DNA of 64,000 bases from positions 48,744 through 112,743 of the forward strand of contig JAXJUM010000042.1 in the NCBI GenBank assembly GCA_036309045.1, written 5' to 3'. The notes under the pieces were generated by a model, which was given only the letters and a program-made list of their open reading frames with translations, ran no database searches and was not told the origin of the DNA. Below, piece after piece: positions 1-64,000 of this stretch. How positions within the stretch are numbered: position 1 is the first letter of the stretch; each line of letters begins with the position of its first letter. Source of the stretch: Acutalibacteraceae bacterium. GTDB lineage: Bacteria > Bacillota > Clostridia > Oscillospirales > Acutalibacteraceae. The translations under genes and the position numbers were made by a program.

Positions 1-1
1 G

Positions 2-343
2 GGCTTTTCATTCAGAATTGTAGGCGAGAACTACGATGAAACTTTCAAAACTGATAAAAACGGTGAAATTCTTGTTGAAGGCTTACGTATTGGTAAGTAT
101 GTAGTGTCTGAGGTAAATGACGAAGTATCAGCAGGATATATTCTTCCTGAAGATGCGAGCGTTGAAATTGAGTTTGACAAAACCTCTGAGGTGAAGATGC
201 ACAACGAAAAAATTAAAACACCAAAGACAGGTGATAACAGAAATATGCTTCCTGTTTATGCAACAGCAGGTGCTTCTCTTTCAGGTGTAATCGCTTGTGT
301 GGTGTTAGCTCTTAAAAAGAGAAAAGGTAAGGAGGCAGCTTGA
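2..343 (+). CDS. C-terminal end of a cell-wall-anchored surface protein (Cna-B/SpaA-like repeat plus sorting signal); 5-prime end outside window
   Basis: The frame is open from the window edge (GFSFRIVGENYDETFKTDKNGEILVEGLRIGKYVVSE). It has a TPKTG motif, then a hydrophobic stretch and a KKRKGK tail, which is a classic sortase signal. Confidence 0.7.
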   Translation, partial: GFSFRIVGENYDETFKTDKNGEILVEGLRIGKYVVSEVNDEVSAGYILPEDASVEIEFDKTSEVKMHNEKIKTPKTGDNRNMLPVYATAGASLSGVIACVVLALKKRKGKEAA

Positions 344-432
344 TGAAAACGATTGTTGCAATAGCACTTCTCTTGTTTATCGCAGGAGGTTTTATCTTTT
401 TACAGATAAGGAAACACAACAAAAAGAAATAA
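343..432 (+). CDS. 29-aa single-pass membrane peptide (hypothetical)
   Basis: ATG overlaps the upstream TGA. AAGGAGG at 329-335 sits 7 nt upstream. Product MKTIVAIALLLFIAGGFIFLQIRKHNKKK is below the ORF-track length cutoff. Confidence 0.4.
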   Translation: MKTIVAIALLLFIAGGFIFLQIRKHNKKK

Positions 433-490
433 GGAAAGACAAGGGCGGCTTTTATGTTAAAGTCGCCTTGATCAAAAGGGAGAGTTACGA

Positions 491-724
491 ATGAATAATA
501 ATAACTTCACAACTGCACAGAAAACAAAGGTTTTGACAAAGCTTTTTGAAGCAGGCATAAACACTGAAAAAGAGTTACTTGCCTTAAATCTTCAAAGTAT
601 TCTACAGATTAAAAACATAACGATTCAGGATATGTCTATCATAACTGAGTTGCAGACATATATAAAGAGCAACAAGCTCTACTCATATTTAGGAGGTAAA
701 AAGAATGATACAGACAACGAATAA
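491..724 (+). CDS. Hypothetical ICE protein
   Basis: 77-aa ORF with GGGAGAG upstream, co-oriented with neighbouring genes. No motif recognised. Confidence 0.5.
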   Translation: MNNNNFTTAQKTKVLTKLFEAGINTEKELLALNLQSILQIKNITIQDMSIITELQTYIKSNKLYSYLGGKKNDTDNE

Positions 725-1283
725 TGACCGCACAATTATTTGGTCAACTATAAACCGAAAGCCTGATTACGAATTAAGAAGGGAAATCAGCGAAAACTAC
801 GAAAACATTACAGAAGACCCACTTACAGTTGAAGAAATTCGATGTCAATTTAATAAGCTTGAAAACATAAAAGACAGGCTCAATAAGATAAGCTTCGTCA
901 AGCCAATTCTTGTTATTGATATATTCGAGGACTTAATACATAACGACTCTTCAAGAAAAGTAAGAGTGATTGATTCAGGTAATTTAGCGGATTGCTTTGA
1001 AGATGAAACCTTTGACCTTGTAGAGTGGTATGTTAATAAAGACGGAGACTTGTTTTCGTATGGTGTTGACCGTGAACGAGCACAATATTCAGCATACTTT
1101 GGTCTTAAAGCAGATGCACCTCTTAGTCTTATTCAGTGCTTCTTTGAAGATGTTGAGATGGAATGTGATGAAATTGAATATATGGATGAGATTGTTTTCA
1201 GTATAGGCAACACCGTCTTAGATGTTCTTGGACTTTCAGAGGTGAATCCATTGGGTAAGTTGATGTTTGATTACTGTGAATAA
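705..1283 (+). CDS. Hypothetical acidic ICE protein
   Basis: 192-aa ORF with AGGAGG upstream that overlaps the previous ORF's end. No motif recognised. Confidence 0.5.
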   Translation: MIQTTNNDRTIIWSTINRKPDYELRREISENYENITEDPLTVEEIRCQFNKLENIKDRLNKISFVKPILVIDIFEDLIHNDSSRKVRVIDSGNLADCFEDETFDLVEWYVNKDGDLFSYGVDRERAQYSAYFGLKADAPLSLIQCFFEDVEMECDEIEYMDEIVFSIGNTVLDVLGLSEVNPLGKLMFDYCE

Positions 1284-2153
1284 TCCCATACTTGACATTA
1301 AGCGAATAAAAGATAGGAGGTGCTTTAATGGCGAGAAAATTTGACCTAATCAATAATCTTTATGATGATACAGTAACGAAAGTATCTTCGCCTGAGAATT
1401 GGACAAGTTTTCTTAAAACGGCTTGTTATAACTACAGGCTGAGATTTGATGAACAGCTTTTGATTTATGCTCAAAAGCCGGAAGCAACTGCTGTTCTTGA
1501 GATAGAAAGATGGAATAAACATTTTGGCAGATGGGTTAATCGTGGAGCTAAAGGTATTGCAGTATTTGAAAAACTGGATGGTTCAACTCAGAGATTACTT
1601 CATTATTTTGATATATCCGATACACACGAGAGTAGTGGTTCTCGTCCTATTCCTTTGTGGAATAGGAAAGAAGAGTACACAGAGGAAATTATAGATACAC
1701 TTGATAATAACTTCGGTATGCTTGATAATAAGGCAACACTTGAAGAAGCAATATTTAGTGCGGCACAAAATGCTTGCGAAGATAATATTCCTGACTATGT
1801 AGGAGATTTAATTACTACTGTTGAGGATAGCTTTTTAGAAGGGTTATCGGAAGAAGCTGTTGGTGTTATGTATCGCCAGCTTGTTACAAACAGTGTAGCG
1901 TATATGATTATGTCACGACTCGGACTTGATACTGAGAGATATTTTGAGTCTGACGATTTTAGAGACATTGTAAATTTCAATACAAGAGCTTCTCTCAATG
2001 CTCTTGGCTTTGCTACAAGTGATATAGCAGAAATGGGACTTGCTGAAATTGCAAAGACTATTTTATCTCTGCAAAAAGAAAATCGCACAATTGCCCATAA
2101 TAAAGAAAGTGACTACAATAAAAGTGAAAACGAAACCGAAAGGAGTTATGACA

Positions 2154-2507
2154 ATGGCAGAATTGACTTACACAATGCAGGGCGATTACAATCTCCCGAA
2201 TTTGATACTACCGGAACAGCCGAAAGTGGAACTCGGATTGTACGCACAGATGAGAAAGAATTATCTTCTGAATCATCACAAGATAATCTATTACAACTAC
2301 CTGACCAGCGGAACACTGACGAACCATCTGTCGGAAGTACAGCAGAGAGCATTGCAGATGGAAGAAACTCTGATGAAGCAGATGTCAGCTCAGGAGGGCT
2401 TGACCGAAGAGCTGAAAGCACAGGATATGATGACTTGGGTTCGCAGGATGAACAATCTGAGGAACAGAGTTCAGGAAATCGTGAAAGCGGAAGTGATATT
2501 CAATTAG
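2154..2507 (+). CDS. TnpV-family protein encoded in an alternative frame inside the polyvalent gene
   Basis: GAAAGGAG at 2138-2145 lies 8 nt before the ATG. The 117 codons are collinear with the transposon tnpV at 9878 (GDY, LTSG, G-x-TEELK, DMM-x-W, MNN-x-R, EIV). Confidence 0.6.
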   Translation: MAELTYTMQGDYNLPNLILPEQPKVELGLYAQMRKNYLLNHHKIIYYNYLTSGTLTNHLSEVQQRALQMEETLMKQMSAQEGLTEELKAQDMMTWVRRMNNLRNRVQEIVKAEVIFN

Positions 2508-5500
2508 AATATTTTGACCGTAAGAATGAGGATAGAAGTATAGCTTTTCTTCACAGCGATAGCGATATAAAAGCTATACTTCTTAACACACCTTATCTTA
2601 AAGCTTCTAAATCTGAAATAGTTGATTACTATGAAAATGTTCGAGATAGAAGCGAACAGACAGAATATATCAAGAGTATTTTTAACAATGACCTAACGGA
2701 GATAACTGTTCCTGATGGAAGAAGAATGGGATACAAAACGTATCAGAATGTTCTTCATTTGTGGGAGGGCAGTTACGATAATATAACAAAACAAGGCTAC
2801 TATGATTGGCGAGTTATCGCAGGATACTTTGAGGGGATGCGATTACTTAAAGAGCTTACCGATACTGTAAAGCCTTTGCCGTCAATGGAAGGTCAGCTCA
2901 ATTTTTTAAACGAGGCAGGAGAACAAAAAGCTCCTGTCTTTACTTTTTCTCAGGAGATTATTGACACTGTACTTACTCGTGGAAGTGGTGTTTCAGAGGG
3001 TAAGTTAAGGATATATGAGCAGTTCCAAAAGTCACTTTCTAAAAAGGAGAACATTGCTTTTCTTAAAAATGAATATGGCTGGGGTGGTTCATATCCTATA
3101 ATCACAGGCACAGGAATAGATGAAATGCACGATGGTAAAGGTATACGTCTTTCTAAAGGTTTAGGTGGTGATGCACCTAAAATAGTTTTAGCGTGGTCAC
3201 AAGTCGAAAAACGACTTAGTGAGCTTATAAAACTTGACAGATACCTTAACCCTAAAGAAAAGGCATACTATCCTCAGTGGCTTGAAGAACAGGAACGCGG
3301 ACGTGCTGAAATAGCTATTGAACGAGAGCGTAGAGAATTACTTTCAAAAGCTCCCGAAGAACCCAAGGAATATAAGTATCAATATCATCTTGGTGATAAG
3401 GTGTATATCGGTGCAAGTGAGTATGAAATAACATCTTTTGATGATAACAGGGTAACATTGTTTGATAGCAAATTTCCTCTATTTAATACCGAAATGCCAC
3501 GAGTTGAGTTTGATACTAAGGTTAAAGAGAACCCAATGAATGACCATCTTAAAGTGGTTGTTGAAAAAGCTGTAGATAAAGCCGAAGTAGTCAAATCAGA
3601 AGATACGGAAAATAAGTCTATTGTAGAGCAGTATCGTGAGCTTAAAGCTGAAAATGCTGATAAGATTTTACTCTTTCAGGTTGGTGATTTTTTTGAGGTT
3701 ATGGATGATGATGCTACAAAGGTTGCAGAGGCTCTGAGTTTAACATTAACAAGTCGCAGTAATGGTGATGAAAGACTTCCTATGTGTGGCTTTTCAAATA
3801 AACTGCTTGAAACATACACAGATATGCTTCTTGACAGAGGTTATGATGTTGCGATAGCGACTGATGATAACGAAAAGGTTGTCAACCTAAACTCTGATAG
3901 AAAACACGAGCCTATTAACTCATATCCTGTTGGCAGAATTGATTACTATAATGCAAACGGAGAGATTACAAACTCTATTGAGTATGTTAATCCTACAAGT
4001 CTTAGAAGAGATTTACTCAATGATAGTCCTTTTGAAACAATGGGATTAGTGCTTTATAAATATGCACAGGGCGAGGTTGTACCTCACGACTTCGTAGATA
4101 ATCTTCCTAAACCGCTTAAAACTTTTGAAGTTGTTGAGTTTGAAACCAAAGAATATGTGCAGGAGAATATACAGGAAGAAACAGATAATTCTGACCTTAT
4201 AGGTAAGAAGCTGACTTTAGATGACCGTAACTTTGAAGTCGAAAAAGTAAGCAAATTAGGTGATGTATCACTTCGTGATATTACATTTGAAAATGCTAAC
4301 GGATTCCCAATTTCAAGAGTTGAAAAGGTTGAGTTTGTACGAAAAGAGTTAGAAACTCAACAGACAAAGGAAGAAAAAATCATTCCTGTATGGGAGAAAT
4401 CTGTAAAGAAACACACACAAACCTTTGACTTGCATCCTAATGTTCCTATGGCTGAACGTAACACTTTTGACCTCAAAAACTTTACGCTTGATGAAGTAGG
4501 TAAAAAAGCTCGTTACAAACGAAATGTTGAGGCAATACGAATATTAAAAGAGTGCGAGTTTGAAAACAGATTTGCAACAGCAGAAGAGCAACAGAAACTT
4601 GCACAGTATGTTGGTTGGGGCGGTATTCCCGAAGCCTTTGATGAAGAAAATTCAGCTTGGGCAGATGAATTTGTAGAGTTATATGGGTTGCTATCTCCCG
4701 AAGAATACAAATCCGCAAAAGAAAGTACGCTCACAGCCTTTTATACTCCGCCACAAGTTATTTCAGCTATTTACAAAACAATGGAACGTATGGGCTTTAA
4801 GGAAGGAAACATTTTAGAGCCTTCGTGTGGTATTGGTAATTTCATTGGTATGTTACCTGAGTCAATGGGAAACAGCAGAGTTTATGGTGTTGAGATTGAT
4901 AAGATTTCAGCTGGTATAGCACAGCAGTTGTATCAGAAAACATCAATAGCTCCACAGCCTTTTGAAGAAGCAAGTGTCCCTGATAGCTTTTTTGATGCAG
5001 TAGTTGGTAATGTGCCTTTTGGTGATTTTAAAGTTGCCGACAAGAGGTATGATAAGAATAATTTCTTAATTCACGATTATTTCTTTGCCAAGTCACTTGA
5101 TAAGCTTCGCCCCGGTGGTGTAATGGCTCTTGTAACTTCAAAAGGTACAATGGATAAGAAAAACTCAGCAGTCAGGAAATACATTGCACAGAGAGCAGAG
5201 CTTTTAGGTGCAATAAGACTTCCGAATAATACCTTTAAAGGTAATGCAGGAACTGAGGTTGTTTCGGATATTCTGTTCTTACAGAAGCGTGACCGAATTA
5301 TAGATATTGAACCTGATTGGGTGCATCTTGGTAAGGATGAAAATGGCTTTGAAATGAATAGCTATTTTGCCGAGCATCCCGAAATGATACTTGGTGAAAT
5401 GAAGATGACATCAGGTAGATTTGGTGATGAACTAACTTGTGAACCTTATGAAAATGCAGACCTCAATGAATTGCTTGATGAAGCTATCGTTAATATCCAC

Positions 5501-7636
5501 GGCGAGATTACCGAGTATGAAAGAGATGATGAACTTTCCGAAGAAGATAATTCAATCCCTGCTGACCCTAATGTGAGAAACTACTCTTATACAGTTGTGG
5601 ACGATACAATTTACTTCAGAGAGAACTCACGAATGACACCTGTAGATGTGTCTGCTACAGCTGAAAACAGAATTAAAGGCTTGATAAAAATCCGTGATTC
5701 TGTTCGTCAGTTAATTGAGTTACAAACTGAAAATTATCCTGACGAAGCTATTAAGGAAGAACAGAAAAACCTTAATAAACTGTATGATGATTTTACAAAG
5801 AAATACGGATTGATAAATAGCAGAGCAAATACATCTGCTTTCTCTCAGGATAGTTCATATTCTTTAGTGTCAGCCTTAGAGGTTATAAATAACGAGGGTG
5901 AGCTTGAACGCAAAGCAGATATGTTTTTTAAGCGTACAATCAAACCTCATATTCCTGTTACCTCTGTAGATACAGCATCGGAAGCATTGGCAGTATCAAT
6001 AGCAGAAAAAGCAAAAATTGATATGGCTTATATGTGTAAGCTCACAGGTAAAACAGAGCAGGAATTGTTTGCAGAGTTGCAGGGTGTTATATTCTTAAAT
6101 CCTTTACACGAATACGGCAATATGAATACAGAAAAGTATCTTATGGCTGATGAATATCTTTCAGGTAACGTAAGAGATAAGCTACGTATTGCTAAAAATT
6201 CTGCAAAGCTATATCCTGATGACTATAACATCAATGTTGAAGCACTTCAGAAAGTTCAGCCAAAGGACTTAACTGCAAGTGAGATTTCAGTAAGACTTGG
6301 TGCTACTTGGGTACCACCTGAAATGATTCAACAGTTTATTTTTGAAACTCTTGATACACCTTACTACAAAAGATACAGTATCAAGTTGCATTATTCTGCA
6401 CTTACTAACGAATGGAATATCGAGGGTAAGTCCTTAGATAAAAGTAATATCAAGGCGTATCAGACCTATGGTACAGGAAGAATAAACGGATATAAAATCA
6501 TTGAAGAAACACTTAATCTTCGTGATGTTCGTATCTTTGATTACATTGAAGATGAAAACGGAAATCGCAAGGCTGTACTTAACAAAAAAGAAACAGCGAT
6601 TGCTGTATCAAAGCAGGAACTTATCAAACAGGCTTTTCAGGATTGGATATGGAAAGACCCTGACAGACGACATAAGTTGTGCGAGCTTTATAACGAAAAA
6701 TTCAATAGCACTCGTCCTCGTGAGTATGACGGAAGCCATATAACTTTTAATGGAATGAATCCTGAAATCAATCTGAGGACACATCAAAAGAACGCAGTAG
6801 CACATATTCTTTACGGAGGAAACACCTTACTTGCACACACAGTGGGAGCCGGCAAAACCTTCAGTATGGTATCTGCGGCAATGGAATCGAAGCGACTTGG
6901 TTTATGTAACAAGTCGCTTTTTGTTGTCCCTAATCACCTTACTGAGCAGTGGGCAGCTGAGTTTTTACAGTTGTATCCTGCGGCAAATATCCTTGTTGCA
7001 ACAAAGAAAGATTTTGAGAAGAAAAACCGAAAACGTTTTTGCGGACGAATTGCAACAGGTGATTATGATGCGATTATTATCGGTCATTCTCAGTTTGAGA
7101 AAATCCCTATGAGTGTCGAAAGACAGAAACTTATTCTTGAAAGACAGATGGATGAGATTCTGTCAGGTATCAATGAGCTTAAACAAAATCGAGGTGACAG
7201 ATTCTCGGTAAAACAGCTTGAAAGAACACGAAAATCTTTACAGGTAAAGCTTAATAAATTAAATGACCAGAGCCGTAAGGATGATGTTGTTACCTTTGAA
7301 GAGTTGGGTGTTGACCGCTTATTTGTAGATGAGAGCCATTATTATAAAAATCTTTTCTTATATACAAAGATGCGTAATGTAAGTGGTATTGCACAGACGG
7401 AAGCACAAAAATCTTCTGACTTGTTTATGAAATGTCAGTATCTCGATGAAGTAACAGGCGGACGAGGAACTGTGTTTGCTACAGGTACACCTATCTCAAA
7501 TAGTATGGTTGAGCTTTACACTATACAACGTTATTTGCAGTATGAAACCCTTGTTAATAATGGTTTGCAAAACTTTGATAGCTGGGCTTCAACCTTTGGC
7601 GAAACTATTTCAGCTGTTGAACTTACACCTGAGGGC

Positions 7637-7642
7637 TATACT
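7637..7642 (+). promoter_or_regulatory. -10 half (TATACT) of the promoter formed on transposon circularisation
   Basis: It lies 4 nt inside the left GA. Together with TTGACA at 14238-14243 it gives a 17-nt spacer across the predicted joint, upstream of tnpX. Confidence 0.55.
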
Positions 7643-7832
7643 TTAGTAGGACGATAAATAATGCGTTCCTAAATTGAAAATAGGTTATCAAAGTCGGTTG
7701 CGGAATTTCAAAAAATATTTTTTTGATTCTTTGAAAAACAGTTCCGCTTTGTATCCCTATTTTCTCCTATTGGTAGAGGGAGTAATACTTTTAATACCAA
7801 AACAGATTACATAAGGAAAGGAGGATAAGAGA

Positions 7833-9953
7833 ATGTCAAGGACTTCAAAGATTACAGCACTCTATGAGCGATTATCAAGAGATGATGACCTTAATGGTGA
7901 GTCAAATTCCATCACCAACCAAAAGAAATACTTGGAAGATTATGCTCGCAGAAATGGGTTCACGAATATTCGCCATTTTACTGACGATGGTTTTTCGGGT
8001 GTGAATTTCAATCGTCCGAGTTTTCAAGAGTTGATTAAGGAAGTAGAAGCTGGAAATGTTGCTACGATTATTGTTAAGGATATGAGCCGATTGGGGCGAA
8101 ACTATCTGCAAGTCGGTTTTTATACGGAAGTTCTGTTCCCACAGAAAGATGTCCGTTTTCTTGCAATAAACAACAGTATCGACAGCAACAATGCTTCTGA
8201 TAATGACTTTGCCCCGTTTTTGAATATTATGAACGAGTGGTACGCCAAAGACACAAGCAATAAAATCAAGGCTGTGTTTGATGCCCGTATGAAAGACGGA
8301 AAGCGTTGCAGCGGTTCAATTCCTTATGGATATAACCGATTAGCAACCGACAAACAAACGCTTGTCGTTGACCCTGTGGCTTCTGAGGTGGTAAAGCGTA
8401 TCTTTTTGCTTGCCAACGAGGGCAAAAGTCCGAGAGCAATCGCTGAATTGCTTACCGAAGAAAAGGTTTTAATTCCGGCTGCACACGCAAAGGAATATCA
8501 CCCCGAGCAGTATAACGGAATGAAGTTTTCAGACCCGTATCTTTGGGGAATGTCAACCATAAGAGGGATTTTAAGCAGACAGGAATATCTTGGTCATACC
8601 GTTTTGCGTAAGTCGGTCAGCACGAATTTCAAACTGCACAAAAGGAAGAATACCGATGAAGATGAACAGTATGTATTTTATCATACGCACGAGCCTATCA
8701 TTTCGCAGGAACTTTGGGACAGCGTTCAGAAGCGAAAGAAACGAGCGAACAGAACAGCGGCAAAAGGTACGCATAGCAACCGTTTAAGCGGTTATCTGTA
8801 CTGTGCGGATTGTGGCAGAAGAATGACCCTGCAAACACATTACAGCAAAAAAGACCGTTCGGTGCAGTATTCTTACCGCTGCGGTGGATATGCAAGCAGA
8901 GTAAACTCCTGCACTGCCCATTCGATTAGTGCTGATAATGTTGAAGCCTTGATATTATCGACTGTCAAACGATTATCAAGATTTGTCCTGAATGACGAAG
9001 AAGCCTTTGCAAAAGAGCTTCAAGCGTTGTGGAATGAGAAGCAGACAGAAAAGCCAAAGCACAATAAATCGGAATTGCTCCGTTTTCAGAAGCGATACGA
9101 TGAACTTTCCAAACTTATTCGTGGTCTGTATGAAAATCTTGTTTCGGGATTACTGCCCGAAAGACAGTATAAGCAACTAATGAAGCAGTATGATAATGAG
9201 CAGGCTGAACTGGAAACGAAAATTGAGGAAATGCAAAAGGAACTGACCGAAGAAAAGGCGAATACGGTTGATATTAAGCATTTCATTTCTTTGATACGCA
9301 AGTGCAAAGAGCCGACAGAAATTTCCGATTTGATGTTTGCCGAACTCATTGACAAGATTGTGGTTTATGAAGCAGAGGGTGTGGGAAAAGCAAGGACACA
9401 AAAGGTTGATATTTATTTCAACTATGTGGGGCAGGTCGATATTGCCTATACAGAAGAAGAACTTGCTGAAATAAAGGCACAGGAAGAACAGATAGAAATG
9501 GAGCGATTGGCAAAACAGCGTGAGCGTGAAAAAGCCTACCGAGAGAAGCGAAAGGCGAAAAAACTCGCTGAAAACGGTGGAGAAATCGTAAAAGCAAAGG
9601 TATGCCCCCATTGTCAAAAGGAGTTTGTGCCTACAAGCAACCGACAGATATTCTGTTCAAAGGATTGTTGCTATCAGGCAAGGCAGGACAAGACAAAAGC
9701 CGACAGAGAAGCAGAAAAAGGAAATCATTATTATCGTCAGCGTGTCTGTGCTGTGTGTGGCAGTACCTACTGGCCTACACACAGTCAGCAGAAATTCTGT
9801 TCCGAAGAATGTCAAAAACAAAATCACAACGAGAAATCTTTGGAATTTTACCACAAGAAGCAAAAGGAGAAATCAGGATGCAACGATTTATTACAGACGA
9901 AAGAACTGGTATCCAGTACGAACTCATCGGAGATTATTACTATCCCTGCTTGA
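7833..9953 (+). CDS. tnpX: Large serine recombinase (TnpX-like)
   Basis: 706 aa with an N-terminal resolvase catalytic domain (YERLSRDD, VKDMSRLGRN) and a long C-terminal extension with Cys-rich zinc-ribbon motifs. AAGGAGGA RBS present. Confidence 0.9.
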   Translation: MSRTSKITALYERLSRDDDLNGESNSITNQKKYLEDYARRNGFTNIRHFTDDGFSGVNFNRPSFQELIKEVEAGNVATIIVKDMSRLGRNYLQVGFYTEVLFPQKDVRFLAINNSIDSNNASDNDFAPFLNIMNEWYAKDTSNKIKAVFDARMKDGKRCSGSIPYGYNRLATDKQTLVVDPVASEVVKRIFLLANEGKSPRAIAELLTEEKVLIPAAHAKEYHPEQYNGMKFSDPYLWGMSTIRGILSRQEYLGHTVLRKSVSTNFKLHKRKNTDEDEQYVFYHTHEPIISQELWDSVQKRKKRANRTAAKGTHSNRLSGYLYCADCGRRMTLQTHYSKKDRSVQYSYRCGGYASRVNSCTAHSISADNVEALILSTVKRLSRFVLNDEEAFAKELQALWNEKQTEKPKHNKSELLRFQKRYDELSKLIRGLYENLVSGLLPERQYKQLMKQYDNEQAELETKIEEMQKELTEEKANTVDIKHFISLIRKCKEPTEISDLMFAELIDKIVVYEAEGVGKARTQKVDIYFNYVGQVDIAYTEEELAEIKAQEEQIEMERLAKQREREKAYREKRKAKKLAENGGEIVKAKVCPHCQKEFVPTSNRQIFCSKDCCYQARQDKTKADREAEKGNHYYRQRVCAVCGSTYWPTHSQQKFCSEECQKQNHNEKSLEFYHKKQKEKSGCNDLLQTKELVSSTNSSEIITIPA

Positions 9954-10255
9954 CGATAGAAAACGAAGAACCGCCCACTCTCACAAAATACGGAAGAATG
10001 AGGGAAAGATATTTAAGGGAACACAGGAAAATCTTGTATATCAATCTGCTTACAAGCGGAAAGTTATATGAACACCTTGCCGATATTGATACTTCGGCGT
10101 GTGATATGGCGGAGTATCTGATAAAGGAAATGGCAAGAAAGCAGGGTGTGACGGAAGAACTGAAAGGAAAGGATATGATGAAATGGATAGGATTGATGAA
10201 CAATATCCGAGCCTGTGCAGATGAGATTGTATTGAACGATATTGTGTATTCCTAA
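9878..10255 (+). CDS. tnpV: TnpV-family protein
   Basis: Start chosen at the ATG after AAAGGAGA (9863-9870), overlapping the tnpX 3-prime end. Product MQRFITDERTGIQYELIGDYYYP...NLLTSGKL...GVTEELKGKDMMKW. Confidence 0.8.
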   Translation: MQRFITDERTGIQYELIGDYYYPCLTIENEEPPTLTKYGRMRERYLREHRKILYINLLTSGKLYEHLADIDTSACDMAEYLIKEMARKQGVTEELKGKDMMKWIGLMNNIRACADEIVLNDIVYS

Positions 10256-10528
10256 TAGCATACCAGCCGAAAAGGAACTGCTGTCTTAACGGATGGCAGT
10301 TTTTCTTTTTCGGGAAGTATTTAAGAAGTTATTAAGTCGTGAGTATAATCGAAGTGGCTAAGTTGAAAAATTCACAAAAATATGGTACAATACGTCTAAA
10401 TCAGCGAGATAAATCGGAATTTTAAAAAGGAGTGTGATGACCATGATTTTTGATTTTGAGCCTTGGCAATTAGATATTGATATTGACTTAACTAAACAAT
10501 TATATAGAAGTTGTAAAGGAGACTTTGT

Positions 10529-11020
10529 ATGGGTAGAAAAGAAATAACAACAAAAGAAGATTTAATGAAAGTAATAGAATTATTCGAAAATACTGGAATT
10601 ACATACTGGTTGGATGGCGGATGGGGTGTAGATATTTTAGCTGGTAAACAAACAAGAATTCATAGAGATATAGATATAAATTTTGATGCTCAACATACGG
10701 AAAAATTGTTAAATGTGCTTTTGAATCTGGGCTATAAAATTGATACAGACTGGAAACCGGTTAGAATAGAGTTATATAGTGATGAACTTGGTTACTTAGA
10801 CATTCACCCGTTCGTTTTAAATGAGGACGGAACTTCAAAACAAGCTGATTTAGAGGGTGGATGGTATGAGTTTGAAAAAGATTACTTTGGTAGTGTTTTT
10901 TTTGAAGGCAAAACAATTCCTTGTATATCTTTAAAAGGCCAAAAAGTTTTCCATTCAGGTTATGAATTAAGAGATAAAGATAAGCATGATATTTCAATTC
11001 TTGAAAGTTTATCAAAATAA
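10529..11020 (+). CDS. lnu: Lincosamide nucleotidyltransferase, Lnu(A)/LinA-like
   Basis: 163 aa with motifs YWLDGGWGVD, HRDIDINFDAQHT, GYLDIHP, IPCIS and HSGY. These are collinear with Lnu(A) as I recall it. It occupies the catP slot of Tn4451. Confidence 0.8.
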   Translation: MGRKEITTKEDLMKVIELFENTGITYWLDGGWGVDILAGKQTRIHRDIDINFDAQHTEKLLNVLLNLGYKIDTDWKPVRIELYSDELGYLDIHPFVLNEDGTSKQADLEGGWYEFEKDYFGSVFFEGKTIPCISLKGQKVFHSGYELRDKDKHDISILESLSK

Positions 11021-11086
11021 CATCGCTGTAATTTCTAAGATAAATTGCAGTTTGTCAGTATCTTAAATAGAATATATGTGACAGAA

Positions 11087-11112
11087 AACATCGTAGAAAT
11101 ACGGTGTTTTTT
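11087..11112 (+). terminator. Rho-independent terminator after lnu
   Basis: 9-bp stem AACATCGTA/TACGGTGTT (one G-U pair), GAAA loop and a T-run. Confidence 0.6.
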
Positions 11113-11291
11113 GTTACCCAAAACCCCACAATTTCATACATAACCACAGGTTAGTACAAATACCTTGCGTGATTTTTTGATAGGCTTAGCAAGGGTTTTT
11201 TACCCGATTTTCGCCCCCGAGAAATGACAGAAACAAGGCAGTAAGTATCTTCCCTGTGGTTTTTTATTTTCAGACGGAAAGGTGGATTGAT

Positions 11292-11483
11292 ATGCCGAGA
11301 ATGAGCAAGAAACGGAAACAGGAGTGGGCGTTGTTTCTGAATGAAAGAAATCGCATTACCTACAACGAACTTTGCAGAAAGTGCAGTAATGACTGCAAGC
11401 AGAGTTTCCGCTGTATCGTAGTGCTTTGCCCGAAGTATTTATCGAAAAGGAGAACGAAGAACAATGAAGCAGACGGAAAATGA
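11292..11483 (+). CDS. Small cysteine-rich protein (KTR-like)
   Basis: 63 aa (MPRMSKKRKQEWALF...CRKCSNDCKQSFRC) with GAAAGGTGG upstream. Confidence 0.55.
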   Translation: MPRMSKKRKQEWALFLNERNRITYNELCRKCSNDCKQSFRCIVVLCPKYLSKRRTKNNEADGK

Positions 11484-12483
11484 AATGAATGTAAATGTAC
11501 CTCTTGAAGTTATCAAGGCAAGTGAAATCGAACCGAAAGAAGTGAAATGGTTGTGGTATCCGTATATTCCATTCGGCAAGGTTACGCTGTTGCAGGGCGA
11601 TCCGGGCGATGGAAAAAGCAAGTTAATGCTTTCCATTGCCGCCCTGCTTTCAAAGGGAGAAGCCTTACCCTTTACCGATGAAGAAATAGAACCTATGACT
11701 ATCATCTATCAGACAACGGAAGATGATGCAGACGATACGGTAGTACCCCGATTTAACTCTGCCGGTGGGAATGGAGAAAATCTTATCTTCATCAAGGAAG
11801 ATGAAAAGTCTTTATCCTTTGGAGATAACCGTATTGCTGAAGCAATCGAAAAGTATCACGCAAAACTTTTAATTCTTGACCCGATGAGTTCCTATATCGG
11901 AGAGAACTGTTCAATGAACAATGCCAACGAAACAAGGGCAGAGTTTAATCACTTGATTGCAGTTGCAAAAAATACTGGCTGTGCCATCGTGATTATCGCC
12001 CATATGAACAAGATGAGAGATATAAATCCTCTTTATCGCACCAACGGTTCGATTGATATTGCGGGTGCTGCAAGAAGTATTCTTGCAATCACACGCACAC
12101 CGAACAAAGAAGCACCAGCGGAACGATATATGGTGCAAGTGAAATCCAACCTTGCCCCGACAGGCTCGGCAATTCTTTTTGAGGTGGCAGAAAAGGGAGT
12201 GGACTTTATTTCTGAAATGGAAATGACCGCAGAAGAAGCGTTCCAATCCCTTGCCCCTAAAATGGGCAGACCGAACGAAAAGGAAATCAAGGCGAAGGAA
12301 TTTCTTTTGGAAATTCTGAAAGACGGAGAAATGCTTTCTTCGGATTGCGAAGAAAGACTTGAAGCCGCAGGGTTCAAGAAATCGACCATCAAAAAGGCAA
12401 AGAAGAAAGCAGGAGTTATCTCCAAAAAGAAAGGATTTCTGTGGTACTGGTCTTTGCCGATGGGCGATATACCGAGAGAATAA
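11464..12483 (+). CDS. tnpY: RecA-fold AAA ATPase (TnpY-like)
   Basis: Walker A GDPGDGKS and Walker B LLILDP, in the same position as tnpY of Tn4451. Confidence 0.75.
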   Translation: MKQTENEMNVNVPLEVIKASEIEPKEVKWLWYPYIPFGKVTLLQGDPGDGKSKLMLSIAALLSKGEALPFTDEEIEPMTIIYQTTEDDADDTVVPRFNSAGGNGENLIFIKEDEKSLSFGDNRIAEAIEKYHAKLLILDPMSSYIGENCSMNNANETRAEFNHLIAVAKNTGCAIVIIAHMNKMRDINPLYRTNGSIDIAGAARSILAITRTPNKEAPAERYMVQVKSNLAPTGSAILFEVAEKGVDFISEMEMTAEEAFQSLAPKMGRPNEKEIKAKEFLLEILKDGEMLSSDCEERLEAAGFKKSTIKKAKKKAGVISKKKGFLWYWSLPMGDIPRE

Positions 12484-12664
12484 AAGCAGGCTGTCTGATG
12501 GTGGGACAGTCTGTTTTTATGATTGAGGTATCAAAAGGAGGTCAAGGGGGAACACCCTTGCCCACGACATCTTTGCAGACGAAGTCTGAAAGTGTCATAG
12601 TGGGTTACACACATTCAAAGAATGTTGTGTAATGGCTTCGCCCTGCCGAGAAAGGAGAACGAAA

Positions 12665-13930
12665 ATGGCAAAAGACAACAAGGCGGATATGAGTTGTGCA
12701 AGGGTAAAACAGTACACCGCTTCCGATGTGAGTAAGGCAGAAAGGCACAACGAACGCAAGAATGAAACCTACGAAAATATGAACGTGATTGTGGAACGAA
12801 TACCCTTTAATGTGCATTTCAAAAAGCCTACTGCCCCGACCTATATGGAGCAGTTAAAGCAGATGGAAACAGACGGTCAGGTGTCGCTTCGTGGGTTGAG
12901 GAAAGACGCAACTTTGTTTGATGAGATTGTGATTGATGTGAACACGATGTACTTCGAGCGTAACGGTGGCTACGAATACGCAAAGCAGTTTTATGAAGAA
13001 GCCTACCATTTCATTGTAGAAAAATTCGGTGCTGACAATGTTATATCGGCAGTAATGCACGCTGATGAAATCAATATAGCAGCAAGCGAGGAACTGGGAA
13101 AAGAGGTTTACCATTATCATCTTCACGCTATGGTTCTTCCTGTGGTGGAGAAAGAAATTCTATGGAGCAAGCGTTGTAAAGATGAAAAACTGCGAGGAAC
13201 GGTCAAGGAAGTAGTCAATCAGATTAGCCATTCAAAGAAATGGAAATCGGATATTCCGATGACCGATGAAAAAGGAAATCCGTTGTTAAGGAAGAACGGT
13301 AAGCCGATGTTTCGTGCTTCGTATAGCATACTGCAAGATGAATTGTTTAACTATATGACGGAACAAGGGTTCAAAGGCTTTCAGCGTGGCGAATACGGAA
13401 GTACAGCAGAGCATTTGACTTCCCTGCAATATCAAATCCAACAGGACAAAGAGCGATTGGAGAAGTTGCAGAAGCGTATTCAAAAGGAACAGGTTAAGTA
13501 TGAGCCTGCCCGTCATATTTCCAAAACCTTAAACGAGATTGACAGTATGGGGCAGAAAACAATCACAGGTAAAATGGCAATCTCCAAGGAGGATTATTCC
13601 CAACTGACTGCCCTTGCCAAAGAGGGTATTACCAGTCGTGCGGAAATTCACAGTTTGGAGCAGAGTGCGAATTATTACCGACAGAAATATTTTGACAGTG
13701 CAAACGCATTGGAAAGAATGAAAACTAAATACAACGAACTGAAAGAAAAGTGCAGACCTTTTCTTGAAGCGTTAGAGCATTTCCCCGAAGTTGCTAAACT
13801 TTTTACCGAAAAAGTGAAGCAACTTTTTTCTTTTAAGGAAGCACAGGAACGAGCCGAAAAAGAAGCAAGGGAAAAAGAAAGGCAGGAGCGTATCAAGGCA
13901 CGAAGAAACAAGCGAGGTATGGAAAGATAA
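12665..13930 (+). CDS. tnpZ: Mob/Pre (MOBV) relaxase (TnpZ-like)
   Basis: Motifs HNERK and HADE...HYHLHAMVLP, with a coiled-coil C-terminus. Start set at the ATG after AAAGGAGA. Confidence 0.85.
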   Translation: MAKDNKADMSCARVKQYTASDVSKAERHNERKNETYENMNVIVERIPFNVHFKKPTAPTYMEQLKQMETDGQVSLRGLRKDATLFDEIVIDVNTMYFERNGGYEYAKQFYEEAYHFIVEKFGADNVISAVMHADEINIAASEELGKEVYHYHLHAMVLPVVEKEILWSKRCKDEKLRGTVKEVVNQISHSKKWKSDIPMTDEKGNPLLRKNGKPMFRASYSILQDELFNYMTEQGFKGFQRGEYGSTAEHLTSLQYQIQQDKERLEKLQKRIQKEQVKYEPARHISKTLNEIDSMGQKTITGKMAISKEDYSQLTALAKEGITSRAEIHSLEQSANYYRQKYFDSANALERMKTKYNELKEKCRPFLEALEHFPEVAKLFTEKVKQLFSFKEAQERAEKEAREKERQERIKARRNKRGMER

Positions 13931-14052
13931 CCACTTCCATTATACCTACAACTTAATGACTTCTTGATATGTTCTGATGAAATAGGTGCATTTGTGGGGC
14001 GTTCCAAACGGAATGCCCCACAGTCAATTTAGGAAAAGGAGAAAATGACGAT

Positions 14053-14241
14053 ATGAAAGAAAACCCTTTATCTTATACAACACGAATAGGCAAAACAACT
14101 TTTATTGTCAATGTGAAGCAGTCGGAAAGTGCGAAGAAGCCTTTGAATACGGTGTTTCAAGAGATATGCAGACACGAGATGTTAGGAGATTTTTCAGCAG
14201 ATAAATATTTGAATTTAGAAAACTTGCAAAAATCGTCTTGA
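14053..14241 (+). CDS. tnpW: TnpW-like small protein
   Basis: 62 aa and the last gene of the element, as in Tn4451 (RIGKTTFIVNVKQSESAKKP). Confidence 0.6.
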   Translation: MKENPLSYTTRIGKTTFIVNVKQSESAKKPLNTVFQEICRHEMLGDFSADKYLNLENLQKSS

Positions 14242-14243
14242 CA
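14238..14243 (+). promoter_or_regulatory. -35 half (TTGACA) of the circular-joint promoter, at the transposon right end
   Basis: It lies 11 nt before the right-end GA and pairs with TATACT at 7637-7642. Confidence 0.55.
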
Positions 14244-14254
14244 AACTCGCCCCC

Positions 14255-15871
14255 GAAGGTTCAGGTTATCGTCAGAAAACTCGATTCGCAAAATTCTATA
14301 ACTTGCCTGAGCTTATGGCTATGTTTAAAGAAGTTGCAGACATACAAACAGCTGATATGTTAAAGCTACCTGTTCCACAGGCTCACTATCATAATGTTGC
14401 TGTTAAGCCATCTGAATTGCAAAAAGATATGGTCAAAGGACTTGGTGAACGAGCTGAAAAAGTAAGGGCAGGTAGTGTGGACCCAAGCACTGATAATATG
14501 CTGAAAATTACAAACGATGGCAGAAAACTTGCTCTTGACCAGCGAATAATTAACCCAATGTCACCTGACTTTGAGGGCAGTAAGGTTAATGCTTGTGTTG
14601 ATAACATCTACAGAATATGGCAACAAACAGCAGATAAAAAGTCTGCACAGCTTGTTTTCTGTGACTTATCAACTCCAAAAAATGAAACAGAATTTTCAGT
14701 ATATACAGATATTCGCAGAAAGTTAATTGAGCGTGGTGTTCCTGAAAGTGAGGTTTGCTTTATACACGATGCCAATACCGAAGCGAAGAAACAAGAACTG
14801 TTTGCTAAAACCCGAAAAGGTGATGTAAGAGTGTTGCTTGGCTCAACACAAAAGATGGGTGCAGGCACAAATGTTCAGGACAAACTCATTGCATTGCACG
14901 ACCTTGATTGTCCTTGGCGACCTTCAGATTTGGAGCAAAGGTCGGGAAGAATTATCCGTCAGGGTAATGAAAATAAGGAGGTTGAGATATTCCGATATGT
15001 TACGGAGGAAACCTTTGACGCTTATCTTTATCAGCTTGTTGAGGGTAAGCAGAAGTTTTCAGCACAAATTATGACAAGTAAATCTCCTGTCCGTTCTGCT
15101 GAAGATATTGATGAAACAGCACTCTCATACGCAGAGATAAAAATGCTTGCAACAGGAAATCCATACATCAAAGAGAAGATGGATTTGGACATTCAGGTGC
15201 AGAAACTACAACTTTTAAAATCTAACTATTTATCAGAAAAATATGCTCTTGAAGATAAGGTTATAAAGTTTTATCCACAGGAAATTAACCGATTAACTGG
15301 CAGAATTGATTGCTTGAAGTTTGATATGGAACTTGCAAAAAATAATCCTAAATCTACAGCGGATGAGTTTGTCGGTATGAAAATCGGAGATAAGTTTGTA
15401 TCTGATAAAGAGCAAGCTGGCTTGTTATTACTTGAAGCCTGTAAGACGAAAACTCAGTCTGATGCAACACCTCTTGGTGAATATAGAGGCTTTAAGACAG
15501 AGCTGTCTTTTGATAGTTTCTCAAGGGAATACAAGGTTTGTTTGAAAGGCAGATACAGTCACTACGTAACACTTGGTACTGATGTTTATGGTAATATCAC
15601 TCGAATGGATAACACACTTGATGGTATTGCAAAGCAGTTAGAACTTGCAGAAAACGACCTTGAAAATACAAAGACTCAGCTTGAAACGGCAAAGTCAGAA
15701 CTTGATAAACCGTTTTCAAAAGAGGATGAATTAAAACAGAAAACTGCTCGTTTAGCAGAGTTAAATGCTTTGCTTGATGTTGATAAGCGAGATAATGAAA
15801 TTGTTGGTGGTGAACCTGATGAGGGTGATAATCTGCCTGATAAAAACAGAACAAAAGATAAGGAAAGGTGA
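14255..15871 (+). pseudogene. 3-prime part of the interrupted polyvalent gene (SNF2 helicase C-lobe plus coiled-coil tail)
   Basis: The frame is open from the junction (EGSGYRQKTRFAKFYNLPELMAMF). Helicase C motifs are STQKMGAGTNVQ and QRSGRIIRQGN. Confidence 0.85.
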
Positions 15872-15878
15872 TGATAAA

Positions 15879-16205
15879 ATGACAAGTAAAAACTACAAGG
15901 AACTTCTTAAAAAGCGATGTGAGAACGAGTATGACCAGCTTATGGAGGAAATGAAACAGCTTCCCACGGATGTAATAATCAAGCGTTCATATGAAAGAAT
16001 TATCAAGTCTGATATGCTAGCGTGTATTGTTGAGGGCTTCCTCTCTCAGGAAGAGTCAGAGGCTCTTCTTTGTTATGAAAAGCCTCTTGAGTATATCTAC
16101 GCAGAGTGGTTGCACAATAGTCTTTCGTGTCTTGATGTAATGAGAACATCGCTTAATCTTTGTGCAAATGTCGCTGTGAAAGAAATGAAATCACGACGCA
16201 AGTAA
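15879..16205 (+). CDS. DUF3848-like ICE protein
   Basis: Start set at the ATG after GGAAAGGTG. It is a paralogue of the next gene (YAEWL vs YQEWL, KEMK tail). Confidence 0.6.
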   Translation: MTSKNYKELLKKRCENEYDQLMEEMKQLPTDVIIKRSYERIIKSDMLACIVEGFLSQEESEALLCYEKPLEYIYAEWLHNSLSCLDVMRTSLNLCANVAVKEMKSRRK

Positions 16206-16217
16206 AGAAGGTGAACT

Positions 16218-16553
16218 ATGATAAAGAAAGATTACAACACAATTTTGTATGACAAAATGAAAGCTGAACTTGATAAATTTATCGCAGAGTTAAAGACAAA
16301 AACTCCGGAAGAAATTATAGAGTTAGCTTATGAACTTACTATCAAAGAAGATTTACTGTCTATTTTTGAAAATACAGATTTTACACAGGAGGAAGCTAAG
16401 GCTTTAAATAATCAAAAGTACCCGCTTGATTCTTTGTATCAGGAATGGCTTAGCAATGACCTCACATATATGGATCAGTTAAGAGAAACTGTCGATGATA
16501 AAATCAAGTCGGCAGTTAAAGAGATGAAAGAAAAACAGCGTGAAAGTAGGTGA
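16218..16553 (+). CDS. DUF3848-like ICE protein (tandem paralogue)
   Basis: 111 aa sharing its layout with 15879-16205. Confidence 0.6.
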   Translation: MIKKDYNTILYDKMKAELDKFIAELKTKTPEEIIELAYELTIKEDLLSIFENTDFTQEEAKALNNQKYPLDSLYQEWLSNDLTYMDQLRETVDDKIKSAVKEMKEKQRESR

Positions 16554-16558
16554 ACATA

Positions 16559-17524
16559 ATGCCTTATGTTGACCCACAGGCTGTGCTTGAAGCAAGAGAA
16601 ATGGACTTGCTTACATATCTGAAAAACTATGAACCACAGGAACTTGTGAGAGTTTCAGGTGATACTTATTGCACGAGAACTCACGATAGTTTAAAAATAT
16701 CTAATGGCAAATGGATGTGGTGGTCACAGGGATTCGGGGGTTATAATGCCCTCGATTACCTTGTGAAAGTTCGTGGTATGAGCTTTGTAGAAGCTGTTGA
16801 AACTGTGCTTGGCAGACAAGCAGTGAAACCACCTGTGCATATTAAAAATCGTAATAAGTATGAGCCAAAGACACTTCTTTTACCAGACAAAAGTACAACA
16901 AATAGCAAAGTAATAAGCTATCTTTGTAGTAGAGGAATTGACAAAGAAATTGTAAAAGATTGCATCCGCAAAGGGAAAATATTTGAGAGTCTGCCCTATC
17001 ATAATGTGGTGTTTGTAGGCTTTGATAATGAGAATGTTCCTCGATATGCATCGTACAGGTCGGCGAATAAAATCAGGCTGTTAGGCGATTGTTCGGGAAG
17101 TGATAAGCACTATTCTTTCAGGCTTGGTGATGAAAACAGAAGTGAGAATGTACACATCTTTGAATGTGCGATTGACTTACTCTCTTACGCAACTTTGCTT
17201 AAGCAACAGGGCAAGGAATATAAAAAGTCGAGTCTTGTTTCACTTGCAGGAGTGTACTCTCCAAACAAAGATACTAACAAAATTAAAGTGCCTGTAGCTC
17301 TTGAAAAATATCTTACAGAGCATCCTGAAACTAAAAAAATATATATTCATTTTGATAATGACAGAATAGGAAAACAGGCAGCAACAGCACTAAAAAACAA
17401 ACTAAATAACCTATATGAAGTCGTTAATTCTCCGCCACCAAGTGGTAAGGATTTTAATGACTTTCTTTGTTTTAAAAACAAATTTCATAGCAGAAAAATC
17501 ATTGGGAGGAGTGAAGAAAGATAA
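16559..17524 (+). CDS. Toprim-domain primase-like protein (DUF3991-type)
   Basis: The IFECAIDLLSY (Toprim Glu) and IHFDNDRIGKQAA (DxD) motifs are present. Confidence 0.7.
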   Translation: MPYVDPQAVLEAREMDLLTYLKNYEPQELVRVSGDTYCTRTHDSLKISNGKWMWWSQGFGGYNALDYLVKVRGMSFVEAVETVLGRQAVKPPVHIKNRNKYEPKTLLLPDKSTTNSKVISYLCSRGIDKEIVKDCIRKGKIFESLPYHNVVFVGFDNENVPRYASYRSANKIRLLGDCSGSDKHYSFRLGDENRSENVHIFECAIDLLSYATLLKQQGKEYKKSSLVSLAGVYSPNKDTNKIKVPVALEKYLTEHPETKKIYIHFDNDRIGKQAATALKNKLNNLYEVVNSPPPSGKDFNDFLCFKNKFHSRKIIGRSEER

Positions 17525-18267
17525 TGGAAATTAACGTTTATCAGGTTAATTCTGACAGAGATAAGAACCGTGTGTTGTTTATGGATTTACAGCATTTAGA
17601 AAAATATCAGGGTGATCCTGATGTTGATTGTGAGATTTACGATAAGGTGTTTTCTGGTAAGGTTGATTGCAAAACACTTGAAGATGTTTATGTTTTATTT
17701 AACACAAAGCTCGTAGAAAATCATCACGGACACTCACTTTCTGTTTCGGATATTGTAGAGGTGGTTGATGATTCGAATGTCGATGAAGGCTTTTATTTTT
17801 GCAACAACTTTGGATTTACAAGAGTTGAGTTTAGTCCTGAACTTACTACAGACAGGACACATGATGAGCAGATAAAAGTTATTTTAGTGCAGGAAGGAAA
17901 GCTTGCAAAATCAGTAAGCATAGAGAATAAATTGGAGACGATGCAGGAACTTGTCGGTGGTCAAATTGAAGAATATATGCCCTTTGAAGATGAGGTTGCA
18001 ATCATTTGTAACGAGGAAGGTAAGATGTGTGGTTTGCCATTAAACAGAGCTATCTATGCCGAAGATACTAACGAAATGATTGAGATTATCACAGGTGATT
18101 TCTTTATTGCTTATGCTCCTATCGACTCTGAAAAGTTTGAGAGTTTACCAAAGGAGTTAGAGGAAAAATATCTTAAAAGATTTAAGAAACCTGAGAGGTT
18201 TATCAAGCTCAATAATGAGATTAAGGCTATTCCATATACACTAAAGAGTAAAGATTTAGAGAGATAA
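17524..18267 (+). CDS. YodL-like / DUF3846-like ICE protein
   Basis: 247-aa ORF translationally coupled to the upstream gene (ATAATG). The family call is by resemblance only. Confidence 0.5.
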   Translation: MEINVYQVNSDRDKNRVLFMDLQHLEKYQGDPDVDCEIYDKVFSGKVDCKTLEDVYVLFNTKLVENHHGHSLSVSDIVEVVDDSNVDEGFYFCNNFGFTRVEFSPELTTDRTHDEQIKVILVQEGKLAKSVSIENKLETMQELVGGQIEEYMPFEDEVAIICNEEGKMCGLPLNRAIYAEDTNEMIEIITGDFFIAYAPIDSEKFESLPKELEEKYLKRFKKPERFIKLNNEIKAIPYTLKSKDLER

Positions 18268-18398
18268 ATGTAACACTAATAAGGGGAGAAAAGTATCTGT
18301 ACAATCTTAGCAAGCAGACTGTTTGTACTCCCACAGGAGTCACACAGTAAAAGCTTGTTAGGGAGACCCTAAAACCCCGTGAAGAAAGGACTGATTAT

Positions 18399-18545
18399 TT
18401 GAACGGATTTATCATATTTATGCTTGGTTGTATGGTAGGCGGATTTGTTGGAGTAACCGTTATGAGCTTGCTTCAAATTAACCGCATAAATCAGTATGAG
18501 CAGAAAGCAAAGAAAGAAGATGTTACCGATGAGAAAGGGGATTAA
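18399..18545 (+). CDS. Small membrane protein (DUF3789-like)
   Basis: TTG (or ATG at 18420) after GAAAGGA. Product LNGFIIFMLGCMVGGFVGVTVMSLLQ.... Preferred over the 74-aa minus-strand ORF 18369-18593. Confidence 0.45.
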   Translation: MNGFIIFMLGCMVGGFVGVTVMSLLQINRINQYEQKAKKEDVTDEKGD

Positions 18546-18858
18546 AAAACAGTTTTGGTTATCTAAAGAAGAAAGCAGTGAGCTTCGTCGCAAAGCACAA
18601 GCATCGTGCTTAACAGAGTCAGCTTTGATTCGCCATTTGATAATGGGATTTACTCCTAAAGAAAAACCTGACGACAGATTTTATGATGTTATGCGTGAGC
18701 TTTCGTCCATCAGTAATAATATCAATCAGCTTGCGACTAAAGCGAATACTCTGAATTTTATAGATGCACCAATGCTTGAAAAGGAAGTGTTGCGATGGCA
18801 TAAATTTCAGTCTGATGTAGAGCGTACCTTTCTTCAGCCTGACAGGAGCAGTGAGTAG
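18496..18858 (+). CDS. MobC-family relaxosome accessory protein
   Basis: FWLSKEESSELRRKAQASCLTESALIRHLI (ribbon-helix-helix) and INQLATKAN motifs. The real start may be an internal Met at 18520 or 18529. Confidence 0.75.
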   Translation: MSRKQRKKMLPMRKGIKKQFWLSKEESSELRRKAQASCLTESALIRHLIMGFTPKEKPDDRFYDVMRELSSISNNINQLATKANTLNFIDAPMLEKEVLRWHKFQSDVERTFLQPDRSSE

Positions 18859-20234
18859 TGGCAGTTACAAAACTTTGGTCGGTAACTCATAGTTTGAAGC
18901 ACGTTATTGATTACGCAAACGACCCTGAAAAAACTTCTATGAAGAATTTTTCAGAGGAGCAGTATCAAGCTCTTGCAGATGTTTTAACCTATGCTAAAGA
19001 TGAAGAAAAAACTGAGAAAGTATTTTATGCACAAGGGGTAAATTGCAATGTTACCTACGCTCGTGATGAGTTTGTTTATGTAAAAGATTTGTATAACAAA
19101 CAAGGTGGTGTACAAGCCTACCACGGATATATGAGTTTCAGGGAGCAAAACATTACGCCTGAGTTAGCTCAGAAAATCGGGATGGAATTTGCACAGCGAG
19201 TTTGGGGTAAACGATTTCAAGTTGTTGTAACAACGCATCTTAATACAAGACATTTGCATTGTCATTTTGTTATAAACTCTGTTTCTTTTGTTGACGGATA
19301 TAAATTACAGAACAACGAAAAATTGTGGTATAGGTTCAGGCATATAGCCGATGAAATTTGTAAGGAATATGGTTTGTATTATGACCCTAAGCCTGAGCTT
19401 GGAAAGACGAATAATTATCATTATTATCAACTTGAAAAGGCAGGTATGCCTACTCGATATTCACAGTTGCGTGAAGCAATTGATGAAGCAATTTCAAAGA
19501 GTAAAAGTAAAACTCAATTTGCAAAAGAGCTTGATAAACTGGGATACAAATATCAGCTTGACGATAACAGAAAGTATTGGACGATAGTGCCTCTTGGTTT
19601 TAATAAGCCAATCAGACTGAAACGACTTGGCGACAATTACACTAATGAAGCTATCATAAAAAGGTTATATGAAAATTACTATAACCGTAGGTTTAAACCT
19701 TTCCAACCACGAACAGTTGTTATTCGTCAATATAGGTTGCAGACCAGAGAACATAAAATCAAAAAGATTGGTGGACTTTACGGATTGTATCTTCATTATT
19801 GTTATAAGCTCGGATATTTACCTAAATATAAAAAGCAAAACTCAGCCCGACTTCATTATCTGCTCAGGGACGATTTGCTGAAACTGGATAAGATTACTGC
19901 CGAGGTCAGGTTGTTAGGTTTAAATAAAATTCAAACAGAAGAACAGCTTCTGATATACAAAGAAAAAGTGCTTAATCAAATTGAAACTCTTACATCAGAC
20001 AGAACTGAGCTTAGAAAGAAATCAAGAAGAAAACTAAGTAATGAAGAACTCTCAAAAACAAAAGAAGAAATATATCAGATTACTGATAAGCTAAAGGAAC
20101 TTCGTAAAGAAGTTAAACTCTGTGACAGTATCGAGGAAAGGTCAAAGAGTATCCACTCTAATCTTTCACAGGTATTGGCAGACGAAGAAAAAATCAAAGG
20201 AAAGGAGACAAAGATTTATGAACAACAGCGGTGA
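18858..20234 (+). CDS. Relaxase/mobilisation nuclease
   Basis: VTTHLNTRHLHCHFVINSV (histidine triad) with a coiled-coil C-terminus, directly after MobC. Confidence 0.85.
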   Translation: MAVTKLWSVTHSLKHVIDYANDPEKTSMKNFSEEQYQALADVLTYAKDEEKTEKVFYAQGVNCNVTYARDEFVYVKDLYNKQGGVQAYHGYMSFREQNITPELAQKIGMEFAQRVWGKRFQVVVTTHLNTRHLHCHFVINSVSFVDGYKLQNNEKLWYRFRHIADEICKEYGLYYDPKPELGKTNNYHYYQLEKAGMPTRYSQLREAIDEAISKSKSKTQFAKELDKLGYKYQLDDNRKYWTIVPLGFNKPIRLKRLGDNYTNEAIIKRLYENYYNRRFKPFQPRTVVIRQYRLQTREHKIKKIGGLYGLYLHYCYKLGYLPKYKKQNSARLHYLLRDDLLKLDKITAEVRLLGLNKIQTEEQLLIYKEKVLNQIETLTSDRTELRKKSRRKLSNEELSKTKEEIYQITDKLKELRKEVKLCDSIEERSKSIHSNLSQVLADEEKIKGKETKIYEQQR

Positions 20235-21018
20235 TGCAGCAGAGCAGGTTGTGCGATTATCCCTTGAGGGATTTGAAGTAGCCGCAAAGCTGACAGGTTC
20301 AGCGGCGAAAGAAGTTGCTGTTTTACTTATATCTGTTTTAAAACAGGAACACAAAACAAAAGGTAAGGCACGACTTACAAATATGATTAAGTCAGGCAAA
20401 GAACTTAAAGTGTTTTCAATTCAGCAAAAAGATTTAAAACAGTTTGTTCAGCAAGCAAAGCGTTATGGTGTTTTATATAATGTCCTGCGTGACAGAAACT
20501 CCAACAGTTCAAGTGCCGAGGTTGATATTATCGCTCGTGCTGAAGATGCTTCAAAAATACAGAGAATTGTTGAACGCTTTAATATGGGAGCAACTGTTGA
20601 TAAGGCTTCTATCGTAAGCGAAATTGAAAAATCTAAAGCGGAACGTAGTGAAACAGAAATCGAAAGACCAACTAAAACAAAAGGTCAGTTATTGTTAGAA
20701 GAGGCTATGGGTAAAGCGATAAATAAAGACGGGGTTAGCGAAAACCCTATCGTTGCCAAAACGGACAAAGACCCTCCGTTAAGGCAAAACTCAGACCTGA
20801 TATCAGCTGATAAGGGTGGTAGCGTGAAAGAAGCAGATAGACCATCTGTTAGAGAAAAGCTTGAACGATTTAAGGTACAAGCTCAAAAGCGTAAAGAAGC
20901 AGCTGAGCCTGAGAAAACTTCCGGATCTAAGAGTAAATCTAAGAATGGCAAAACTACCCATAAGCAACCAAAGAAGAAAAGATATAAACCTAAACATAGT
21001 AAATCGAAAGTGAGGTAA
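20218..21018 (+). CDS. PcfB-family (DUF3801) protein
   Basis: Start at the ATG after AAAGGAGA. Product MNNSGDAAEQVVRLSLEGFEVAAKLTG... with a Lys-rich tail. Confidence 0.7.
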   Translation: MNNSGDAAEQVVRLSLEGFEVAAKLTGSAAKEVAVLLISVLKQEHKTKGKARLTNMIKSGKELKVFSIQQKDLKQFVQQAKRYGVLYNVLRDRNSNSSSAEVDIIARAEDASKIQRIVERFNMGATVDKASIVSEIEKSKAERSETEIERPTKTKGQLLLEEAMGKAINKDGVSENPIVAKTDKDPPLRQNSDLISADKGGSVKEADRPSVREKLERFKVQAQKRKEAAEPEKTSGSKSKSKNGKTTHKQPKKKRYKPKHSKSKVR

Positions 21019-21024
21019 TAATTT

Positions 21025-21918
21025 ATGACGAACAATTTTACACCTAAGAGAAATGGTTATAACAAAAACAGCAAACCTAAATACACACCGGCAGAGTATG
21101 CCGATCATAAGCAGAATGAGAAGGACAAGGTCTTTCAGTTGATTGATGATACAGCTGTAGCAGTTGTATCAAATTCTGATAAGTTTATGTCTTTCCTTGA
21201 TACTCAGGCTCGTATGGACAGATATTCAACCGCAAATGCACTTCTTATCAACGCACAGCTCCCCGAAGCTACTCAGTTGAAAGACTTTGCAGGTTGGGGT
21301 GAAGATAATATCCGTGTAAAGAAAGGCTCTAAAAGTATTTCTATTCTAGAACCCGTTGAATACAGCAAGAATGATGGTACGTCCGGTATTTCTTATAATG
21401 TTAAGAAGGTATTTGATGTATCTCAGACTAATGGCAAGCGTAAGCCTGCACCAACAGCAAATCACAATCCTAAAGAGCTTGTATCAGTAATGATTGACAG
21501 TTCTCCTGTGAATGTTGAAATTGCAGATTCTCTATCAATGCCTAATCTTATGGCACAGTACGACAATGAGAAACAGACTATCTATATTTTAAGAGGTGTG
21601 CAGGACAGTGTAGCTCTTGCTCAGAGTATGGCATTAGAACTTGCCTTTGCACAGCTATCAATCGACAGCGATACATATAATCGCAGAGAACTTGGTCATA
21701 CTGCCGCTTGCGTTGCGTATATGTTATGCAAAAAGTTTGGTGTAGATTCAAAGGTGTTTACTGTTGACCGTATTCCCGTACCTCTTAAAAATGCAGAGGC
21801 AAAAGATATTCGTACAGAACTTGGCAGGATGAGGTCAGCGACTACGGAAATTTACAATCGTGTGGCAAATGAGCTTTACAGACAGAAACAGGCTCGTTCA
21901 AAAGATATGGAAAGATAA
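21025..21918 (+). CDS. ArdC-N-like ssDNA-binding domain protein (putative antirestriction)
   Basis: 297 aa. The segment ANALLINAQLPEATQLKDFAGWGEDNIRVKKGSKSISI resembles the N-terminus of the polyvalent protein at 1328. Confidence 0.4.
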   Translation: MTNNFTPKRNGYNKNSKPKYTPAEYADHKQNEKDKVFQLIDDTAVAVVSNSDKFMSFLDTQARMDRYSTANALLINAQLPEATQLKDFAGWGEDNIRVKKGSKSISILEPVEYSKNDGTSGISYNVKKVFDVSQTNGKRKPAPTANHNPKELVSVMIDSSPVNVEIADSLSMPNLMAQYDNEKQTIYILRGVQDSVALAQSMALELAFAQLSIDSDTYNRRELGHTAACVAYMLCKKFGVDSKVFTVDRIPVPLKNAEAKDIRTELGRMRSATTEIYNRVANELYRQKQARSKDMER

Positions 21919-21931
21919 GGCGGTGTTTTAA

Positions 21932-22129
21932 ATGTGGGAAGAACGCTATCACTTATACATAACAGAAAGCGAGCTTAACACTTTGCTCCGTCTGCTTAAC
22001 GACAATCGAAACGATTTGATAAGTCAGGGACTATATAGCGATGTTCTTGATGATTTGGTTTTGAAAGTAGCTAAAGCACCCAAGAAAAAGATGAAAACTA
22101 TCGAGGGAGGAAATCGTGGTGCAAGGTAA
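21932..22129 (+). CDS. Hypothetical small protein
   Basis: 65-aa ORF that overlaps the start of the coupling protein gene. Confidence 0.4.
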   Translation: MWEERYHLYITESELNTLLRLLNDNRNDLISQGLYSDVLDDLVLKVAKAPKKKMKTIEGGNRGAR

Positions 22130-23918
22130 CAGTAAAAAATCTGTTTTAATTTTTGCATCAATAGGATTGCTACCTGTAATTTGGTTTTCGCTTCTTGTAG
22201 CTCCGTATGCACATGACGGATTGATTGGAATATTAAGTGGAGTGTCAACAGCACTTTCAAATCCGATAAAAATAACTTTATGTGAGGACAGCTTAAAAAC
22301 TGTCCTCATTTTTATACTCGGCTACTTTATAGCTATCGGTGTCTATTTATCCACAAGGAGAAACTATCGTCGTAAAGAAGAACACGGTTCTGCTAAGTGG
22401 GGTGATGCAAGTAGTATTGATAAGAAGTACAGACAAAAGCCACAAAGCAATAATAAGCTGATGACACAAAATGTTCGTATAGGTATTAACGCACAAAAGC
22501 ATAGACGAAACCTTAACACTCTTGTGTGTGGTGGTTCGGGTGCAGGTAAGACACGATTTTACTGTAAACCTAATCTTATGCAGGCAAACACTTCTTTTGT
22601 TATCCTTGACCCAAAGGGCGAGATATTAAGAGATACTGGTTATTTGCTTGAAAACAAAGGTTATGAAGTTCGTGTGCTCGATTTAATATCTATGGATAAA
22701 AGTCATTGCTATAATCCGTTTGTTTATTTACAGAACGATAATGATGTACAAAGACTGGTAACAAACTTGTTCAAAAGTACAACTCCGAAAGGTTCGCAAA
22801 GTAATGATCCGTTTTGGGATACGGCGGCTTCAATGCTTTTGCTATCTCTGATTTTTTATCTTCATTATTTTGCTCCGCCTGAAGAACAGAATTTCCCTAT
22901 GGTAATGGAAATGCTTCGTGCAGGTGCTATTCAAGATGAAGAAGGAAACTTTGATACGCCATTAGATGATTTGTTTGGGGAGTTGGAAGAATACGACCCT
23001 GAGCATATAGCAGTAAAGTATTATCGAAACTATCACTCAGGTTCAGCCAAGACTTTGAAATCAATTCAGATCACACTTGCTTCAAGGTTAGAAAAGTTTA
23101 ACCTTGATAGTCTTGCTTCGCTTACAAATACAGATGAACTTGACTTACCTTCTATGGGAGAGAAAAAGGTAGCTTTATTCGCTTTAATTCCTGATAACGA
23201 TTCAAGTTTTAATTTCCTTGTATCAATTCTTTATACTCAGCTGTTTCAGCAGTTGTTTTATTCAGCTGACCATATTCACGGTGGAGCGTTACCTGTACCT
23301 GTTCATTTTCTGATGGATGAGTTTGCGAATGTATCCTTACCTGATGATTTTGATAAGATACTTTCTGTTATGCGTTCTCGTGGTGTATCTGTAAGTATTA
23401 TCTTACAGAATTTAGCACAGCTAAAAACACTCTTTGAAAAGCAATGGGAAAGTATTGTAGGTAACTGTGATGAGTTTTTATATCTCGGTGGAAATGAGCA
23501 AAGCACTCATAAATATGTTTCTGAACTGTTAGGTAAAGAAACTATTGATACAAATACCTATGGAAAATCATCAGGACGAAGCGGTAACTATTCTACCAAT
23601 TATCAGATTAGCGGTAGAGAACTTATGACACCTGATGAAGTAAGATTGCTTGATAATCAGTATGCAATTTTATTTATAAGAGGTGAACGACCTATAAAGG
23701 ATTTTAAATACGATATTTTAAAGCATCCGAATGTAGCATTAACAACTGACGGCAGTTCAAAGCCTTACTTACACGGAGAAGTAAATGATGATGTAGCTAC
23801 AATTCAGTTGCTTAATATTGATGCAGAAAAAATAGCGGATATGGATGTATCCGACACAGACTATGAGCTTCTATCCAATGAGGAATTAGAAGCTCTTTAT
23901 TTAACTAAGGAGGAATAA
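22116..23918 (+). CDS. Type IV coupling protein (VirD4/TraG-like)
   Basis: Two N-terminal TM segments, Walker A VCGGSGAGKT and Walker B FLMDEF. Confidence 0.9.
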   Translation: MVQGNSKKSVLIFASIGLLPVIWFSLLVAPYAHDGLIGILSGVSTALSNPIKITLCEDSLKTVLIFILGYFIAIGVYLSTRRNYRRKEEHGSAKWGDASSIDKKYRQKPQSNNKLMTQNVRIGINAQKHRRNLNTLVCGGSGAGKTRFYCKPNLMQANTSFVILDPKGEILRDTGYLLENKGYEVRVLDLISMDKSHCYNPFVYLQNDNDVQRLVTNLFKSTTPKGSQSNDPFWDTAASMLLLSLIFYLHYFAPPEEQNFPMVMEMLRAGAIQDEEGNFDTPLDDLFGELEEYDPEHIAVKYYRNYHSGSAKTLKSIQITLASRLEKFNLDSLASLTNTDELDLPSMGEKKVALFALIPDNDSSFNFLVSILYTQLFQQLFYSADHIHGGALPVPVHFLMDEFANVSLPDDFDKILSVMRSRGVSVSIILQNLAQLKTLFEKQWESIVGNCDEFLYLGGNEQSTHKYVSELLGKETIDTNTYGKSSGRSGNYSTNYQISGRELMTPDEVRLLDNQYAILFIRGERPIKDFKYDILKHPNVALTTDGSSKPYLHGEVNDDVATIQLLNIDAEKIADMDVSDTDYELLSNEELEALYLTKEE

Positions 23919-23923
23919 TTTAT

Positions 23924-24277
23924 ATGAAATTTTTAAGAAACAAAAAGAAAAATACTCTTATGACAAACAAGAAGGCAAGAAAAGGTTTTGCTGTGTATTG
24001 CTCAGTGGTACTTGCTGTAGTGATGATGTTTACAATGTCGATTACAGTATTTGCCGCAGACAATAGTGCTCTTACTGCTATTAACAACTTATCAGACTTT
24101 ATCTTTGGACTTATCCGTGCTATTGGTCTTATTCTGCTTGGCTTCGGTGTTGTTCAGATTGGTCTTTCTCTTAAATCACACGACCCATCACAGCGAGCTA
24201 ATGGTTTCCTTACTCTTGCAGGCGGTGTAGTTATCACTTTTGCAAAGGAAATCCTTGACCTGATTGTCGGAGGCTAA
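23924..24277 (+). CDS. Maff2-family small membrane protein
   Basis: 117 aa with a signal/TM segment plus two TM segments (LIRAIGLILLGFGVVQIGLSLKSHDPSQ). Confidence 0.65.
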   Translation: MKFLRNKKKNTLMTNKKARKGFAVYCSVVLAVVMMFTMSITVFAADNSALTAINNLSDFIFGLIRAIGLILLGFGVVQIGLSLKSHDPSQRANGFLTLAGGVVITFAKEILDLIVGG

Positions 24278-24340
24278 TAGAAATAAAGCAGGGTATGAAC
24301 TTAAAAGCTCATACCCTGAAAATTTTAAGGAGGTGCAAAA

Positions 24341-25177
24341 ATGTCCGATAACTGGGTTGTTGGTAATTTACAAAATGCCTTAGACACTTGGAATAACAAG
24401 CTTGCTGAGATATGGTTGCTCCTTTTAGAAACTCCCGAAAACTTTAAGGGCGGTGGAATTTGGTCCGTAATTACAAATATCAATAGTGCAGTTCAAGCTA
24501 TTGCCCTTGGTTTGCTTGTGCTTTTCTTTGTTGTGGGAATGGTCAAAACCTGTGGTAGTTTTGCAGAAGTTAAAAAGCCTGAACACGCAGTAAAGTTGTT
24601 TGTGCGATTTATTCTTGCTAAAGCTGCTGTTACACACGGAATGGAGCTTATGTCAGCTATATTTACAATTATTCAGAATACTATTTCTACAATTATGGTG
24701 GCATCGGGAATCGGTACGTCAACTATGACTTCATTACCTGGTGAAATGATAACAACAATAGAAAACTGTGGATTTTGGGAGAGTATTCCGCTTTGGGCAG
24801 TAACCTTGATTGGTAGTCTGTTTATTACGGTACTTTCATTCATTATGATTATGACAGTTTATGGCAGATTCTTTAAACTGTACATCTACACAGCTATCGC
24901 CCCTGTTCCGTTATCAACCTTTGCAGGTGAGCCATCACAGAATGTTGGCAAAACATTTATAAAGAGTTATGCGGCTGTTTGTCTTGAAGGAGCAGTAATT
25001 GTATTGGCTTGTGTCATCTTCTCATTATTTGCTTCATCACCACCTGCTGTGGATGCTTCACTTCCGGCAGTTAATCAGGTGTGGGCATACGTTGGCGAGA
25101 TAGTATTCAATATGCTTGTGCTTGTTGGCACAGTTAAGATGTCTGACCGCATCATTCGTGAAATGATGGGGTTGTAA
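24341..25177 (+). CDS. VirB6/TrbL-like polytopic membrane protein
   Basis: 278 aa with multiple TM helices, located between Maff2 and the PrgI/VirB4 genes. Confidence 0.65.
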   Translation: MSDNWVVGNLQNALDTWNNKLAEIWLLLLETPENFKGGGIWSVITNINSAVQAIALGLLVLFFVVGMVKTCGSFAEVKKPEHAVKLFVRFILAKAAVTHGMELMSAIFTIIQNTISTIMVASGIGTSTMTSLPGEMITTIENCGFWESIPLWAVTLIGSLFITVLSFIMIMTVYGRFFKLYIYTAIAPVPLSTFAGEPSQNVGKTFIKSYAAVCLEGAVIVLACVIFSLFASSPPAVDASLPAVNQVWAYVGEIVFNMLVLVGTVKMSDRIIREMMGL

Positions 25178-25272
25178 TTTTTGAAATTTCCCGAAAAACA
25201 AAAAGTGGTATCGGTTTTTGCCGACACCACAAGTGAAAATCAAACTCTACTGATTTTTTCTAAAATTCTTAG

Positions 25273-26894
25273 TTAAAATAATTTATTTATTTTTTTAAAT
25301 AACTTTTCAAAATTATCTTTTGTTTCTTCAGATAATGTAATTGATGAAATGTTTTTTGCCAGGTAATTTGCAGGAGTGTAGTGATTAAAATCTTTACCAC
25401 CGTTTAACTTTTTTAATTGTTGCAATATGGGAGCATCTGTTTTGATATCAGTGATGGCAATATTCTTACTAAAGGCACCATTGTATATTGCGAGATAATC
25501 CTCAACAGTAAACATATCCTCGACATCGGCAAATTTTTTGCCTAAAATGTCGTGATAAAAAACTATTTTTTTATCTTTTATAATGTTTTGTACTACTAAA
25601 TTATTTAAACGTGCCTGAGCAGATTTGTCAGTAAATGTATCCAATAAGCACACCATATTTAAATCATTGCCTCTTAAAAGTGAAACAAAGGTTACAATTT
25701 TATCTGCACCTCCAGTTGGAACAATAGTTATATCATCTTTTAATGTAGTTTTTGAGGTTTCATCAAGTATAGTTGAAAGTATAGTTAAATAAGTTAAGTC
25801 GGCAATTCCTTCAACCAATAAGTTTTTCTTGGAAACAAAAAGGTTTTGTGCTAAATCATACCCCAACGCTGCTTGGAGAGGGAAAAGTGTATTTGGATCT
25901 TTTTCCTGTACGCTTTCAGAAATATGAGTACCATCATCTTTTTCTAACACAGTTCTAACTTGGTTCAGATTTTCTGTTTCAATCATAAACGGAGAGTGAG
26001 TTGTATATATAATCTGATAGTTTTCAGAAAGGTCACACAAAAATTTAAGTAAATCATTTTGAGCTTTCGCATGGAGATTTAATCCCGGTTCATCAAGCAA
26101 CAGAATGTATGTATCATTTCTGTTTTCCTGAATTTTCATAAACCATACCAAGAATGAAAAGAACCAGTTAAACCCCTTACTTCTGTTAGATAAAGGTAAC
26201 GAAACCCCACTTCTTTGGTTTTGTACACGGATGTCTAAAATATGATCAACAATTTTAGTGTTTCTGTTATCTGTTTGCTCGACTTTATCTATATTGAATA
26301 AAATCTTTAAATTTTTATTTGTCGTCCAATATTTAAATAATTCATCTGTTATTGTTAACTGAGTAGCTTCCAACTCTGCAATAAAATCTTCATAATCAGT
26401 TGATTTTATAACTTTGTCAATGTCAATATCAGCCAATTCTAACAAAGCTTTAGCTGTTTTATCAGAACTGGAGTTTAATGATTTTGTTGATATACCATTA
26501 AGTGAAACCCTTGAAGGCAACATATAATAGTCATCGTAATACATAAATTTAGGTAAATTAGGCACTAAATATGTTATAGTAATATATTCATCAATACAAT
26601 TGCTCCAACTATTTTTATTAACGAAGTAATTTTTCAACGATTTAATTTTCTCTATAGTTTCAGTGTTTTCGCTAGTTGTTACACTATTAATAAAAGCATC
26701 GAATTCAGAGGTGCTTGAAACAGATACAAGTGATTCTGAAATTTCTTTATCTTTTATGCCTAACTCTTTGAATTTTGCTTTAACAAAAGCACTTTCATAC
26801 CAACTAATACAGTTATGTCCTTTTCAACTGCAAAAGATTGTTCTTGCTCAATACATTTGTATTTGTGTACAGTAGCTTTAAGTAAGCGAATCAT
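25273..26894 (-). pseudogene. OLD-family (ABC-type ATPase + Toprim) nuclease gene with frameshift and lost Walker A
   Basis: A 5-prime fragment (26894-26760) has AAGGAGGA upstream and encodes MIRLLKATVHKYKCIEQEQSFAVEKDITVLVGM, then goes out of frame exactly where GxxGK[ST] is expected. The main frame has LLLDEPGLNLH, TTHSP and LVEG...LLDTFTD (Toprim). Confidence 0.6.
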
Positions 26895-26911
26895 TTTTAA
26901 ATCCTCCTTAA

Positions 26912-27733
26912 TTATTTATTAAATCCTAAATAAGAACCAAAACCAAGCATATATGCAGCCATAGCAATAGATAAATCTTCAGATTCCATATCATATTCAG
27001 AAGCTAAAATCTTTAATTCATCAATAACAGTATCACGAGGAACAATAGACCCCTCAAGTTCTTTGACAGCTTTCTCGATAACAGAGGGTAAAGCCATACA
27101 CATTTGATAAAAGGCATCCTCTTGTCCTGTTACCAAAGCATAAAATTGGTCAAGACTAACTCTACGAATCAGTTTATGACCGACTTTTCTCTTGTCAACA
27201 GTAGTTTCCCACTTGATATTCTGTGAGCGTTGAGCAATCGCTTCAACTAAAAAACAAGCACAATCATCGTCATTTAATAACTGATTTTGCATTTTGATAA
27301 ATGTTTTTCCTGCCGAAGCAGAGTTCATTGTGTTATGTTTGTTTTTCATTTCAACATATACGGTATGAACACTGCCAGCATTGGGGATTTCAATACCATC
27401 TGCGTTTTCATATATTACATCCCAGCCGCCTTCTTCACCATTTGGGGGAACATGACAGTTAGCGATATATTGGAAAATTCTCTGATAAAAGTAACCTATA
27501 TCATTGTTGTTAGATTTATCTCTCTGACGAAATATTTCGTTGCTTACGATTTCATCCCAAGAAGATTGATAAACTGTTTTATCAAAAATCAATTTAATAG
27601 GGTCAATTATATTTTTGTTAAATCTTTTAAGGTCAAAAGATTCCAGTTTTTCGCCATATTTTTCAATAGTAGCTTTAACATGATTTGTAAAGTCCTCTTC
27701 ACTTATAAAAGATAATTTCCACATCATAAACAC
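26912..27733 (-). CDS. Type II restriction endonuclease (Eco47II/Sau96I-like by recollection)
   Basis: 273 aa with a PD-(D/E)XK-like GWDV...VYVEMKNKHN motif. It overlaps the stop of the upstream C5 methyltransferase gene. Confidence 0.55.
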   Translation of the reverse strand: MFMMWKLSFISEEDFTNHVKATIEKYGEKLESFDLKRFNKNIIDPIKLIFDKTVYQSSWDEIVSNEIFRQRDKSNNNDIGYFYQRIFQYIANCHVPPNGEEGGWDVIYENADGIEIPNAGSVHTVYVEMKNKHNTMNSASAGKTFIKMQNQLLNDDDCACFLVEAIAQRSQNIKWETTVDKRKVGHKLIRRVSLDQFYALVTGQEDAFYQMCMALPSVIEKAVKELEGSIVPRDTVIDELKILASEYDMESEDLSIAMAAYMLGFGSYLGFNK

Positions 27734-28953
27734 TCCAATGCTTCTTTAATTTTTATAGCTACATCATAAGCCAAGTTTACAGGCACTGCATTTCCAACTT
27801 GTTTATATTGCTGACCTACACTACCACAAAACTGCCAGTCATCAGGAAAACTTTGACAACGTGCGTTTTCCCGAACTGTAAACGGACGAGCTTCTAATGG
27901 ATGACAACGGTCAGTTTGTTTTTGACTAGGTGATGTTAAAACTGTAAGAGAGGGTTCGTCAAGACTCAATCTTCTTAATATACCAGTTCTGCCGCCTTCC
28001 ATATACCAACAACTTTTCATATATTCTTTTGCAATGTCTTCAGGAATATCTCTCCAATATCCACCTGGAGGTACTAATTCAAATATTTTCTTTTTGTATT
28101 TAGAATATGGTGTTCCTTCACTTTTTGGACAATCTAGCAAAATATCTCTTAAAACAGGTTTATATTTATGAGGGGTCGGAAAATCAAACGTAATCTTTTT
28201 AGCCAAATCATTTCTGATACCAATTGTAATTAAACGCTCTCGTTTTTGTGCTACCCCATAATCCCATGCATTTAGAACTTTCTTTTGAATTGAGTATCCA
28301 GCATTTTTAAAAATGTCACATATGGTTTTATATGTACGTCCTTTATCATGAGTAAGTAACCCTTTTACATTTTCGAACAAAAACATTTTTGGTTGAAGTT
28401 GCTCCAAAAATTTTGCATAATGGTAAAAAAGTGTTCCTCGAGCATCCTCAAGGCCAAGACGTTTGCCAGCGTAGGAAAAGCTCTGACAAGGTGCTCCGCC
28501 TGACAGTAAGTCTAATTTTCCTTCGGCAATGCCAAAGAATTCTTTCAAATCAAGACAAGAAATATTAGCAATATCGTCATTAATAACTCTCCAATTAGGA
28601 CGATTACATTTAAGAGTATCCGATGCATCTTTATCAAATTCTATAAGACCAATAGTGTCAAATCCAGCTTTTTCAATTCCAAGAGCTAATCCACCTGCTC
28701 CTGCAAAAAGTTCAATAGTAGTAAATGATGCACGTTCATCATTATCTGCTTTTTCTTGAACCACTTCTATAATATCACCTATATTGCAGTCAAGAGCGGC
28801 ACAAATTTTTTCAATGCTCTCAAATGAAATGGTTTCATTTTTTCCCATTCGAGCCATAACATTAAAACTGATTCCTGCCGCTTCCTTGAGTTCAGTTTTA
28901 TTCATATTTCTATCAATTAGAAGTTTCCAAAGATTGTTATAACAAACAGCCAT
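27724..28953 (-). CDS. DNA (cytosine-5) methyltransferase with N-terminal XRE-type HTH
   Basis: Motifs ELFAGAGGL (I), GGAPCQSFS (IV), ENVKGL (VI), QKRERL (VIII) and GNAVPV (X). Start set at the ATG after GGAGG. The HTH is NKTELKEAAGISFNVMARM. Confidence 0.9.
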   Translation of the reverse strand: MAVCYNNLWKLLIDRNMNKTELKEAAGISFNVMARMGKNETISFESIEKICAALDCNIGDIIEVVQEKADNDERASFTTIELFAGAGGLALGIEKAGFDTIGLIEFDKDASDTLKCNRPNWRVINDDIANISCLDLKEFFGIAEGKLDLLSGGAPCQSFSYAGKRLGLEDARGTLFYHYAKFLEQLQPKMFLFENVKGLLTHDKGRTYKTICDIFKNAGYSIQKKVLNAWDYGVAQKRERLITIGIRNDLAKKITFDFPTPHKYKPVLRDILLDCPKSEGTPYSKYKKKIFELVPPGGYWRDIPEDIAKEYMKSCWYMEGGRTGILRRLSLDEPSLTVLTSPSQKQTDRCHPLEARPFTVRENARCQSFPDDWQFCGSVGQQYKQVGNAVPVNLAYDVAIKIKEALECL

Positions 28954-29261
28954 TAGCTTACCTCCAAGCACAATAATAAAATTACACAAAATTGGGTTAT
29001 TAAAATAATAGCATAATAGGCTTTAAAAATCAAGTTATCTCACGTTTTCGTTAGAAATTCTTTGGATTTGTAAAATTTTTTGAAAACTGTTGATACGTAA
29101 TGATAATATAATTATAAATTAGATACATTTTGAATGGGATAATAAAAAACTCTATCAATAAAAAGAAGCACAAACTATTCTTAGGAGAAGCTTTAGTAAT
29201 TGATGACCCTGAACATTCATAGGAGGAAAAAAGATTTATCATTTTAGTACTCAGTAACAGA

Positions 29262-29373
29262 GCTAATTTGCTTGTGATTATTCATTGTTATAGAGCCTCT
29301 GACAGACATTATCATACGCATCATTTCTGCAAGAAAGGCAACAAAAACTGAGAGCAGACAGTATGAAGAATAG
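29262..29373 (+). pseudogene. BrnT-like toxin remnant (5-prime truncated, frameshifted)
   Basis: Frames give LLVIIHCYRASDR then IIRIISARKATKTESRQYEE*, which is the characteristic BrnT C-terminus. Confidence 0.5.
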
Positions 29374-29567
29374 GGTGAAAGAAAAATACAATTTCATAAA
29401 CGCAAGAAAAAATACTTATGCAAAAAGACTAAAATACAATTCACAATCAATATCGACAGGGAGATAATTGATTGTTTTAGAAGCAATCTAAAGTTTCAGG
29501 CATACTATATCAAACGTTGATTAACCTGCATCTTGTGGATTGTGTCGAAAACAAGAAAAATCTCTAA
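29363..29567 (+). pseudogene. BrnA-like antitoxin remnant (two frameshifts)
   Basis: Three frames read KYNFINARKNTYAKRLK, then FTINIDREIIDCFRS, then GILYQTLINLHLVDCVENKKNL*. Its ATG overlaps the toxin stop. Confidence 0.5.
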
Positions 29568-29603
29568 CTTTCATGGACTTAAAATTTAATAAACATTAAC
29601 ACT

Positions 29604-29634
29604 AAATCGTCATCTTAACTGATGGCGATTTTTA
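29604..29634 (+). terminator. Rho-independent terminator
   Basis: 11-bp stem AAATCGTCATC/GATGGCGATTT (one G-U pair), 6-nt loop and a T-run. Confidence 0.6.
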
Positions 29635-29662
29635 TTGCAAAAATTATCAGGAGGTTATATAT

Positions 29663-30028
29663 TTGGAAGTGAAAATTAATAGAGAAATCCGCAACTATAC
29701 AGAAGCGGTGTTCTTTGGTCTGTCTCTTCGACAGATCATTTTTTCTGCCTGTGCCTGCGGTGTAGCAGTCCTTATTTTCTTTATGCTAAAGCCGTATCTT
29801 GGTACAGAAACAGTTTCTTGGCTGTGTATGCTTGGTGCTTTTCCTTTTGCCATTCTTGGCTTTGTGAAGTACAACGGCATGACGGCTGAAAAATTTATTA
29901 TGGCTTGGATTAAGTCTGAGCTTTTAACACCTAAAAAACTGATGTTTAAATCTACAAATACTTACTATGAACTTATGAAACAGAACATTGAAAAGAACGA
30001 AAAGGAGGCAATGAAAGTTAATGATTAA
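29663..30028 (+). CDS. PrgI-family (VirB3-like) T4SS membrane protein
   Basis: TTG start 7 nt after AGGAGG, two TM helices, immediately upstream of VirB4-like. Confidence 0.7.
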   Translation: MEVKINREIRNYTEAVFFGLSLRQIIFSACACGVAVLIFFMLKPYLGTETVSWLCMLGAFPFAILGFVKYNGMTAEKFIMAWIKSELLTPKKLMFKSTNTYYELMKQNIEKNEKEAMKVND

Positions 30029-32345
30029 AACCTTAAGAAATTTATTTAAGCAGGACAAGAAAAAGTTTACTGTTCCAAAAGGTGTTCAGGATGTAATTCC
30101 TGTTCAGGCTATTTACGATGATGGTGTTTTCCTTGTTGGTAAGGACAAGTATTCAAAAACTTATAAGTTTACAGATATTAACTATGCAGTAGCGGCTCGT
30201 GAAGATAAGGAAGAAATGTTCCTTGAATACTCAGAACTGCTCAATTCATTCGATAGTGGTGCTACCACTAAAATCACAATCAACAATCGCAGACTTAATC
30301 GTCTAGATTTTGAAAAGTCGATTCTTATTCCTGAAGCTGACGATAACCTTGATGTTTATCGTAAAGAGTACAATAAGATGTTGCTTGAAAAAGCGACAGG
30401 TGCAAATGCTATGGTACAGGACAAGTACATAACAGTTTCGGTATGTAAGAAAAGCATTGAGGATGCACGAAACTATTTCTCTCGTGTAGGTGCAGAGTTT
30501 GCAACTCATCTTAACAAGCTCGGTAGTAGCTGTGTTGAAATGGATACAGATGAACGACTTCGTGTATTCCACGATTTTTATCGTACAGGAGAAGAAAGCT
30601 CTTTCCATTTTGATATTAAAGAGAGCCGAAAGAAAGGTCATAGCTTTAAGGATTATATTTGTCCTGATTCAATGGAGTTTGAAAAGGACTATATCAAAAT
30701 CGGCGACAGATATGCAAGAATCCTTTTTATGAGAGATTACGCATCATATATCAAAGACAGTATGATTGCTGAGATTACCGACCTTAACAGAAATCTTATG
30801 CTTTCCATTGATGTTGTGCCTGTGCCTACCGATGAAGCAGTGCGAGAAGCTGAAAGCCGATTGCTTGGTGTTGAAACAAATATCACTAACTGGCAACGCA
30901 GACAGAACGCAAACAATAACTTCTCTGCAACAGTACCTTATGATATGGAACAGCAGAAGCGAGAGATGAAAGAGTTTCTTGATGACCTTACTACTCGTGA
31001 CCAGCGAATGATGTTTGCTGTTTTAACTATGGTGCATACAGCAGATACAAAAGAACAGCTTGATAGTGATACTGAAGCACTTTTAACTACAGCGAGAAAA
31101 CATCTTTGTCAGTTTGCTGCGCTTAAATTCCAACAGCTTGATGGTTTAAATACTGTAATGCCTTTTGGTGTACGCAAGATTGACAGTTTCCGTACATTGA
31201 CTACGGAATCACTTTCAGTTCTTATGCCTTTCAGAGTGCAGGATGTATTTCATCAGAATGGTATCTACTATGGTCAGAATGTCATTTCAAAGAATATGAT
31301 TGTTGCTGACCGCAGACAGCTTCTTAATGGTAATGCCTTTGTATTAGGTGTATCAGGTGGCGGTAAGTCGTTCTTTGCAAAGGGTGACCTTACTAACTTA
31401 ATGCTTGCAACAGATGCAGATATTATTGTTATTGACCCTGAGCGAGAATACAGTCCTCTCATCAAGGCTCTGGGCGGAGAGGTTATTGATATTTCGGCAA
31501 CGTCAAAGAATCATATCAATGCAATGGATATGTCAAAGGAATATGGTGATGGTGCAAACCCTGTTATTCTTAAATCTGAGTTCATTATGTCATTATGCGA
31601 ACAGTTTATTCCGCTTGGTGCAAAAGAGAAGTCAATCATTGACCGATGTACTGCAAGTGTGTATCGTACATATCAGCAGAATAACTACACAGGCAGAGTT
31701 CCTACTCTTAAAGATTTTAGACAGGAGCTTCTTAATCAGAATGAGCCTGAAGCACAGGCTATTGCTCTTGCTATTGAGTTGTTCACAAATGGTTCTCTCA
31801 ACACATTTGCAAAGCATACCAATGTAGATACAGATAACCGACTTATCTGTTACGATATTCTTGATTTGGGTAAACAGCTTATGCCAATCGGTATGCTTGT
31901 TATCCTTGATAGTATTCTAAACAGAATTACAGAGAACAGAGCAAAAAATAAGACAACATATATCTTTATCGACGAGATTTACTTACTGTTCCAGCACGAG
32001 TATTCAGCAAACTTCTTGTTTACTCTTTGGAAGCGTGTCCGTAAGTATGGTGCTTATGCAACTGGTATTACCCAGAATGTCGAAGACCTTTTACAGAGTC
32101 ACACAGCGAGAACTATGCTCGCAAACTCTGAATTTATCGCTATGCTCAATCAGGCATCAACCGATAGAATTGAGCTTGCAAATCTTCTGAATATTTCAGA
32201 ACAGCAGATGTCGTATATTACGAATGTTGAAGCAGGTTGTGGTCTTATTAAAATCGGTAGTTCGCTTGTGCCGTTTGAGAATAAGTTCCCTAAAAATACA
32301 AAGTTATACAAGTTAATGACAACAAAGCCCGGAGAGAGTGCATAA
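30021..32345 (+). CDS. VirB4-like conjugative ATPase
   Basis: 774 aa with Walker A GVSGGGKS and Walker B IFIDEIY. Confidence 0.9.
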   Translation: MIKTLRNLFKQDKKKFTVPKGVQDVIPVQAIYDDGVFLVGKDKYSKTYKFTDINYAVAAREDKEEMFLEYSELLNSFDSGATTKITINNRRLNRLDFEKSILIPEADDNLDVYRKEYNKMLLEKATGANAMVQDKYITVSVCKKSIEDARNYFSRVGAEFATHLNKLGSSCVEMDTDERLRVFHDFYRTGEESSFHFDIKESRKKGHSFKDYICPDSMEFEKDYIKIGDRYARILFMRDYASYIKDSMIAEITDLNRNLMLSIDVVPVPTDEAVREAESRLLGVETNITNWQRRQNANNNFSATVPYDMEQQKREMKEFLDDLTTRDQRMMFAVLTMVHTADTKEQLDSDTEALLTTARKHLCQFAALKFQQLDGLNTVMPFGVRKIDSFRTLTTESLSVLMPFRVQDVFHQNGIYYGQNVISKNMIVADRRQLLNGNAFVLGVSGGGKSFFAKGDLTNLMLATDADIIVIDPEREYSPLIKALGGEVIDISATSKNHINAMDMSKEYGDGANPVILKSEFIMSLCEQFIPLGAKEKSIIDRCTASVYRTYQQNNYTGRVPTLKDFRQELLNQNEPEAQAIALAIELFTNGSLNTFAKHTNVDTDNRLICYDILDLGKQLMPIGMLVILDSILNRITENRAKNKTTYIFIDEIYLLFQHEYSANFLFTLWKRVRKYGAYATGITQNVEDLLQSHTARTMLANSEFIAMLNQASTDRIELANLLNISEQQMSYITNVEAGCGLIKIGSSLVPFENKFPKNTKLYKLMTTKPGESA

Positions 32346-32370
32346 CTCTCTTTGGGATAATGGAGGTAAA

Positions 32371-33192
32371 ATGAATAAGAAAATTTTAATCGTTATTGTA
32401 GTGCTTACTGTGATTTTCTCAGTAAGTACATTTTTTATTATTAAGTATCATTATCAGTCAAATGCGACTGAAAAGCTTTATCAGGAGGTGTACGAGAGTA
32501 TGACCGAACCTGAAACAAAGCAGACATTAGCTACTGAAAATGCTGATGTAGATAAGAATACAAACCCTTATGCAAATATTCCTGAGAATAGCGGTGTAAC
32601 TACAAGTGATACATCAACAAGCACTAATGTGTTGAGTGCTGAGAAAAACGAAGATATGGTAGGTTGGATTAAGATAGAGGGTACTAAAATTAACTATCCT
32701 GTTATGTTTACACCAAGCAATCCTGACTTTTATCTTAACCACGATTTCTATAAGAATGAGAACATCTATGGTTGTCCCTACGTTCAGGCAAACTGCAATG
32801 TTGTAGCTCCGTCAGACAATGTAATTATCTATGGTCATCATATGAATGATGGTGCTATGTTCGCTGACCTTGAAAAGTTCAGAAGCAAAGATTTCTGGAA
32901 ATCTCACAAGAAAATCAGCTTTGACACCTTAAATAAGAAAGGTACATACGAAGTTATGGCTGTGTTTGCTGTGTCTGTAGATGAAACAGATGATAACAAC
33001 TTCAAGTTCTATGAGTTTGTAAACTCTTATGACCCTCAACATTTTAGAGATTTTGTGAATAAATGCAAAAACCTTTCTTTTTACAATACTGGAGTTAATG
33101 CAGAATACGGTGATAAGCTCCTTACACTATCCACTTGTGATTATACCTATAACAACGGCAGACTTGTTGTTGTAGCTAAAAGAATATCTTGA
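32371..33192 (+). CDS. Class B sortase
   Basis: N-terminal TM segment, plus YGHHM, TLSTC (catalytic Cys) and RLVVVAKR motifs. Confidence 0.8.
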   Translation: MNKKILIVIVVLTVIFSVSTFFIIKYHYQSNATEKLYQEVYESMTEPETKQTLATENADVDKNTNPYANIPENSGVTTSDTSTSTNVLSAEKNEDMVGWIKIEGTKINYPVMFTPSNPDFYLNHDFYKNENIYGCPYVQANCNVVAPSDNVIIYGHHMNDGAMFADLEKFRSKDFWKSHKKISFDTLNKKGTYEVMAVFAVSVDETDDNNFKFYEFVNSYDPQHFRDFVNKCKNLSFYNTGVNAEYGDKLLTLSTCDYTYNNGRLVVVAKRIS

Positions 33193-33198
33193 TAAACA

Positions 33199-33567
33199 AT
33201 GTTACCGAGAATGAATAAGGAGCAACAGCACCAAGCTAAAAAGCTAATTAAGAGCTTATGTTGTAATTACCAAGATGGTAACTGCCTATTATTAGACGAT
33301 GGTGAACCTTGTGTTTGTGTTCAAAGTATATCATATTCTCTATGTTGTAATTATTTCAGGGTTGCGGTACTACCAACGAAGCCTGTTCTTGAAGCAGAGT
33401 TAATAGCACCCGATAAATTGAGCTTGTGTAAGGATTGTAAAAGACCGTATGTAAAGAAAAGATACAATCAGTTGTTTTGTAAAGAATGTTCCAAACTCAG
33501 ATATAAAAAACAGCAGGCAGAATACTCTTTAAAAAGACGTTTGGAAAGTCGAAAAAGTGTTATCTAA
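33199..33567 (+). CDS. Cysteine-rich VLP-type protein
   Basis: Product carries LCCNYQDGNCLLLDDGEPCVCVQ and SLCCNYFRVAVLP. Confidence 0.6.
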   Translation: MLPRMNKEQQHQAKKLIKSLCCNYQDGNCLLLDDGEPCVCVQSISYSLCCNYFRVAVLPTKPVLEAELIAPDKLSLCKDCKRPYVKKRYNQLFCKECSKLRYKKQQAEYSLKRRLESRKSVI

Positions 33568-33753
33568 AACCCTAGTGTTTATGCGGTTTTTAAAGTGCAA
33601 AATTGAGTGGTAAAGGTAATTATACCTTTACCCTCGTTTTGCACAAATATGCCTCATACGGGCATTTTAAGCGATAGACAAAATGAAGAACGAGTAGTAT
33701 AATTACAGAAAGATAAACTTGAATTTGATGGTCTTAGTACGAAAGGATTTATT

Positions 33754-34677
33754 ATGAACAAAGGATATTCAAATGATACAATCTGGAAACAAATTCAGGA
33801 GTATTTACCTGAAGAAAATAGACTTAATGATAATAATATGCCAAATGAAGAAATGATTGAATTTGGGAATAATACAATTCATGTTGACCATTACTTGTGT
33901 CCCAATGAAAAAGGTGTGATTGCTATATATCATGGTGTTGGTGGTAATGGAAGACTCCTTTCTTTTATTGCTGTGCCTTTGTGCAAAGCAGGATATGAGG
34001 TAGTGTGCCCTGATTTGCCGCTATATGGTCATACTATATGTAACAATACAGTTGCTTATTCTGATTGGGTAGATTCCGGAGTTGAGGTTGCAAAGAAATA
34101 TCGTAAAGAAAACAAACCGCTGTACCTGTTTGGATTAAGTGCAGGAGGAATGCTTGCATACCAGGTTTCTTGTAAGTTGGAAAATTTAGATGGACTCATA
34201 GTAACTTGTTTATTAGACCAAAGAATCAATAAAGTTACTAAAGAAACTGCATCTTCAAAGTTATTGGTAACCTTAGGAAAGCCAATTCTTAAAGCGACAC
34301 ACCACATAATAGGTAAGATGAAAATTCCGATGAAATTTGTATGCAATATGAAAGCTATCGTGAACAATGAAAACTTGGCAAAACTTCTTATGAGTGACCC
34401 GATTTCATCGGGAACAAAAGTAAGCTTAGAATTTCTAAATGGAATGTTAAATCCGAATATAGAAATTGAGCCTGAAGATTATCAAAAATGTCCTGTGTTA
34501 CTTGTTCATCCGCAGGAGGATTATTGGACGGATGTATCTTTAAGCGAACTGTTTTTTGACAAGATAAAAGCTGCGAAAGAATTAGAAATGCTTTGCGGTG
34601 CAGGACATTTTCCGATTGAAGATAAAGGCTTGAAACAGTTAGAAAAATTTTGCTTAAACTTTATGGAGTCAAATTGA
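33754..34677 (+). CDS. Alpha/beta hydrolase (lysophospholipase-like), cargo
   Basis: HGVGG oxyanion region, GLSAGG nucleophile elbow and a C-terminal GAGHF. Confidence 0.7.
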   Translation: MNKGYSNDTIWKQIQEYLPEENRLNDNNMPNEEMIEFGNNTIHVDHYLCPNEKGVIAIYHGVGGNGRLLSFIAVPLCKAGYEVVCPDLPLYGHTICNNTVAYSDWVDSGVEVAKKYRKENKPLYLFGLSAGGMLAYQVSCKLENLDGLIVTCLLDQRINKVTKETASSKLLVTLGKPILKATHHIIGKMKIPMKFVCNMKAIVNNENLAKLLMSDPISSGTKVSLEFLNGMLNPNIEIEPEDYQKCPVLLVHPQEDYWTDVSLSELFFDKIKAAKELEMLCGAGHFPIEDKGLKQLEKFCLNFMESN

Positions 34678-34777
34678 TAAATGATAATTTATCGAACTAA
34701 ATATTAATAATTTAACTCTGATTGGAGAACCCAGTCAGAGTTTTTCTTTGCGTAAAAATTTTGAAAGGAGGTAGAAA

Positions 34778-36529
34778 ATGCCTGATATTAAAACAAGAGA
34801 TTTAGTGAAAGGAACTATTAAAACGCTTGATAAAGCTGTTGTAACATCAGAGCGTATGAAACAAGCGTACATTCAAACAAAAGATAAATCAACAGAATCA
34901 GTAAGCTCACAAGATTACTCACCCGAAGATTATGCTTTAACAAAAATTGAAGGAGCCGTTGAAAGCACTGTTAGAGAGACTACACATCAATCTGTTAATC
35001 TCGGTAAAAAGGCGATGAATAAAACTAAAAATGAAGTTAAAAGGCACTTTGAAAACAAAGCAAATAATAATACTCAGGAGATGGGACGTAATACCGCTAA
35101 AAAAACTACAGTTCAAAAGAGTAAACAAGCCCATTCCCAAAAAATTCGTACCGCTGAACAGACTACAAAAGGTGTGAAACAGACGGCAAAAAGCACAGGT
35201 TCAAAGGCGATAAAGACAGCACAGAAAGGTACGGTCAAAACTGCAAAAACAAGTGTTAAGACAGCCGAAAAGACCTCAAAGGCAGCTATTAAAACTGCCG
35301 AAAAATCCGCAAAGGCGGCTAAAGAAGCGGCAAAAGCATCAGCAAAAGCCGCAGAAAAAGCAGCTCAGGCTGCAAAGGCTACAGCACAAGCAGCTGTCAG
35401 GGCTACAAAGATTGCAATTAAAGCTGTTATTGCGGCTATAAAAGCAATTATCGCAGGTGTTAAGGCTTTAGGTGCGGCGATTGCCGCAGGTGGTTGGGTT
35501 GCAGTTATTATAATTATTGTTATTTGCCTGATTGCTCTTATTGTCGGTTCTTGTTACGGAATATTTTTTGCAGGAGAGGACTCAGGTTCGGGTATTACAT
35601 TACCATCAGCTATAAGCGAAATTAACGGAGAATACAATCAACAGATTGAACAGTTAAAAAGTGATAATCCACACGATATTCTTGAAATGTCAGGAACAAA
35701 AGCCGAGTGGAAAGAGGTTATTGCAATTTATGCTGTTGATAAAACTATGGCTGACCTTAACCCTGCTAACCCTGATGAAGCTCAGCAGGTTGCCACTATG
35801 GATGAAGAGAAAAAGGAATACCTGAAAAATCTCTTTTGGGAAATGAATAAAATCGAGCATCGCACCGAAACGAAAACAGTTACGGAAACTGTTGAGGAAG
35901 TTCGGGATGATGGTAGTGTAGAGTTGGTTGAAAGGGAGGTTGAAAAAACCACTTTATATATTACTGTTACACACATCAGCCTTGAAGAAATGATGTCTCA
36001 GAAAAATTTCACGGATGTACAAAGAGATATGGTATATGAACTTCTCGCTGATGAAAACAATATCTTATGGCTTGATGCACTGCACGGAATTACCAGCTCA
36101 GATACAGAAATTGTAAGCGTTGCTCAAGCACAGATAGGTAACGTTGGCGGACAACCTTACTGGAGTTGGTACGGATTCGGTTCTCGTGTAGAATGGTGTG
36201 CCTGTTTTGTTTCTTGGTGTGCAAATGAGTGTGGATACATTGATGCAGGACTTATTCCAAAATACGCAGTGTGTGATACAGGTGTATATTGGTTTAAGGA
36301 GAGAGGTGAATGGGTTGAGGGTACTGAAGAACCTAAACCCGGTATGATAATCTTCTTTGATTGGGAATACGATGGTTTGGATGGAAACTCCGACCACACA
36401 GGTATTGTAGAAAAAGTTGAAGGTGGTAGAGTATATACGATAGAGGGCAATGCGAGTGACTCTTGTATGGAGTGTTCCTACCCTGTAGGTTATTATGAGA
36501 TATTAGGCTATGGAGCCCCTGCGTATTAA
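34778..36529 (+). CDS. T4SS-associated peptidoglycan hydrolase with C-terminal CHAP domain
   Basis: Lys/Ala-rich repeats, one TM segment and CHAP motifs (WCACFVSWC and DHTGIV...IEGN). Confidence 0.8.
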   Translation: MPDIKTRDLVKGTIKTLDKAVVTSERMKQAYIQTKDKSTESVSSQDYSPEDYALTKIEGAVESTVRETTHQSVNLGKKAMNKTKNEVKRHFENKANNNTQEMGRNTAKKTTVQKSKQAHSQKIRTAEQTTKGVKQTAKSTGSKAIKTAQKGTVKTAKTSVKTAEKTSKAAIKTAEKSAKAAKEAAKASAKAAEKAAQAAKATAQAAVRATKIAIKAVIAAIKAIIAGVKALGAAIAAGGWVAVIIIIVICLIALIVGSCYGIFFAGEDSGSGITLPSAISEINGEYNQQIEQLKSDNPHDILEMSGTKAEWKEVIAIYAVDKTMADLNPANPDEAQQVATMDEEKKEYLKNLFWEMNKIEHRTETKTVTETVEEVRDDGSVELVEREVEKTTLYITVTHISLEEMMSQKNFTDVQRDMVYELLADENNILWLDALHGITSSDTEIVSVAQAQIGNVGGQPYWSWYGFGSRVEWCACFVSWCANECGYIDAGLIPKYAVCDTGVYWFKERGEWVEGTEEPKPGMIIFFDWEYDGLDGNSDHTGIVEKVEGGRVYTIEGNASDSCMECSYPVGYYEILGYGAPAY

Positions 36530-36537
36530 AATAGTTT

Positions 36538-36567
36538 GAGGTCGTCCTTCGGGGCGACCTCTTTTTT
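36538..36567 (+). terminator. Rho-independent terminator
   Basis: GAGGTCGTCC-TTCG-GGGCGACCTC followed by TTTTTT. Confidence 0.75.
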
Positions 36568-36635
36568 CGTTATAGCGATTTGTTGACAGTGCTCAAGACT
36601 AATTCTATAATATTAATATAAAGATTTAATGGTGG

Positions 36636-37337
36636 ATGATTAGTATGATATATGTAATATCTGATTTGCACGGCTATCCTTTTGATAAATTCCAAGAGCT
36701 ACTGAATAAAGCGAACTTTTCAAAGGATGATTATTTGTTTATACTCGGTGATGTAATTGATAGAGGAATGTATGGCACAGAATATTTAAAGTGGCTTTTG
36801 TATCAAGAAAATGTTGAATTGCTTCTTGGAAATCACGAAGCTATGTTACTTTCGTGCAGTTTCCTTTTTGAAGAGGTTAATGAAGAAAATTTGCAAAATC
36901 TAACTCCTGAGAGTTTAGAACTTCTTGCTAATTGGAAGGATAATGGTGCTAAGTGGACTTTAGAGGGCTTTTATGCTATGGAACAGGAAGATAGGATTAG
37001 TATTATTGAATATCTTCGTGAAGCACCTTTGCATGAGATTGTGTCTGTGAATAATAAAGATTATATGCTAACTCATAGTGGCTTGGGTGGTTTTGCAGTT
37101 GGTAAGAAAATATCTTCTTATACAGCCGATGAACTACTATGGAACAGACCAAAACTTAGTGATAGGTATTATGACAATATGACAACCATTTTCGGTCACT
37201 CACCTACGTTTATGTATGGTGATGAGCATAACGGTAAGATTATAAAAACAGACACTTGGATAAACATTGATGTCGGTACAGGTTACGGATATTCTCCTGT
37301 ATTATTACGATTAGATGATATGAAAGAATTTAGATGA
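36636..37337 (+). CDS. PPP-family metallophosphoesterase (Ser/Thr phosphatase or ApaH-like), cargo
   Basis: The DLHG, GDVIDRG and GNHE motifs are present. Confidence 0.75.
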   Translation: MISMIYVISDLHGYPFDKFQELLNKANFSKDDYLFILGDVIDRGMYGTEYLKWLLYQENVELLLGNHEAMLLSCSFLFEEVNEENLQNLTPESLELLANWKDNGAKWTLEGFYAMEQEDRISIIEYLREAPLHEIVSVNNKDYMLTHSGLGGFAVGKKISSYTADELLWNRPKLSDRYYDNMTTIFGHSPTFMYGDEHNGKIIKTDTWINIDVGTGYGYSPVLLRLDDMKEFR

Positions 37338-37367
37338 AATAAAAACTAAGATATAGGAAAACTCCGC

Positions 37368-37718
37368 TCACTTTTCTGTGGGCGGAGTTTTTTCGCTGAA
37401 AAGACCATTACATTGGTCAACAATGCTTTCGATTATTCTTATTTGTGCCGGTTCTAAATTTCTTAATTTGTCGGATAAAATCAGTAAGTCTTTATCTACA
37501 ATATCTCCTGTTAGTAAATAGTCAGCACTGACATTCAATGCTTTTGACAATTTCAATAAATTCTCTGGACGCATTGCACGTTTTCCTGATTCAGCATAGG
37601 ATACAAATTGAGGTGTTAAATCGGCATTTTCTGCAAGTTCTTCTTGTGTCCAGCCAAGTCGCTTTCTTAATTCCGTGATTCTGACACCTATTTCCTGTAA
37701 ACAAATATCAGTTTCCAT
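37368..37718 (-). CDS. XRE-family HTH transcriptional regulator
   Basis: Start set at METD. The HTH is WTQEELAENADLTPQFVSYAESGKR. Confidence 0.75.
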   Translation of the reverse strand: METDICLQEIGVRITELRKRLGWTQEELAENADLTPQFVSYAESGKRAMRPENLLKLSKALNVSADYLLTGDIVDKDLLILSDKLRNLEPAQIRIIESIVDQCNGLFSEKTPPTEK

Positions 37719-37857
37719 AATAGCACCCCTACCTTTCAATATCGTCTTGTTAAATTATATCCACAAATCAAGAAATATTTAATCGTTAATTGTTGATTTA
37801 TGTACACAACACGATATATAATATAGATGCTATTTACTATAAGTGTGGTGGATAAAA

Positions 37858-38298
37858 ATGAGCACGAATGAAAGAGCTTGTTGTTTTTTGGGACATAGGG
37901 TTGTGACGGAGGATATATATGATAGATTGAAAGAAGAAATCGAAAATTTGATAATAAATGAAAAAGTAACAACTTTTTATATAGGTCATCAGGGAGCTTT
38001 TGATGGGATGGTGCTGTCGGTATTAAAATCAATGAAAGATAAGCACCCACAAATAAAATATAGTGTTGTACTTGCATATTTGCCAAATAGTGTAGATTCT
38101 TTGTTGGACGAAAAAAACACCCTCTATCCAGAAGGAATAGAGAGCGTACCTAAACGTTTTGCTATATCATGGCGTAATGATTGGCTGATAAGCCATTCTG
38201 ATTATGTGATTTGTTACATAACACATATAACAGGAGGTGCTGTGAAATATGTCACAAAAGCTAAAAATAAAGGGAAATACATTATAAATCTTTCGTAG
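37858..38298 (+). CDS. SLOG-fold DUF1273 (YoqJ-like) protein
   Basis: Start at the ATG at 37858. Product carries CCFLGHR, HQGAFDGM and WRNDWLISHSDYVICY. Its last codons lie inside the left inverted repeat. Confidence 0.6.
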   Translation: MSTNERACCFLGHRVVTEDIYDRLKEEIENLIINEKVTTFYIGHQGAFDGMVLSVLKSMKDKHPQIKYSVVLAYLPNSVDSLLDEKNTLYPEGIESVPKRFAISWRNDWLISHSDYVICYITHITGGAVKYVTKAKNKGKYIINLS

Positions 38299-38316
38299 AG
38301 TATTCCCCTTAACGAA
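38291..38316. repeat. Left 26-bp inverted repeat of a recombinase-bearing invertible segment
   Basis: TTTCGTAGAGTATTCCCCTTAACGAA. Its reverse complement matches 39686-39711 with 1 mismatch. Confidence 0.8.
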
Positions 38317-38344
38317 CATAAACATAACAATTATTATGCTTAAA

Positions 38345-38373
38345 ATTATACATCTTGTTGCTAGATTTGTCAA
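38345..38373 (-). promoter_or_regulatory. Consensus sigma-70 promoter (TTGACA-17 nt-TATAAT) firing leftward out of the invertible segment
   Basis: On the minus strand TTGACA is at 38373-38368 and TATAAT at 38350-38345, with a spacer of exactly 17 nt. It lies 28 nt from the inner edge of the left repeat. Confidence 0.65.
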
Positions 38374-38507
38374 CGAGTTTTGATGAGTTTTGTATAATAA
38401 TATCAGTTTATGTTTAAATGCTTTGTACATGATGTCTGTAATTGTAATGTTTTTGTTTTATTAGCCGTCAAAATTGTCGTCACTTGATATTTAGAAAGGA
38501 TGGTAAG

Positions 38508-39623
38508 ATGTCAAGAAAAGGTGAAAATATATACAAAAGGAAAGATGGACGATGGGAAGGAAGGTTTATAAAGAGGTATGAGCCTACTGGGAAAGCCAAA
38601 TATGGGTATGTTTATGCTAGAACATATAGGGATGTAAAGAGCAAATTGGAGGTCGCAAAAACAAATCATTCACGGTTTAACGATACCAACGATGCAACAT
38701 ATTGTGAACTACTTGATAAATGGTTAGCTTGCAAAAAGCGAGAAGTGAAATATTCGTCTTATATAAGATATAAAAATACGATTGAAAATCATATTAAGCC
38801 AGAACTCGGAAATATGAAAGTAAAAAGTATTTCAGCTGAAATACTTCAAGAGTATTTAAAAGTAAAATCTGAAAATGGACGGATTGATAGGACAGGAGGT
38901 TTATCTAACAAGTCTTTATCAGACATTCTAGTAATAATAAAAGAAACACTTAAATTTGGTAATGTGTACGATACAAGCATTATCAATTTAAAAGCCACTG
39001 CTTCGCAAAAGCATAAATCAATGAGAGTATTGAACGAAAAAGAGCAAACTAACTTAACAATAACTTTATTAAACGATACTGATATATACAAAATGGGAGT
39101 TTTGATATGTCTTTATACTGGCATTAGAATAGGTGAACTCTGTGCTTTAAAATGGTCTGATATTTCTTTAGAAAACAAAGTGATTAACATTAATAAAACT
39201 CTACAAAGACTTCCTAACACCAATCCAGAAGCTAATGCAAAAACTACTCTTTTTACATCAGAACCTAAAAGTGACTCTGGAAACAGAATTATCCCAATAC
39301 CGGAATTTCTATATACTATAATTCTCCCCTTTAGGAAACAGGACGAAATGAATGTGATATCTACAGATAAAAAACCTTTGATTGAGCCAAGAACAATGCA
39401 AAACTACTTCAAAAAGTATTTAGCAGAAAGTAATATATCGGATGCTAATTTTCATTCATTAAGGCACACCTTTGCAACGAGGTGCATAGAAGTGGGATTT
39501 GATATAAAAACGCTAAGTGAAATTCTTGGTCATTCTAGTGTAAAAATCACACTAGATAGATATGTTCATTCATCTTTAAATCTAAAAAAGCTAAATATGC
39601 AAAAACTAAAATTTGCAATCTAA
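38508..39623 (+). CDS. Tyrosine recombinase (phage-integrase family) inside the invertible segment
   Basis: N-terminus MSRKGENIYKRKDGRWEGRF, plus C-terminal HSLRHTFATR and LGHSSVKITLDRYVH catalytic motifs. Confidence 0.85.
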   Translation: MSRKGENIYKRKDGRWEGRFIKRYEPTGKAKYGYVYARTYRDVKSKLEVAKTNHSRFNDTNDATYCELLDKWLACKKREVKYSSYIRYKNTIENHIKPELGNMKVKSISAEILQEYLKVKSENGRIDRTGGLSNKSLSDILVIIKETLKFGNVYDTSIINLKATASQKHKSMRVLNEKEQTNLTITLLNDTDIYKMGVLICLYTGIRIGELCALKWSDISLENKVININKTLQRLPNTNPEANAKTTLFTSEPKSDSGNRIIPIPEFLYTIILPFRKQDEMNVISTDKKPLIEPRTMQNYFKKYLAESNISDANFHSLRHTFATRCIEVGFDIKTLSEILGHSSVKITLDRYVHSSLNLKKLNMQKLKFAI

Positions 39624-39647
39624 TAGCCGTCAAAAATATAGTCAACG

Positions 39648-39688
39648 AAGCAACAACTCCTCTATAAATGCTGAGTTGTTGCTTTTTC
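39648..39688 (+). terminator. Rho-independent terminator after the recombinase gene
   Basis: 11-bp perfect stem AGCAACAACTC/GAGTTGTTGCT followed by TTTTT, abutting the right repeat. Confidence 0.7.
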
Positions 39689-39711
39689 GTCAAGGGGAAT
39701 ACTCTACGAAA
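39686..39711. repeat. Right 26-bp inverted repeat
   Basis: TTCGTCAAGGGGAATACTCTACGAAA, the partner of 38291-38316. Confidence 0.8.
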
Positions 39712-39732
39712 ATAATGTGAAGGAAAAATCAA

Positions 39733-40074
39733 ATGGACAATACTGGCAGAAAAAATTATATGAATTATTGGAATTTTTCTAAAGAAGAAAAAAATCAACT
39801 GATTGCACACCTAACAAAAGAACTTCCCACATTAAGGGGAGCCGCTAAAGCTACCCAGGATGAAATTGCGAATATAATTGGAGTATCCCGACAAACATAC
39901 AATGCAATTGAAATGCAAAAAAGAAAAATGAGTTGGAATACATATATGTCATTGATATTGTTTTTCGATTATAATCCCAATACGCATTATACAATTAGAC
40001 AATTGGATGTTTTTCCATATCAGTTAGATGAGTGCTGGCTGTCAGGTAAACTTGAACAGTATAACGGAGAATAA
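39733..40074 (+). CDS. HTH (XRE-like) regulator, first gene of the large locus
   Basis: Product carries ATQDEIANIIGVSRQTYNAIEMQKR. Confidence 0.6.
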   Translation: MDNTGRKNYMNYWNFSKEEKNQLIAHLTKELPTLRGAAKATQDEIANIIGVSRQTYNAIEMQKRKMSWNTYMSLILFFDYNPNTHYTIRQLDVFPYQLDECWLSGKLEQYNGE

Positions 40075-40077
40075 TTT

Positions 40078-40305
40078 ATGGGAATTGAAGTTATAAAAAA
40101 AGATATACAAATTTTCCAGTCTTCTATCAAAAATTTAAGTGCTGGAATAAGTCGTGCTTCATCCTTATGGAAGGATGAAAAATATTCTGAACTTTCAGCT
40201 TCGATAAGAGAAGTTGCTAATAATTCAAAAAATGTTATTGTTACTGGTGACAGGTGTTGCTCAACGGTAGATAAATTTATCAAAATAGCAGCAGAAAAAT
40301 ATTAG
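40078..40305 (+). CDS. WXG100-like small helical protein (W-K-D-x-K-Y family)
   Basis: 75 aa with a central SLWKDEKYSEL. It is a paralogue of 42753 and of the toxin N-terminal domains. Confidence 0.6.
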   Translation: MGIEVIKKDIQIFQSSIKNLSAGISRASSLWKDEKYSELSASIREVANNSKNVIVTGDRCCSTVDKFIKIAAEKY

Positions 40306-40316
40306 GAGGTCATAGT

Positions 40317-41063
40317 GTGGTTGATGTAACAACAGAAGCATTAGAAATGGTAAAAAATGCTTTAACGACCTTTCAATCCGATATAAATGGTTTATCTATG
40401 CGTGCAACTAATCAAGCTGAAAAAATTACAGAAGAATGTAAAAATCATATAAAACAAGCAAAAACTGAAATAGCTCAAATTGAAACACAAATTTCTGCAT
40501 TAAATAAACAAATTTCTGAATTAAACGAGAAGATTGAGCAGGCGACAAGTCAATATAATACTATACTTACAAGGATTCCTCAATTAGAGAATAATATACG
40601 TTCCATAAATTCGAGAATTTCAGTACTGAACTCGCAAATAGCCTCGTTAAGATCTCAACTTGCAAATACAGAAGATGATGATGAACGTCAACAAATACAA
40701 GAACAAATCAATGTGGTAAGTCATCAGGTTGCTCAATACGAATCAGAACGAAATCGGTTAGAAATTGAATTGCAAAATTCTGAGCAACAAAAGAACGAAC
40801 TTCAACAAACTATAAATTCAGCTAAGTCAAAAAAAGCTCAATGTGAAAGTGAATTGTCAGTTCAAAAGAATAGATGTAATAGAATGAAAGACAAGCTTGA
40901 ACGTTTAAAAACAACATTTAGTAGAGTTGAATTGGATTTGAATGCTTATGTTGTTGCTACCCAAAAATTCGAAAGAAATTCAAGTGTAGAAACTCAAAAC
41001 CACAATAATTCCATTGGTAAGTGCATAGATAGTATAGAACAATATTTATCTGCTTCGATTTAG
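40317..41063 (+). CDS. Coiled-coil protein (hypothetical)
   Basis: GTG start 7 nt after AGGAGG. 248 aa with Q/N/E-rich heptad-like sequence. Confidence 0.55.
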   Translation: MVDVTTEALEMVKNALTTFQSDINGLSMRATNQAEKITEECKNHIKQAKTEIAQIETQISALNKQISELNEKIEQATSQYNTILTRIPQLENNIRSINSRISVLNSQIASLRSQLANTEDDDERQQIQEQINVVSHQVAQYESERNRLEIELQNSEQQKNELQQTINSAKSKKAQCESELSVQKNRCNRMKDKLERLKTTFSRVELDLNAYVVATQKFERNSSVETQNHNNSIGKCIDSIEQYLSASI

Positions 41064-41110
41064 AGCGCCTTCGTTAATAATACAGTAATAGACAAAGGGG
41101 AATATATTAG

Positions 41111-42223
41111 GTGAATAAAGAAAAAAACACTTTTAGAAGCAATGATGCTTTTCCGCAATCAGTGAATAATCAGTTTTGGAACGATCTTAGAAAACAGGCT
41201 GCTAATAATTATATACCAATACATGGTCATTTTGAAATTACTCCTCGATGTAATCTGAATTGTAAGATGTGTTACGTACATTTGAATAATACTCAGATGG
41301 GTAAACTAAATGAATTACCATTTTTAAAATGGAAAGAAATCGTGGACCAAGCTATTCACATGGGAATGCTTTTTGCATCAATTTCAGGGGGAGAATGTTT
41401 AACTAGTCCATATTTTGATGAACTATATTTGTATTTGAAATCTAAAGGAATTATTGTCTTTGTTTTAACAAATGGAGTTTTGCTAGATAAAAAAATATCA
41501 TTGTTTGAAAAATATCCGCCTGCATTGATTCAGGTTTCTGTGTATGGTTATGATAAAGCTAGTTATATAGCGGTTACTGAAAAAGATGAATATGATAATG
41601 TTTCAAACTCTATCGAAAAAGCACATAAATTAGGATTGCCTATTAGTGTAGCTGTTACTGCAAGTAGATATTTACCATCTGTTTATGAAATAGTTAAAAA
41701 GTATTATGAAATCGGCATCGGTGTTACTGTAAATAGATGGATAATGCCTCCATACGAATCTACAGGTAGAAAATTTGGTGATATAAATCTATCTCCTGAT
41801 GAGCAGGTTAATATTTCAAAAGAAATACTTCAAGCAACAGAACAAGAATTAATACCTTGTCCAGTTGAACCTCTGCCAAAACCAATTATGTTTTTGAAAG
41901 ACAGAGCACCTAAAAAAGGATTACTTTGTGCTGCTGGAAGAAGTGATTTTAGTATAAATTGGAAAGGAGAAATGAGCTTATGTGTTTCTTTAAATACTCC
42001 TACAGGATACCCTTTGATAGATGGTTTTAAAAAAGCTTGGGAACAAACTGTAATAGCAAGTAAGGAATTCTTAATGCCAGTTGAGTGTTATGAGTGTAAA
42101 TACTTAAAAGTATGCAATCGCTGTCCGGCACAACATTTAATAAATAATCTACCCGGACATTGTAATCCAGCGGTGTGTGAAGAAGGCATACTGATGGTTA
42201 AAAACGGATTAGTTTCTTTATAA
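41111..42223 (+). CDS. Radical SAM enzyme with C-terminal SPASM-like Cys cluster
   Basis: CNLNCKMC (CxxxCxxC) at about 41249-41272, and a C-terminal CYECKYLKVCNRCPAQ. Confidence 0.8.
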   Translation: MNKEKNTFRSNDAFPQSVNNQFWNDLRKQAANNYIPIHGHFEITPRCNLNCKMCYVHLNNTQMGKLNELPFLKWKEIVDQAIHMGMLFASISGGECLTSPYFDELYLYLKSKGIIVFVLTNGVLLDKKISLFEKYPPALIQVSVYGYDKASYIAVTEKDEYDNVSNSIEKAHKLGLPISVAVTASRYLPSVYEIVKKYYEIGIGVTVNRWIMPPYESTGRKFGDINLSPDEQVNISKEILQATEQELIPCPVEPLPKPIMFLKDRAPKKGLLCAAGRSDFSINWKGEMSLCVSLNTPTGYPLIDGFKKAWEQTVIASKEFLMPVECYECKYLKVCNRCPAQHLINNLPGHCNPAVCEEGILMVKNGLVSL

Positions 42224-42237
42224 AGGAGGTGTAAATT

Positions 42238-42354
42238 ATGTATGAAAAGCCTGTAGCTATCAAAGTGGATTTTACTTACGAGATAGCTTTCGCAAAGAAA
42301 TGTCACTTTGCAGATTACGGAGAGTGCTCTCCAAGTGAACAGCAGTATAAATGA
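42238..42354 (+). CDS. 38-aa candidate RiPP precursor peptide
   Basis: AAAGGAGG lies 8 nt upstream. Product MYEKPVAIKVDFTYEIAFAKKCHFADYGECSPSEQQYK. Followed by a hairpin. Below the ORF-track cutoff. Confidence 0.5.
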   Translation: MYEKPVAIKVDFTYEIAFAKKCHFADYGECSPSEQQYK

Positions 42355-42371
42355 TTGCTAAGTTAAAAAAT

Positions 42372-42401
42372 GAGCGGCAAACGCTCGTTAGTTTGTCGCT
42401 C
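42372..42401 (+). terminator. Hairpin (attenuator or partial terminator) after the precursor ORF
   Basis: 11-bp stem GAGCGGCAAAC/GTTTGTCGCTC (one G-U pair), 8-nt loop and a weak T-tract. Confidence 0.45.
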
Positions 42402-42423
42402 ACATTTTTAGGAGAGTTTGAGT

Positions 42424-42702
42424 ATGTGTAAATATTTCAATAGTGAAAATTATATTTGCAGACAATTAGTAGATAATATTTTACTTTTTCCTGTAAGTCA
42501 GGAAGTGAGTGACTTTCAGGGAGGCGTAATTTTAAATAGAGTATCCCATTTTGTGTGGAAGTTATTATCTGTTCCTTGTACAAAAGATGAGATTGTGAAT
42601 GCTGTATCTCAGGAGTTTAATGCGGATATAGCTATGGTAGAAACAGATATTGAAGAACTTTTAAACAGTTTTATAGAAATGAAAATTGTTAAAGTTGAAT
42701 AA
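42424..42702 (+). CDS. PqqD-family (RRE-type) peptide chaperone
   Basis: Product carries ILNRVSHFVWKLLSVPCTKDEIVNAVSQEFNADIAMVETDIEELLNSFIEMKIV. Confidence 0.65.
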   Translation: MCKYFNSENYICRQLVDNILLFPVSQEVSDFQGGVILNRVSHFVWKLLSVPCTKDEIVNAVSQEFNADIAMVETDIEELLNSFIEMKIVKVE

Positions 42703-42752
42703 AGTAAATCGAAGGGCACGTTACCCTAAATGATAAATAAGGAGGTCTATAA

Positions 42753-43034
42753 ATGGCAAATGGTGTATCTGTAGAGAGTGCAGCCATACAGGGCGGAATT
42801 GGATGTTGTAAAACATCAATTCATGAATTAGAGACTGCATCGAGGAATTTGCAAAGAAGCTATCAGCAAGCAGGTTCAGGAGGATGGAAAGACCAAAAGT
42901 ATGCTGCATTAGGTGGTATAGTTGAAGAATGTTGCAGTGCTTTAACAAAACCTATTTCCGAACTACAGGATTGTATGGTTAAACTGAATGATTTGCTTAA
43001 AGCAGTTGGCGATTACGAGCAAGTCAATTTATAA
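42753..43034 (+). CDS. WXG100-like small helical protein (W-K-D-x-K-Y family)
   Basis: 93 aa with a central GGWKDQKYAALGGIVEEC, ending YEQVNL just as the toxin N-domains end. Confidence 0.65.
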   Translation: MANGVSVESAAIQGGIGCCKTSIHELETASRNLQRSYQQAGSGGWKDQKYAALGGIVEECCSALTKPISELQDCMVKLNDLLKAVGDYEQVNL

Positions 43035-43049
43035 GGGAGGTAAAAAAGT

Positions 43050-43319
43050 ATGGCAGTAAAAGCTTCCCCTGAAACAATTAGGGAGATGAAAAAAGAGATT
43101 TCTAATACCATTCGAGATATTGAGAGAATCAGCAGTGGTATTAAGACAGGAATGTCAGCAACATCTAATTGGGATGATGCTAAAGCAGCTCAATTTAACA
43201 TGTTGATGCAACAGATTGCAAGGTTAACATCGACACCTATAGAAACGTTGAATGCAGCTTTACCGAAATTGGAAAAGTTAGCACAGTCATTAGATCAATA
43301 CAATAGAGTTAAATTCTAG
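43050..43319 (+). CDS. WXG100-like small helical protein (W-D-D variant)
   Basis: 89 aa with a central SNWDDAKAAQF. Confidence 0.55.
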   Translation: MAVKASPETIREMKKEISNTIRDIERISSGIKTGMSATSNWDDAKAAQFNMLMQQIARLTSTPIETLNAALPKLEKLAQSLDQYNRVKF

Positions 43320-43338
43320 ATTAAGGAGGAATTATAAA

Positions 43339-44259
43339 ATGGCTAATGAACAAAAGATAACAAATGGCGTGGATGCTATTCCTACATTTACCCCGCCGTC
43401 ATCAAATGAAAATCAAACTGGAGGAAAGAGCGATGCTATTCCTACTTTCACACCTCCAACCCCTACATTTACCCCACCACAGAATGTGAAACCACAATTT
43501 AATGGACCTGCATGCTATTATCACAAGGACGAGCCTGCTGTAGCTAAATGTGCTAGATGCGGTAAATTTATTTGCCAAGATTGTTTTGATAATTATGGTG
43601 TATCAAGTGGAGATTATGCTGGTAAAGCATTGTGTTATGACTGTTGTCAGCAAATTGTAGCAGCAAATGTCGTTGATTTAAAAAAGAACAAAAATAAGAT
43701 TATGTTTCAGTTTATTATATCGATTATTGGTATGGTTTTTGGTATGATAGTTGGTATAGCAAGTGGCGGTGGCTTTGCAGGTGCGGTTATTGGTATAGCT
43801 ATAGGCGGAGTTCTGTTGAGTGCAATAAAAGTATTTTTCTCTTTGGTATGGGATGTTATTAAGATTGCCTTTTCTGGTCAATTTGGTATATTAACGATCT
43901 TCTCAATCATTTTTAACATTATTGTTTTAATAATCAAATGCTTGATAACTACAATTTCTAACACTTTCTATTACATATCTTATTTAATTAAGACGTCGGG
44001 ATTTATTGCCTCTGATGAAGCAGCTTTAAGGCAAATGGCTGACTATATGGAATATACAATGATACGTAATCAAAATAGAGGCGTTGATCTTGAAACCCTT
44101 CTTAATCAAAAGAGCGAACTCGCCGACAACTCTTATGCTCGTATGGTTCAAGAAAAAGGTGAAGAAGGTGCAGAAGCAGCACTTAGAAATTGCGTTGCAA
44201 CAATTAATGAAAATGGTGAAATCATTAGAAACTTCAATATTGCAGGTAGAGCTGCTTAA
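43339..44259 (+). CDS. Membrane protein with N-terminal Cys-rich zinc-binding (B-box-like) module
   Basis: DAIPTFTPP occurs twice. CYYHKDEPAVAKCARCGKFICQDC...CYDCC is followed by 3-4 TM helices. Confidence 0.6.
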   Translation: MANEQKITNGVDAIPTFTPPSSNENQTGGKSDAIPTFTPPTPTFTPPQNVKPQFNGPACYYHKDEPAVAKCARCGKFICQDCFDNYGVSSGDYAGKALCYDCCQQIVAANVVDLKKNKNKIMFQFIISIIGMVFGMIVGIASGGGFAGAVIGIAIGGVLLSAIKVFFSLVWDVIKIAFSGQFGILTIFSIIFNIIVLIIKCLITTISNTFYYISYLIKTSGFIASDEAALRQMADYMEYTMIRNQNRGVDLETLLNQKSELADNSYARMVQEKGEEGAEAALRNCVATINENGEIIRNFNIAGRAA

Positions 44260-44314
44260 AATTTACAAAAGTTATATGAAATTAAAATACTTAATATAAA
44301 CAGGAGGATTAAAT

Positions 44315-44488
44315 ATGGATAACAATATAAATAGCGATGCAGTTGCAGCAAGAAGAAGAGCTTTGGCAGAAGCTTTGCGTACAGGTGAACCCGTTGTAGT
44401 AACCGCAAGTGGTGAAGTTGAAAAAAAGGATGATGCGGTAGACCAAGGCTTATCTGGTATTCAAGTTCCTGAGGGTAAATTAGCGTAA
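44315..44488 (+). CDS. 57-aa protein immediately upstream of the E2-like gene (candidate modifier or adaptor)
   Basis: CAGGAGGA RBS. Product MDNNINSDAVAARRRALAEALRTGEPVVVTASGEVEKKDDAVDQGLSGIQVPEGKLA. Below the ORF-track cutoff. Confidence 0.5.
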   Translation: MDNNINSDAVAARRRALAEALRTGEPVVVTASGEVEKKDDAVDQGLSGIQVPEGKLA

Positions 44489-44500
44489 GGAGGGAATACA

Positions 44501-45046
44501 ATGGCTTATTATTGGTATCAAAGCGACCCACAGCTGTACCAAATGGAAGTTGCAGCTATGAGGAAGTTTTTTCCATCATTCACCATAAATCAGCTCCAAG
44601 ATGGTTCAGGAAGATTGTACTGGAGAGGTAAAGTTCAACCTACAGGAGAAGGTGGTATGGTTTGGGATTTGATGTTGATTTACAAAAACACACATCCTAG
44701 AGCAGAAGGTTATGGTGGCTCTATCCAAATACTTCCTCTGCAACCTAGATTAAAAGATTTAGCTGACAATATAATGCCATCGATTCTGCAACAATATAAT
44801 AACAATATGGATACTTTGTATGCCAAAGGGTTGCAGTTAGGTCTTCCTCATGTATATCATGATAAGTTTGGACGTAATGAAGAATATTTTATTTGTAGTG
44901 CAGATCCTAAGTTTTTTAAAGCGGGACAAAATCAGTCTACTTCAGCAGCTTCAGCTTTGAGTTGGGCTTGCAAATGGATTATTCTTTGTGAGATGTGGTT
45001 GAATGGTGAAATCGGCGATGATGTCGCTTTAGAAGGTAACTATTAA
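44501..45046 (+). CDS. Prokaryotic E2 (UBC-fold)-like protein
   Basis: 181 aa. LPHVYHDKFGRNEEYFICSADP mirrors the HPN...C catalytic arrangement of E2s. Gene context is E2-JAB-E1. Confidence 0.55.
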   Translation: MAYYWYQSDPQLYQMEVAAMRKFFPSFTINQLQDGSGRLYWRGKVQPTGEGGMVWDLMLIYKNTHPRAEGYGGSIQILPLQPRLKDLADNIMPSILQQYNNNMDTLYAKGLQLGLPHVYHDKFGRNEEYFICSADPKFFKAGQNQSTSAASALSWACKWIILCEMWLNGEIGDDVALEGNY

Positions 45047-45047
45047 A

Positions 45048-46133
45048 ATGATTATACCTCCAAACTCTCTTGCAAAGCTAAAGGGAGTTTGGAGGTTTTG
45101 TTATAGGCTGGAGGTTTATCAAATGAGAGTAGTTTTTTCAAACAGAGCATACGCTTCTGTTTTAGCTGAAACAACTGAAAAGATTAAAACGGAAACCGGT
45201 GGTTTGTTTTTAGGAACGGTGCAGGATGATACTTGGTATATTATTGAAGCCATAGACCCCGGCCCAAAGTCAATTTTTCAAGTTGCATATTTTGAATATG
45301 ATCAAAAATATACCCAACACCTAATTAATAAAATTGCGAATCTGTATGATAGTCGACTGTCCTTAATTGGTTTATGGCATCGTCATCCCGGATCATTTGA
45401 TCAATTTTCATCAACAGATGATGGTACTAATGCTCAATATGCATCTATGAGAGAGGAAGGTGCAATTTCAGCTTTAGTAAACATTGATCCAAGTTTTAGA
45501 ATTACGATGTATCAGGTCGAAAGACCTTGCCGTTATAGAAAGATAGCATATGATGTTGGCGATAACCTTATTCCTGATAAGTTTTTGAGATTCAAAACAC
45601 CAGAAAGATATTATTCCATTATGAATAATATTCTTTATCCATCTACAACTGGAGGAGACGTGAATGACGGATACCACAAATCAGTTAGTTTGGCATCTTT
45701 TATGAAATTTATTCTGCCACAGATGAAAGATGACGAATGTACAGATGTTGAAACAAACAATTTACTTGGCGATGAATCTACACAAGAACAGCTTATTGAT
45801 GAAATTGTGGATGATTTGACATTTATGGCGGATACAATTGGTATTGAAACCGCTATGTCGCTTGATAACAATTACCTTACTGTTTATCAAGAAGCAATAG
45901 ATAAAACAACAAAGCTGTATTTTATGCTTTCCATTGTTAAACACGATATTATTCTTTCCTATGAAAATAAGTGCTACATATATCGCAAAGGATTATTTAT
46001 GGAAGCTTTCGGGAAAGCAAAAGCTGAGCAAGATAGAAAAGATAATAGTGAAAACAGAACAAAACATAGAAAAAAAGCAGGAGTCATTGATTCCGTTATT
46101 AAAATAATTAGATTTAACAGAAACGAGGAATAG
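45048..46133 (+). CDS. JAB/MPN (JAMM) metallopeptidase-domain protein
   Basis: Product carries AETTEK...GLWHRHPGSFDQFSSTD (E, HxH, S, D). An alternative start at 45123 follows GGAGG. Confidence 0.75.
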   Translation: MIIPPNSLAKLKGVWRFCYRLEVYQMRVVFSNRAYASVLAETTEKIKTETGGLFLGTVQDDTWYIIEAIDPGPKSIFQVAYFEYDQKYTQHLINKIANLYDSRLSLIGLWHRHPGSFDQFSSTDDGTNAQYASMREEGAISALVNIDPSFRITMYQVERPCRYRKIAYDVGDNLIPDKFLRFKTPERYYSIMNNILYPSTTGGDVNDGYHKSVSLASFMKFILPQMKDDECTDVETNNLLGDESTQEQLIDEIVDDLTFMADTIGIETAMSLDNNYLTVYQEAIDKTTKLYFMLSIVKHDIILSYENKCYIYRKGLFMEAFGKAKAEQDRKDNSENRTKHRKKAGVIDSVIKIIRFNRNEE

Positions 46134-46137
46134 TAAT

Positions 46138-47292
46138 ATGGGAATAAAAAGACCTAAAAATTTCTTCGGTGAGGATATACCGCTTACAGTTTTTATATCC
46201 GAAGAACAGCTCCACAATAGAGAGTGCGTAAAAGTTTTTGGTAAGTATTTTGAAGATACAGGAATTTTCAATGTGCTACCTTCTGAATTATTTGACAAAG
46301 GTAAATATCTGGGTGATGTTCTTCCTGAAGGTAGCTCACCTGCCGAAGACGGCTTCTGCGGTATAATTACCGAAGAGGGTATTGATTTTTATTGGAGTGG
46401 CGAAAAGATCGTAACCGAGTCTTATGGACTTTACCAAAGTATTTTTTCGAGAAATAAGGGGATTCTTGAAACCGATGTTATGAAGAAAAAATGTGCCGTA
46501 ATTATAGGTTGCGGTTCTGTTGGTAGCTTGGTTGCAATGGAATTAGCAAGAGCAGGCGTTGAAAAATATGTGCTGTGTGATGCGGATACTCTTGAGTACC
46601 ACAATGTGTGTCGTCATCAGTGCGGCATTGAGGATGTTGGAGATCTCAAAGTAAATGCACTTAAAAGAAAAATTCTTAATATCAATCCAAAAGCGAATGT
46701 AAAGACTTTTGGAGGTATCATTCAGAATATCCCTAAAGAAATTCTTGATGAAATGTGTACTCCATTTGAAACAATCTTTGTTGGTTGTGGAGATAATCGT
46801 GCGGCTGATGTTTACGCTAACAAAATTGCTGTTTATTTTGATGCTGCATTTATTTCGATTGGCTTTTGGGAAAGAGCTTATGCAGGAGAAATCTTCTACC
46901 ACATTCCCTATAAAAATATGCCGTGCTACCAGTGTGCATTAGGTAGCGGAGATATGTCAGGTCGTGTTGAGGCAAATCACCACGTTTATTCCAACCAAGA
47001 GAACATTGAAAATCTGAAATTCGAACCCGGCATTTCTGTTGATATAAACTTTATTACAAGCGTTGGTATTAAATTGATAATTGATATTCTTAATTCAACA
47101 AATGAAGGATATATTCCTCGCTTGCTTAATAACTTGAAACAGTACACCCTCATTTGTAATACGAGCGATCCTGCCATCGGTGGAGAAATGGTTGAAATCT
47201 TTAGCTATCCGTTACAAGTAACCACTTCACTCGTAGTTGGCTTCGGAAAAGACTGTAACGGTGAGTGCAATTATGAATTGGAAGAAAAGTAA
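46138..47292 (+). CDS. E1-like (ThiF/MoeB/HesA family) adenylating enzyme
   Basis: Product carries VIIGCGSVGSLVAMELARAGV...LCDADTLEYHNVCRHQ and a CYQC zinc motif. Confidence 0.75.
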   Translation: MGIKRPKNFFGEDIPLTVFISEEQLHNRECVKVFGKYFEDTGIFNVLPSELFDKGKYLGDVLPEGSSPAEDGFCGIITEEGIDFYWSGEKIVTESYGLYQSIFSRNKGILETDVMKKKCAVIIGCGSVGSLVAMELARAGVEKYVLCDADTLEYHNVCRHQCGIEDVGDLKVNALKRKILNINPKANVKTFGGIIQNIPKEILDEMCTPFETIFVGCGDNRAADVYANKIAVYFDAAFISIGFWERAYAGEIFYHIPYKNMPCYQCALGSGDMSGRVEANHHVYSNQENIENLKFEPGISVDINFITSVGIKLIIDILNSTNEGYIPRLLNNLKQYTLICNTSDPAIGGEMVEIFSYPLQVTTSLVVGFGKDCNGECNYELEEK

Positions 47293-47319
47293 TCCTATTC
47301 AGGAGAAAGGAAGGCGTTT

Positions 47320-50300
47320 ATGAAGGCTTTAGCTCAAAGCGAAATAATTGCTTTGATTACCGACTTAAATGCATTTGCTGATAGTGCTGAAGCTTTAATC
47401 AACACTACACGGATAAACTATGATAAGGACAAAAGATTGCTTCAAAACAGACACAGTAGTGTCTTATCAAATTTAGATAGTACCTACAAAGCAAACTGTT
47501 CCTCGGTACAAAGCAAATCAAAGCAGACTATTGCTGACGCAAAAAAAATACTCGCTGAAACCAACAAGCTGGACGAAAAGCTCTCAAGCGTAGACAAATA
47601 TTATGTTAAAACCAAAAAGAAAAAAGAGAAACTTTTGTCAGATACCACAAGTGCTGCTTATGATGATGCAACGGACTATTTCAAAACGCTTAGCAAAATA
47701 AAAGATAGTTTCAAGGTTCTTTATAAGAAATATTCCGAGGATATTCTTCCCGGTCTTATTAACGGCTTAAATTATTTATTCTCGAGTCAACGAAAAAAAG
47801 ACTATGAAGAATTAATTATCTTGAGAAATACAGTAGCTGCTTTTGTCAAAGAGATTGAGGAAATGCTACCACAATTAACCGAAGAGAACCTTGCAACCCT
47901 GAAAGAAGATTACTTTACTCAGCGTGGTAGTATGATTGAGCGACAGAAAAACGAAGTTGCAAATTTTGAGAGTAACCATTCTGCAACATTAGATAAAGTG
48001 GCAGATAAGATTTGCACAGAACTCGATAATGTACTTCCTGATGAGTTTGTAGATTACTTGAGTGCAATTATGGCGAACTATGCGAAAGTTGTTCACAAAG
48101 TGAATGCTTCAAATGAAATTCAAGATGAAGTGTTGAATATGTGCTATGTGGATTATCCAGTAGACTTTTTTGTGCAATCTAAGATTGTTGCATCCATCAT
48201 AAAGGAAAAATGTTCAAAGCTATTAGTGAATGGTTCAATTAGACTGCCTGTTATGATGTCTACAAGAAACGCACCTGTTTGGATGATTGCAAACGACAAC
48301 AGTAATAGTTCTATGGTACAAGCGTTTACTCACTCCATTATGTACGGGCTGCTTTCTTCTTGCCCGGTTGAAAAGTTGACCTTTACCATTGTCGATCCTG
48401 AGAACCGTGGCAACAGCATATCACCTTTCTTTGATGCGAAGAAAAAACTTCCTGAACTGTTTGGCGAAAGAATTTACATAAGTAAAGACGAGGTTGCCGC
48501 CAAAGTCAGCAAACTGAATGAAAAAATTGAGAATATTCTTCAAGATAGGCTCGGCAACCAATATGATACCATTTTTGACTATGCAAAGAGTACGCCTGAT
48601 TATAACCTCAATGTCGAGTTTATTATGCTCTATGATTTTCCAAGAGGTTTTGATGAGCGTACCCTTGCTGAACTCAGAAATGTTTTACGCAACGGAAGTA
48701 TGTGTGGAATCTACACGGTAATTTCCTATTTGCCTGAACCTGATAATACTCGTTCAAGAGAATATCAGCAGAACTTACAGTCTATCATTGACCTTTCGAC
48801 TGTAATAAATCAAAATGGTGAAAACTTTGTATTACGTGGACTTCCTCTCGTTTATTACACAATGCCTGAAAAGATTGAATTTGCTAAATTCTTTAGTAAA
48901 TATATGCTTATTTTTGAAGGTATTAAGAATCGTGGTATTGCCTTCTCCCCACTTATCAGAAAGCTCATCGAAGCAAAAGACTCTATGGAGCTTGATGCTC
49001 ACATCGAGCAGATCTGCGAGATGATGAAGAACTACGAAAAAACTTATGCACAAGTACCGGAAATCAAATCCGTGTTCCCTTCATTGGTTACATTAGGAAA
49101 TGTTCTGTATCCTGCTGATGTGTTCTCTGACAGTATCGGCTATAAGCACATTATTGATAAGTTTGGCACTGAACGCAGAGCTGGAACAGAAAACACTTCT
49201 TTTGTTGAATTGCCGCTTACCTTTGACTTGCGAAATTCTTTCAATTTGTTCTTGAATTGTCCTGAAGCAAGCAGTAAAGGAATGCTCGACTTTACACATC
49301 ACGTCATTTGGAGCTTTCTTTCCTTTATGCCTGTCACAAAGGTAAATGTATGTGTATTTGATAGTGAGCAACGAGGAAATAGTATTATTCCTTTCCTTGA
49401 TTTCCGCAAACGCTCACCTGAAACCTTTGATCAGAAGATTTATACAAGTCAGGAACAAATGTATGACCGTCTGCAAAAAATCAACGCTCAGATTGACGAG
49501 TTCATACAAGAAAAATTAGGCAATAGATATAAAGATATTCTTGACTATAACTTAAACACACCGAATAGAGCTGAACCCGTTACACTCTTGGTATTATATG
49601 ATTTCCCAAGTGGAATGGATGGAAGAAGCATTGATTTGTTGAAAAACATCTTGAGAAACGGTAATAAGTGTGGTGTATTCACTTTGATCTGCTACAATCC
49701 AAATATCACATTCTCCCGTTATGAAAGCATTGATGAGCGATTGGAACAGATTTCAAGATATTGTGCATCTATTGATTATAAACATGGGCATTATAGTCTA
49801 TTACCTTATAATTTGCAAATTAACACACCTGAGTTGCTTTCTTACAATGCGACTGATGTGTTTATCGCAGATTATATTGAAAAGAGCGAAACAATTAAGA
49901 AACAAGGACTCTCCTTTAAGGATATTATTTCTAAGGATTTGTTCTCACTTGATTCCTCTAAGTCAATGAAGATACCCGTTGGTGTTGGTGACGGAGATAG
50001 CATCGTCAACATCACTATTGGTGAAGGTTCATCCCATCACGGTCTTATTGCAGGTGCTACCGGTTCAGGTAAATCCACGCTGCTCCATACCCTTATTATG
50101 AGTAGTATGCTTCATTACAGTCCTGACCAACTCCATTTGTATCTTATGGACTTTAAGAGTGGTACTGAATTTAAGATTTACGAATCGGTTAAGCTCCCTC
50201 ACATCCAACTTCTTGCGTTGGATGCCATGCAGGAGTTCGGTGAGAGTATTCTTGAAAACCTTGTAACCGAGATGGAAGCAAGAGCCAAAGCTTTTAAAGA

Positions 50301-51711
50301 AGATGCTGGCGGTGTGTCCAAAATTAAGGATTATATTAAAGTTACCGGAAATCCCATGCCCCGCATCATGGTCATTATGGATGAATTCCAGATACTTTTT
50401 AACGATTCTACTAATAGAAAGGTTGCTAATCGTTGTGCAGAATTAGCAAAGCGTATTGTTACGGAGGGCCGTTCTTTTGGCATTCATCTTTTTATGGCAA
50501 CACAGTCCACAAGAATTATATCTGACCTGACTTTGTCTTCTGGTACAATCGAGCAAATGCGTATTCGTGTCGGCTTAAAATGCGGCGAGAATGATGCAAG
50601 ATATTTGTTCTCGGATCAAAACGACACAAAGGCATTGGCAATGATGAAGGGACCTATCGGTACTGCTGTTATGAACTTAGACTATACCGAACAGTCCAAT
50701 ATCGGATTCAGAGCTGCATACTGTGACGATGCAACACAAAAGTATTATCTTGATTTAATCAGTAAGACCTATGCAGAACAACCGTCTACCTTGCAGACCT
50801 TTGAAGGTAGCAGAACAACTAACTTGGTTGATTATTTTGCGGATGCAAATATCGGTGCAACATCTGAGCTTCCGGCACAAATTCATATGGGTACACTCAT
50901 AAAAGTTGCTCCGCCTTTCGCAATTTGTATCGACAAGAAAAAGAAACACAACCTTTTGGTTTGTGGTTCTAATGAAAGAATGGCTAATACCATTTCTAAT
51001 AACTATATGATTTCGGCCTTGCTTAATCGCAATGCAACCGTCTACTGTATTGACGGCGACAAACTTGTTGGTGATGATGGCTCGGCAGATTTCTATGATG
51101 CTCTTGGTGAGTGTAGCAGCACTCAGTTCAAAGTTGCTCAGGATCGTGCTGATATTATCAAGTTCATCAATGAGATTTATCAAAGTTATCAGACTTGGAA
51201 GAAGCAGAATAGTGATGATGTAATTTTCGTAGTAATCAAGAACCTTCAATTCTTGGATATTGTTAAGTCGATGTTCAAGGGAGATGTAATTGATGAAAGC
51301 GAGTTTATTGATGAAGTTTCTGCTGAACCTGAGTTTAACCCTGCCGATCCGTTTGCAGCAGTAAACAATATGTTTGCAAACAGAGGTAGTGACGATAATA
51401 TGTCGGTTGGTGAAAAACTCATAAAGATGATTGAAGATGGTTCGGGATTTGGTATTCACTTTGTGGTTACATCACTTGAATATCAATCTGTAAGAGAATG
51501 TATGTACTACGGTGAAAATATCCTCACAAAATTCCCTGAACGTATCATCTTTTCTCTTGGATCTAACGATGCTGATAATCTTATTGAAAACGTTTCGGTT
51601 GCAGGCTTGAGAGATAATACGGTTTACTTCACGGATGGAGTTAAAAACACATTCCAAATGAAACCGTATATTACACCTTCTGCAAATGAATTGAAGAAAC
51701 TGTTTGATTAA
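47320..51711 (+). CDS. FtsK/SpoIIIE-family (EssC/EccC-like) multi-domain ATPase without recognisable TM or FHA regions
   Basis: There is one canonical module (GATGSGKST at about 50053, VIMDEFQ, GIHLFMATQS). Two upstream modules and one downstream module have degenerate P-loops. The N-terminus is coiled-coil. Confidence 0.8.
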   Translation: MKALAQSEIIALITDLNAFADSAEALINTTRINYDKDKRLLQNRHSSVLSNLDSTYKANCSSVQSKSKQTIADAKKILAETNKLDEKLSSVDKYYVKTKKKKEKLLSDTTSAAYDDATDYFKTLSKIKDSFKVLYKKYSEDILPGLINGLNYLFSSQRKKDYEELIILRNTVAAFVKEIEEMLPQLTEENLATLKEDYFTQRGSMIERQKNEVANFESNHSATLDKVADKICTELDNVLPDEFVDYLSAIMANYAKVVHKVNASNEIQDEVLNMCYVDYPVDFFVQSKIVASIIKEKCSKLLVNGSIRLPVMMSTRNAPVWMIANDNSNSSMVQAFTHSIMYGLLSSCPVEKLTFTIVDPENRGNSISPFFDAKKKLPELFGERIYISKDEVAAKVSKLNEKIENILQDRLGNQYDTIFDYAKSTPDYNLNVEFIMLYDFPRGFDERTLAELRNVLRNGSMCGIYTVISYLPEPDNTRSREYQQNLQSIIDLSTVINQNGENFVLRGLPLVYYTMPEKIEFAKFFSKYMLIFEGIKNRGIAFSPLIRKLIEAKDSMELDAHIEQICEMMKNYEKTYAQVPEIKSVFPSLVTLGNVLYPADVFSDSIGYKHIIDKFGTERRAGTENTSFVELPLTFDLRNSFNLFLNCPEASSKGMLDFTHHVIWSFLSFMPVTKVNVCVFDSEQRGNSIIPFLDFRKRSPETFDQKIYTSQEQMYDRLQKINAQIDEFIQEKLGNRYKDILDYNLNTPNRAEPVTLLVLYDFPSGMDGRSIDLLKNILRNGNKCGVFTLICYNPNITFSRYESIDERLEQISRYCASIDYKHGHYSLLPYNLQINTPELLSYNATDVFIADYIEKSETIKKQGLSFKDIISKDLFSLDSSKSMKIPVGVGDGDSIVNITIGEGSSHHGLIAGATGSGKSTLLHTLIMSSMLHYSPDQLHLYLMDFKSGTEFKIYESVKLPHIQLLALDAMQEFGESILENLVTEMEARAKAFKEDAGGVSKIKDYIKVTGNPMPRIMVIMDEFQILFNDSTNRKVANRCAELAKRIVTEGRSFGIHLFMATQSTRIISDLTLSSGTIEQMRIRVGLKCGENDARYLFSDQNDTKALAMMKGPIGTAVMNLDYTEQSNIGFRAAYCDDATQKYYLDLISKTYAEQPSTLQTFEGSRTTNLVDYFADANIGATSELPAQIHMGTLIKVAPPFAICIDKKKKHNLLVCGSNERMANTISNNYMISALLNRNATVYCIDGDKLVGDDGSADFYDALGECSSTQFKVAQDRADIIKFINEIYQSYQTWKKQNSDDVIFVVIKNLQFLDIVKSMFKGDVIDESEFIDEVSAEPEFNPADPFAAVNNMFANRGSDDNMSVGEKLIKMIEDGSGFGIHFVVTSLEYQSVRECMYYGENILTKFPERIIFSLGSNDADNLIENVSVAGLRDNTVYFTDGVKNTFQMKPYITPSANELKKLFD

Positions 51712-51788
51712 ATGTGTGGATATGCCATATACACAGAGGTTTACCCCTTTGTGTATATGGCTAATTCCAAAAGAAGGAGCGAGGGAAA

Positions 51789-52580
51789 ATGATTTGTAAG
51801 AAGTGCGGAAAAGAGATAAAAGATACCGCTAAATTTTGCGGTTATTGTGGTTCAGTAAACGAACCTACTATTGGCGTACAGACGCCGGAAATTTCTGAAA
51901 CGGTCAACTATACACCGTCTTGGATGAAACAAGAGGTGAAAACAACAACGAGTACAATTTCTGCTAAGCAGAATGTAGATATTAAGACTGAAATAAGTAA
52001 AAATGCGGGATTGGTTGCGTTGCCGTGCATTTATTTGGTTTGGCAAATTATACGAATATTCTTAAATAGGAATATGATAAGTTATGGCAATGACTCCTAT
52101 ATGACCTATATGTATATCACAATTATTGTAGGGTGTATTCTTTATGGTGCTATAAGCGGCGGATTAGTAATTGCTATAAATAAGTGTTCAAAAAATTTCA
52201 AATGGGTATATTTAATTCCCTATATGATTGTTTGTGCTTACTTTTTGCTTACGAGTATAAACTATTTTGAAAGTGTACTATATTCGATTTTTGAGTTTTT
52301 AGAAATAATCGTTTCTATGGTAGTGATTATTTCTTTGCAAAACACACAATTAGGTAAAGAAAAATCAGCGAAGTCAACTATTACGATTGCCGCTATTTCT
52401 ACCGGCGCCGGAGTGCTTGTGTTCCGTTTCCTTTATTATTTACTTATTAGCATTCTTTTCGGTGGATTTGTAAGTTTTACTCTTTGGAATGTCATCACAA
52501 GTGCAGCTTCCATACTTGGTGCTGTGATTACTTCGGCAGTAATCGTTAATTCCGCTTATATGAAAAACTCACAGAGGTAG
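51789..52580 (+). CDS. Zinc-ribbon + polytopic membrane protein
   Basis: N-terminal CKKCG...CGYCG followed by about 6 TM helices. Confidence 0.6.
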   Translation: MICKKCGKEIKDTAKFCGYCGSVNEPTIGVQTPEISETVNYTPSWMKQEVKTTTSTISAKQNVDIKTEISKNAGLVALPCIYLVWQIIRIFLNRNMISYGNDSYMTYMYITIIVGCILYGAISGGLVIAINKCSKNFKWVYLIPYMIVCAYFLLTSINYFESVLYSIFEFLEIIVSMVVIISLQNTQLGKEKSAKSTITIAAISTGAGVLVFRFLYYLLISILFGGFVSFTLWNVITSAASILGAVITSAVIVNSAYMKNSQR

Positions 52581-52585
52581 ACGTT

Positions 52586-53512
52586 ATGGAATTAGTATGT
52601 TTATTATTAACCGTTTTCGGTTTAATTATTTGTTTTGGCGGTATTTATATTAGAAAATTCTGTTCTTCCATTATGGGTTTAGTGTGGGGAGCTTTCCTTT
52701 CTATTATTCTTATTGTTTTGACTACGGAATCAATATGGCAAATTGATAGCGAGGAATCGTTAGTATGGATTGTAATTGGAGCAATTACACTTGCTATCTT
52801 TTCTGCAATATATGAGAAAGCGTGTGCTTTTCTGAATAGCTTTATACCGACATTTTTTATTGTATGTGTATTATTGCTATTCAACATTCTTTCAAATGAA
52901 GATCTTGAGATATCAGCAGTGGTTATCATTGCTCTAATCGTAGCTTTTATCTCAGGCTTTATTAGTTATAAGATTTACGACATTGCTTTTATGCTCGAAA
53001 CGGCTTTTACAGGAGCGTTTATAGCTTCATTGGGTATATATGGTCTTACAGAAGGAGCAAACGATGTTGGTGATGTGGTTTTCGGCGCAGTAATGGATGA
53101 CGAAGTTATAGGTTATATATTGCTTGGTACTGTTGTTTTAGGCATTATCGGTTTTTGCGTTCAATGGGGCAGATTTAAGACTATCAAGGAAGAAAAAAAC
53201 TTGGAAGATAAAAAAGATACTTCCACTACAGATGGTTGGCAATGCCAATGCGGTAAGTTAAATTCTTTCGAGCATCAATTCTGTGAAGAATGTGGTAAGC
53301 AATTTATTGAACCTGATTTCTCCCAAAAATCTTGGAACTGCAAGTGCGGAGCTTCCAATGCAGACGAGATGTTATTCTGCTCTGAGTGTGGAGCAAATCG
53401 CCTGCAGCAAGAATATTCTAAATGGATATGTTCAACTTGTGGAACAGAAAATGAACACGATATGCTCTATTGCTCTGAGTGTGGCAAGGTTTCCGGAGGT
53501 AAAAAGCAATGA
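52586..53512 (+). CDS. Polytopic membrane protein with three C-terminal RanBP2-type zinc-ribbon repeats
   Basis: About 6-7 TM helices, followed by WQCQCGKLNSFEHQFCEECG, WNCKCGASNADEMLFCSECG and WICSTCGTENEHDMLYCSECG. Confidence 0.65.
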   Translation: MELVCLLLTVFGLIICFGGIYIRKFCSSIMGLVWGAFLSIILIVLTTESIWQIDSEESLVWIVIGAITLAIFSAIYEKACAFLNSFIPTFFIVCVLLLFNILSNEDLEISAVVIIALIVAFISGFISYKIYDIAFMLETAFTGAFIASLGIYGLTEGANDVGDVVFGAVMDDEVIGYILLGTVVLGIIGFCVQWGRFKTIKEEKNLEDKKDTSTTDGWQCQCGKLNSFEHQFCEECGKQFIEPDFSQKSWNCKCGASNADEMLFCSECGANRLQQEYSKWICSTCGTENEHDMLYCSECGKVSGGKKQ

Positions 53513-53787
53513 TTATTGATGGACATAAATCCATAGAAGAACTACAAGAATTGCGATATAACTATCACAAAGATATTGCACAGTTAGAAGAAATGCATTC
53601 TCGACTTAGAGAAAGATATTCAAAACTTTCTGAAATCAATGATAATAGGCACATCTATGAACTTTTGGAACTAACTGTCGATAGCTTAAGAAGTGTCGAA
53701 GAAGCATTACATAAACTACACGAAGCAGATGCAGGTGCCGAGAAACTGATCGAACTTTATCAGGCATACTTAAAGGTTGAACTATAA
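53509..53787 (+). CDS. Small helical protein (hypothetical; possible secretion chaperone or adaptor)
   Basis: 92 aa, start overlaps the upstream stop (ATGA), predicted all-helical. Confidence 0.5.
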   Translation: MIIDGHKSIEELQELRYNYHKDIAQLEEMHSRLRERYSKLSEINDNRHIYELLELTVDSLRSVEEALHKLHEADAGAEKLIELYQAYLKVEL

Positions 53788-53814
53788 TTGATTTTTTGCA
53801 AAGGAGGGATTTGC

Positions 53815-54789
53815 GTGGGAATGGTAAATGCCGATGTTACTGAGTTGTTGCAATCTTGGAATAATATCAAGACAGCAATTACAAGCATCGAAACGACAAG
53901 ATCGTCAATGACAAGAAAATATCAACAACTTAATGGCGAATGGAAAGATAAAAAGTATAAAGAATTAGGCGATGTTGTTCAAGAATGCAGCAAAGCGTTA
54001 AATGAAATATTGAAAATCTTATCCAAAGGCGAAAAATTCATTGGTTCACTTGCAAAAAACTTGCAAGAGTATGAGGAAGTTAATCTTGATAATCGGTTTG
54101 GTAGTTCATATAGCGGCTCTTATTCAGTATCAAGCGAAACGAATTCTACAAACTCCGTTCACAGTGCGATAGCGTCACAAGGACTTACACATACCCGACA
54201 AGAAACCACAAATGTGTTCTTAAATGGAAGAAATTGTACCGTATTTGACCACCCGTTTGACGAAAATTCAGGACGAATTTGCAATCAAGGAAGTGCATAT
54301 CCAACAGGACCACAAAACACTTGCGGTTGTTGTTCAAGTGGCACAATTATAAACAAAGCAGGTGGTAACACCAATGAACACGATATGGTCGCATTTGCTT
54401 GGAATAATGGGTTTTGTGATAATGATGGTTTTACAACAGCAAACACAATAACGGACATCCTAACAACTTCGGGTATTCCTTCAACAAATACCAGCGGCAC
54501 TAGCTTGGAAAATCTTGCTTCCTATGTAGAACAAGGTCGTGGTGTTATTATTGCGGTAAATGCAAGACGTTTTGATCCGGACTTGTATAGGCAATCAGGA
54601 GGACACGCCATAGTTTTGGAAAGCGTTATTAGGGATGCTCAAACACACGAAATATTAGAGTACGTTGTGGTTGACTCAAACAGAGAAAATTCGGTTAATG
54701 CTGCAAGACGAGTTTCTGTACAAAGATTAGAAAGAGCATTTGGAGATTTGGGAAACCAATCAATCTCTACTAACAACATTATTTGGTAG
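53815..54789 (+). CDS. Polymorphic-toxin-like protein: W-K-D-x-K-Y N-domain + papain-like Cys peptidase-like C-domain
   Basis: GTG start 6 nt after AAGGAGGG (an ATG at 53821 is also possible). The N-domain is nearly identical to that of 55304. The C-domain has NTCGCCSSG, GGHAIVLE and VVDSN in Cys/His/Asp order. Confidence 0.6.
   Translation: MGMVNADVTELLQSWNNIKTAITSIETTRSSMTRKYQQLNGEWKDKKYKELGDVVQECSKALNEILKILSKGEKFIGSLAKNLQEYEEVNLDNRFGSSYSGSYSVSSETNSTNSVHSAIASQGLTHTRQETTNVFLNGRNCTVFDHPFDENSGRICNQGSAYPTGPQNTCGCCSSGTIINKAGGNTNEHDMVAFAWNNGFCDNDGFTTANTITDILTTSGIPSTNTSGTSLENLASYVEQGRGVIIAVNARRFDPDLYRQSGGHAIVLESVIRDAQTHEILEYVVVDSNRENSVNAARRVSVQRLERAFGDLGNQSISTNNIIW
53823..54058. repeat. Direct repeat copy A (shared toxin N-terminal domain)
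   Basis: Manual alignment to 55312-55547 gives 9 mismatches over 236 nt with no gaps. Confidence 0.85.
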
Positions 54790-54797
54790 GTGCAGTG

Positions 54798-55271
54798 ATG
54801 AATATTAACGATAAATTTAGCAAAGTTTTGTCATCAATAGAATTTCAATTAGCAAGATCATTACCAATATTTAATGATGGTAACGAAATACTTTTCTTCT
54901 ATAAGACTGATGAAATAAACAAAACAGAATATAGAGTATCCGAAGTACGATATGTTGTTTTCAGAAATATTGATAATGGGCATATAGAAGTTATAAAAGC
55001 AGTCGATGCTCTTCCAAAGGAATTGATAGATGCACTTGTTGAAAGTACGAATATGCATATATTAAGTGTCGAGCAAGAACTGAAAAATGAAGATGATTAT
55101 TTAGAACTATATGAAAAAATAACGGAAGAATATTGTACCAAAAACTACAGTGCTTCTGAATTGCAAACACTTTCAGCGTTATTTTTGAAATTAACAGAAG
55201 GAACGAGCCTTCTCCCACTATATAGATATTTGGGCAAAGAATTTTTCGAACTGATTTCTTTGGATATATGA
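54798..55271 (+). CDS. Putative cognate immunity protein 1
   Basis: About 158-aa acidic protein that overlaps the toxin stop. No motif recognised; the call is positional. Confidence 0.45.
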   Translation: MNINDKFSKVLSSIEFQLARSLPIFNDGNEILFFYKTDEINKTEYRVSEVRYVVFRNIDNGHIEVIKAVDALPKELIDALVESTNMHILSVEQELKNEDDYLELYEKITEEYCTKNYSASELQTLSALFLKLTEGTSLLPLYRYLGKEFFELISLDI

Positions 55272-55303
55272 GAAATATCATCGCTTAAAGGAGGTGTAAG
55301 CTA

Positions 55304-56356
55304 TTGAGTTTGGTAAATGCCGATGTTACCGAGCTATTGCAATCTTGGAATAATATCAAGACGGCAATTACAAGTATCGAAACGACAAGATCGTCAATGG
55401 CAAGAAAATATCAACAACTTAATGGCGAATGGAAAGATAAAAAGTATAAAGAATTAGGCGATGTTGTTCAAGAATGTAGCAAAGCCTTAAATGAAATATT
55501 GAAAATCTTATCCAAAGGCGAAAAATTCATAGGTTCACTTGCAAAAAGTTTGCAGGAATATGATAATGTTAACTTAGATGGAAGTATGGGCGCAGATAAT
55601 GCCTTTGTTCAAAACCTGAGAAATATGACATATTCCGCAGGTGAAACACCTTCCTATCAGTATTGTCTTGGCGTGTTGACAAGGGGTAATATTCCTGAAG
55701 GTTATCTCAATGTAATATCTGAAAGACACCAAAACGGTGAAACGGGAGTACGCAGAGTATTCGATCATTTTACAAATCAAATGTTGATACAAGATGCGAA
55801 TTATCCACCTAACCAAACGGCACATTACTCACCGATGAATTATGAGGGACATCGTAGGGGTGTTTATTACAATGCAACTTCGGATATGACTAATCCGAGA
55901 GGTGCAGGAACTACATATTTTCACGAGCTTGCACATATGATCGACCACGCATCAACGGGTTATCAAGGGAACTTGTCAAATACACCTGAATTTGGAAATG
56001 CGTTAATGCAAGACGGTCAACGAATATTGCAATTATATAACAATCTGCCCCCTGAACAGCAGAACGCTTTTTTAACACGCATACGGTCTGACTCAGCTCA
56101 TTCTTTTTCAGACTTGATAGATGCAACAACTAACGGGCAATTACACGGAAGTTACGGTCACTCAAGAGAATATTGGACTCGTTCCGGTAATCTACAAGCC
56201 GAAGCATTTGCACACTTTTTTGAAGCATCTATGGGTAGTGAGGAAAAGCTTGAAATGCTTGCAAACTTTTTCCCAACTGCATTTGGCGTGTTTTCAACAC
56301 TTATTGAATCAATCCAACCCGACCAATATGTTCGGGTATTAGAAAGGAGCAGATAA
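55304..56356 (+). CDS. Polymorphic-toxin-like protein: W-K-D-x-K-Y N-domain + HExxH zinc metallopeptidase-like C-domain
   Basis: TTG start 8 nt after AAAGGAGG. The motif TYFHELAHMIDH is at about 55918-55950. Confidence 0.6.
   Translation: MSLVNADVTELLQSWNNIKTAITSIETTRSSMARKYQQLNGEWKDKKYKELGDVVQECSKALNEILKILSKGEKFIGSLAKSLQEYDNVNLDGSMGADNAFVQNLRNMTYSAGETPSYQYCLGVLTRGNIPEGYLNVISERHQNGETGVRRVFDHFTNQMLIQDANYPPNQTAHYSPMNYEGHRRGVYYNATSDMTNPRGAGTTYFHELAHMIDHASTGYQGNLSNTPEFGNALMQDGQRILQLYNNLPPEQQNAFLTRIRSDSAHSFSDLIDATTNGQLHGSYGHSREYWTRSGNLQAEAFAHFFEASMGSEEKLEMLANFFPTAFGVFSTLIESIQPDQYVRVLERSR
55312..55547. repeat. Direct repeat copy B (shared toxin N-terminal domain)
   Basis: The partner of 53823-54058. 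Confidence 0.85.
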
Positions 56357-56359
56357 CTT

Positions 56360-56614
56360 ATGAGTATAAATAAAAAGGTTTCAGATTTTATGAATGCTTT
56401 TCTTGACACTCCTGAACCTGATATAGATCAGGAATACTATCAAATTGAAGAACAATACAAGGCAATGTTCGGTCATACTGTGCCGAGAGCTATGTTGCCT
56501 GACGGTATTTCTATGGACAGTATCAAATCCGCTATGAAAACTTGTATTGAAAACAAGAAAGATACTCTATTTGAATTGCTCGGTGTTGAACTGAATGACG
56601 AGTATCTATACTAA
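56360..56614 (+). CDS. Putative cognate immunity protein 2
   Basis: 84-aa ORF starting 3 nt after the toxin stop. The call is positional. Confidence 0.45.
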   Translation: MSINKKVSDFMNAFLDTPEPDIDQEYYQIEEQYKAMFGHTVPRAMLPDGISMDSIKSAMKTCIENKKDTLFELLGVELNDEYLY

Positions 56615-56624
56615 GGAGAAGCAA

Positions 56625-56891
56625 ATGGAGAACGATAACATAATTGTTTTGAACGATGATGACGGTAATGAGGTGGAGTTCGAATTTTTGGATCTCATAC
56701 CGTATCGTGGAAAAGAATATGTAGTATTGCTCCCCGTTTCTGATGAAGCAGATGAAGTTGTTATCCTACAACTTGAAGAAGCAGATGATGAAACAGAGAG
56801 TTATATTAGTGTTGATAATGAATTAACATTGCAAGCAGTTTTTGAGATATTCAAAGAACGTGCAAAAGATACATTTAATTTTGTAGATTGA
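56625..56891 (+). CDS. DUF1292-like small acidic protein
   Basis: Start at the ATG after AAGGAGAA. Product MENDNIIVLNDDDGNEVEFEFLDLIPYRGKEYVVLLP. Confidence 0.55.
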   Translation: MENDNIIVLNDDDGNEVEFEFLDLIPYRGKEYVVLLPVSDEADEVVILQLEEADDETESYISVDNELTLQAVFEIFKERAKDTFNFVD

Positions 56892-56918
56892 TATATACGA
56901 AAAGAAGGAGGTGGCGCA

Positions 56919-57800
56919 ATGGATATATGGCATAAATTAGGAAGAATATTTAGAATCTCAAATTTAGGCACGTTAATATTTTTCTTGTTAAATATAGGAC
57001 TAATATTAGCTTTATTCTGTCCCTATGGCATTACCTTTGAAGCGGCAGCTCCTTTGGTTGTTTGTTACATAGTTACAGTTTTAATTAGTTTATCACCAAT
57101 CGGAGAATGGACTCTTGCTGCTCTTGCGGGAGCAAAGGAAATCAAGCGTAAAGATATTAAAATTCGTTTGATACCGTTGTTAGAGATTGTATTTGAACAA
57201 GCAAAAGCAAGAACTCCATATATGGTTAATTCCATTCGCTTAAAGATAATTCACGACCAGTCGCCAAATGCTTTTGCGATAGGTCGAAGAACTATATGCG
57301 TTACAGATGGCTTGCTCAATCTCTCTGACGAAGAAATAATGGCAGTGTTTGCCCACGAAGTAGGTCATCTTGCATACCAGCATTCAGCGATACAACTATT
57401 AATAGGCGGTGGCAATGTATTTATCTCTGGATGTTTATTAATAATTAAGGGTATATGCTGGTTGATTACTGGCTTGTTTACCGTGATTGGGTTAGCATCA
57501 AGAAGCTGTGCTGTTGGTTTTTTAGTAATGATTGTTGGTGGTTTTTCATCTGCTTTAATTTGGTTATGGACTAAATTTTGTATGATTTTTTTAATGTGGT
57601 CTATGCGACAAAATGAATTTGTTGCAGACGAGTATGCGTATAGGCTAGGATATGGTACAATATTAGCAAGTGTGTTAGATAGACATATGTGTACCGTGCC
57701 TGAAAACGGATTGTTGAGAGCGTTATACTCCACGCATCCTTATAGTGATGATCGTGTGGCAAGGTTACAAAATTTAGGAGCAAATTATAGTAGGTATTAA
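56919..57800 (+). CDS. M48-family (HtpX-like) membrane zinc metalloprotease
   Basis: Multiple TM helices, an AHEVGHL (HExxH) motif and a distal THPYSDDR. Confidence 0.7.
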   Translation: MDIWHKLGRIFRISNLGTLIFFLLNIGLILALFCPYGITFEAAAPLVVCYIVTVLISLSPIGEWTLAALAGAKEIKRKDIKIRLIPLLEIVFEQAKARTPYMVNSIRLKIIHDQSPNAFAIGRRTICVTDGLLNLSDEEIMAVFAHEVGHLAYQHSAIQLLIGGGNVFISGCLLIIKGICWLITGLFTVIGLASRSCAVGFLVMIVGGFSSALIWLWTKFCMIFLMWSMRQNEFVADEYAYRLGYGTILASVLDRHMCTVPENGLLRALYSTHPYSDDRVARLQNLGANYSRY

Positions 57801-57988
57801 ACTAAAAAACACTTAAATTACTGGTTGTTTGTCTTATTTTTTGGAAAGATATTTAGATATGATATCAATAGAATGAGAAATAGAAGCGTTGTATATAAGA
57901 GTGCGAATAGTTTAATAGAACAAAAAGGTCAAAATTTCATAAAAACATATTGCGTTTTTATTGTATTTGATGTATTTGATTTAATCAC

Positions 57989-58018
57989 TTGACAGTTGAA
58001 TAAAGTTTATGTTACAAT
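57989..58018 (+). promoter_or_regulatory. Promoter TTGACA-18 nt-TACAAT upstream of the ImmA-like regulatory module
   Basis: The -10 overlaps the left arm of a 12-bp perfect inverted repeat (58017-58028 and 58046-57). Confidence 0.5.
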
Positions 58019-58062
58019 CTTGTTGCTATCGAACAGATGTTCTAGTAGCAACAAGATTTTTT
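58017..58062 (+). terminator. 12-bp perfect inverted repeat + T-run (terminator of the upstream locus and/or operator)
   Basis: ATCTTGTTGCTA, 17 nt, TAGCAACAAGAT, then TTTTT. Confidence 0.5.
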
Positions 58063-58132
58063 ATGTACATAAAATTTAAAAGACGAATAAGTGTTGAGGA
58101 AAAATTAGGAACACAATTAGGAGGAATGGTAG

Positions 58133-58858
58133 TTGAAATACTTGTCACGGCAAGGTATTGAACAAATTGGTGAAAGAGTGATTAAGGCATACAGAAATTT
58201 ACCTGATAACAAAAAATCAACTCTGTATAGAGTTGACCCGATTAAACTTATAGAAGAAGTTTTAAAAGTTAATTTAGAATATCATCATTTATCTTTATAT
58301 GGAACTGTTCTCGGTGTGACTACTCCGTTTAGTGGGATAGGTTATAAGATTTTTGACCACGATGATACAGAAGAATACTTTTATTTTGATGGAAACACAA
58401 TTTTAGTTGAGTCTGAGTTGAAAAATGATATATCGCAAAAAGGAAGATTTAACTTTACGCTTGCTCACGAAGCAGGACATCAGATACTAAAGGTGTTGTT
58501 TCCGAATGATTATGTGGGAGGATATAGAAAGCTTTATTATAGTTTATCGCAACCCGAATATAGAACGTACATTAAGGATTGGGAGGAATGGCAGGCTAAT
58601 ACATTGGCATCTGTTTTACTTATGCCAAAAGAGTTGTTGATGCAAGCTATGTTCCTTTTCGGGTTCGAGGGTAAAATTGATATGATAAATAAAGTGTATG
58701 CAACTAAGGTGTATGAACGATTTTCTAATATGGCGACCTTTTTAGGAGTATCAAAGAAAGCGTTGTCAATTAGATTGAAACAACTTGGGTTAGTAGAAAG
58801 AGATTATTTAGATAATCCTTATGAGCTAACGGATGTTTATTGTGAAGGAGGATCTTGA
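58133..58858 (+). CDS. ImmA/IrrE-family metallopeptidase
   Basis: TTG start after AGGAGG, with an LAHEAGHQIL (HExxH) motif. Confidence 0.7.
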   Translation: MKYLSRQGIEQIGERVIKAYRNLPDNKKSTLYRVDPIKLIEEVLKVNLEYHHLSLYGTVLGVTTPFSGIGYKIFDHDDTEEYFYFDGNTILVESELKNDISQKGRFNFTLAHEAGHQILKVLFPNDYVGGYRKLYYSLSQPEYRTYIKDWEEWQANTLASVLLMPKELLMQAMFLFGFEGKIDMINKVYATKVYERFSNMATFLGVSKKALSIRLKQLGLVERDYLDNPYELTDVYCEGGS

Positions 58859-58859
58859 A

Positions 58860-59105
58860 ATGGCAAAGATAAATATTCGAGAACGAAATCCTGAACACTA
58901 TGCAAAGGTTAAGGTAGAGCAAGAAGCCTTAATTAAAAAATGTTCAGCACAACTAGGGATAGCCAGACTGTGCCCTTATTGTGAACATAAAGTATCTATT
59001 GTTTTGAGGGGCGAACACAGTTACTCTAAAGAGAAATGCCCTAACTGCGGAGAGAACGTGATTTTTCCGCCAATATCTTTTAGATTAGCTCATAACGTGA
59101 GTTAA
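58860..59105 (+). CDS. Small zinc-ribbon protein
   Basis: CPYCEH...CPNCG motifs, with a GAAGGAGGA RBS. Confidence 0.55.
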   Translation: MAKINIRERNPEHYAKVKVEQEALIKKCSAQLGIARLCPYCEHKVSIVLRGEHSYSKEKCPNCGENVIFPPISFRLAHNVS

Positions 59106-59293
59106 TACATATAAAATTAAATAAAAATAAAACAAGCTTTGTGCTTTGGAGCCGCTTGATGCGTTGACTTCCTATATGCCACTTGATTTAGAATTTATTC
59201 CCTTATAGGGAAATTCTATTTCGTGGCATCGTCAACACATCAAGTGGCTCATTTTTTTGTTTTCCATCAGCGGTTTCAGGAAAGGAACTACTG

Positions 59294-59869
59294 ATGAGAA
59301 AAATTTATAATTCAATCGTTTTACAAACAAAAGACTATTGCATAGTTGATTTAGAAAAAGAATACAGCGATTTTGCCGGTGGAAATAAGTATGTTATTGT
59401 TACAGAGTACGATGAGCAAGAGTTTATTGTTAAATTCAAAGATGAAGTTAAACAGTATGAGCCATATATTGTAACAGGTATGTGGTACTTTGACTTTATT
59501 CAACAGGAATACGCAAAGGAAAGGTCTAAAGCGTATGCAGATTCAGTGTATATAACACCATATGTTGTTGATGATAGTACCGATTCTGATTTTGCGATTG
59601 ATATGACTTTAGACTTTGAAGCAAGAATGAAAGAGAAAGAAATACTTGAAGAGGAGTATGAAAATGTCAGAAAAGCACTTTTGAAAATTAAAGATGAGAA
59701 AATGAGATGTAGATTAGTAAAATATTTTTGGTACAACAAAACGCAAGAAGAAATAGCTTTAGAGGAGGGGATTTGTCAGTCAAGTGTGTGTAGAGGAATA
59801 AATGCTGGGATTAAAAAAATAAAAAAATTTATAAAAATATGCATAATTGACCTCTTTTTTTTGCATTAA
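59294..59869 (+). CDS. Sigma-70 region-4-like ICE regulator
   Basis: C-terminal KTQEEIALEEGICQSSVCRGINAGIKKIKKF (HTH). Confidence 0.6.
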   Translation: MRKIYNSIVLQTKDYCIVDLEKEYSDFAGGNKYVIVTEYDEQEFIVKFKDEVKQYEPYIVTGMWYFDFIQQEYAKERSKAYADSVYITPYVVDDSTDSDFAIDMTLDFEARMKEKEILEEEYENVRKALLKIKDEKMRCRLVKYFWYNKTQEEIALEEGICQSSVCRGINAGIKKIKKFIKICIIDLFFLH

Positions 59870-59922
59870 GGGTGAGGGGGTTATTTAACAGCCTCGAAAA
59901 AATAATGAAAAGAGGAAATTAT

Positions 59923-60483
59923 ATGAACAATAAGATTATCAAAAAAGGTGATATTTTTCTTTATGATTTCGGTGTGAACAAAGGCTCAGTGCAAAATAGC
60001 TTTAGACCTGCTGTTGTTTTACAGACTAATGCTATCAATAACTATTCAACGACTTTCATAATTGCACCTATAACAACAGTGATTAAGAAATCATCTAAAT
60101 TTTTTCATGTCTACTTAGGACAGTGCTTTGGTTTGGATATGCCATCTATGGTGTTAGTTGAGCAAATAACTACGGTTAGTGGGTCAGAATTGAAGAATTA
60201 CATAGGCACGATTAACGATTGGCGTGTTTTGCGTACATTAGACGAAGCACTGTTAAAGATTTTTGGTTTACAAAAAAAGAATCAAGAACCAACATCTGAT
60301 GTTCGTTGTTTGTGTAAAAAACACTGTGATGAGTATAGAATGACTGACAAGTACATTCTTAAGAGATTAAATCCTGAACAGGTTGTAAAAGAAAAGTGCG
60401 ATAAATGCGGTAACTTAGGCTATGATTATATGCTCATAGACAAGAAAATTGCATTTAGAAGGAGGAATACCTATGGCGGATAA
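59923..60483 (+). CDS. PemK/MazF-fold protein fused to a C-terminal Cys-rich zinc-ribbon
   Basis: Start at the ATG after AGAGGAAA. N-domain KKGDIFLYDFG...RPAVVLQ...IIAPITT...VLVEQITTV. C-terminus has CLCKKHC and CDKCG. Confidence 0.6.
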   Translation: MNNKIIKKGDIFLYDFGVNKGSVQNSFRPAVVLQTNAINNYSTTFIIAPITTVIKKSSKFFHVYLGQCFGLDMPSMVLVEQITTVSGSELKNYIGTINDWRVLRTLDEALLKIFGLQKKNQEPTSDVRCLCKKHCDEYRMTDKYILKRLNPEQVVKEKCDKCGNLGYDYMLIDKKIAFRRRNTYGG

Positions 60484-60685
60484 TGAATCAATTATCAATC
60501 GAAACAATGAAATGTTTGCTGACTACGATGATATAGTTTCCATTAACGATATTATGAAGATGCTTCATATTGGAAGGTCAAATGTATATAAGTTGCTTAG
60601 AGAAAAAGAAATCAAATGTGTTAGAGTAGGTGTTAAATATATTATCCCGAAAAAGAGTGTGATTGAATTTTTATCAAAGTATTAA
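60473..60685 (+). CDS. xis: Excisionase-type (MerR-like HTH_17) DNA-binding protein
   Basis: Product carries IMKMLHIGRSNVYKLLREKEIKCVRVGVKYIIPKKSV. It sits immediately upstream of the integrase. Confidence 0.7.
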   Translation: MADNESIINRNNEMFADYDDIVSINDIMKMLHIGRSNVYKLLREKEIKCVRVGVKYIIPKKSVIEFLSKY

Positions 60686-60765
60686 ATTGCATAATTTTAA
60701 AAGGCTGACCATTGTGATATACTTATTGTGTTGAACATTGGTCGGCTTTGACGAAAGGAGATATT

Positions 60766-61905
60766 ATGCCGACAACAGGATTTTTAGCAGTAAAAAACGG
60801 AAAATATTATGCTGTACTTAATTTATATGATAGCTCAGGTAAACGTAAGCCTAAATGGATTTCAACTGGTTATGCGGAAAAGAACAATAAGAGAAAAGCT
60901 GAAAAAGTTTTAAGAGAGCTATGTATTGAATGGGACAATAAGAACGTTAAGTATTATTCAAGCATTAAAGTGTATGAATATTTTACAAAATGGTTAAGTG
61001 AAATCAAAGACCAAGTTCGCCCTAACACATACAGAAGCTATAAAGGAAATATGGAAAATCATATTATCCCGTACTTCAAGACATTAAATGTTGAGTTGCA
61101 GGAACTAAAACCTTTTCAGCTGAGTGATTATTATAAGTCGAAAGTTGGAACGATTAGCGTTACAACAATAAAGCATCATCATCAAAATATATCTAAGGCT
61201 CTTAGCGATGCTGTTGAAAAAGGCTTAATTAGTGTGAATCCGGCTACAGCAGCTAAAACACCAAAAGCAACAGAAAAATTCAAAGCGGAGTTTTTAAATC
61301 GTAGTGAAATAAAGCTGTTAATAGATGAGGTGAAAGATACTCCGATTTATTTACCTACATTTTTAGCTTCTGTATATGGTTTTAGACGCAGTGAAGTGTT
61401 GGGCTTAAAGTGGCACAACATTGATTTTGAGAATGAAACAATATGGATTAGAGAAACCTTGCAACAATCCACAAAGGCATTGACGGGTGAATGTAATTAT
61501 ACTTCTGAAACTAAAACAGAGAGCAGTAATCGTACATTACCGATGACTCCACAGGTTAAAGAGGTTTTATTGGAACAAAAAAGACTCCAACAAGAACATA
61601 AAAATCTTCTTGATGGAGCTTATTATTTGAATGATTATGTTTGCACGTTTGATAACGGTAAGGAGATTACTCCTAATTATCTAAGTAGAACTTTTCATAA
61701 AATAATTAAGAAAACGAATTTGCCGATGATTCGTTTTCACGATTTAAGACATAGTGTTGCAAGTAATTTGCTAAATGATGGCTTTACAACTGTTCAGGTT
61801 GCAGAGTGGTTAGGACATAGTAGTTCGACAACTACATTAAAATTTTATGCTCATATTGATAAAACTTCAAAAATGGCGATTGCAAATAGCCTTGCCAGAG
61901 TATAA
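60766..61905 (+). CDS. int: Tyrosine integrase of the ICE
   Basis: Start at the ATG after AAAGGAGA, with catalytic HDLRHSVAS and LGHSSSTTTLKFYAH motifs. Confidence 0.9.
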   Translation: MPTTGFLAVKNGKYYAVLNLYDSSGKRKPKWISTGYAEKNNKRKAEKVLRELCIEWDNKNVKYYSSIKVYEYFTKWLSEIKDQVRPNTYRSYKGNMENHIIPYFKTLNVELQELKPFQLSDYYKSKVGTISVTTIKHHHQNISKALSDAVEKGLISVNPATAAKTPKATEKFKAEFLNRSEIKLLIDEVKDTPIYLPTFLASVYGFRRSEVLGLKWHNIDFENETIWIRETLQQSTKALTGECNYTSETKTESSNRTLPMTPQVKEVLLEQKRLQQEHKNLLDGAYYLNDYVCTFDNGKEITPNYLSRTFHKIIKKTNLPMIRFHDLRHSVASNLLNDGFTTVQVAEWLGHSSSTTTLKFYAHIDKTSKMAIANSLARV

Positions 61906-61999
61906 CTTCTACAATCTTTCTATAACTGCGAAATAGATAAAGCGATAGAAAAATGATAGATACTCAGTGCATTTTATGAGGAGTAAAACTTATAAAATA

Positions 62000-62051
62000 A
62001 AAGAAACATCTCAAAAATGGCTTTCTAAAGCCGTTTCTAAGATGTTTCTTT
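62000..62051 (-). terminator. Stem-loop terminator directly 3-prime of the tRNA fragment
   Basis: 12-bp perfect stem AAAGAAACATCT/AGATGTTTCTTT with an inner GGCTTT/AAGCC hairpin. A T-run follows on the minus strand. Confidence 0.6.
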
Positions 62052-62095
62052 GGCAGGGGCAGAAGGACTTGAACCCTCGGCACGCGGTTTTGGAG
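62051..62095 (-). tRNA. Truncated tRNA-Trp(CCA): anticodon loop to CCA end only (att core / tRNA 3-prime half)
   Basis: The minus strand reads CTCCAAA-ACCGC-GTGCC-GAGGGTTCAAGTCCTTC-TGCCCCT-G-CCA. No complementary 5-prime anticodon stem, D-arm or acceptor strand lies upstream. Confidence 0.65.
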
Positions 62096-62478
62096 AAGAT
62101 GTTGAAGTATAAAAATCGCATAAACAAGCCAATATTTAAGCCAAAGTTAAAGCATCAAAATTGCTTTTCTGCAGTTTTGATGCTTTATTGATGTTATTGA
62201 AAAAGCATCTCAAATTTATGATATATCCAAAGGAATATAAGAACTGCAACTTCAAAAAAGAACATAATAAAAACAACCGTACCCCAAATTATTAAGAAAA
62301 AAAATGATTGTCTTGTACTTTAATATCCTGAACTTGGACATTAAAATATTTATAATAACTGCTCTTATATGTAAAAATCAAGTAGTTAACAAATGTTGAC
62401 AGTAAAATCGTTATACTGGACAGTATAATGGGTGTTTACTTGATAACTTTTATCTTGATAAAATTGTTATGAATTGGC

Positions 62479-62885
62479 TTGGTTCATAATTTATTTACTC
62501 ATTCAAAATCCCTGGTTGTCTTAGTTCTTCTGATCGCATATATTTCAAACGCTCAAAAGCAATTAATTAAATGGATTACTTCTGCTTCTGTCTGTGGTAT
62601 AGAACCTTTTGAAAAGTGTGCTAAAACTATGCTCTCACTTGGATTAATGGTATTCTTAATTCTTTCAACTACTAAATACACTAATGGCTTCACAGAAGGC
62701 TGTAATAACAAAATAAAAGGTATTCAAACGCAATGCGTATGGTTATCGTAACTTCAATCGCTTTAGAAATAGAATTCTACATATTTTCTCTAACCAGCGA
62801 CAGGCAACAGCTTAGTTGCCGTTGCCTGTTTTTGCTGTTTTTGCTTTTCTAATTTTGGGATTATCCCAACTACTCACATAGAGCC
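62479..62885 (+). mobile_element. ISL3-family IS remnant (frameshifted transposase 3-prime end + right terminal inverted repeat)
   Basis: TNGFTEGCNNKIK is followed out of frame by KRNAYGYRNFNRFRNRILH. The terminal CCCAACTACTCACATAGAGCC ends at 62885. Confidence 0.6.
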
Positions 62886-62984
62886 AGTTTTTCTACAGTC
62901 TAAAGCAACTTCTTAGTTTGCTGTTGCCTTTTTAGATTTTCTCATTCCGATTTATCTCAACTTATTGATAAAAGTAATTTCAAA

Positions 62985-64000
62985 TTACCAAAACCAATAC
63001 TTCTTCTTAGTAAATATATATATAACAGATAAAATAAGAATGACTCCCATTGCACTTAAAATCCAAATAATATTAATTCTAAATGGATTTAAGTTTTTAG
63101 TTGAAAGTAAATATTCACCAATACTATTTACTTTGATTTCATTATCAGATAATGAATTAATTTTCTTATATTCATTTGAACTTTTATCTAATATATAAAA
63201 ATACTTGTATTTTTCAAAATTATTCTTCATTTTAATACTAATTGTACCAGGTAATTTATTTTTTTCGTTAAACTTTATAAGAGCACTATTCTCAGTTAAA
63301 GAAATATCTAATTTTGTATTCAGATCATTTTGAGCATTAAATATATCCTGTCCCTTAATACTAATATCATAATCTTCACATTCTATGATAATTTCTTTAT
63401 CTGTCCCATAAATTTCTTTTAATACTGCTGAAGTTAATACATCTAAATTTTTCAAAACAATTTTATTATTTTTGGAATTTCTTACTTGCTTTACAAGAGC
63501 ATCAACTACTGGTAAGCTTTCCGTATTTTTATTTGAATTATCATCAGTAGTTGTACTACTATTTTTAGCACTAACAACAACATTTACTGAAATAGTAGTA
63601 TCTCCATTAGATACGATAATTGCTGTATTTCCTATTGATTTGGCTTCAATAACACCAATATTACTAACTATTGCAATCGATTCATCACTAGATTTATAAT
63701 TCAAATTTTGTGAAGCCTCGAGTGGCTGAACTACTGCTTCAAGATTATGCTTCTGACCAGGTTTTAAAACTATAAACTTATTTTTAACATCTATGGATTC
63801 CGTCTTAACTTTTACATTTAAATCATAGTAAACGCTAAAACCATCACACGTTACACATATTTGACAAAAACCTTTACCAACAGCTGTTAATTTTCCTAAC
63901 TGGTTTATTGTTGCAATATTTGTATTAGTTGAAGAATATTGAACAGTTTGGTTAGTTGCATTTTGTGGAAACACTGTTACCGAAAGATCTTGGGTATCAT
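62985..64000 (-). CDS. Surface protein with bacterial Ig-like (Big_2) domains and C-terminal TM anchor; 5-prime end outside window
   Basis: The frame is open to the window edge. Repeated NATNQTVQYSSTN...IATI...G.LTAVGKG-type segments and a C-terminal IIWILSAMGVILILSVIYIF. Confidence 0.65.
   Translation of the reverse strand, partial: DTQDLSVTVFPQNATNQTVQYSSTNTNIATINQLGKLTAVGKGFCQICVTCDGFSVYYDLNVKVKTESIDVKNKFIVLKPGQKHNLEAVVQPLEASQNLNYKSSDESIAIVSNIGVIEAKSIGNTAIIVSNGDTTISVNVVVSAKNSSTTTDDNSNKNTESLPVVDALVKQVRNSKNNKIVLKNLDVLTSAVLKEIYGTDKEIIIECEDYDISIKGQDIFNAQNDLNTKLDISLTENSALIKFNEKNKLPGTISIKMKNNFEKYKYFYILDKSSNEYKKINSLSDNEIKVNSIGEYLLSTKNLNPFRINIIWILSAMGVILILSVIYIFTKKKYWFW

Follow-up and report, generated by a model that had tools for sequence, protein, structure and literature searches.

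To our knowledge, work on ubiquitin-like conjugation in bacteria has up to now linked it to antiphage immunity, in the form of the CBASS, Bil and Bub systems, and the tags that are attached have been either beta-grasp ubiquitin-like proteins (Ubls) or a whole enzyme. In CBASS, the target of adenylation by Cap2 is a disordered tail and not a beta-grasp domain, the E1 cysteine of Cap2 is dispensable in vitro, and Cap3 cuts exactly past the final residue (10.1101/2022.03.31.486616). BilA is a beta-grasp Ubl that ends in Gly and BilD exhibits an IAD-AAD-CYS architecture, while in Bub systems a JAB-E1 protein, with no catalytic cysteine in its E1, cuts the Ubl-E2 fusions (PMC11601596). In type VII secretion, YukD binds the EssC homologue and thereby controls assembly of the T7SSb (PMC12637312), and one passage on ‘mobile versions of T7SS’ describes solo WXG proteins and a distinct YueA-like ATPase, of whose several FtsK domains only one is active, on mobile DNA and in diverse phyla (PMC3482391). 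A literature search returned no paper that links E1, E2 and JAB proteins to T7SS-like loci.

The window analyzed here, i.e., the entire 64,000-nucleotide stretch of DNA from an Acutalibacteraceae bacterium, harbors a four-gene cassette whose sequences suggest ubiquitin-type E1, E2 and JAB enzymes plus a tiny tag inside a T7SS-like toxin-export gene set. The reading that we favor, with a probability of roughly 60%, is that of a ubiquitin-type cascade whose very small modifier shows no detectable ubiquitin fold, and which forms part of a mobile T7SS-like module for toxin export carried by a conjugative element.

Layout and enzymes of the cassette

The cassette comprises the following genes:

44315-44488, + strand: s57, candidate modifier of 57 aa (strong ribosome-binding site; homologues without a Pfam domain)
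44501-45046, + strand: E2-like conjugating enzyme of 181 aa (PADLOC CBASS-type E2 model, 9.3e-9; AF2 model)
45123-46133, + strand: JAB/JAMM metalloprotease of 336 aa, from its probable start (Pfam Prok-JAB; PADLOC; NCBIfam; ribosome-binding site)
46138-47292, + strand: ThiF/MoeB-type E1 adenylating enzyme of 384 aa (Pfam ThiF, 7.2e-25; PADLOC; PDB matches)

An ORF check found the four genes where a previous sequence-only reading had placed them, all on the + strand, and the motifs quoted in that reading (HVYH...FICSADP, HRHPGSFDQFSSTD, GCGSVG, NVCRHQ and CYQC) are all present, as is the E2 cysteine codon at 44894-44896, which specifies Cys132. Its gaps of 12, 1, 4 and 27 nt between s57, E2, JAB, E1 and the FtsK-like ORF (1463 aa, starting at 47320 as the next gene after E1) are those between the longest ORFs; three of them stand, and the 1-nt gap between E2 and JAB is probably wrong, as it depends on the start of the JAB gene. 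The longest JAB ORF (45048-46133, + strand) encodes 361 aa. However, its ATG at 45048 is not preceded by a Shine-Dalgarno sequence, whereas the ATG at 45123 has an upstream GGAGG (45107-45111), and homologous JAB genes encode 333-348 aa and start approximately 76 nt past E2; the true start is therefore most likely 45123. The arrangement of the cassette is maintained in more than 50 genome loci and in hundreds of metagenomic proteins, which far exceeds chance.

The proposed E2, JAB and E1 identities were borne out by Pfam for JAB and E1 and by PADLOC for E2. No match to the E2 was present in the local Pfam copy, yet its homologues carry PF26395 (‘E2-CBASS’), and both His117 (44849-44851) and Cys132 are invariant in 49 sequences. 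Structure prediction, which the sequence-only reading had proposed for the E2 as well as for the 57-aa protein, produced an AF2 model of the E2 with an alpha-beta4-alpha topology at medium confidence (pLDDT 71.5). UBC or UEV proteins make up the majority of the top-50 Foldseek matches listed for this model, none of which is individually significant (none with E<0.1), and the predicted fold thus rests on the HMM matches together with this medium-confidence model.

For the JAB protein, the Pfam Prok-JAB match (5.8e-7) exceeds its cut-off, the best of the PADLOC JAB models scored 3.6e-12, and the NCBIfam 6A-MBL cap2_3 model 3.3e-15, while the NCBIfam Cap3 model reached 22 bits against a cut-off of 200. 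The catalytic residues E49, H111, H113, S121 and D124 (longest-ORF numbering) are invariant in 45 sequences; Glu49 is specified by the codon at 45192 and H111-x-H113...S121...D124 by the block at 45378-45419, and at the sequence level the JAMM site is complete. It also carries an extra C-terminal domain of approximately 190 aa, to which no fold was assigned.

The E1 exhibits a single ThiF stretch (residues 116-321) behind an N-terminal domain of approximately 110 aa, and was matched by the PADLOC Cap2-type E1-E2 model at 4.2e-25. The Rossmann GxGxxG (46507-46524), Asp219 (46792-46794) and the zinc cysteines C263/C266 (46924-46935) and C373/C377 (47254-47268) are all present, and a cysteine census of residues 218-339 revealed no conserved cysteine beyond the zinc ligands. 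As judged from its sequence, the E1 keeps every adenylation residue and is devoid of the crossover-loop cysteine. Its best PDB sequence matches were MccB (1.8e-12), Cap2 (6.5e-10) and UBA5 (1.8e-7). MccB modifies peptides and does not perform protein conjugation, an observation that counts against a cascade.

A candidate modifier of 57 residues

The s57 protein consists of a basic N-terminal helix (AARRRALAEAL), a short hairpin (VVVTxSGEV), an acidic linker and the invariant tail IQVPEGKLA-COOH (44468-44485). Among its 315 homologues, none contains a Pfam domain. The exact GKLA end is found in 113 of the 120 homologues among the matches listed, and the remaining ones extend three to four residues past the GKLA alanine. 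An [IV]PxGKLA end is invariant across Clostridia, Acidobacteriota, Actinobacteria, Planctomycetes and Ignavibacteria. Furthermore, natural s57-E2 fusions occur in relatives, with the junction ...GKLA|(A)S-FYWY, and several proteins in relatives possess two to three tandem s57 units ahead of the E2; in the 64-kb window the P.GKLA motif has no second occurrence.

These features make s57 the best candidate for the modifier, and they lend support to the earlier suggestion that the modifier is unconventional and may be processed by JAB. As regards the second part of this suggestion, processing is indicated in relatives; at the present locus s57 already ends at Ala57, and cleavage would therefore be required only in those relatives. 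The fold of s57 is apparently not that of ubiquitin. Its hhalign probability was 1.8% against ubiquitin and 0.1% against ThiS, i.e., no detectable similarity, a search of the PDB returned no chain that it resembles, and in the AF2 model of a natural s57-E2 fusion, which provided the structure prediction for this protein, the s57 part is modeled as one helix followed by a disordered tail.

The surrounding module and its distribution

In approximately 45 Clostridial loci the cassette lies in a fixed order of ten genes, with E2 identities of 67-90%. This 10-gene module includes three WXG100-like proteins, a coiled-coil protein, a Zn-finger membrane protein and an EssC-like ATPase without transmembrane (TM) segments, and is followed by variable WXG-toxin cargo. 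The description of the cassette as embedded between secretion-type genes thus holds, since it belongs to a conserved T7SS-like module. In the window, the genes around the cassette are:

39733-40074, + strand: HTH protein of 113 aa, first gene of the module (Pfam HTH_19, 8.9e-5; conserved in many loci)
40078-40305, + strand: p75, third WXG-like small protein (conserved in the 10-gene module)
40317-41063, + strand: cc248, coiled-coil protein (coiled-coil matches; conserved in the 10-gene module)
42753-43034, + strand: w93, WXG100-like helical hairpin (conserved in ~45 loci)
43050-43319, + strand: w89, WXG100-like helical hairpin (Pfam WXG100, 3.5e-5, below cut-off; ~45 loci)
43339-44259, + strand: ZnTM306, membrane protein with a B-box-like 8-ligand Zn module (conservation; hydropathy)
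47320-51711, + strand: EssC/FtsK-like ATPase of 1463 aa (Pfam FtsK_SpoIIIE, 1.2e-26)
51789-52580 and 52586-53512, + strand: Zn-ribbon membrane proteins, variable cargo (Pfam scans)
53509-53787, + strand: WXG-like protein of 92 aa, variable cargo (Pfam scans)
53788-54789, + strand: WXG100 + Peptidase_C39_2-like toxin, variable cargo (Pfam scans)
54783-55271, + strand: putative immunity protein of 162 aa, variable cargo (Pfam scans)
55304-56356, + strand: second WXG100-headed protein, variable cargo (Pfam scans)

The w93 and w89 proteins each have W-x-D at their center and Y-x-x-V-x-[LF] at the C-terminus, and the N-domain of the toxin at 53788 also contains the w93 motif GWKDxKY. WXG100 scores lie at or just under the Pfam cut-off of 27.3 bits (w89, 24.4; tox333, 26.3; p350, 27.3). 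The content of the cargo, which here spans 51789-56356, varies among otherwise syntenic loci. Homologues of cc248 elsewhere are longer, with ORFs of 463 aa (L007-L009) and 594 aa (L017).

In the ATPase, a helical N-region is followed by two degenerate domains that are paralogous to each other (300-600 and 600-880; internal repeat E=1.4e-48), then by an active P-loop domain and a degenerate C-domain, so that one of its four FtsK-like domains, the third, is active (Walker A at 50053-50076). The NCBIfam EssC model scored 135.8 bits against a cut-off of 778.4, hydropathy analysis revealed no TM or hydrophobic segment, and Pfam returned no FHA match. Pfam and NCBIfam scans matched no module protein to EsaA, EssA, EssB/YukC or EsaB/YukD. 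Since neither YukD nor the canonical membrane components of T7SSb were found, and the ATPase has no TM segment, export by the module is something that we infer.

Besides its Zn module (43513-43641), ZnTM306 has a hydrophobic region (residues 119-213), and its C-terminal tail carries the motif INENGEIIR (44203-44229). At least 90% of 48 sequences conserve each of the ligands C59, H62, C71, C74, C79, C82, C98 and C101, and the 19 sequences of the B-box region in A4 show no variation at these eight positions; the Pfam zf-B_box match (8.4e-5) is slightly under its cut-off, and a PDB profile search returned weak B-box matches only. A membrane protein with the NExGEIIR motif adjoins the cassette in most loci with sufficient flank. 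The motif contains no conserved lysine and thus offers no obvious acceptor site. In Clostridial ZnTM306 homologues the conserved motif is nearly always followed directly by a terminal Ala-Ala, which would suit a different role for s57, namely that of a regulator, pseudo-substrate or inhibitor of enzymes that activate the C-terminus of a larger locus protein, e.g., the membrane protein ending ...IIRxF(x)AA or a WXG100 protein. The substrate in CBASS is indeed the enzyme partner itself (10.1101/2022.03.31.486616), and in our own sequence comparison NExGEIIR resembles the s57 hairpin TxSGEVEK, which fits competition for one site. However, in a distant clade the motif is located at the N-terminus of the membrane protein, and a role in C-terminal activation is therefore not general. 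A pseudo-substrate would also leave unexplained the invariant s57 end, the short extensions past it, the E2 fusions and the tandem arrays, and we consider such a role for s57 improbable.

In this window a radical SAM/SPASM-PqqD pair lies inside the module. Such a pair would be in keeping with a RiPP, microcin C-like or sulfur-carrier pathway, in which the E1 adenylates a peptide for modification or thiocarboxylation, JAB trims it and the ATPase exports it. MccB is the closest solved sequence relative of the E1, and the alignment of the two begins at residue 99 in both, so that both have an N-terminal domain of approximately 100 aa; a JAB protein, an E1 and a small protein with a C-terminal extension have a precedent in sulfur-carrier systems (PMC1779556). 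The pair itself is, however, absent from the other ~50 mapped Clostridial-clade loci, save for a 25%-identical rSAM match in L023, and by this comparison is an insertion. Neither pathway needs an E2, and yet an E2 with invariant Cys and His is found in all loci examined. The s57 terminus is Ala, whereas MccB chemistry requires Asn and sulfur carriers end in Gly-Gly. The module lacks any rhodanese or sulfur-transfer gene, and tandem 60-aa units are unlike RiPP precursors. We therefore regard a pathway of this kind as very improbable, the least probable of the alternatives weighed here.

Outside the Clostridial loci, the adjacency to an FtsK-like ATPase, WXG100 and coiled-coil proteins recurs in other gene orders in Vicinamibacterales (Acidobacteriota), a human-gut lineage and others. 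In other phyla the cassette occurs without FtsK or WXG100, beside TPR-CHAT, HSP70/dynamin, RCC1 or MORN proteins. The cassette is, by its gene neighborhoods, modular, and its basic function would therefore not be specific to secretion. The present locus is cargo of a mobile (conjugative) element in a gut Clostridium and is under a phase-variable invertible on/off switch, and the module is widespread on conjugative elements of human, animal and termite gut Clostridia.

Some of these data are also compatible with defence of the CBASS type II or Bil-like kind, in which the cassette would tag or prime an immune sensor, an effector or an invader protein, with the ATPase and WXG100 proteins as sensor and membrane-damaging effector. 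The enzymes best fit CBASS-type E2, E1-E2 and JAB models as well as an antiphage 6A-MBL fusion protein, the cassette elsewhere adjoins conflict-type proteins (TPR-CHAT, HSP70-LRR and dynamin GTPases) and includes a TIR-like-E2 fusion, the ATPase has no TM segment, and the locus rides a mobile element with a phase-variable switch. In contrast, WXG100-headed polymorphic toxins and putative immunity genes follow the Clostridial module, and the cc248 homologue in L103 bears an ADP-ribosyltransferase toxin domain (ADPrib_exo_Tox), a signature of T7SS-type interbacterial antagonism. Scans of the conserved module detected no CD-NTase, nuclease or other known immune effector. The cassette hardly ever occurs on viral contigs, and in this analysis it was not encountered in defence islands. 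A defence role is thus unlikely, albeit the most plausible of the alternatives, and the Bil-like antiphage function that had been floated for this locus found no specific support.

A possible pathway and comparison with known systems

The catalytic residues and precursor architectures, as read from sequence alone, agree with an E1-E2-DUB cascade, and from them we infer the target and function of s57 as follows. In relatives, JAB would cut after the GKLA alanine and so free modifiers from extensions, E2 fusions and tandem arrays, while in this window s57 would be made ready to use. The E1 would adenylate the Ala57 carboxylate, and since it is without a loop cysteine, Cys132 of the E2 would attack the acyl-adenylate directly, yielding an E2~s57 thioester. 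From there s57 may be passed to an amine on a module target, most likely the EssC-like ATPase or the Zn-finger membrane protein, whose NExGEIIR tail would tether the enzymes to the membrane, and JAB would later remove the mark. As an outcome, the exporter that secretes the WXG-headed toxins would come under covalent and reversible control, in its assembly or its activity, and such exporter tagging would parallel by covalent means what YukD does non-covalently in T7SSb assembly. More tentatively, and with somewhat less than even odds, s57 may represent a hitherto unrecognized class of ultra-short modifiers (~45-70 aa) with a PxGKLA end and no detectable ubiquitin fold, produced as free peptides, extended precursors, E2 fusions or tandem arrays. 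A CBASS-type E2 and an E1 lacking the catalytic cysteine would then conjugate them onto components or substrates of mobile T7SS-like machines, with NExGEIIR docking.

If correct, the locus would provide the first case of a bacterial system for secretion or toxin delivery that is switched through reversible tagging of the ubiquitin type, and the tethered NExGEIIR peptide of the membrane protein would be a docking or E3-like element. The genetic linkage of conjugation enzymes to a type VII-like export ATPase renders the puzzle of ubiquitin-like parts in T7SS directly testable, and s57, being defined almost wholly by its tail, helps to show what E1, E2 and DUB enzymes need in a substrate. The module probably shapes interbacterial competition in gut Clostridia, and the compact, ubiquitin-orthogonal enzyme set, which pairs an E2 with a tag of 57 aa and a specific protease site, may serve as a protein-ligation tool.

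Among described systems, the cassette enzymes are by sequence nearer to the CBASS Cap2/Cap3-type families than to BilABCD. Type II CBASS provides the best-matching families for all three enzymes (PADLOC; PF26395), although the JAB can be placed with Cap3 only tentatively. It shares with the cassette a ThiF-like E1 without a separate Cys domain and, as predicted for s57, a substrate presented via a flexible C-terminal tail with no detectable beta-grasp and a JAB cut exactly past the last residue. In contrast to CBASS, a tiny dedicated modifier would take the place of the cyclase substrate, the E2 and E1 are separate genes with JAB in between, and the E1 has no loop cysteine (whereas Cap2 is a single E2-linker-E1 protein with a crossover-loop cysteine), and the context is an FtsK/WXG100 module. 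No CD-NTase or nucleotide-activated effector was detected among the module proteins by Pfam, PADLOC or NCBIfam, or seen in the related loci examined.

The resemblance to Bil-type operons put forward in the sequence-only reading is upheld for gene content and order, with a small protein, E2, JAB and E1 in the same succession, no obvious E3, an E2 catalytic cysteine and intact JAB catalytic residues in the sequence. Membership of BilABCD is not, as there is neither a detectable beta-grasp Ubl nor an IAD-AAD-CYS E1: s57 has 57 aa, an Ala end and no detectable beta-grasp, and the E1, with its 384 aa, consists of one adenylation domain and lacks a Cys domain. With Type I Bub (6E.1) the cassette shares an E1 without catalytic cysteine and, in relatives only, modifier-E2 fusions that would need a JAB cut. 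However, Type I Bub features one to three beta-grasp domains and a fused JAB and E1, its E2 works through a catalytic Ser (oxyester chemistry), and it includes a DUF6527 protease, whereas the E2 cysteine is invariant here, JAB and E1 are separate, as are all genes in the window, and Pfam scans of the module proteins gave no DUF6527 match.

The YukD/EsaB protein of T7SSb and the ubiquitin-like domain of EccD in T7SSa likewise represent ubiquitin-system elements tied to an EssC/EccC-type ATPase and WXG100 proteins, but these are beta-grasp, non-covalent and without E1 or E2, whereas the present locus has a full conjugation/deconjugation set and no detected beta-grasp protein. In EssC of T7SSb, three to four ATPase domains are accompanied by TM helices and a pair of FHA domains, and the ATPase described here has neither FHA nor TM. 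It resembles the ATPase of the mobile T7SS (Zhang et al. 2012) in its single active FtsK domain, here one of four; in contrast, the passage on those systems (PMC3482391) features no E1, E2, JAB or small modifier, and the ATPase here is a four-domain protein with an active third domain.

As in polyubiquitin, the head-to-tail modifier units of relatives each finish in the conjugation motif, although s57 has no detectable sequence or fold relation to ubiquitin. Pup is also a small, largely disordered modifier, as s57 is modeled to be, and is ligated by PafA via a side-chain carboxylate and not by E1/E2. Judged from its sequences, CBASS Cap2/Cap3, Bil and Bub come closest to the system, which is a member of none of them.

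Cassette genes and predicted enzymes

The cassette consists of genes for a 57-aa candidate modifier (s57) and for E2-, JAB- and E1-like proteins, and is directly followed by a gene encoding an FtsK-like ATPase, as follows.

Cassette genes and the adjoining ATPase gene (window coordinates)
44315-44488, + strand: s57, 57 aa
44501-45046, + strand: E2, 181 aa; codon 44894-44896 encodes Cys132
45048-46133 as longest open reading frame, + strand: JAB, 361 aa
46138-47292, + strand: E1, 384 aa
47320-51711, + strand: FtsK-like, EssC-like ATPase, 1463 aa, directly after E1; without TM or FHA

The four cassette reading frames lie on the + strand where the sequence-only reading had placed them, with the motifs it quoted and with Cys132 at the codon it named. 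The 1-nt gap which it gave between E2 and JAB probably arises only because the longest reading frame was taken: a Shine-Dalgarno sequence is present at the s57, E2, E1 and ATPase starts, while ATG 45048 lacks one and GGAGG precedes ATG 45123. Since a ribosome binding site is thus found only at 45123, and since JAB homologues are 333-348 aa long and start ~76 nt past E2, the JAB start is probably 45123.

JAB matched Pfam Prok-JAB (5.8e-7, above the family cut-off) and E1 matched Pfam ThiF (7.2e-25). A scan of the local Pfam copy returned no match for E2; it matched the PADLOC CBASS-type E2 models (9.3e-9), and PF26395 ('E2-CBASS') is annotated on its homologues. The best PADLOC matches of E1 and JAB were Cap2-type E1-E2 fusions (4.2e-25) and CBASS JAB models (3.6e-12), respectively, and both proteins also matched the NCBIfam antiphage '6A-MBL' E2-E1-JAB fusion protein. 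The closest solved relatives of E1 by sequence are MccB (1.8e-12), Cap2 (6.5e-10) and UBA5 (1.8e-7), and the alignment with MccB begins at residue 99 in both proteins, which points to an N-terminal domain of ~100 aa in each. The E2 family is small, with 298 matches (E<=1e-3) in 1.84 billion representative proteins.

Residue conservation was assessed on alignments of 45-49 sequences, including relatives at only 34-38% E2 identity. His117 and Cys132 of E2 are invariant, as are Glu49, His111, His113, Ser121 and Asp124 of JAB, i.e., a full JAMM motif, and the GxGxxG loop, Asp148, Arg159, Gln161, Lys171, Asp219 and four Zn cysteines of E1. ThiF, MoeB, UBA5 and Cap2 carry their catalytic cysteine in a particular E1 region; across the 45-49 sequences this region holds no conserved cysteine, and invariant Ser274 and Tyr284 stand there.

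Structure prediction, which the sequence-only reading had proposed for both E2 and s57, gave for E2 an AF2 model (pLDDT 71.5, pTM 0.70) with the element order of helix, four-stranded sheet, His-loop, Cys132 and helices. A Foldseek search of this model against the PDB yielded zero matches at E<0.1, the best 50 matches listed being mostly UBC or UEV proteins that are individually non-significant, and the E2 profile had no significant match among PDB sequences. The model thus adds weakly to the HMM evidence for a UBC fold.

s57 as candidate modifier

A collection of 5.8 billion proteins contains 315 s57 homologues, one of which, from an Acutalibacteraceae MAG, is identical; none of the 315 bears a Pfam domain. 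The C-terminal sequence ...[IV]PxGKLA is invariant across Clostridial loci, and its Ala is the final residue in 113 of the best 120 matches (of 315). Among the remainder of these 120, some possess three extra residues (e.g., REA, RES or RGA), and the genome loci add the tails GEA, KEG, RED, KED, RRG and TTEV. In some homologues s57 is translationally fused to E2, as ...KLA-GRN-YYWYQ in P0072, P0093 and P0098; in the window the two genes lie in one reading frame, interrupted by a stop codon. A second, more diverged and mostly environmental clade contributes 391 matches, and 119 of the 120 listed bear PF26395; here the modifier-E2 fusion is usual, with a ...PxGKLA|(A)S-FYWY junction. Tandem modifier units precede E2 in several proteins of this clade, i.e., two in P0245, P0246, P0247 and P0254 and three in P0244, and each unit of more divergent arrays closes with ...GILG, ...NFAA or ...TIVSG. 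Precursors in which two, three or more units precede E2 occur among P0244-P0247, P0254, P0380, P0381, P0417, P0419 and P0498; in P0419 a TIR-like domain is joined to E2 on the N-terminal side, and P0498 is an E2-JAB fusion.

Free, extended, E2-fused and head-to-tail forms that share one end match ubiquitin-type precursors requiring a dedicated protease, and s57 is the likely modifier. The proposal of an E2/JAB/E1 set with an unconventional modifier is supported, and is sharpened by the tail and precursor forms of s57. A search of the whole window for P.GKLA, as additional JAB sites, found no second occurrence besides that in s57.

A hidden beta-grasp fold was considered for s57 and rejected: hhalign gave probabilities of 1.8% against ubiquitin and 0.1% against ThiS, and hmmsearch of the family against PDB chains found no similarity. 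AF2 modelled the s57 part of a natural fusion as a single helix with a very small hairpin, after which comes a tail of low confidence, and did not dock it confidently on E2. The distant-clade units bear an additional N-terminal, strand-like IPxGxh motif, in view of which a strongly reduced beta-grasp may be conceivable.

Conservation and genomic setting

A scan at one genome per species identified 51 loci, and the order p75-cc248-w93-w89-ZnTM-s57-E2-JAB-E1-ATPase is kept in ~45 of these, while the downstream cargo varies. These ~45 syntenic loci, with E2 identities of 67-90%, derive from Clostridia of gut, rumen and termites, among them Faecalibacterium prausnitzii ATCC 27768. The remaining members of this ten-gene, T7SS-like module are listed here.

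Further members of the module (window coordinates)
p75: WXG-like small protein
40317-41063: cc248, coiled-coil protein
within 42753-43319: w93 and w89, WXG100-like, with central W-x-D and C-terminal YxxVx[LF]
ZnTM306: membrane protein with eight conserved Zn ligands in B-box-like spacing

Every distant-clade locus has the four-gene cassette intact, and in three settings it again adjoins an FtsK-like ATPase, two WXG100 proteins and a coiled-coil protein. The order is cassette-ATPase-WXG-WXG-cc in Vicinamibacterales and related high-GC contigs (loci L057, L059 and L097) and WXG-ATPase-WXG-cc/toxin-cassette in a human-gut lineage (L072-L076 and L103), whose cc248-like protein bears an ADP-ribosyltransferase toxin domain; in locus L088 the FtsK, WXG100 and coiled-coil neighbours lie on the opposite strand. 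The persistence of this neighbourhood despite changes of gene order and in different phyla speaks for a functional link. There are also cassettes away from FtsK/WXG genes, next to TPR-CHAT in some loci, to HSP70 and dynamin-like GTPases in others, and to RCC1, MORN or DUF4190 proteins elsewhere, and the cassette therefore appears to be a portable conjugation unit recruited by different systems. Megablast of the cassette core found nothing in phage and plasmid collections, and a scan of IMG/VR gave only two cassette loci, indicating that the cassette is not typically phage-borne. One FtsK-less locus (L061) encodes an 89-aa zf-UBP protein (13874-14143, - strand) ~2 kb from the cassette; in eukaryotes the ligand of this domain is the free C-terminus of ubiquitin, and its closeness here may be coincidental.

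A membrane protein recurs beside the cassette. Clostridial ZnTM306 carries the motif [IV]N[ED]xGE[IF][IV]R at its very C-terminal end (...INENGEIIRxF(x)AA, window 44203-44229); in the distant clade the motif is found within the first ~ten residues of small membrane proteins encoded directly after E1, ahead of a Pro/Ser-rich linker and TM helices. In relaxed form it is present in most loci with enough flank (L052, L055-L059, L072-L076, L088, L093, L096 and L097 bear it, as does the window), and was not seen in L060, L061 and L085. The motif has no conserved lysine and loosely resembles the s57 hairpin (TxSGEVEK). From its recurrence the motif protein is the predicted fifth partner of the cassette, and we infer that the motif may be a tethered docking peptide drawing soluble enzymes or modifier to the membrane protein. 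The Zn module of ZnTM306 (43513-43641) reads C-x2-H-x8-C-x2-C-x4-C-x2-C-x15-C-x2-C, with eight conserved ligands. Its assignment as a B-box/RING-like E3 is retained as no more than a lead, as the Pfam B-box match falls just under the cut-off and the PDB profile search returned weak B-box matches only, mixed with noise; the membrane protein could be an E3-like adaptor.

Within the ATPase, the N-terminal FtsK-like domains (residues 300-600 and 600-880) are paralogous (33% identical, E=1.4e-48), degenerate and without Walker A, and are accompanied by one active, highly conserved P-loop domain and a degenerate C-domain. YukD and the canonical T7SSb membrane components EssA, EssB/YukC and EsaA were not detected among the module proteins scanned. 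The variable cargo 3' of the module comprises Zn-ribbon membrane proteins, a further WXG-like protein of small size, a WXG100 + Peptidase_C39_2-like toxin (53788-54789), after which comes a short ORF, and a second WXG100-headed protein (55304-56356). The WXG-like proteins and the toxin N-domain have in common a C-terminal Y-x-x-V-x-[LF] motif (DYEQVNL, QYNRVKF, AYLKVEL and EYEEVNL; window 42753-43319 and 53509-54100) and a central W-K-D-x-K-Y turn, which are candidate export signals, with their lysines as candidate acceptor sites. The cc248 family has longer members of 402-594 aa (L103 7154-8362; L007-L009 and L017), and one gut homologue ends with an ADP-ribosyltransferase toxin domain; hence cc248 may serve as a trafficking head that lacks a toxin.

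The window represents a conjugative element with two relaxases, a T4 coupling protein, a VirB4-like ATPase, a sortase, a CHAP hydrolase and a serine recombinase; the genes for relaxases, coupling protein, VirB4, sortase and CHAP lie within 1-37 kb. A 2109-aa protein (1328-7657) combines MutS domain I with a SNF2/ResIII helicase region, a combination typical of large polyvalent proteins of conjugative elements. The cassette sits in a co-directional module opened by an HTH protein. Directly upstream of this module, a tyrosine recombinase gene (38484-39623) is located between 26-nt inverted repeats (38291-38316 and 39686-39711, 96% complementary). The sole difference between the near-identical contigs L001 and L002 (1449 bp), and likewise L007 and L008 (1468 bp), is an exact inversion of this segment (window 38291-39711). 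The arrangement resembles an invertible switch, encoded by the segment itself, that would make the module phase-variable.

A block from 41111 to 42702 is inserted between cc248 and w93. It encodes an rSAM/SPASM enzyme (41111-42223), a 38-aa Cys-containing ORF (42238-42354, ...CHFADYGEC...) and, after a strong hairpin terminator (42371-42402), a PqqD-like protein (42418-42702). The insertion is absent from the other ~50 Clostridial-clade loci mapped, with the exception of a weak (25% identity) rSAM match in L023, and looks like a RiPP cassette that landed within the module. Shuffled sequence contained promoter-like sites at least as often, and among terminator-like sites only the hairpin at 42371-42402 offered a usable operon boundary.

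Proposed cascade and relation to known systems

For the first three steps, sequence patterns and precedent suggest the following. JAB would cleave after the GKLA Ala of modifiers that carry an extension, are fused or occur as repeats; in the window, s57 would be made already mature. E1 would then adenylate Ala57, and Cys132 of E2 would receive the acyl group straight from the adenylate, since E1 has no loop cysteine. Cap2 with a mutated E1 cysteine is still active in vitro (10.1101/2022.03.31.486616), and the Bub E1 likewise lacks a catalytic cysteine (PMC11601596). E2 would hand s57 to an amine of a putative target, and JAB would reverse the modification. A conjugation cascade made up of s57, E2, JAB and E1, in which s57 is the tag, is given a probability of roughly 0.7.

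In the favoured role, the cascade would reversibly control how the T7SS-like exporter is assembled or how active it is; this is preferred because of the synteny with the ATPase, the downstream WXG-headed toxins and the role of YukD in T7SSb, where this ubiquitin-like protein binds the EssC homologue non-covalently and is needed for assembly and killing (PMC12637312). The full statement, i.e., the cascade together with its link to exporter control, is somewhat less probable than the cascade itself and on balance still preferred.

Among known systems, CBASS Cap2/Cap3 are the closest enzymes to those of the cassette, Bil has a similar gene order, and Bub resembles it both in its modifier-E2 fusions, which occur in relatives of the cassette, and in its Cys-less E1. 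For each of CBASS, Bil and Bub, defining features were looked for in the cassette and not found. Zhang et al. (2012) described 'mobile versions of T7SS' in which WXG proteins stand solo and only one domain of the ATPase is active, and the passages retrieved from that paper do not mention conjugation enzymes (PMC3482391). A full-text literature search returned no paper tying E1/E2/JAB to WXG100 or T7SS-like loci. The cassette is thus classed, from the family tests and the literature search, with a known kind of system, bacterial ubiquitin-type conjugation, of which it represents a variant; it is new in its class of modifier, in having a recurrent membrane partner that bears the motif, and in being coupled to a T7SS-like module.

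Follow-up and report, generated by a model that had tools for sequence, protein, structure and literature searches.

The gene studied here, in the 64,000-nucleotide stretch of Acutalibacteraceae DNA that was analysed (the window), encodes a soluble 1463-aa protein built of a coiled-coil stalk followed by four tandem P-loop folds of the FtsK/EssC type. Judging from the motifs, ATP hydrolysis is predicted for the third fold alone, the equivalent of domain D1 of EccC. The protein is probably (roughly 60%) a cytoplasmic motor, driving export of WXG100-type proteins and polymorphic toxins in a mobile, type VII-like system encoded by the cassette listed in Table 1. We infer that the cassette serves secretion, and that its E1, E2 and JAB proteins form, together with a 57-aa protein ending in PEGKLA, a CBASS-type ubiquitin-like conjugation module coupled to the motor.

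Table 1. The ATPase, its modules and the genes of the surrounding cassette, with positions in the window.
Feature	Position	Strand	Evidence or remark
Tyrosine integrase and XRE-type HTH gene	38484..40074	+	pair precedes cassette in several other genomes
75-aa WXG-like helical protein (W-K-D-E-K-Y), core gene	40078..40305	+	
248-aa soluble coiled-coil protein, core gene	40317..41063	+	
93-aa WXG100-like protein (WKDQKY; C-terminal EYEQVNL), core gene	42753..43034	+	
89-aa WXG100 family protein (C-terminal QYNRVKF), core gene	43050..43319	+	Pfam WXG100 3.5e-5
306-aa membrane protein, N-terminal B-box zinc finger, ~4 TM helices	43339..44259	+	
57-aa protein, invariant C-terminal PEGKLA; candidate modifier for E1/E2/JAB	44315..44488	+	
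E2-like protein (CBASS-type E2), invariant Cys	44501..45046	+	PADLOC E2 9e-9; Pfam E2-CBASS in relatives
JAB/JAMM peptidase, intact E...HxH...S..D motif	45048..46133	+	
ThiF-type E1 adenylating enzyme	46138..47292	+	
1463-aa soluble EssC/EccC-like ATPase ORF	47320..51711	+	FtsK_SpoIIIE, EssC, EccC matches; homologues
N-terminal antiparallel coiled-coil stalk, aa 6-257	47335..48090	+	AlphaFold2 pLDDT 88
Module 1, aa 303-556: degenerate FtsK-type P-loop fold without Walker A/B	48226..48987	+	
Module 2, aa 621-880: degenerate paralogue of module 1	49180..49959	+	
Module 3, aa 881-1170: sole canonical ATPase module	49960..50829	+	best aligned with EccC D1
Module 4, aa 1198-1463: degenerate C-terminal P-loop fold	50911..51708	+	hhalign 98%, E 2.5e-13
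Two zinc-ribbon membrane proteins, 263 and 308 aa, accessory	51789..53512	+	here and in L007 only
92-aa WXG-like protein, toxin 1, 162-aa protein, toxin 2	53509..56356	+	
M48 membrane metallopeptidase	56919..57800	+	kept downstream of toxins in close family

The Walker A motif GATGSGKST (aa 912-920, nt 50053-50079) and the Walker B motif VIMDEFQ (aa 1018-1024, nt 50371-50391) each occur once, both in module 3, as the initial annotation had claimed. The sole Pfam match in the protein, FtsK_SpoIIIE (aa 882-1063, 1.2e-26), falls on the same module. Homologues of about 1460 aa numbered 251; one G....GK[ST] each was found in all full-length homologues (115/115), and a single Walker A was common to all relatives checked. 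The two upstream modules, one running from PVEKLTF to GIYTVISY (nt 48364-48729) and the other from PVTKVNV to GVFTLICY (nt 49330-49695), had been called paralogues without GK[ST], and this was borne out by 33% identity over 252 aa (E 2e-48), a profile-profile probability of 100% and the single G....GK[ST] of the protein. The profile of these degenerate modules aligned in register with that of the canonical module (94% probability, E 1.3e-7), with NDNSNSS at the P-loop position and YDFP at the hhhhDE position. The proposed fourth module, with VCGSNERMA (nt 50959-50985) in place of a P-loop, was likewise supported by its hhalign match to the canonical profile (Table 1); GSNERMA occupies the P-loop position and VIFVVIKN that of Walker B.

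No TM helices were found in the 1463-aa protein, the highest Kyte-Doolittle mean over 19 residues being 1.57 and falling on a beta strand of the P-loop fold. Applied to the membrane proteins encoded nearby as positive controls, this hydropathy method gave at least 4 TM segments, and it gave none in about 60 soluble relatives. Pfam gave no FHA match in the protein at E up to 1, and the N-terminus was modelled by AlphaFold2 as an all-helical structure with helices at 6-91, 93-106, 120-147, 155-238 and 241-257, of which 6-91 and 155-238 pair into a long antiparallel coiled coil with about 85 residues per arm. Comparison of the stalk with the PDB returned generic coiled-coil matches only. Hydropathy, the structural model and the motif scan agree with the earlier description of a soluble protein having a coiled-coil N-terminus, no TM helix or FHA-like domain, and a single active module.

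The earlier assignment as EssC/EccC-like also stood, as the best HMM matches were EssC (TIGR03928, 1.2e-39) and EccCa (TIGR03924, 1.6e-33), with scores of 135.8 and 116.4 bits that lie below the respective family cut-offs of 778.4 and 509.15. FtsK matched much more weakly (9.5e-8; model NF007615, 30 bits against a cut-off of 1566). EccC was also the best match among PDB sequences, the active module scoring 61 bits with its D1, 27 with D2 and 13 with D3. The best structural match by Foldseek was the cytoplasmic domain of EccC (4nh0, E 2e-29 over 952 aligned columns), followed at a distance by FtsK (5e-13) and TcpA (2e-10). That the protein instead translocates DNA, as an FtsK/SpoIIIE-, TcpA- or TraB-like motor serving conjugation or segregation of the mobile element on which it lies, is hardly credible. 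Its homologues are named 'cell division protein FtsK' by NCBI, module 3 shares its P-loop fold with FtsK/SpoIIIE and TcpA, and a conjugative element adjoins the gene. Moreover, a rough tree of the active module placed FtsK apart, but the deep nodes were weak (25-46% bootstrap) and no supported split divided conjugative FtsK-like proteins from the T7SS clade, so that the putative affiliation with T7SS D1 over the former is not robustly resolved. However, FtsK/SpoIIIE and TcpA are single motors with membrane anchors and, in FtsK, a gamma DNA-binding domain, whereas the 1463-aa protein has no TM helices and gamma was undetected (no Pfam match outside aa 882-1063). The conjugative element encodes its own VirD4-type coupling protein, VirB4 and relaxases, so the ATPase is not needed for DNA transfer, and in other genomes the cassette occurs without conjugation genes and always with WXG-like genes. 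The two findings that the initial annotation had said would refute it, overlooked TM helices and a place among DNA translocases in the tree, did not materialise, the latter subject to the weak deep nodes.

The "inverted domain logic" attributed to the protein by the initial annotation was overstated, since EccC and EssC too carry a degenerate ATPase-like domain ahead of the catalytic D1. EccC has four nucleotide-binding domains, a degenerate 'DUF' domain first and then D1, D2 and D3 (PMC11217815). Membrane-bound relatives have a homologue of the degenerate module between their TM helices and the active module, and module 2 occupies the position of this pre-D1 domain. Because these relatives hold the same module at the 'DUF' position, the order degenerate, active, degenerate is the normal one for the family. 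The tandem FtsK/SpoIIIE-type folds with a degenerate domain before D1 are thus shared with EccC (T7SSa) and EssC/YukB (T7SSb), as is the location beside WXG100-type proteins and toxins with helical N-terminal targeting domains. The four folds of the 1463-aa protein stand in the order two degenerate, D1, one degenerate, the pre-D1 domain being duplicated and one post-D1 domain standing instead of two. Walker motifs are lost everywhere outside D1 and Walker A is missing from the three other modules, whereas D2 and D3 of EccC keep their nucleotide sites. The long stalk takes the place of the TM anchor and of FHA domains, two of which are N-terminal in EssC (T7SSb).

The gene lies among WXG-like proteins bearing the W-K-D-x-K-Y motif to which the initial annotation had referred, and Pfam WXG100 matches were obtained for the ORFs at 43050, 53788 and 55304. 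The WXG-like proteins and the WXG-like N-domains of the toxins have a conserved terminal tail, Y-x-x-V-x-[LF]. In toxin 1 this N-domain is joined to a C39-like peptidase and in toxin 2 to an HExxH peptidase; the 162-aa protein encoded with them is possibly an immunity protein. The partners found fused to one and the same toxin N-domain were an HExxH peptidase, a papain-like domain, an ADP-ribosyltransferase (Pfam 2.6e-32) and a DGRHR domain. The E2, JAB, E1 and ATPase genes were kept in 15/15 full-length related loci from several Clostridia families. Invariant residues are the Cys of E2, the metal site of JAB and the motifs of E1. The 75-aa (s75), coiled-coil, WXGa, WXGb, B-box and 57-aa (s57) proteins were present in all loci reaching far enough upstream, and in most of the 15 the toxins and the M48 peptidase come after the cassette. 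Among soluble relatives with 24-47% identity, the B-box and PEGKLA proteins are retained along with E2, JAB, E1 and WXG-like genes. One soluble relative, L036, retains WXG genes and has no ubiquitin-like genes on its 8-kb contig, and coupling to the ubiquitin-like module is therefore not universal. The island that carries the cassette is mobile, and genes of the MazF, IrrE and OLD types are nearby.

If the protein is an export motor, its lack of TM helices requires a separate membrane component as a docking site. Tethering had been ascribed earlier to zinc-ribbon membrane proteins, but those at 51789 and 52586 are accessory, being present in just one of the 15 related loci (L007). The third candidate, the B-box protein at 43339, fared better, as it is kept even in distant relatives and is the only membrane protein retained by the ubiquitin-linked loci, close and distant. 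We propose that the ATPase would assemble as a ring, as EccC and EssC do, and would dock onto a membrane component, for which the four-TM B-box protein is the best candidate, possibly via the stalk. Modules 1, 2 and 4 may form non-catalytic layers for scaffolding, regulation and substrate recognition, module 4 putatively corresponding to the C-terminal domains with which EccC binds substrates. The WXG-like proteins and toxin N-domains with the Y-x-x-V-x-[LF] tail would be cargo or targeting partners. The ubiquitin-like module might regulate assembly or activity of the machine, acting covalently where the non-conjugatable ubiquitin-like YukD/EsaB acts by binding in T7SSb; YukD controls T7SSb assembly (PMC12637312). 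Several observations weaken the export reading. The ATPase of every catalogued T7SS (a-j) is membrane-bound, forming or lining the channel (PMC11217815), and at this locus no channel is evident beyond the four-TM protein. The EssC and EccC scores are far under the family cut-offs, no EssA, EssB, EsaA or EccB/D/E partners were detected at the locus, and no YukD/EsaB-like ubiquitin-fold protein was matched by Pfam among the locus proteins. Finally, such E1/E2/JAB sets are otherwise known from anti-phage systems (PMC11601596).

The E1, E2 and JAB proteins matched CBASS models and resemble Cap2 (E1-E2) and Cap3 (JAB) of CBASS type II. As in CBASS, Bil and Bub operons, the gene directly upstream of E2 encodes a small protein whose conserved C-terminus carries a short extension in some cases. 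In contrast to those operons, E1 and E2 are separate proteins, no beta-grasp Ubl was detected among the locus proteins by Pfam, and the surroundings are WXG100- and FtsK-like. CBASS type II itself was rejected despite the match, since neither a CD-NTase nor a CBASS effector was found among nine locus proteins (PADLOC) or the genes of 40-62 kb (Pfam). A wider role in intracellular conflict or phage defence seems unlikely. According to this explanation the CBASS-like enzymes and a mostly inactive ATPase would sense or answer an invader inside the cell, and the WXG-fused enzymes would be abortive-infection effectors acting in the producer. It is favoured by the match of E1, E2 and JAB to type II models, by the role in phage defence of the characterised bacterial E1/E2/JAB operons (PMC11601596), by the listing of active and inactive FtsK-like domains in ternary conflict systems (PMC7159879, PMC8195603), by vWA, PP2C, kinase and CARF genes next to proteobacterial and TM-bearing relatives, by the mobile island with the neighbouring gene types named above, and by the soluble ATPase with no obvious channel. 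Yet exported polymorphic toxins have as their signature a WXG100-like N-domain fused to exchangeable toxin domains (PMC3482391). Among the domains found here is a C3-like ADP-ribosyltransferase 'exoenzyme', and a small gene downstream possibly encodes immunity. No PADLOC system model fits the cassette, no other known sensor or effector was matched among the nine proteins scanned, and T7SS motors are the closest kin of the ATPase.

The tight and deep conservation of E1, E2, JAB and the small protein beside a soluble ATPase could also mean that the ATPase is a substrate of this module or an unfoldase, like a proteasome activator, for PEGKLA-tagged proteins, with the WXG proteins as adaptors and no export. 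The 57-aa protein, short and probably not of beta-grasp fold, may recall Pup-type tags. We regard this as quite improbable, because FtsK/HerA-type rings translocate DNA or secretion substrates and are not known as unfoldases of tagged proteins, the L036 contig carries WXG genes alone of the two sets, and no protease is at hand save the membrane M48 peptidase.

Among known systems, T7SSc loci combine the TscC ATPase with the vWA protein TscE, the PP2C protein TscF and the kinase TscD (Garrett et al. 2024, PMC11217815). The TM-bearing relative P0250 and a Caballeronia plasmid protein, both with the same degenerate module, are encoded in loci with WXG100, vWA and PP2C genes, which resemble the T7SSc gene set; of the three TM-bearing relatives examined, two lie in such loci. 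In contrast, T7SSc ATPases are described as membrane-bound, and the present cassette has E1/E2/JAB genes instead of vWA, PP2C and kinase genes. A closer precedent is a footnote of Zhang et al. 2012 on a three-domain, YueA-like ATPase of a 'mobile T7SS', which likewise has the order degenerate, active, degenerate with only the internal FtsK/HerA domain active, and is linked to solo WXG genes and mobile DNA, as here with the integrase and ICE context. The 1463-aa protein differs in having four domains, the first degenerate one being duplicated, and the footnote is silent on E1/E2/JAB, the PEGKLA protein, the B-box membrane protein and the fused toxins; no earlier description of the four-module, E1/E2/JAB-linked form was found. 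The three-domain description is fitted by relatives of about 1100-1160 aa and by the Caballeronia plasmid protein.

The ATPase gene encodes a protein of 1463 aa, in which one substantial Pfam match was found, to FtsK_SpoIIIE at aa 882-1063 (1.2e-26). A motif scan returned a single Walker A (GATGSGKST, aa 912-920) and a single hhhhDE Walker B (VIMDEF, aa 1018-1023), both in the third module as the initial annotation had it, and exactly one Walker A was present in all 115 of the 115 full-length homologues retrieved. The two segments upstream of the active module were located where they had been placed by that annotation, and their paralogy was confirmed by 33% identity over 252 residues (E 2e-48). 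The predicted lack of a transmembrane (TM) helix and of an FHA domain also held: the 19-residue hydropathy mean peaked at 1.57, in a beta strand belonging to a P-loop fold, the scan did pick up several TM segments in each set of membrane proteins nearby, and no FHA domain was detected by Pfam. The AlphaFold2 model of aa 290-1463 (pLDDT 79.8) consisted of four alpha/beta units. Among PDB structures it matched best the cytoplasmic portion of EccC with its three domains (4nh0; E 2e-29 over 952 aligned columns), followed in order by EccC and EssC D2-D3 fragments, FtsK (5e-13) and TcpA (2e-10), and the active module aligned best with EccC D1 (61 bits, against 27 for D2 and 13 for D3). The reading of the protein as a soluble EssC/EccC-like ATPase with one active site was right in substance. 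The N-terminal 310 residues (pLDDT 88) were modelled as a helical hairpin whose two arms each span about 85 residues, with additional shorter helices, and thus as a predicted long antiparallel coiled coil, for which the structure search returned only generic coiled coils (dynein stalk, SMC) and no specific structural relative. All five regions of the protein were conserved across the family, with mean per-region identities to the window protein of 68-84%.

When hhalign profiles were limited to the close family (at least 64% identity), modules 1, 2 and 4 showed no signal against module 3, and therefore distant relatives were searched for. A search with aa 290-880 against 1.84 billion representative proteins yielded 1576 clusters (E <= 1e-3). 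Database names of distant relatives were uninformative ('FtsK/SpoIIIE domain-containing' or 'hypothetical'). With these relatives included, the degenerate-module profile aligned in register with that of the active module (probability 94%, E 1.3e-7), placing NDNSNSS over GATGSGKS, MLYDFP over VIMDEF and GSMCGIYTVISY over GRSFGIHLFMATQ. The C-terminal module aligned likewise (98%, E 2.5e-13); there GSNERMA takes the P-loop position and GFGIHFVVTS lies over GRSFGIHLFMATQ. Against PDB sequences the degenerate-module profile gave only marginal matches, to segments of EccC5 and DptH (E about 0.06), so that module 2 is equated with the mycobacterial 'DUF' domain by its position and through the TM-bearing relatives rather than by any direct similarity in sequence.

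Three forms of the family were found: a soluble form of about 1450 aa, in which two degenerate modules precede the active one; a soluble form of about 1100-1160 aa, which has one degenerate module; and a form of about 1230-1550 aa, whose N-terminal 100-310 residues contain TM segments and are followed by one degenerate module and the active module. The 'inverted domain logic' of the initial annotation was not upheld, since in the TM-bearing relatives too the degenerate module precedes the active one, in the place of the EccC 'DUF' domain, which makes this the ancestral order and not an inversion. What is peculiar to the ATPase is a duplicated pre-domain, a single post-domain after D1, the loss of all nucleotide motifs outside D1 and a coiled-coil stalk in place of a membrane anchor. 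The copy number of the degenerate module has changed more than once, because P0151, which has a single such module, nests within the two-module proteins in the active-module tree, and some single-module proteins resemble module 1 and others module 2.

The initial annotation had set the secretion ATPases against the DNA translocases as a matter for phylogeny. In a rough NJ tree of active modules, made without a T7SSb EssC reference, the active module fell in a soluble clade (99% support) whose nearest neighbour was the TM/WXG clade, EccC D1 coming next. FtsK was outermost, but the deep nodes had 25-46% bootstrap support and the deep branching was not resolved. A role in moving DNA is very improbable, given the weak FtsK scores, the missing anchor and the lack of a Pfam match to a gamma domain; moreover, the cassette travels with WXG genes and not with transfer genes. 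The neighbouring conjugative element has its own VirD4 and VirB4 proteins, and the cassette is found elsewhere without this element, so the ATPase was also rejected as its coupling protein.

The genes from 38.5 kb onward lie on one strand. The series begins with a tyrosine integrase, an XRE-type HTH gene, a 75-aa WXG-like protein and a 248-aa coiled-coil protein, and continues with a radical SAM/SPASM gene accompanied by an ORF of 94 aa, two WXG100-like proteins (WXGa, 93 aa, and WXGb, 89 aa), a B-box zinc-finger protein of 306 aa with roughly four TM helices, a 57-aa ORF, an E2-like protein, a JAB peptidase, a ThiF-type E1 and the ATPase. Downstream follow two zinc-ribbon membrane proteins, a 92-aa WXG-like protein, two toxins flanking a possible immunity gene, and an M48 membrane peptidase. 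The first 95 or so residues of both toxins are WXG100-like; a W-K-D-x-K-Y turn is common to these N-domains and the small WXG-like proteins, and most members of the two groups end in Y-x-x-V-x-[LF]. Radical SAM genes are likewise present in L022 and L023, and they turn up repeatedly in the vicinity of distant cassette relatives.

Coordinates of the features discussed (window positions unless a related locus is named)
Feature	Location	Position (strand)	Content
Conjugative element	window	1-39623 (1-39.6 kb)	relaxases Mob_Pre and MobA/VirD2, sortase, CHAP hydrolase
2109-aa protein	window	1328-7657 (+)	MutS domain I, Eco57I-type methyltransferase and SNF2/ResIII helicase regions
Large serine recombinase	window	7833-9953 (+)	
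Aminoglycoside 2''-nucleotidyltransferase	window	10529-11020 (+)	Pfam 1.8e-60
VirD4-type coupling protein	window	22116-23918	conjugative element
OLD/methylase genes	window	25273-28989 (-)	OLD-family ATPase/TOPRIM nuclease, HTH-fused C5 cytosine methylase
VirB4-like ATPase	window	30021-32345	conjugative element
Radical SAM/SPASM enzyme and 94-aa ORF	window	41111-42702 (+)	flanked by the coiled-coil and WXG-like genes
B-box membrane protein	window	43339-44259 (+)	N-terminal B-box
57-aa ORF	window	44315-44488 (+)	directly upstream of E2
ATPase	window	47320-51711 (+)	Walker A at nt 50053-50079
Genes past the toxins	window	56919-61905 (+)	M48 and IrrE-like M78 peptidases, sigma-70 region-4-like protein, MazF/PemK-like toxin, second tyrosine integrase
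Toxin, papain-like Cys/His domain	L003	11034-12035	WXG-like N-domain
Toxin, DGRHR-motif domain	L007	15762-16625	WXG-like N-domain
Toxin, ADP-ribosyltransferase C-domain	L008	13901-14767	WXG-like N-domain
Radical SAM gene	L022	18442-21249	
Radical SAM gene	L023	14008-15270	
Caballeronia plasmid cassette	L025 (NZ_CP049321.1)	7904-21339 of locus	vWA, WXG100, three hypothetical genes, FtsK-like ATPase, DUF1887 CARF protein, vWA, PP2C, Ser/Thr kinase, large AAA protein
Faecal virome contig	L037 (MT836827.1)	1-10411	E1, family ATPase, toxin, integrase

A scan of one genome per species gave 17 related loci, in MAGs or isolates assigned to Oscillospiraceae, Acutalibacteraceae, Faecalibacterium, Butyricicoccus, Lachnospiraceae, Acetatifactor, Ruminiclostridium and Congzhengia. 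Between families, identity reached 93-95%, which indicates recent horizontal spread, and an integrase and HTH gene stood at the start of several loci. Fifteen of the 17 were long enough for gene content to be judged. E2, JAB, E1 and the ATPase were kept in the same order in all of these (15/15), the genes of the 75-aa, coiled-coil, WXGa, WXGb, B-box and 57-aa proteins in every one reaching far enough upstream, and WXG-N toxins with the M48 peptidase downstream in most. Four kinds of domain were found fused to the same toxin N-domain: HExxH peptidase, papain-like, ADP-ribosyltransferase (Pfam 2.6e-32) and DGRHR-motif. The zinc-ribbon membrane proteins, proposed by the initial annotation as tethers of the ATPase, recurred in only one other locus (L007); they were rejected as core parts and are regarded as accessory. 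One contig carrying an E1 gene, a 1423-aa ATPase of the family (44-49% identity) and a toxin comes from a human faecal virome and is labelled 'UNVERIFIED: Bacteriophage sp.'; a phage origin was not accepted, as no phage genes were recognised in its 10 kb.

Type VII systems are the chief Gram-positive export route for WXG100 proteins and antibacterial toxins. While the architecture of the ATPase is established, its function is inferred: the simplest reading, with a probability of roughly 0.6, is that the cassette is a mobile T7SS-like toxin export system, in which a cytoplasmic motor would dock on a separate membrane component and the ubiquitin-like (E1/E2/JAB) module would act as regulator. 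The main competing explanation, an intracellular conflict or defence system, draws support from the solubility of the motor, from the likeness of the enzymes to those of CBASS and from the vWA, PP2C and CARF genes that accompany relatives, but the polymorphic-toxin architecture speaks against it and we consider it unlikely. Among distant relatives, the soluble P0169, P0147 and P0209 (24-47% identity in the degenerate region) adjoin E2-CBASS, JAB and ThiF genes, with a small PEGKLA-ending protein upstream of these and WXG-like genes nearby; two of the three loci keep the B-box protein. Soluble P0196 lies in a series of 75-aa, coiled-coil, WXG, WXG and ATPase genes, and the ubiquitin-like genes are absent from its 8-kb contig. 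TM-bearing P0250 and a Caballeronia plasmid protein both lie in WXG100/vWA/PP2C loci, the latter also with a kinase and a CARF protein, and one further relative stands alone. The Caballeronia ATPase has 927 aa and is 35% identical in the active module; its cassette, carried by a Gram-negative proteobacterium, has more the look of a system for signalling or conflict.

The most interesting aspect lies just beyond the ATPase coordinates: the motor is coupled, in a conserved manner, to a set of ubiquitin-like conjugation genes that is apparently functional. E1, E2 and JAB match CBASS type II models. Relatives of 37-80% identity retain unchanged the E2 cysteine, the JAB E...HxH...S..D site and the nucleotide and cysteine motifs of E1. 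Conservation is also high in the 57-aa protein (AARRRALAEALRxGEPVVVTxxGEV...), whose C-terminal PEGKLA is invariant and in some orthologues is followed by 2-3 further residues (KED, RED, GED or NS). This is the pattern expected for a precursor trimmed by JAB, and judged by its sequence the protein looks like a candidate tiny modifier that would be activated at the new C-terminus. Of the membrane proteins, the ubiquitin-linked loci, close and distant, keep only the B-box protein, whose C-terminal NGEIIR-x-F-AA is conserved. Since the B-box of TRIM proteins has a RING-related fold, an E3-like role is conceivable for the B-box protein; alternatively it could be a channel component. We tentatively raise the possibility of a complete minimal cascade coupled mechanistically to an anchor-less T7-like motor. 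It would comprise a modifier of about 50 aa that is not a beta-grasp protein and ends in the invariant PEGKLA, E1, E2, the membrane-anchored B-box protein as E3, and JAB as both maturase and deconjugase. Conjugation of the small protein might bring the soluble ATPase to the membrane, drive its assembly or gate it there, or it might tag cargo for export. If true, the cascade would be the covalent counterpart of the unexplained ubiquitin-like component of nearly every type VII system.

In the catalogue of the ten subtypes T7SSa-j, every ATPase is membrane-bound, a non-conjugatable YukD-like protein occurs in nearly all, and JAB, ThiF and soluble ATPases are unmentioned (Garrett, Higginson and Palmer 2024, PMC11217815). 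The motor of the window cassette is soluble, in contrast to these membrane-embedded ATPases central to the channel. YukD governs T7SSb assembly through binding of YukB (Oka et al. 2025, PMC12637312). A 2012 footnote (Zhang et al.) describes relatives that are the wider ATPase family found here; beyond it, no paper linking WXG100/FtsK-like cassettes with E1/E2/JAB was found in a search whose coverage excluded many subscription papers, so that an earlier description is possible. A widespread, mobile system of gut Clostridia with a soluble motor would imply either that channel and motor are separable proteins or that these cassettes serve some purpose other than secretion. That type VII systems nearly always contain a ubiquitin-like protein which is never conjugated is an old puzzle, on which the tight linkage to an apparently active E1/E2/JAB set and a tiny protein with a conserved tail also bears: the window cassette may hold a version with real conjugation. 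Since the cassette moves between Clostridia families at > 90% identity with exchangeable toxins, it may also shape competition in the gut microbiota.

Several further observations were made around the cassette. Of the genes past the toxins, the M48 peptidase is conserved with the cassette. The OLD/methylase genes lie in a patch of low GC content whose GC skew is reversed. The large serine recombinase adjoins the aminoglycoside nucleotidyltransferase gene, and the stretch 7833-11020 looks like a resistance cassette within that element.
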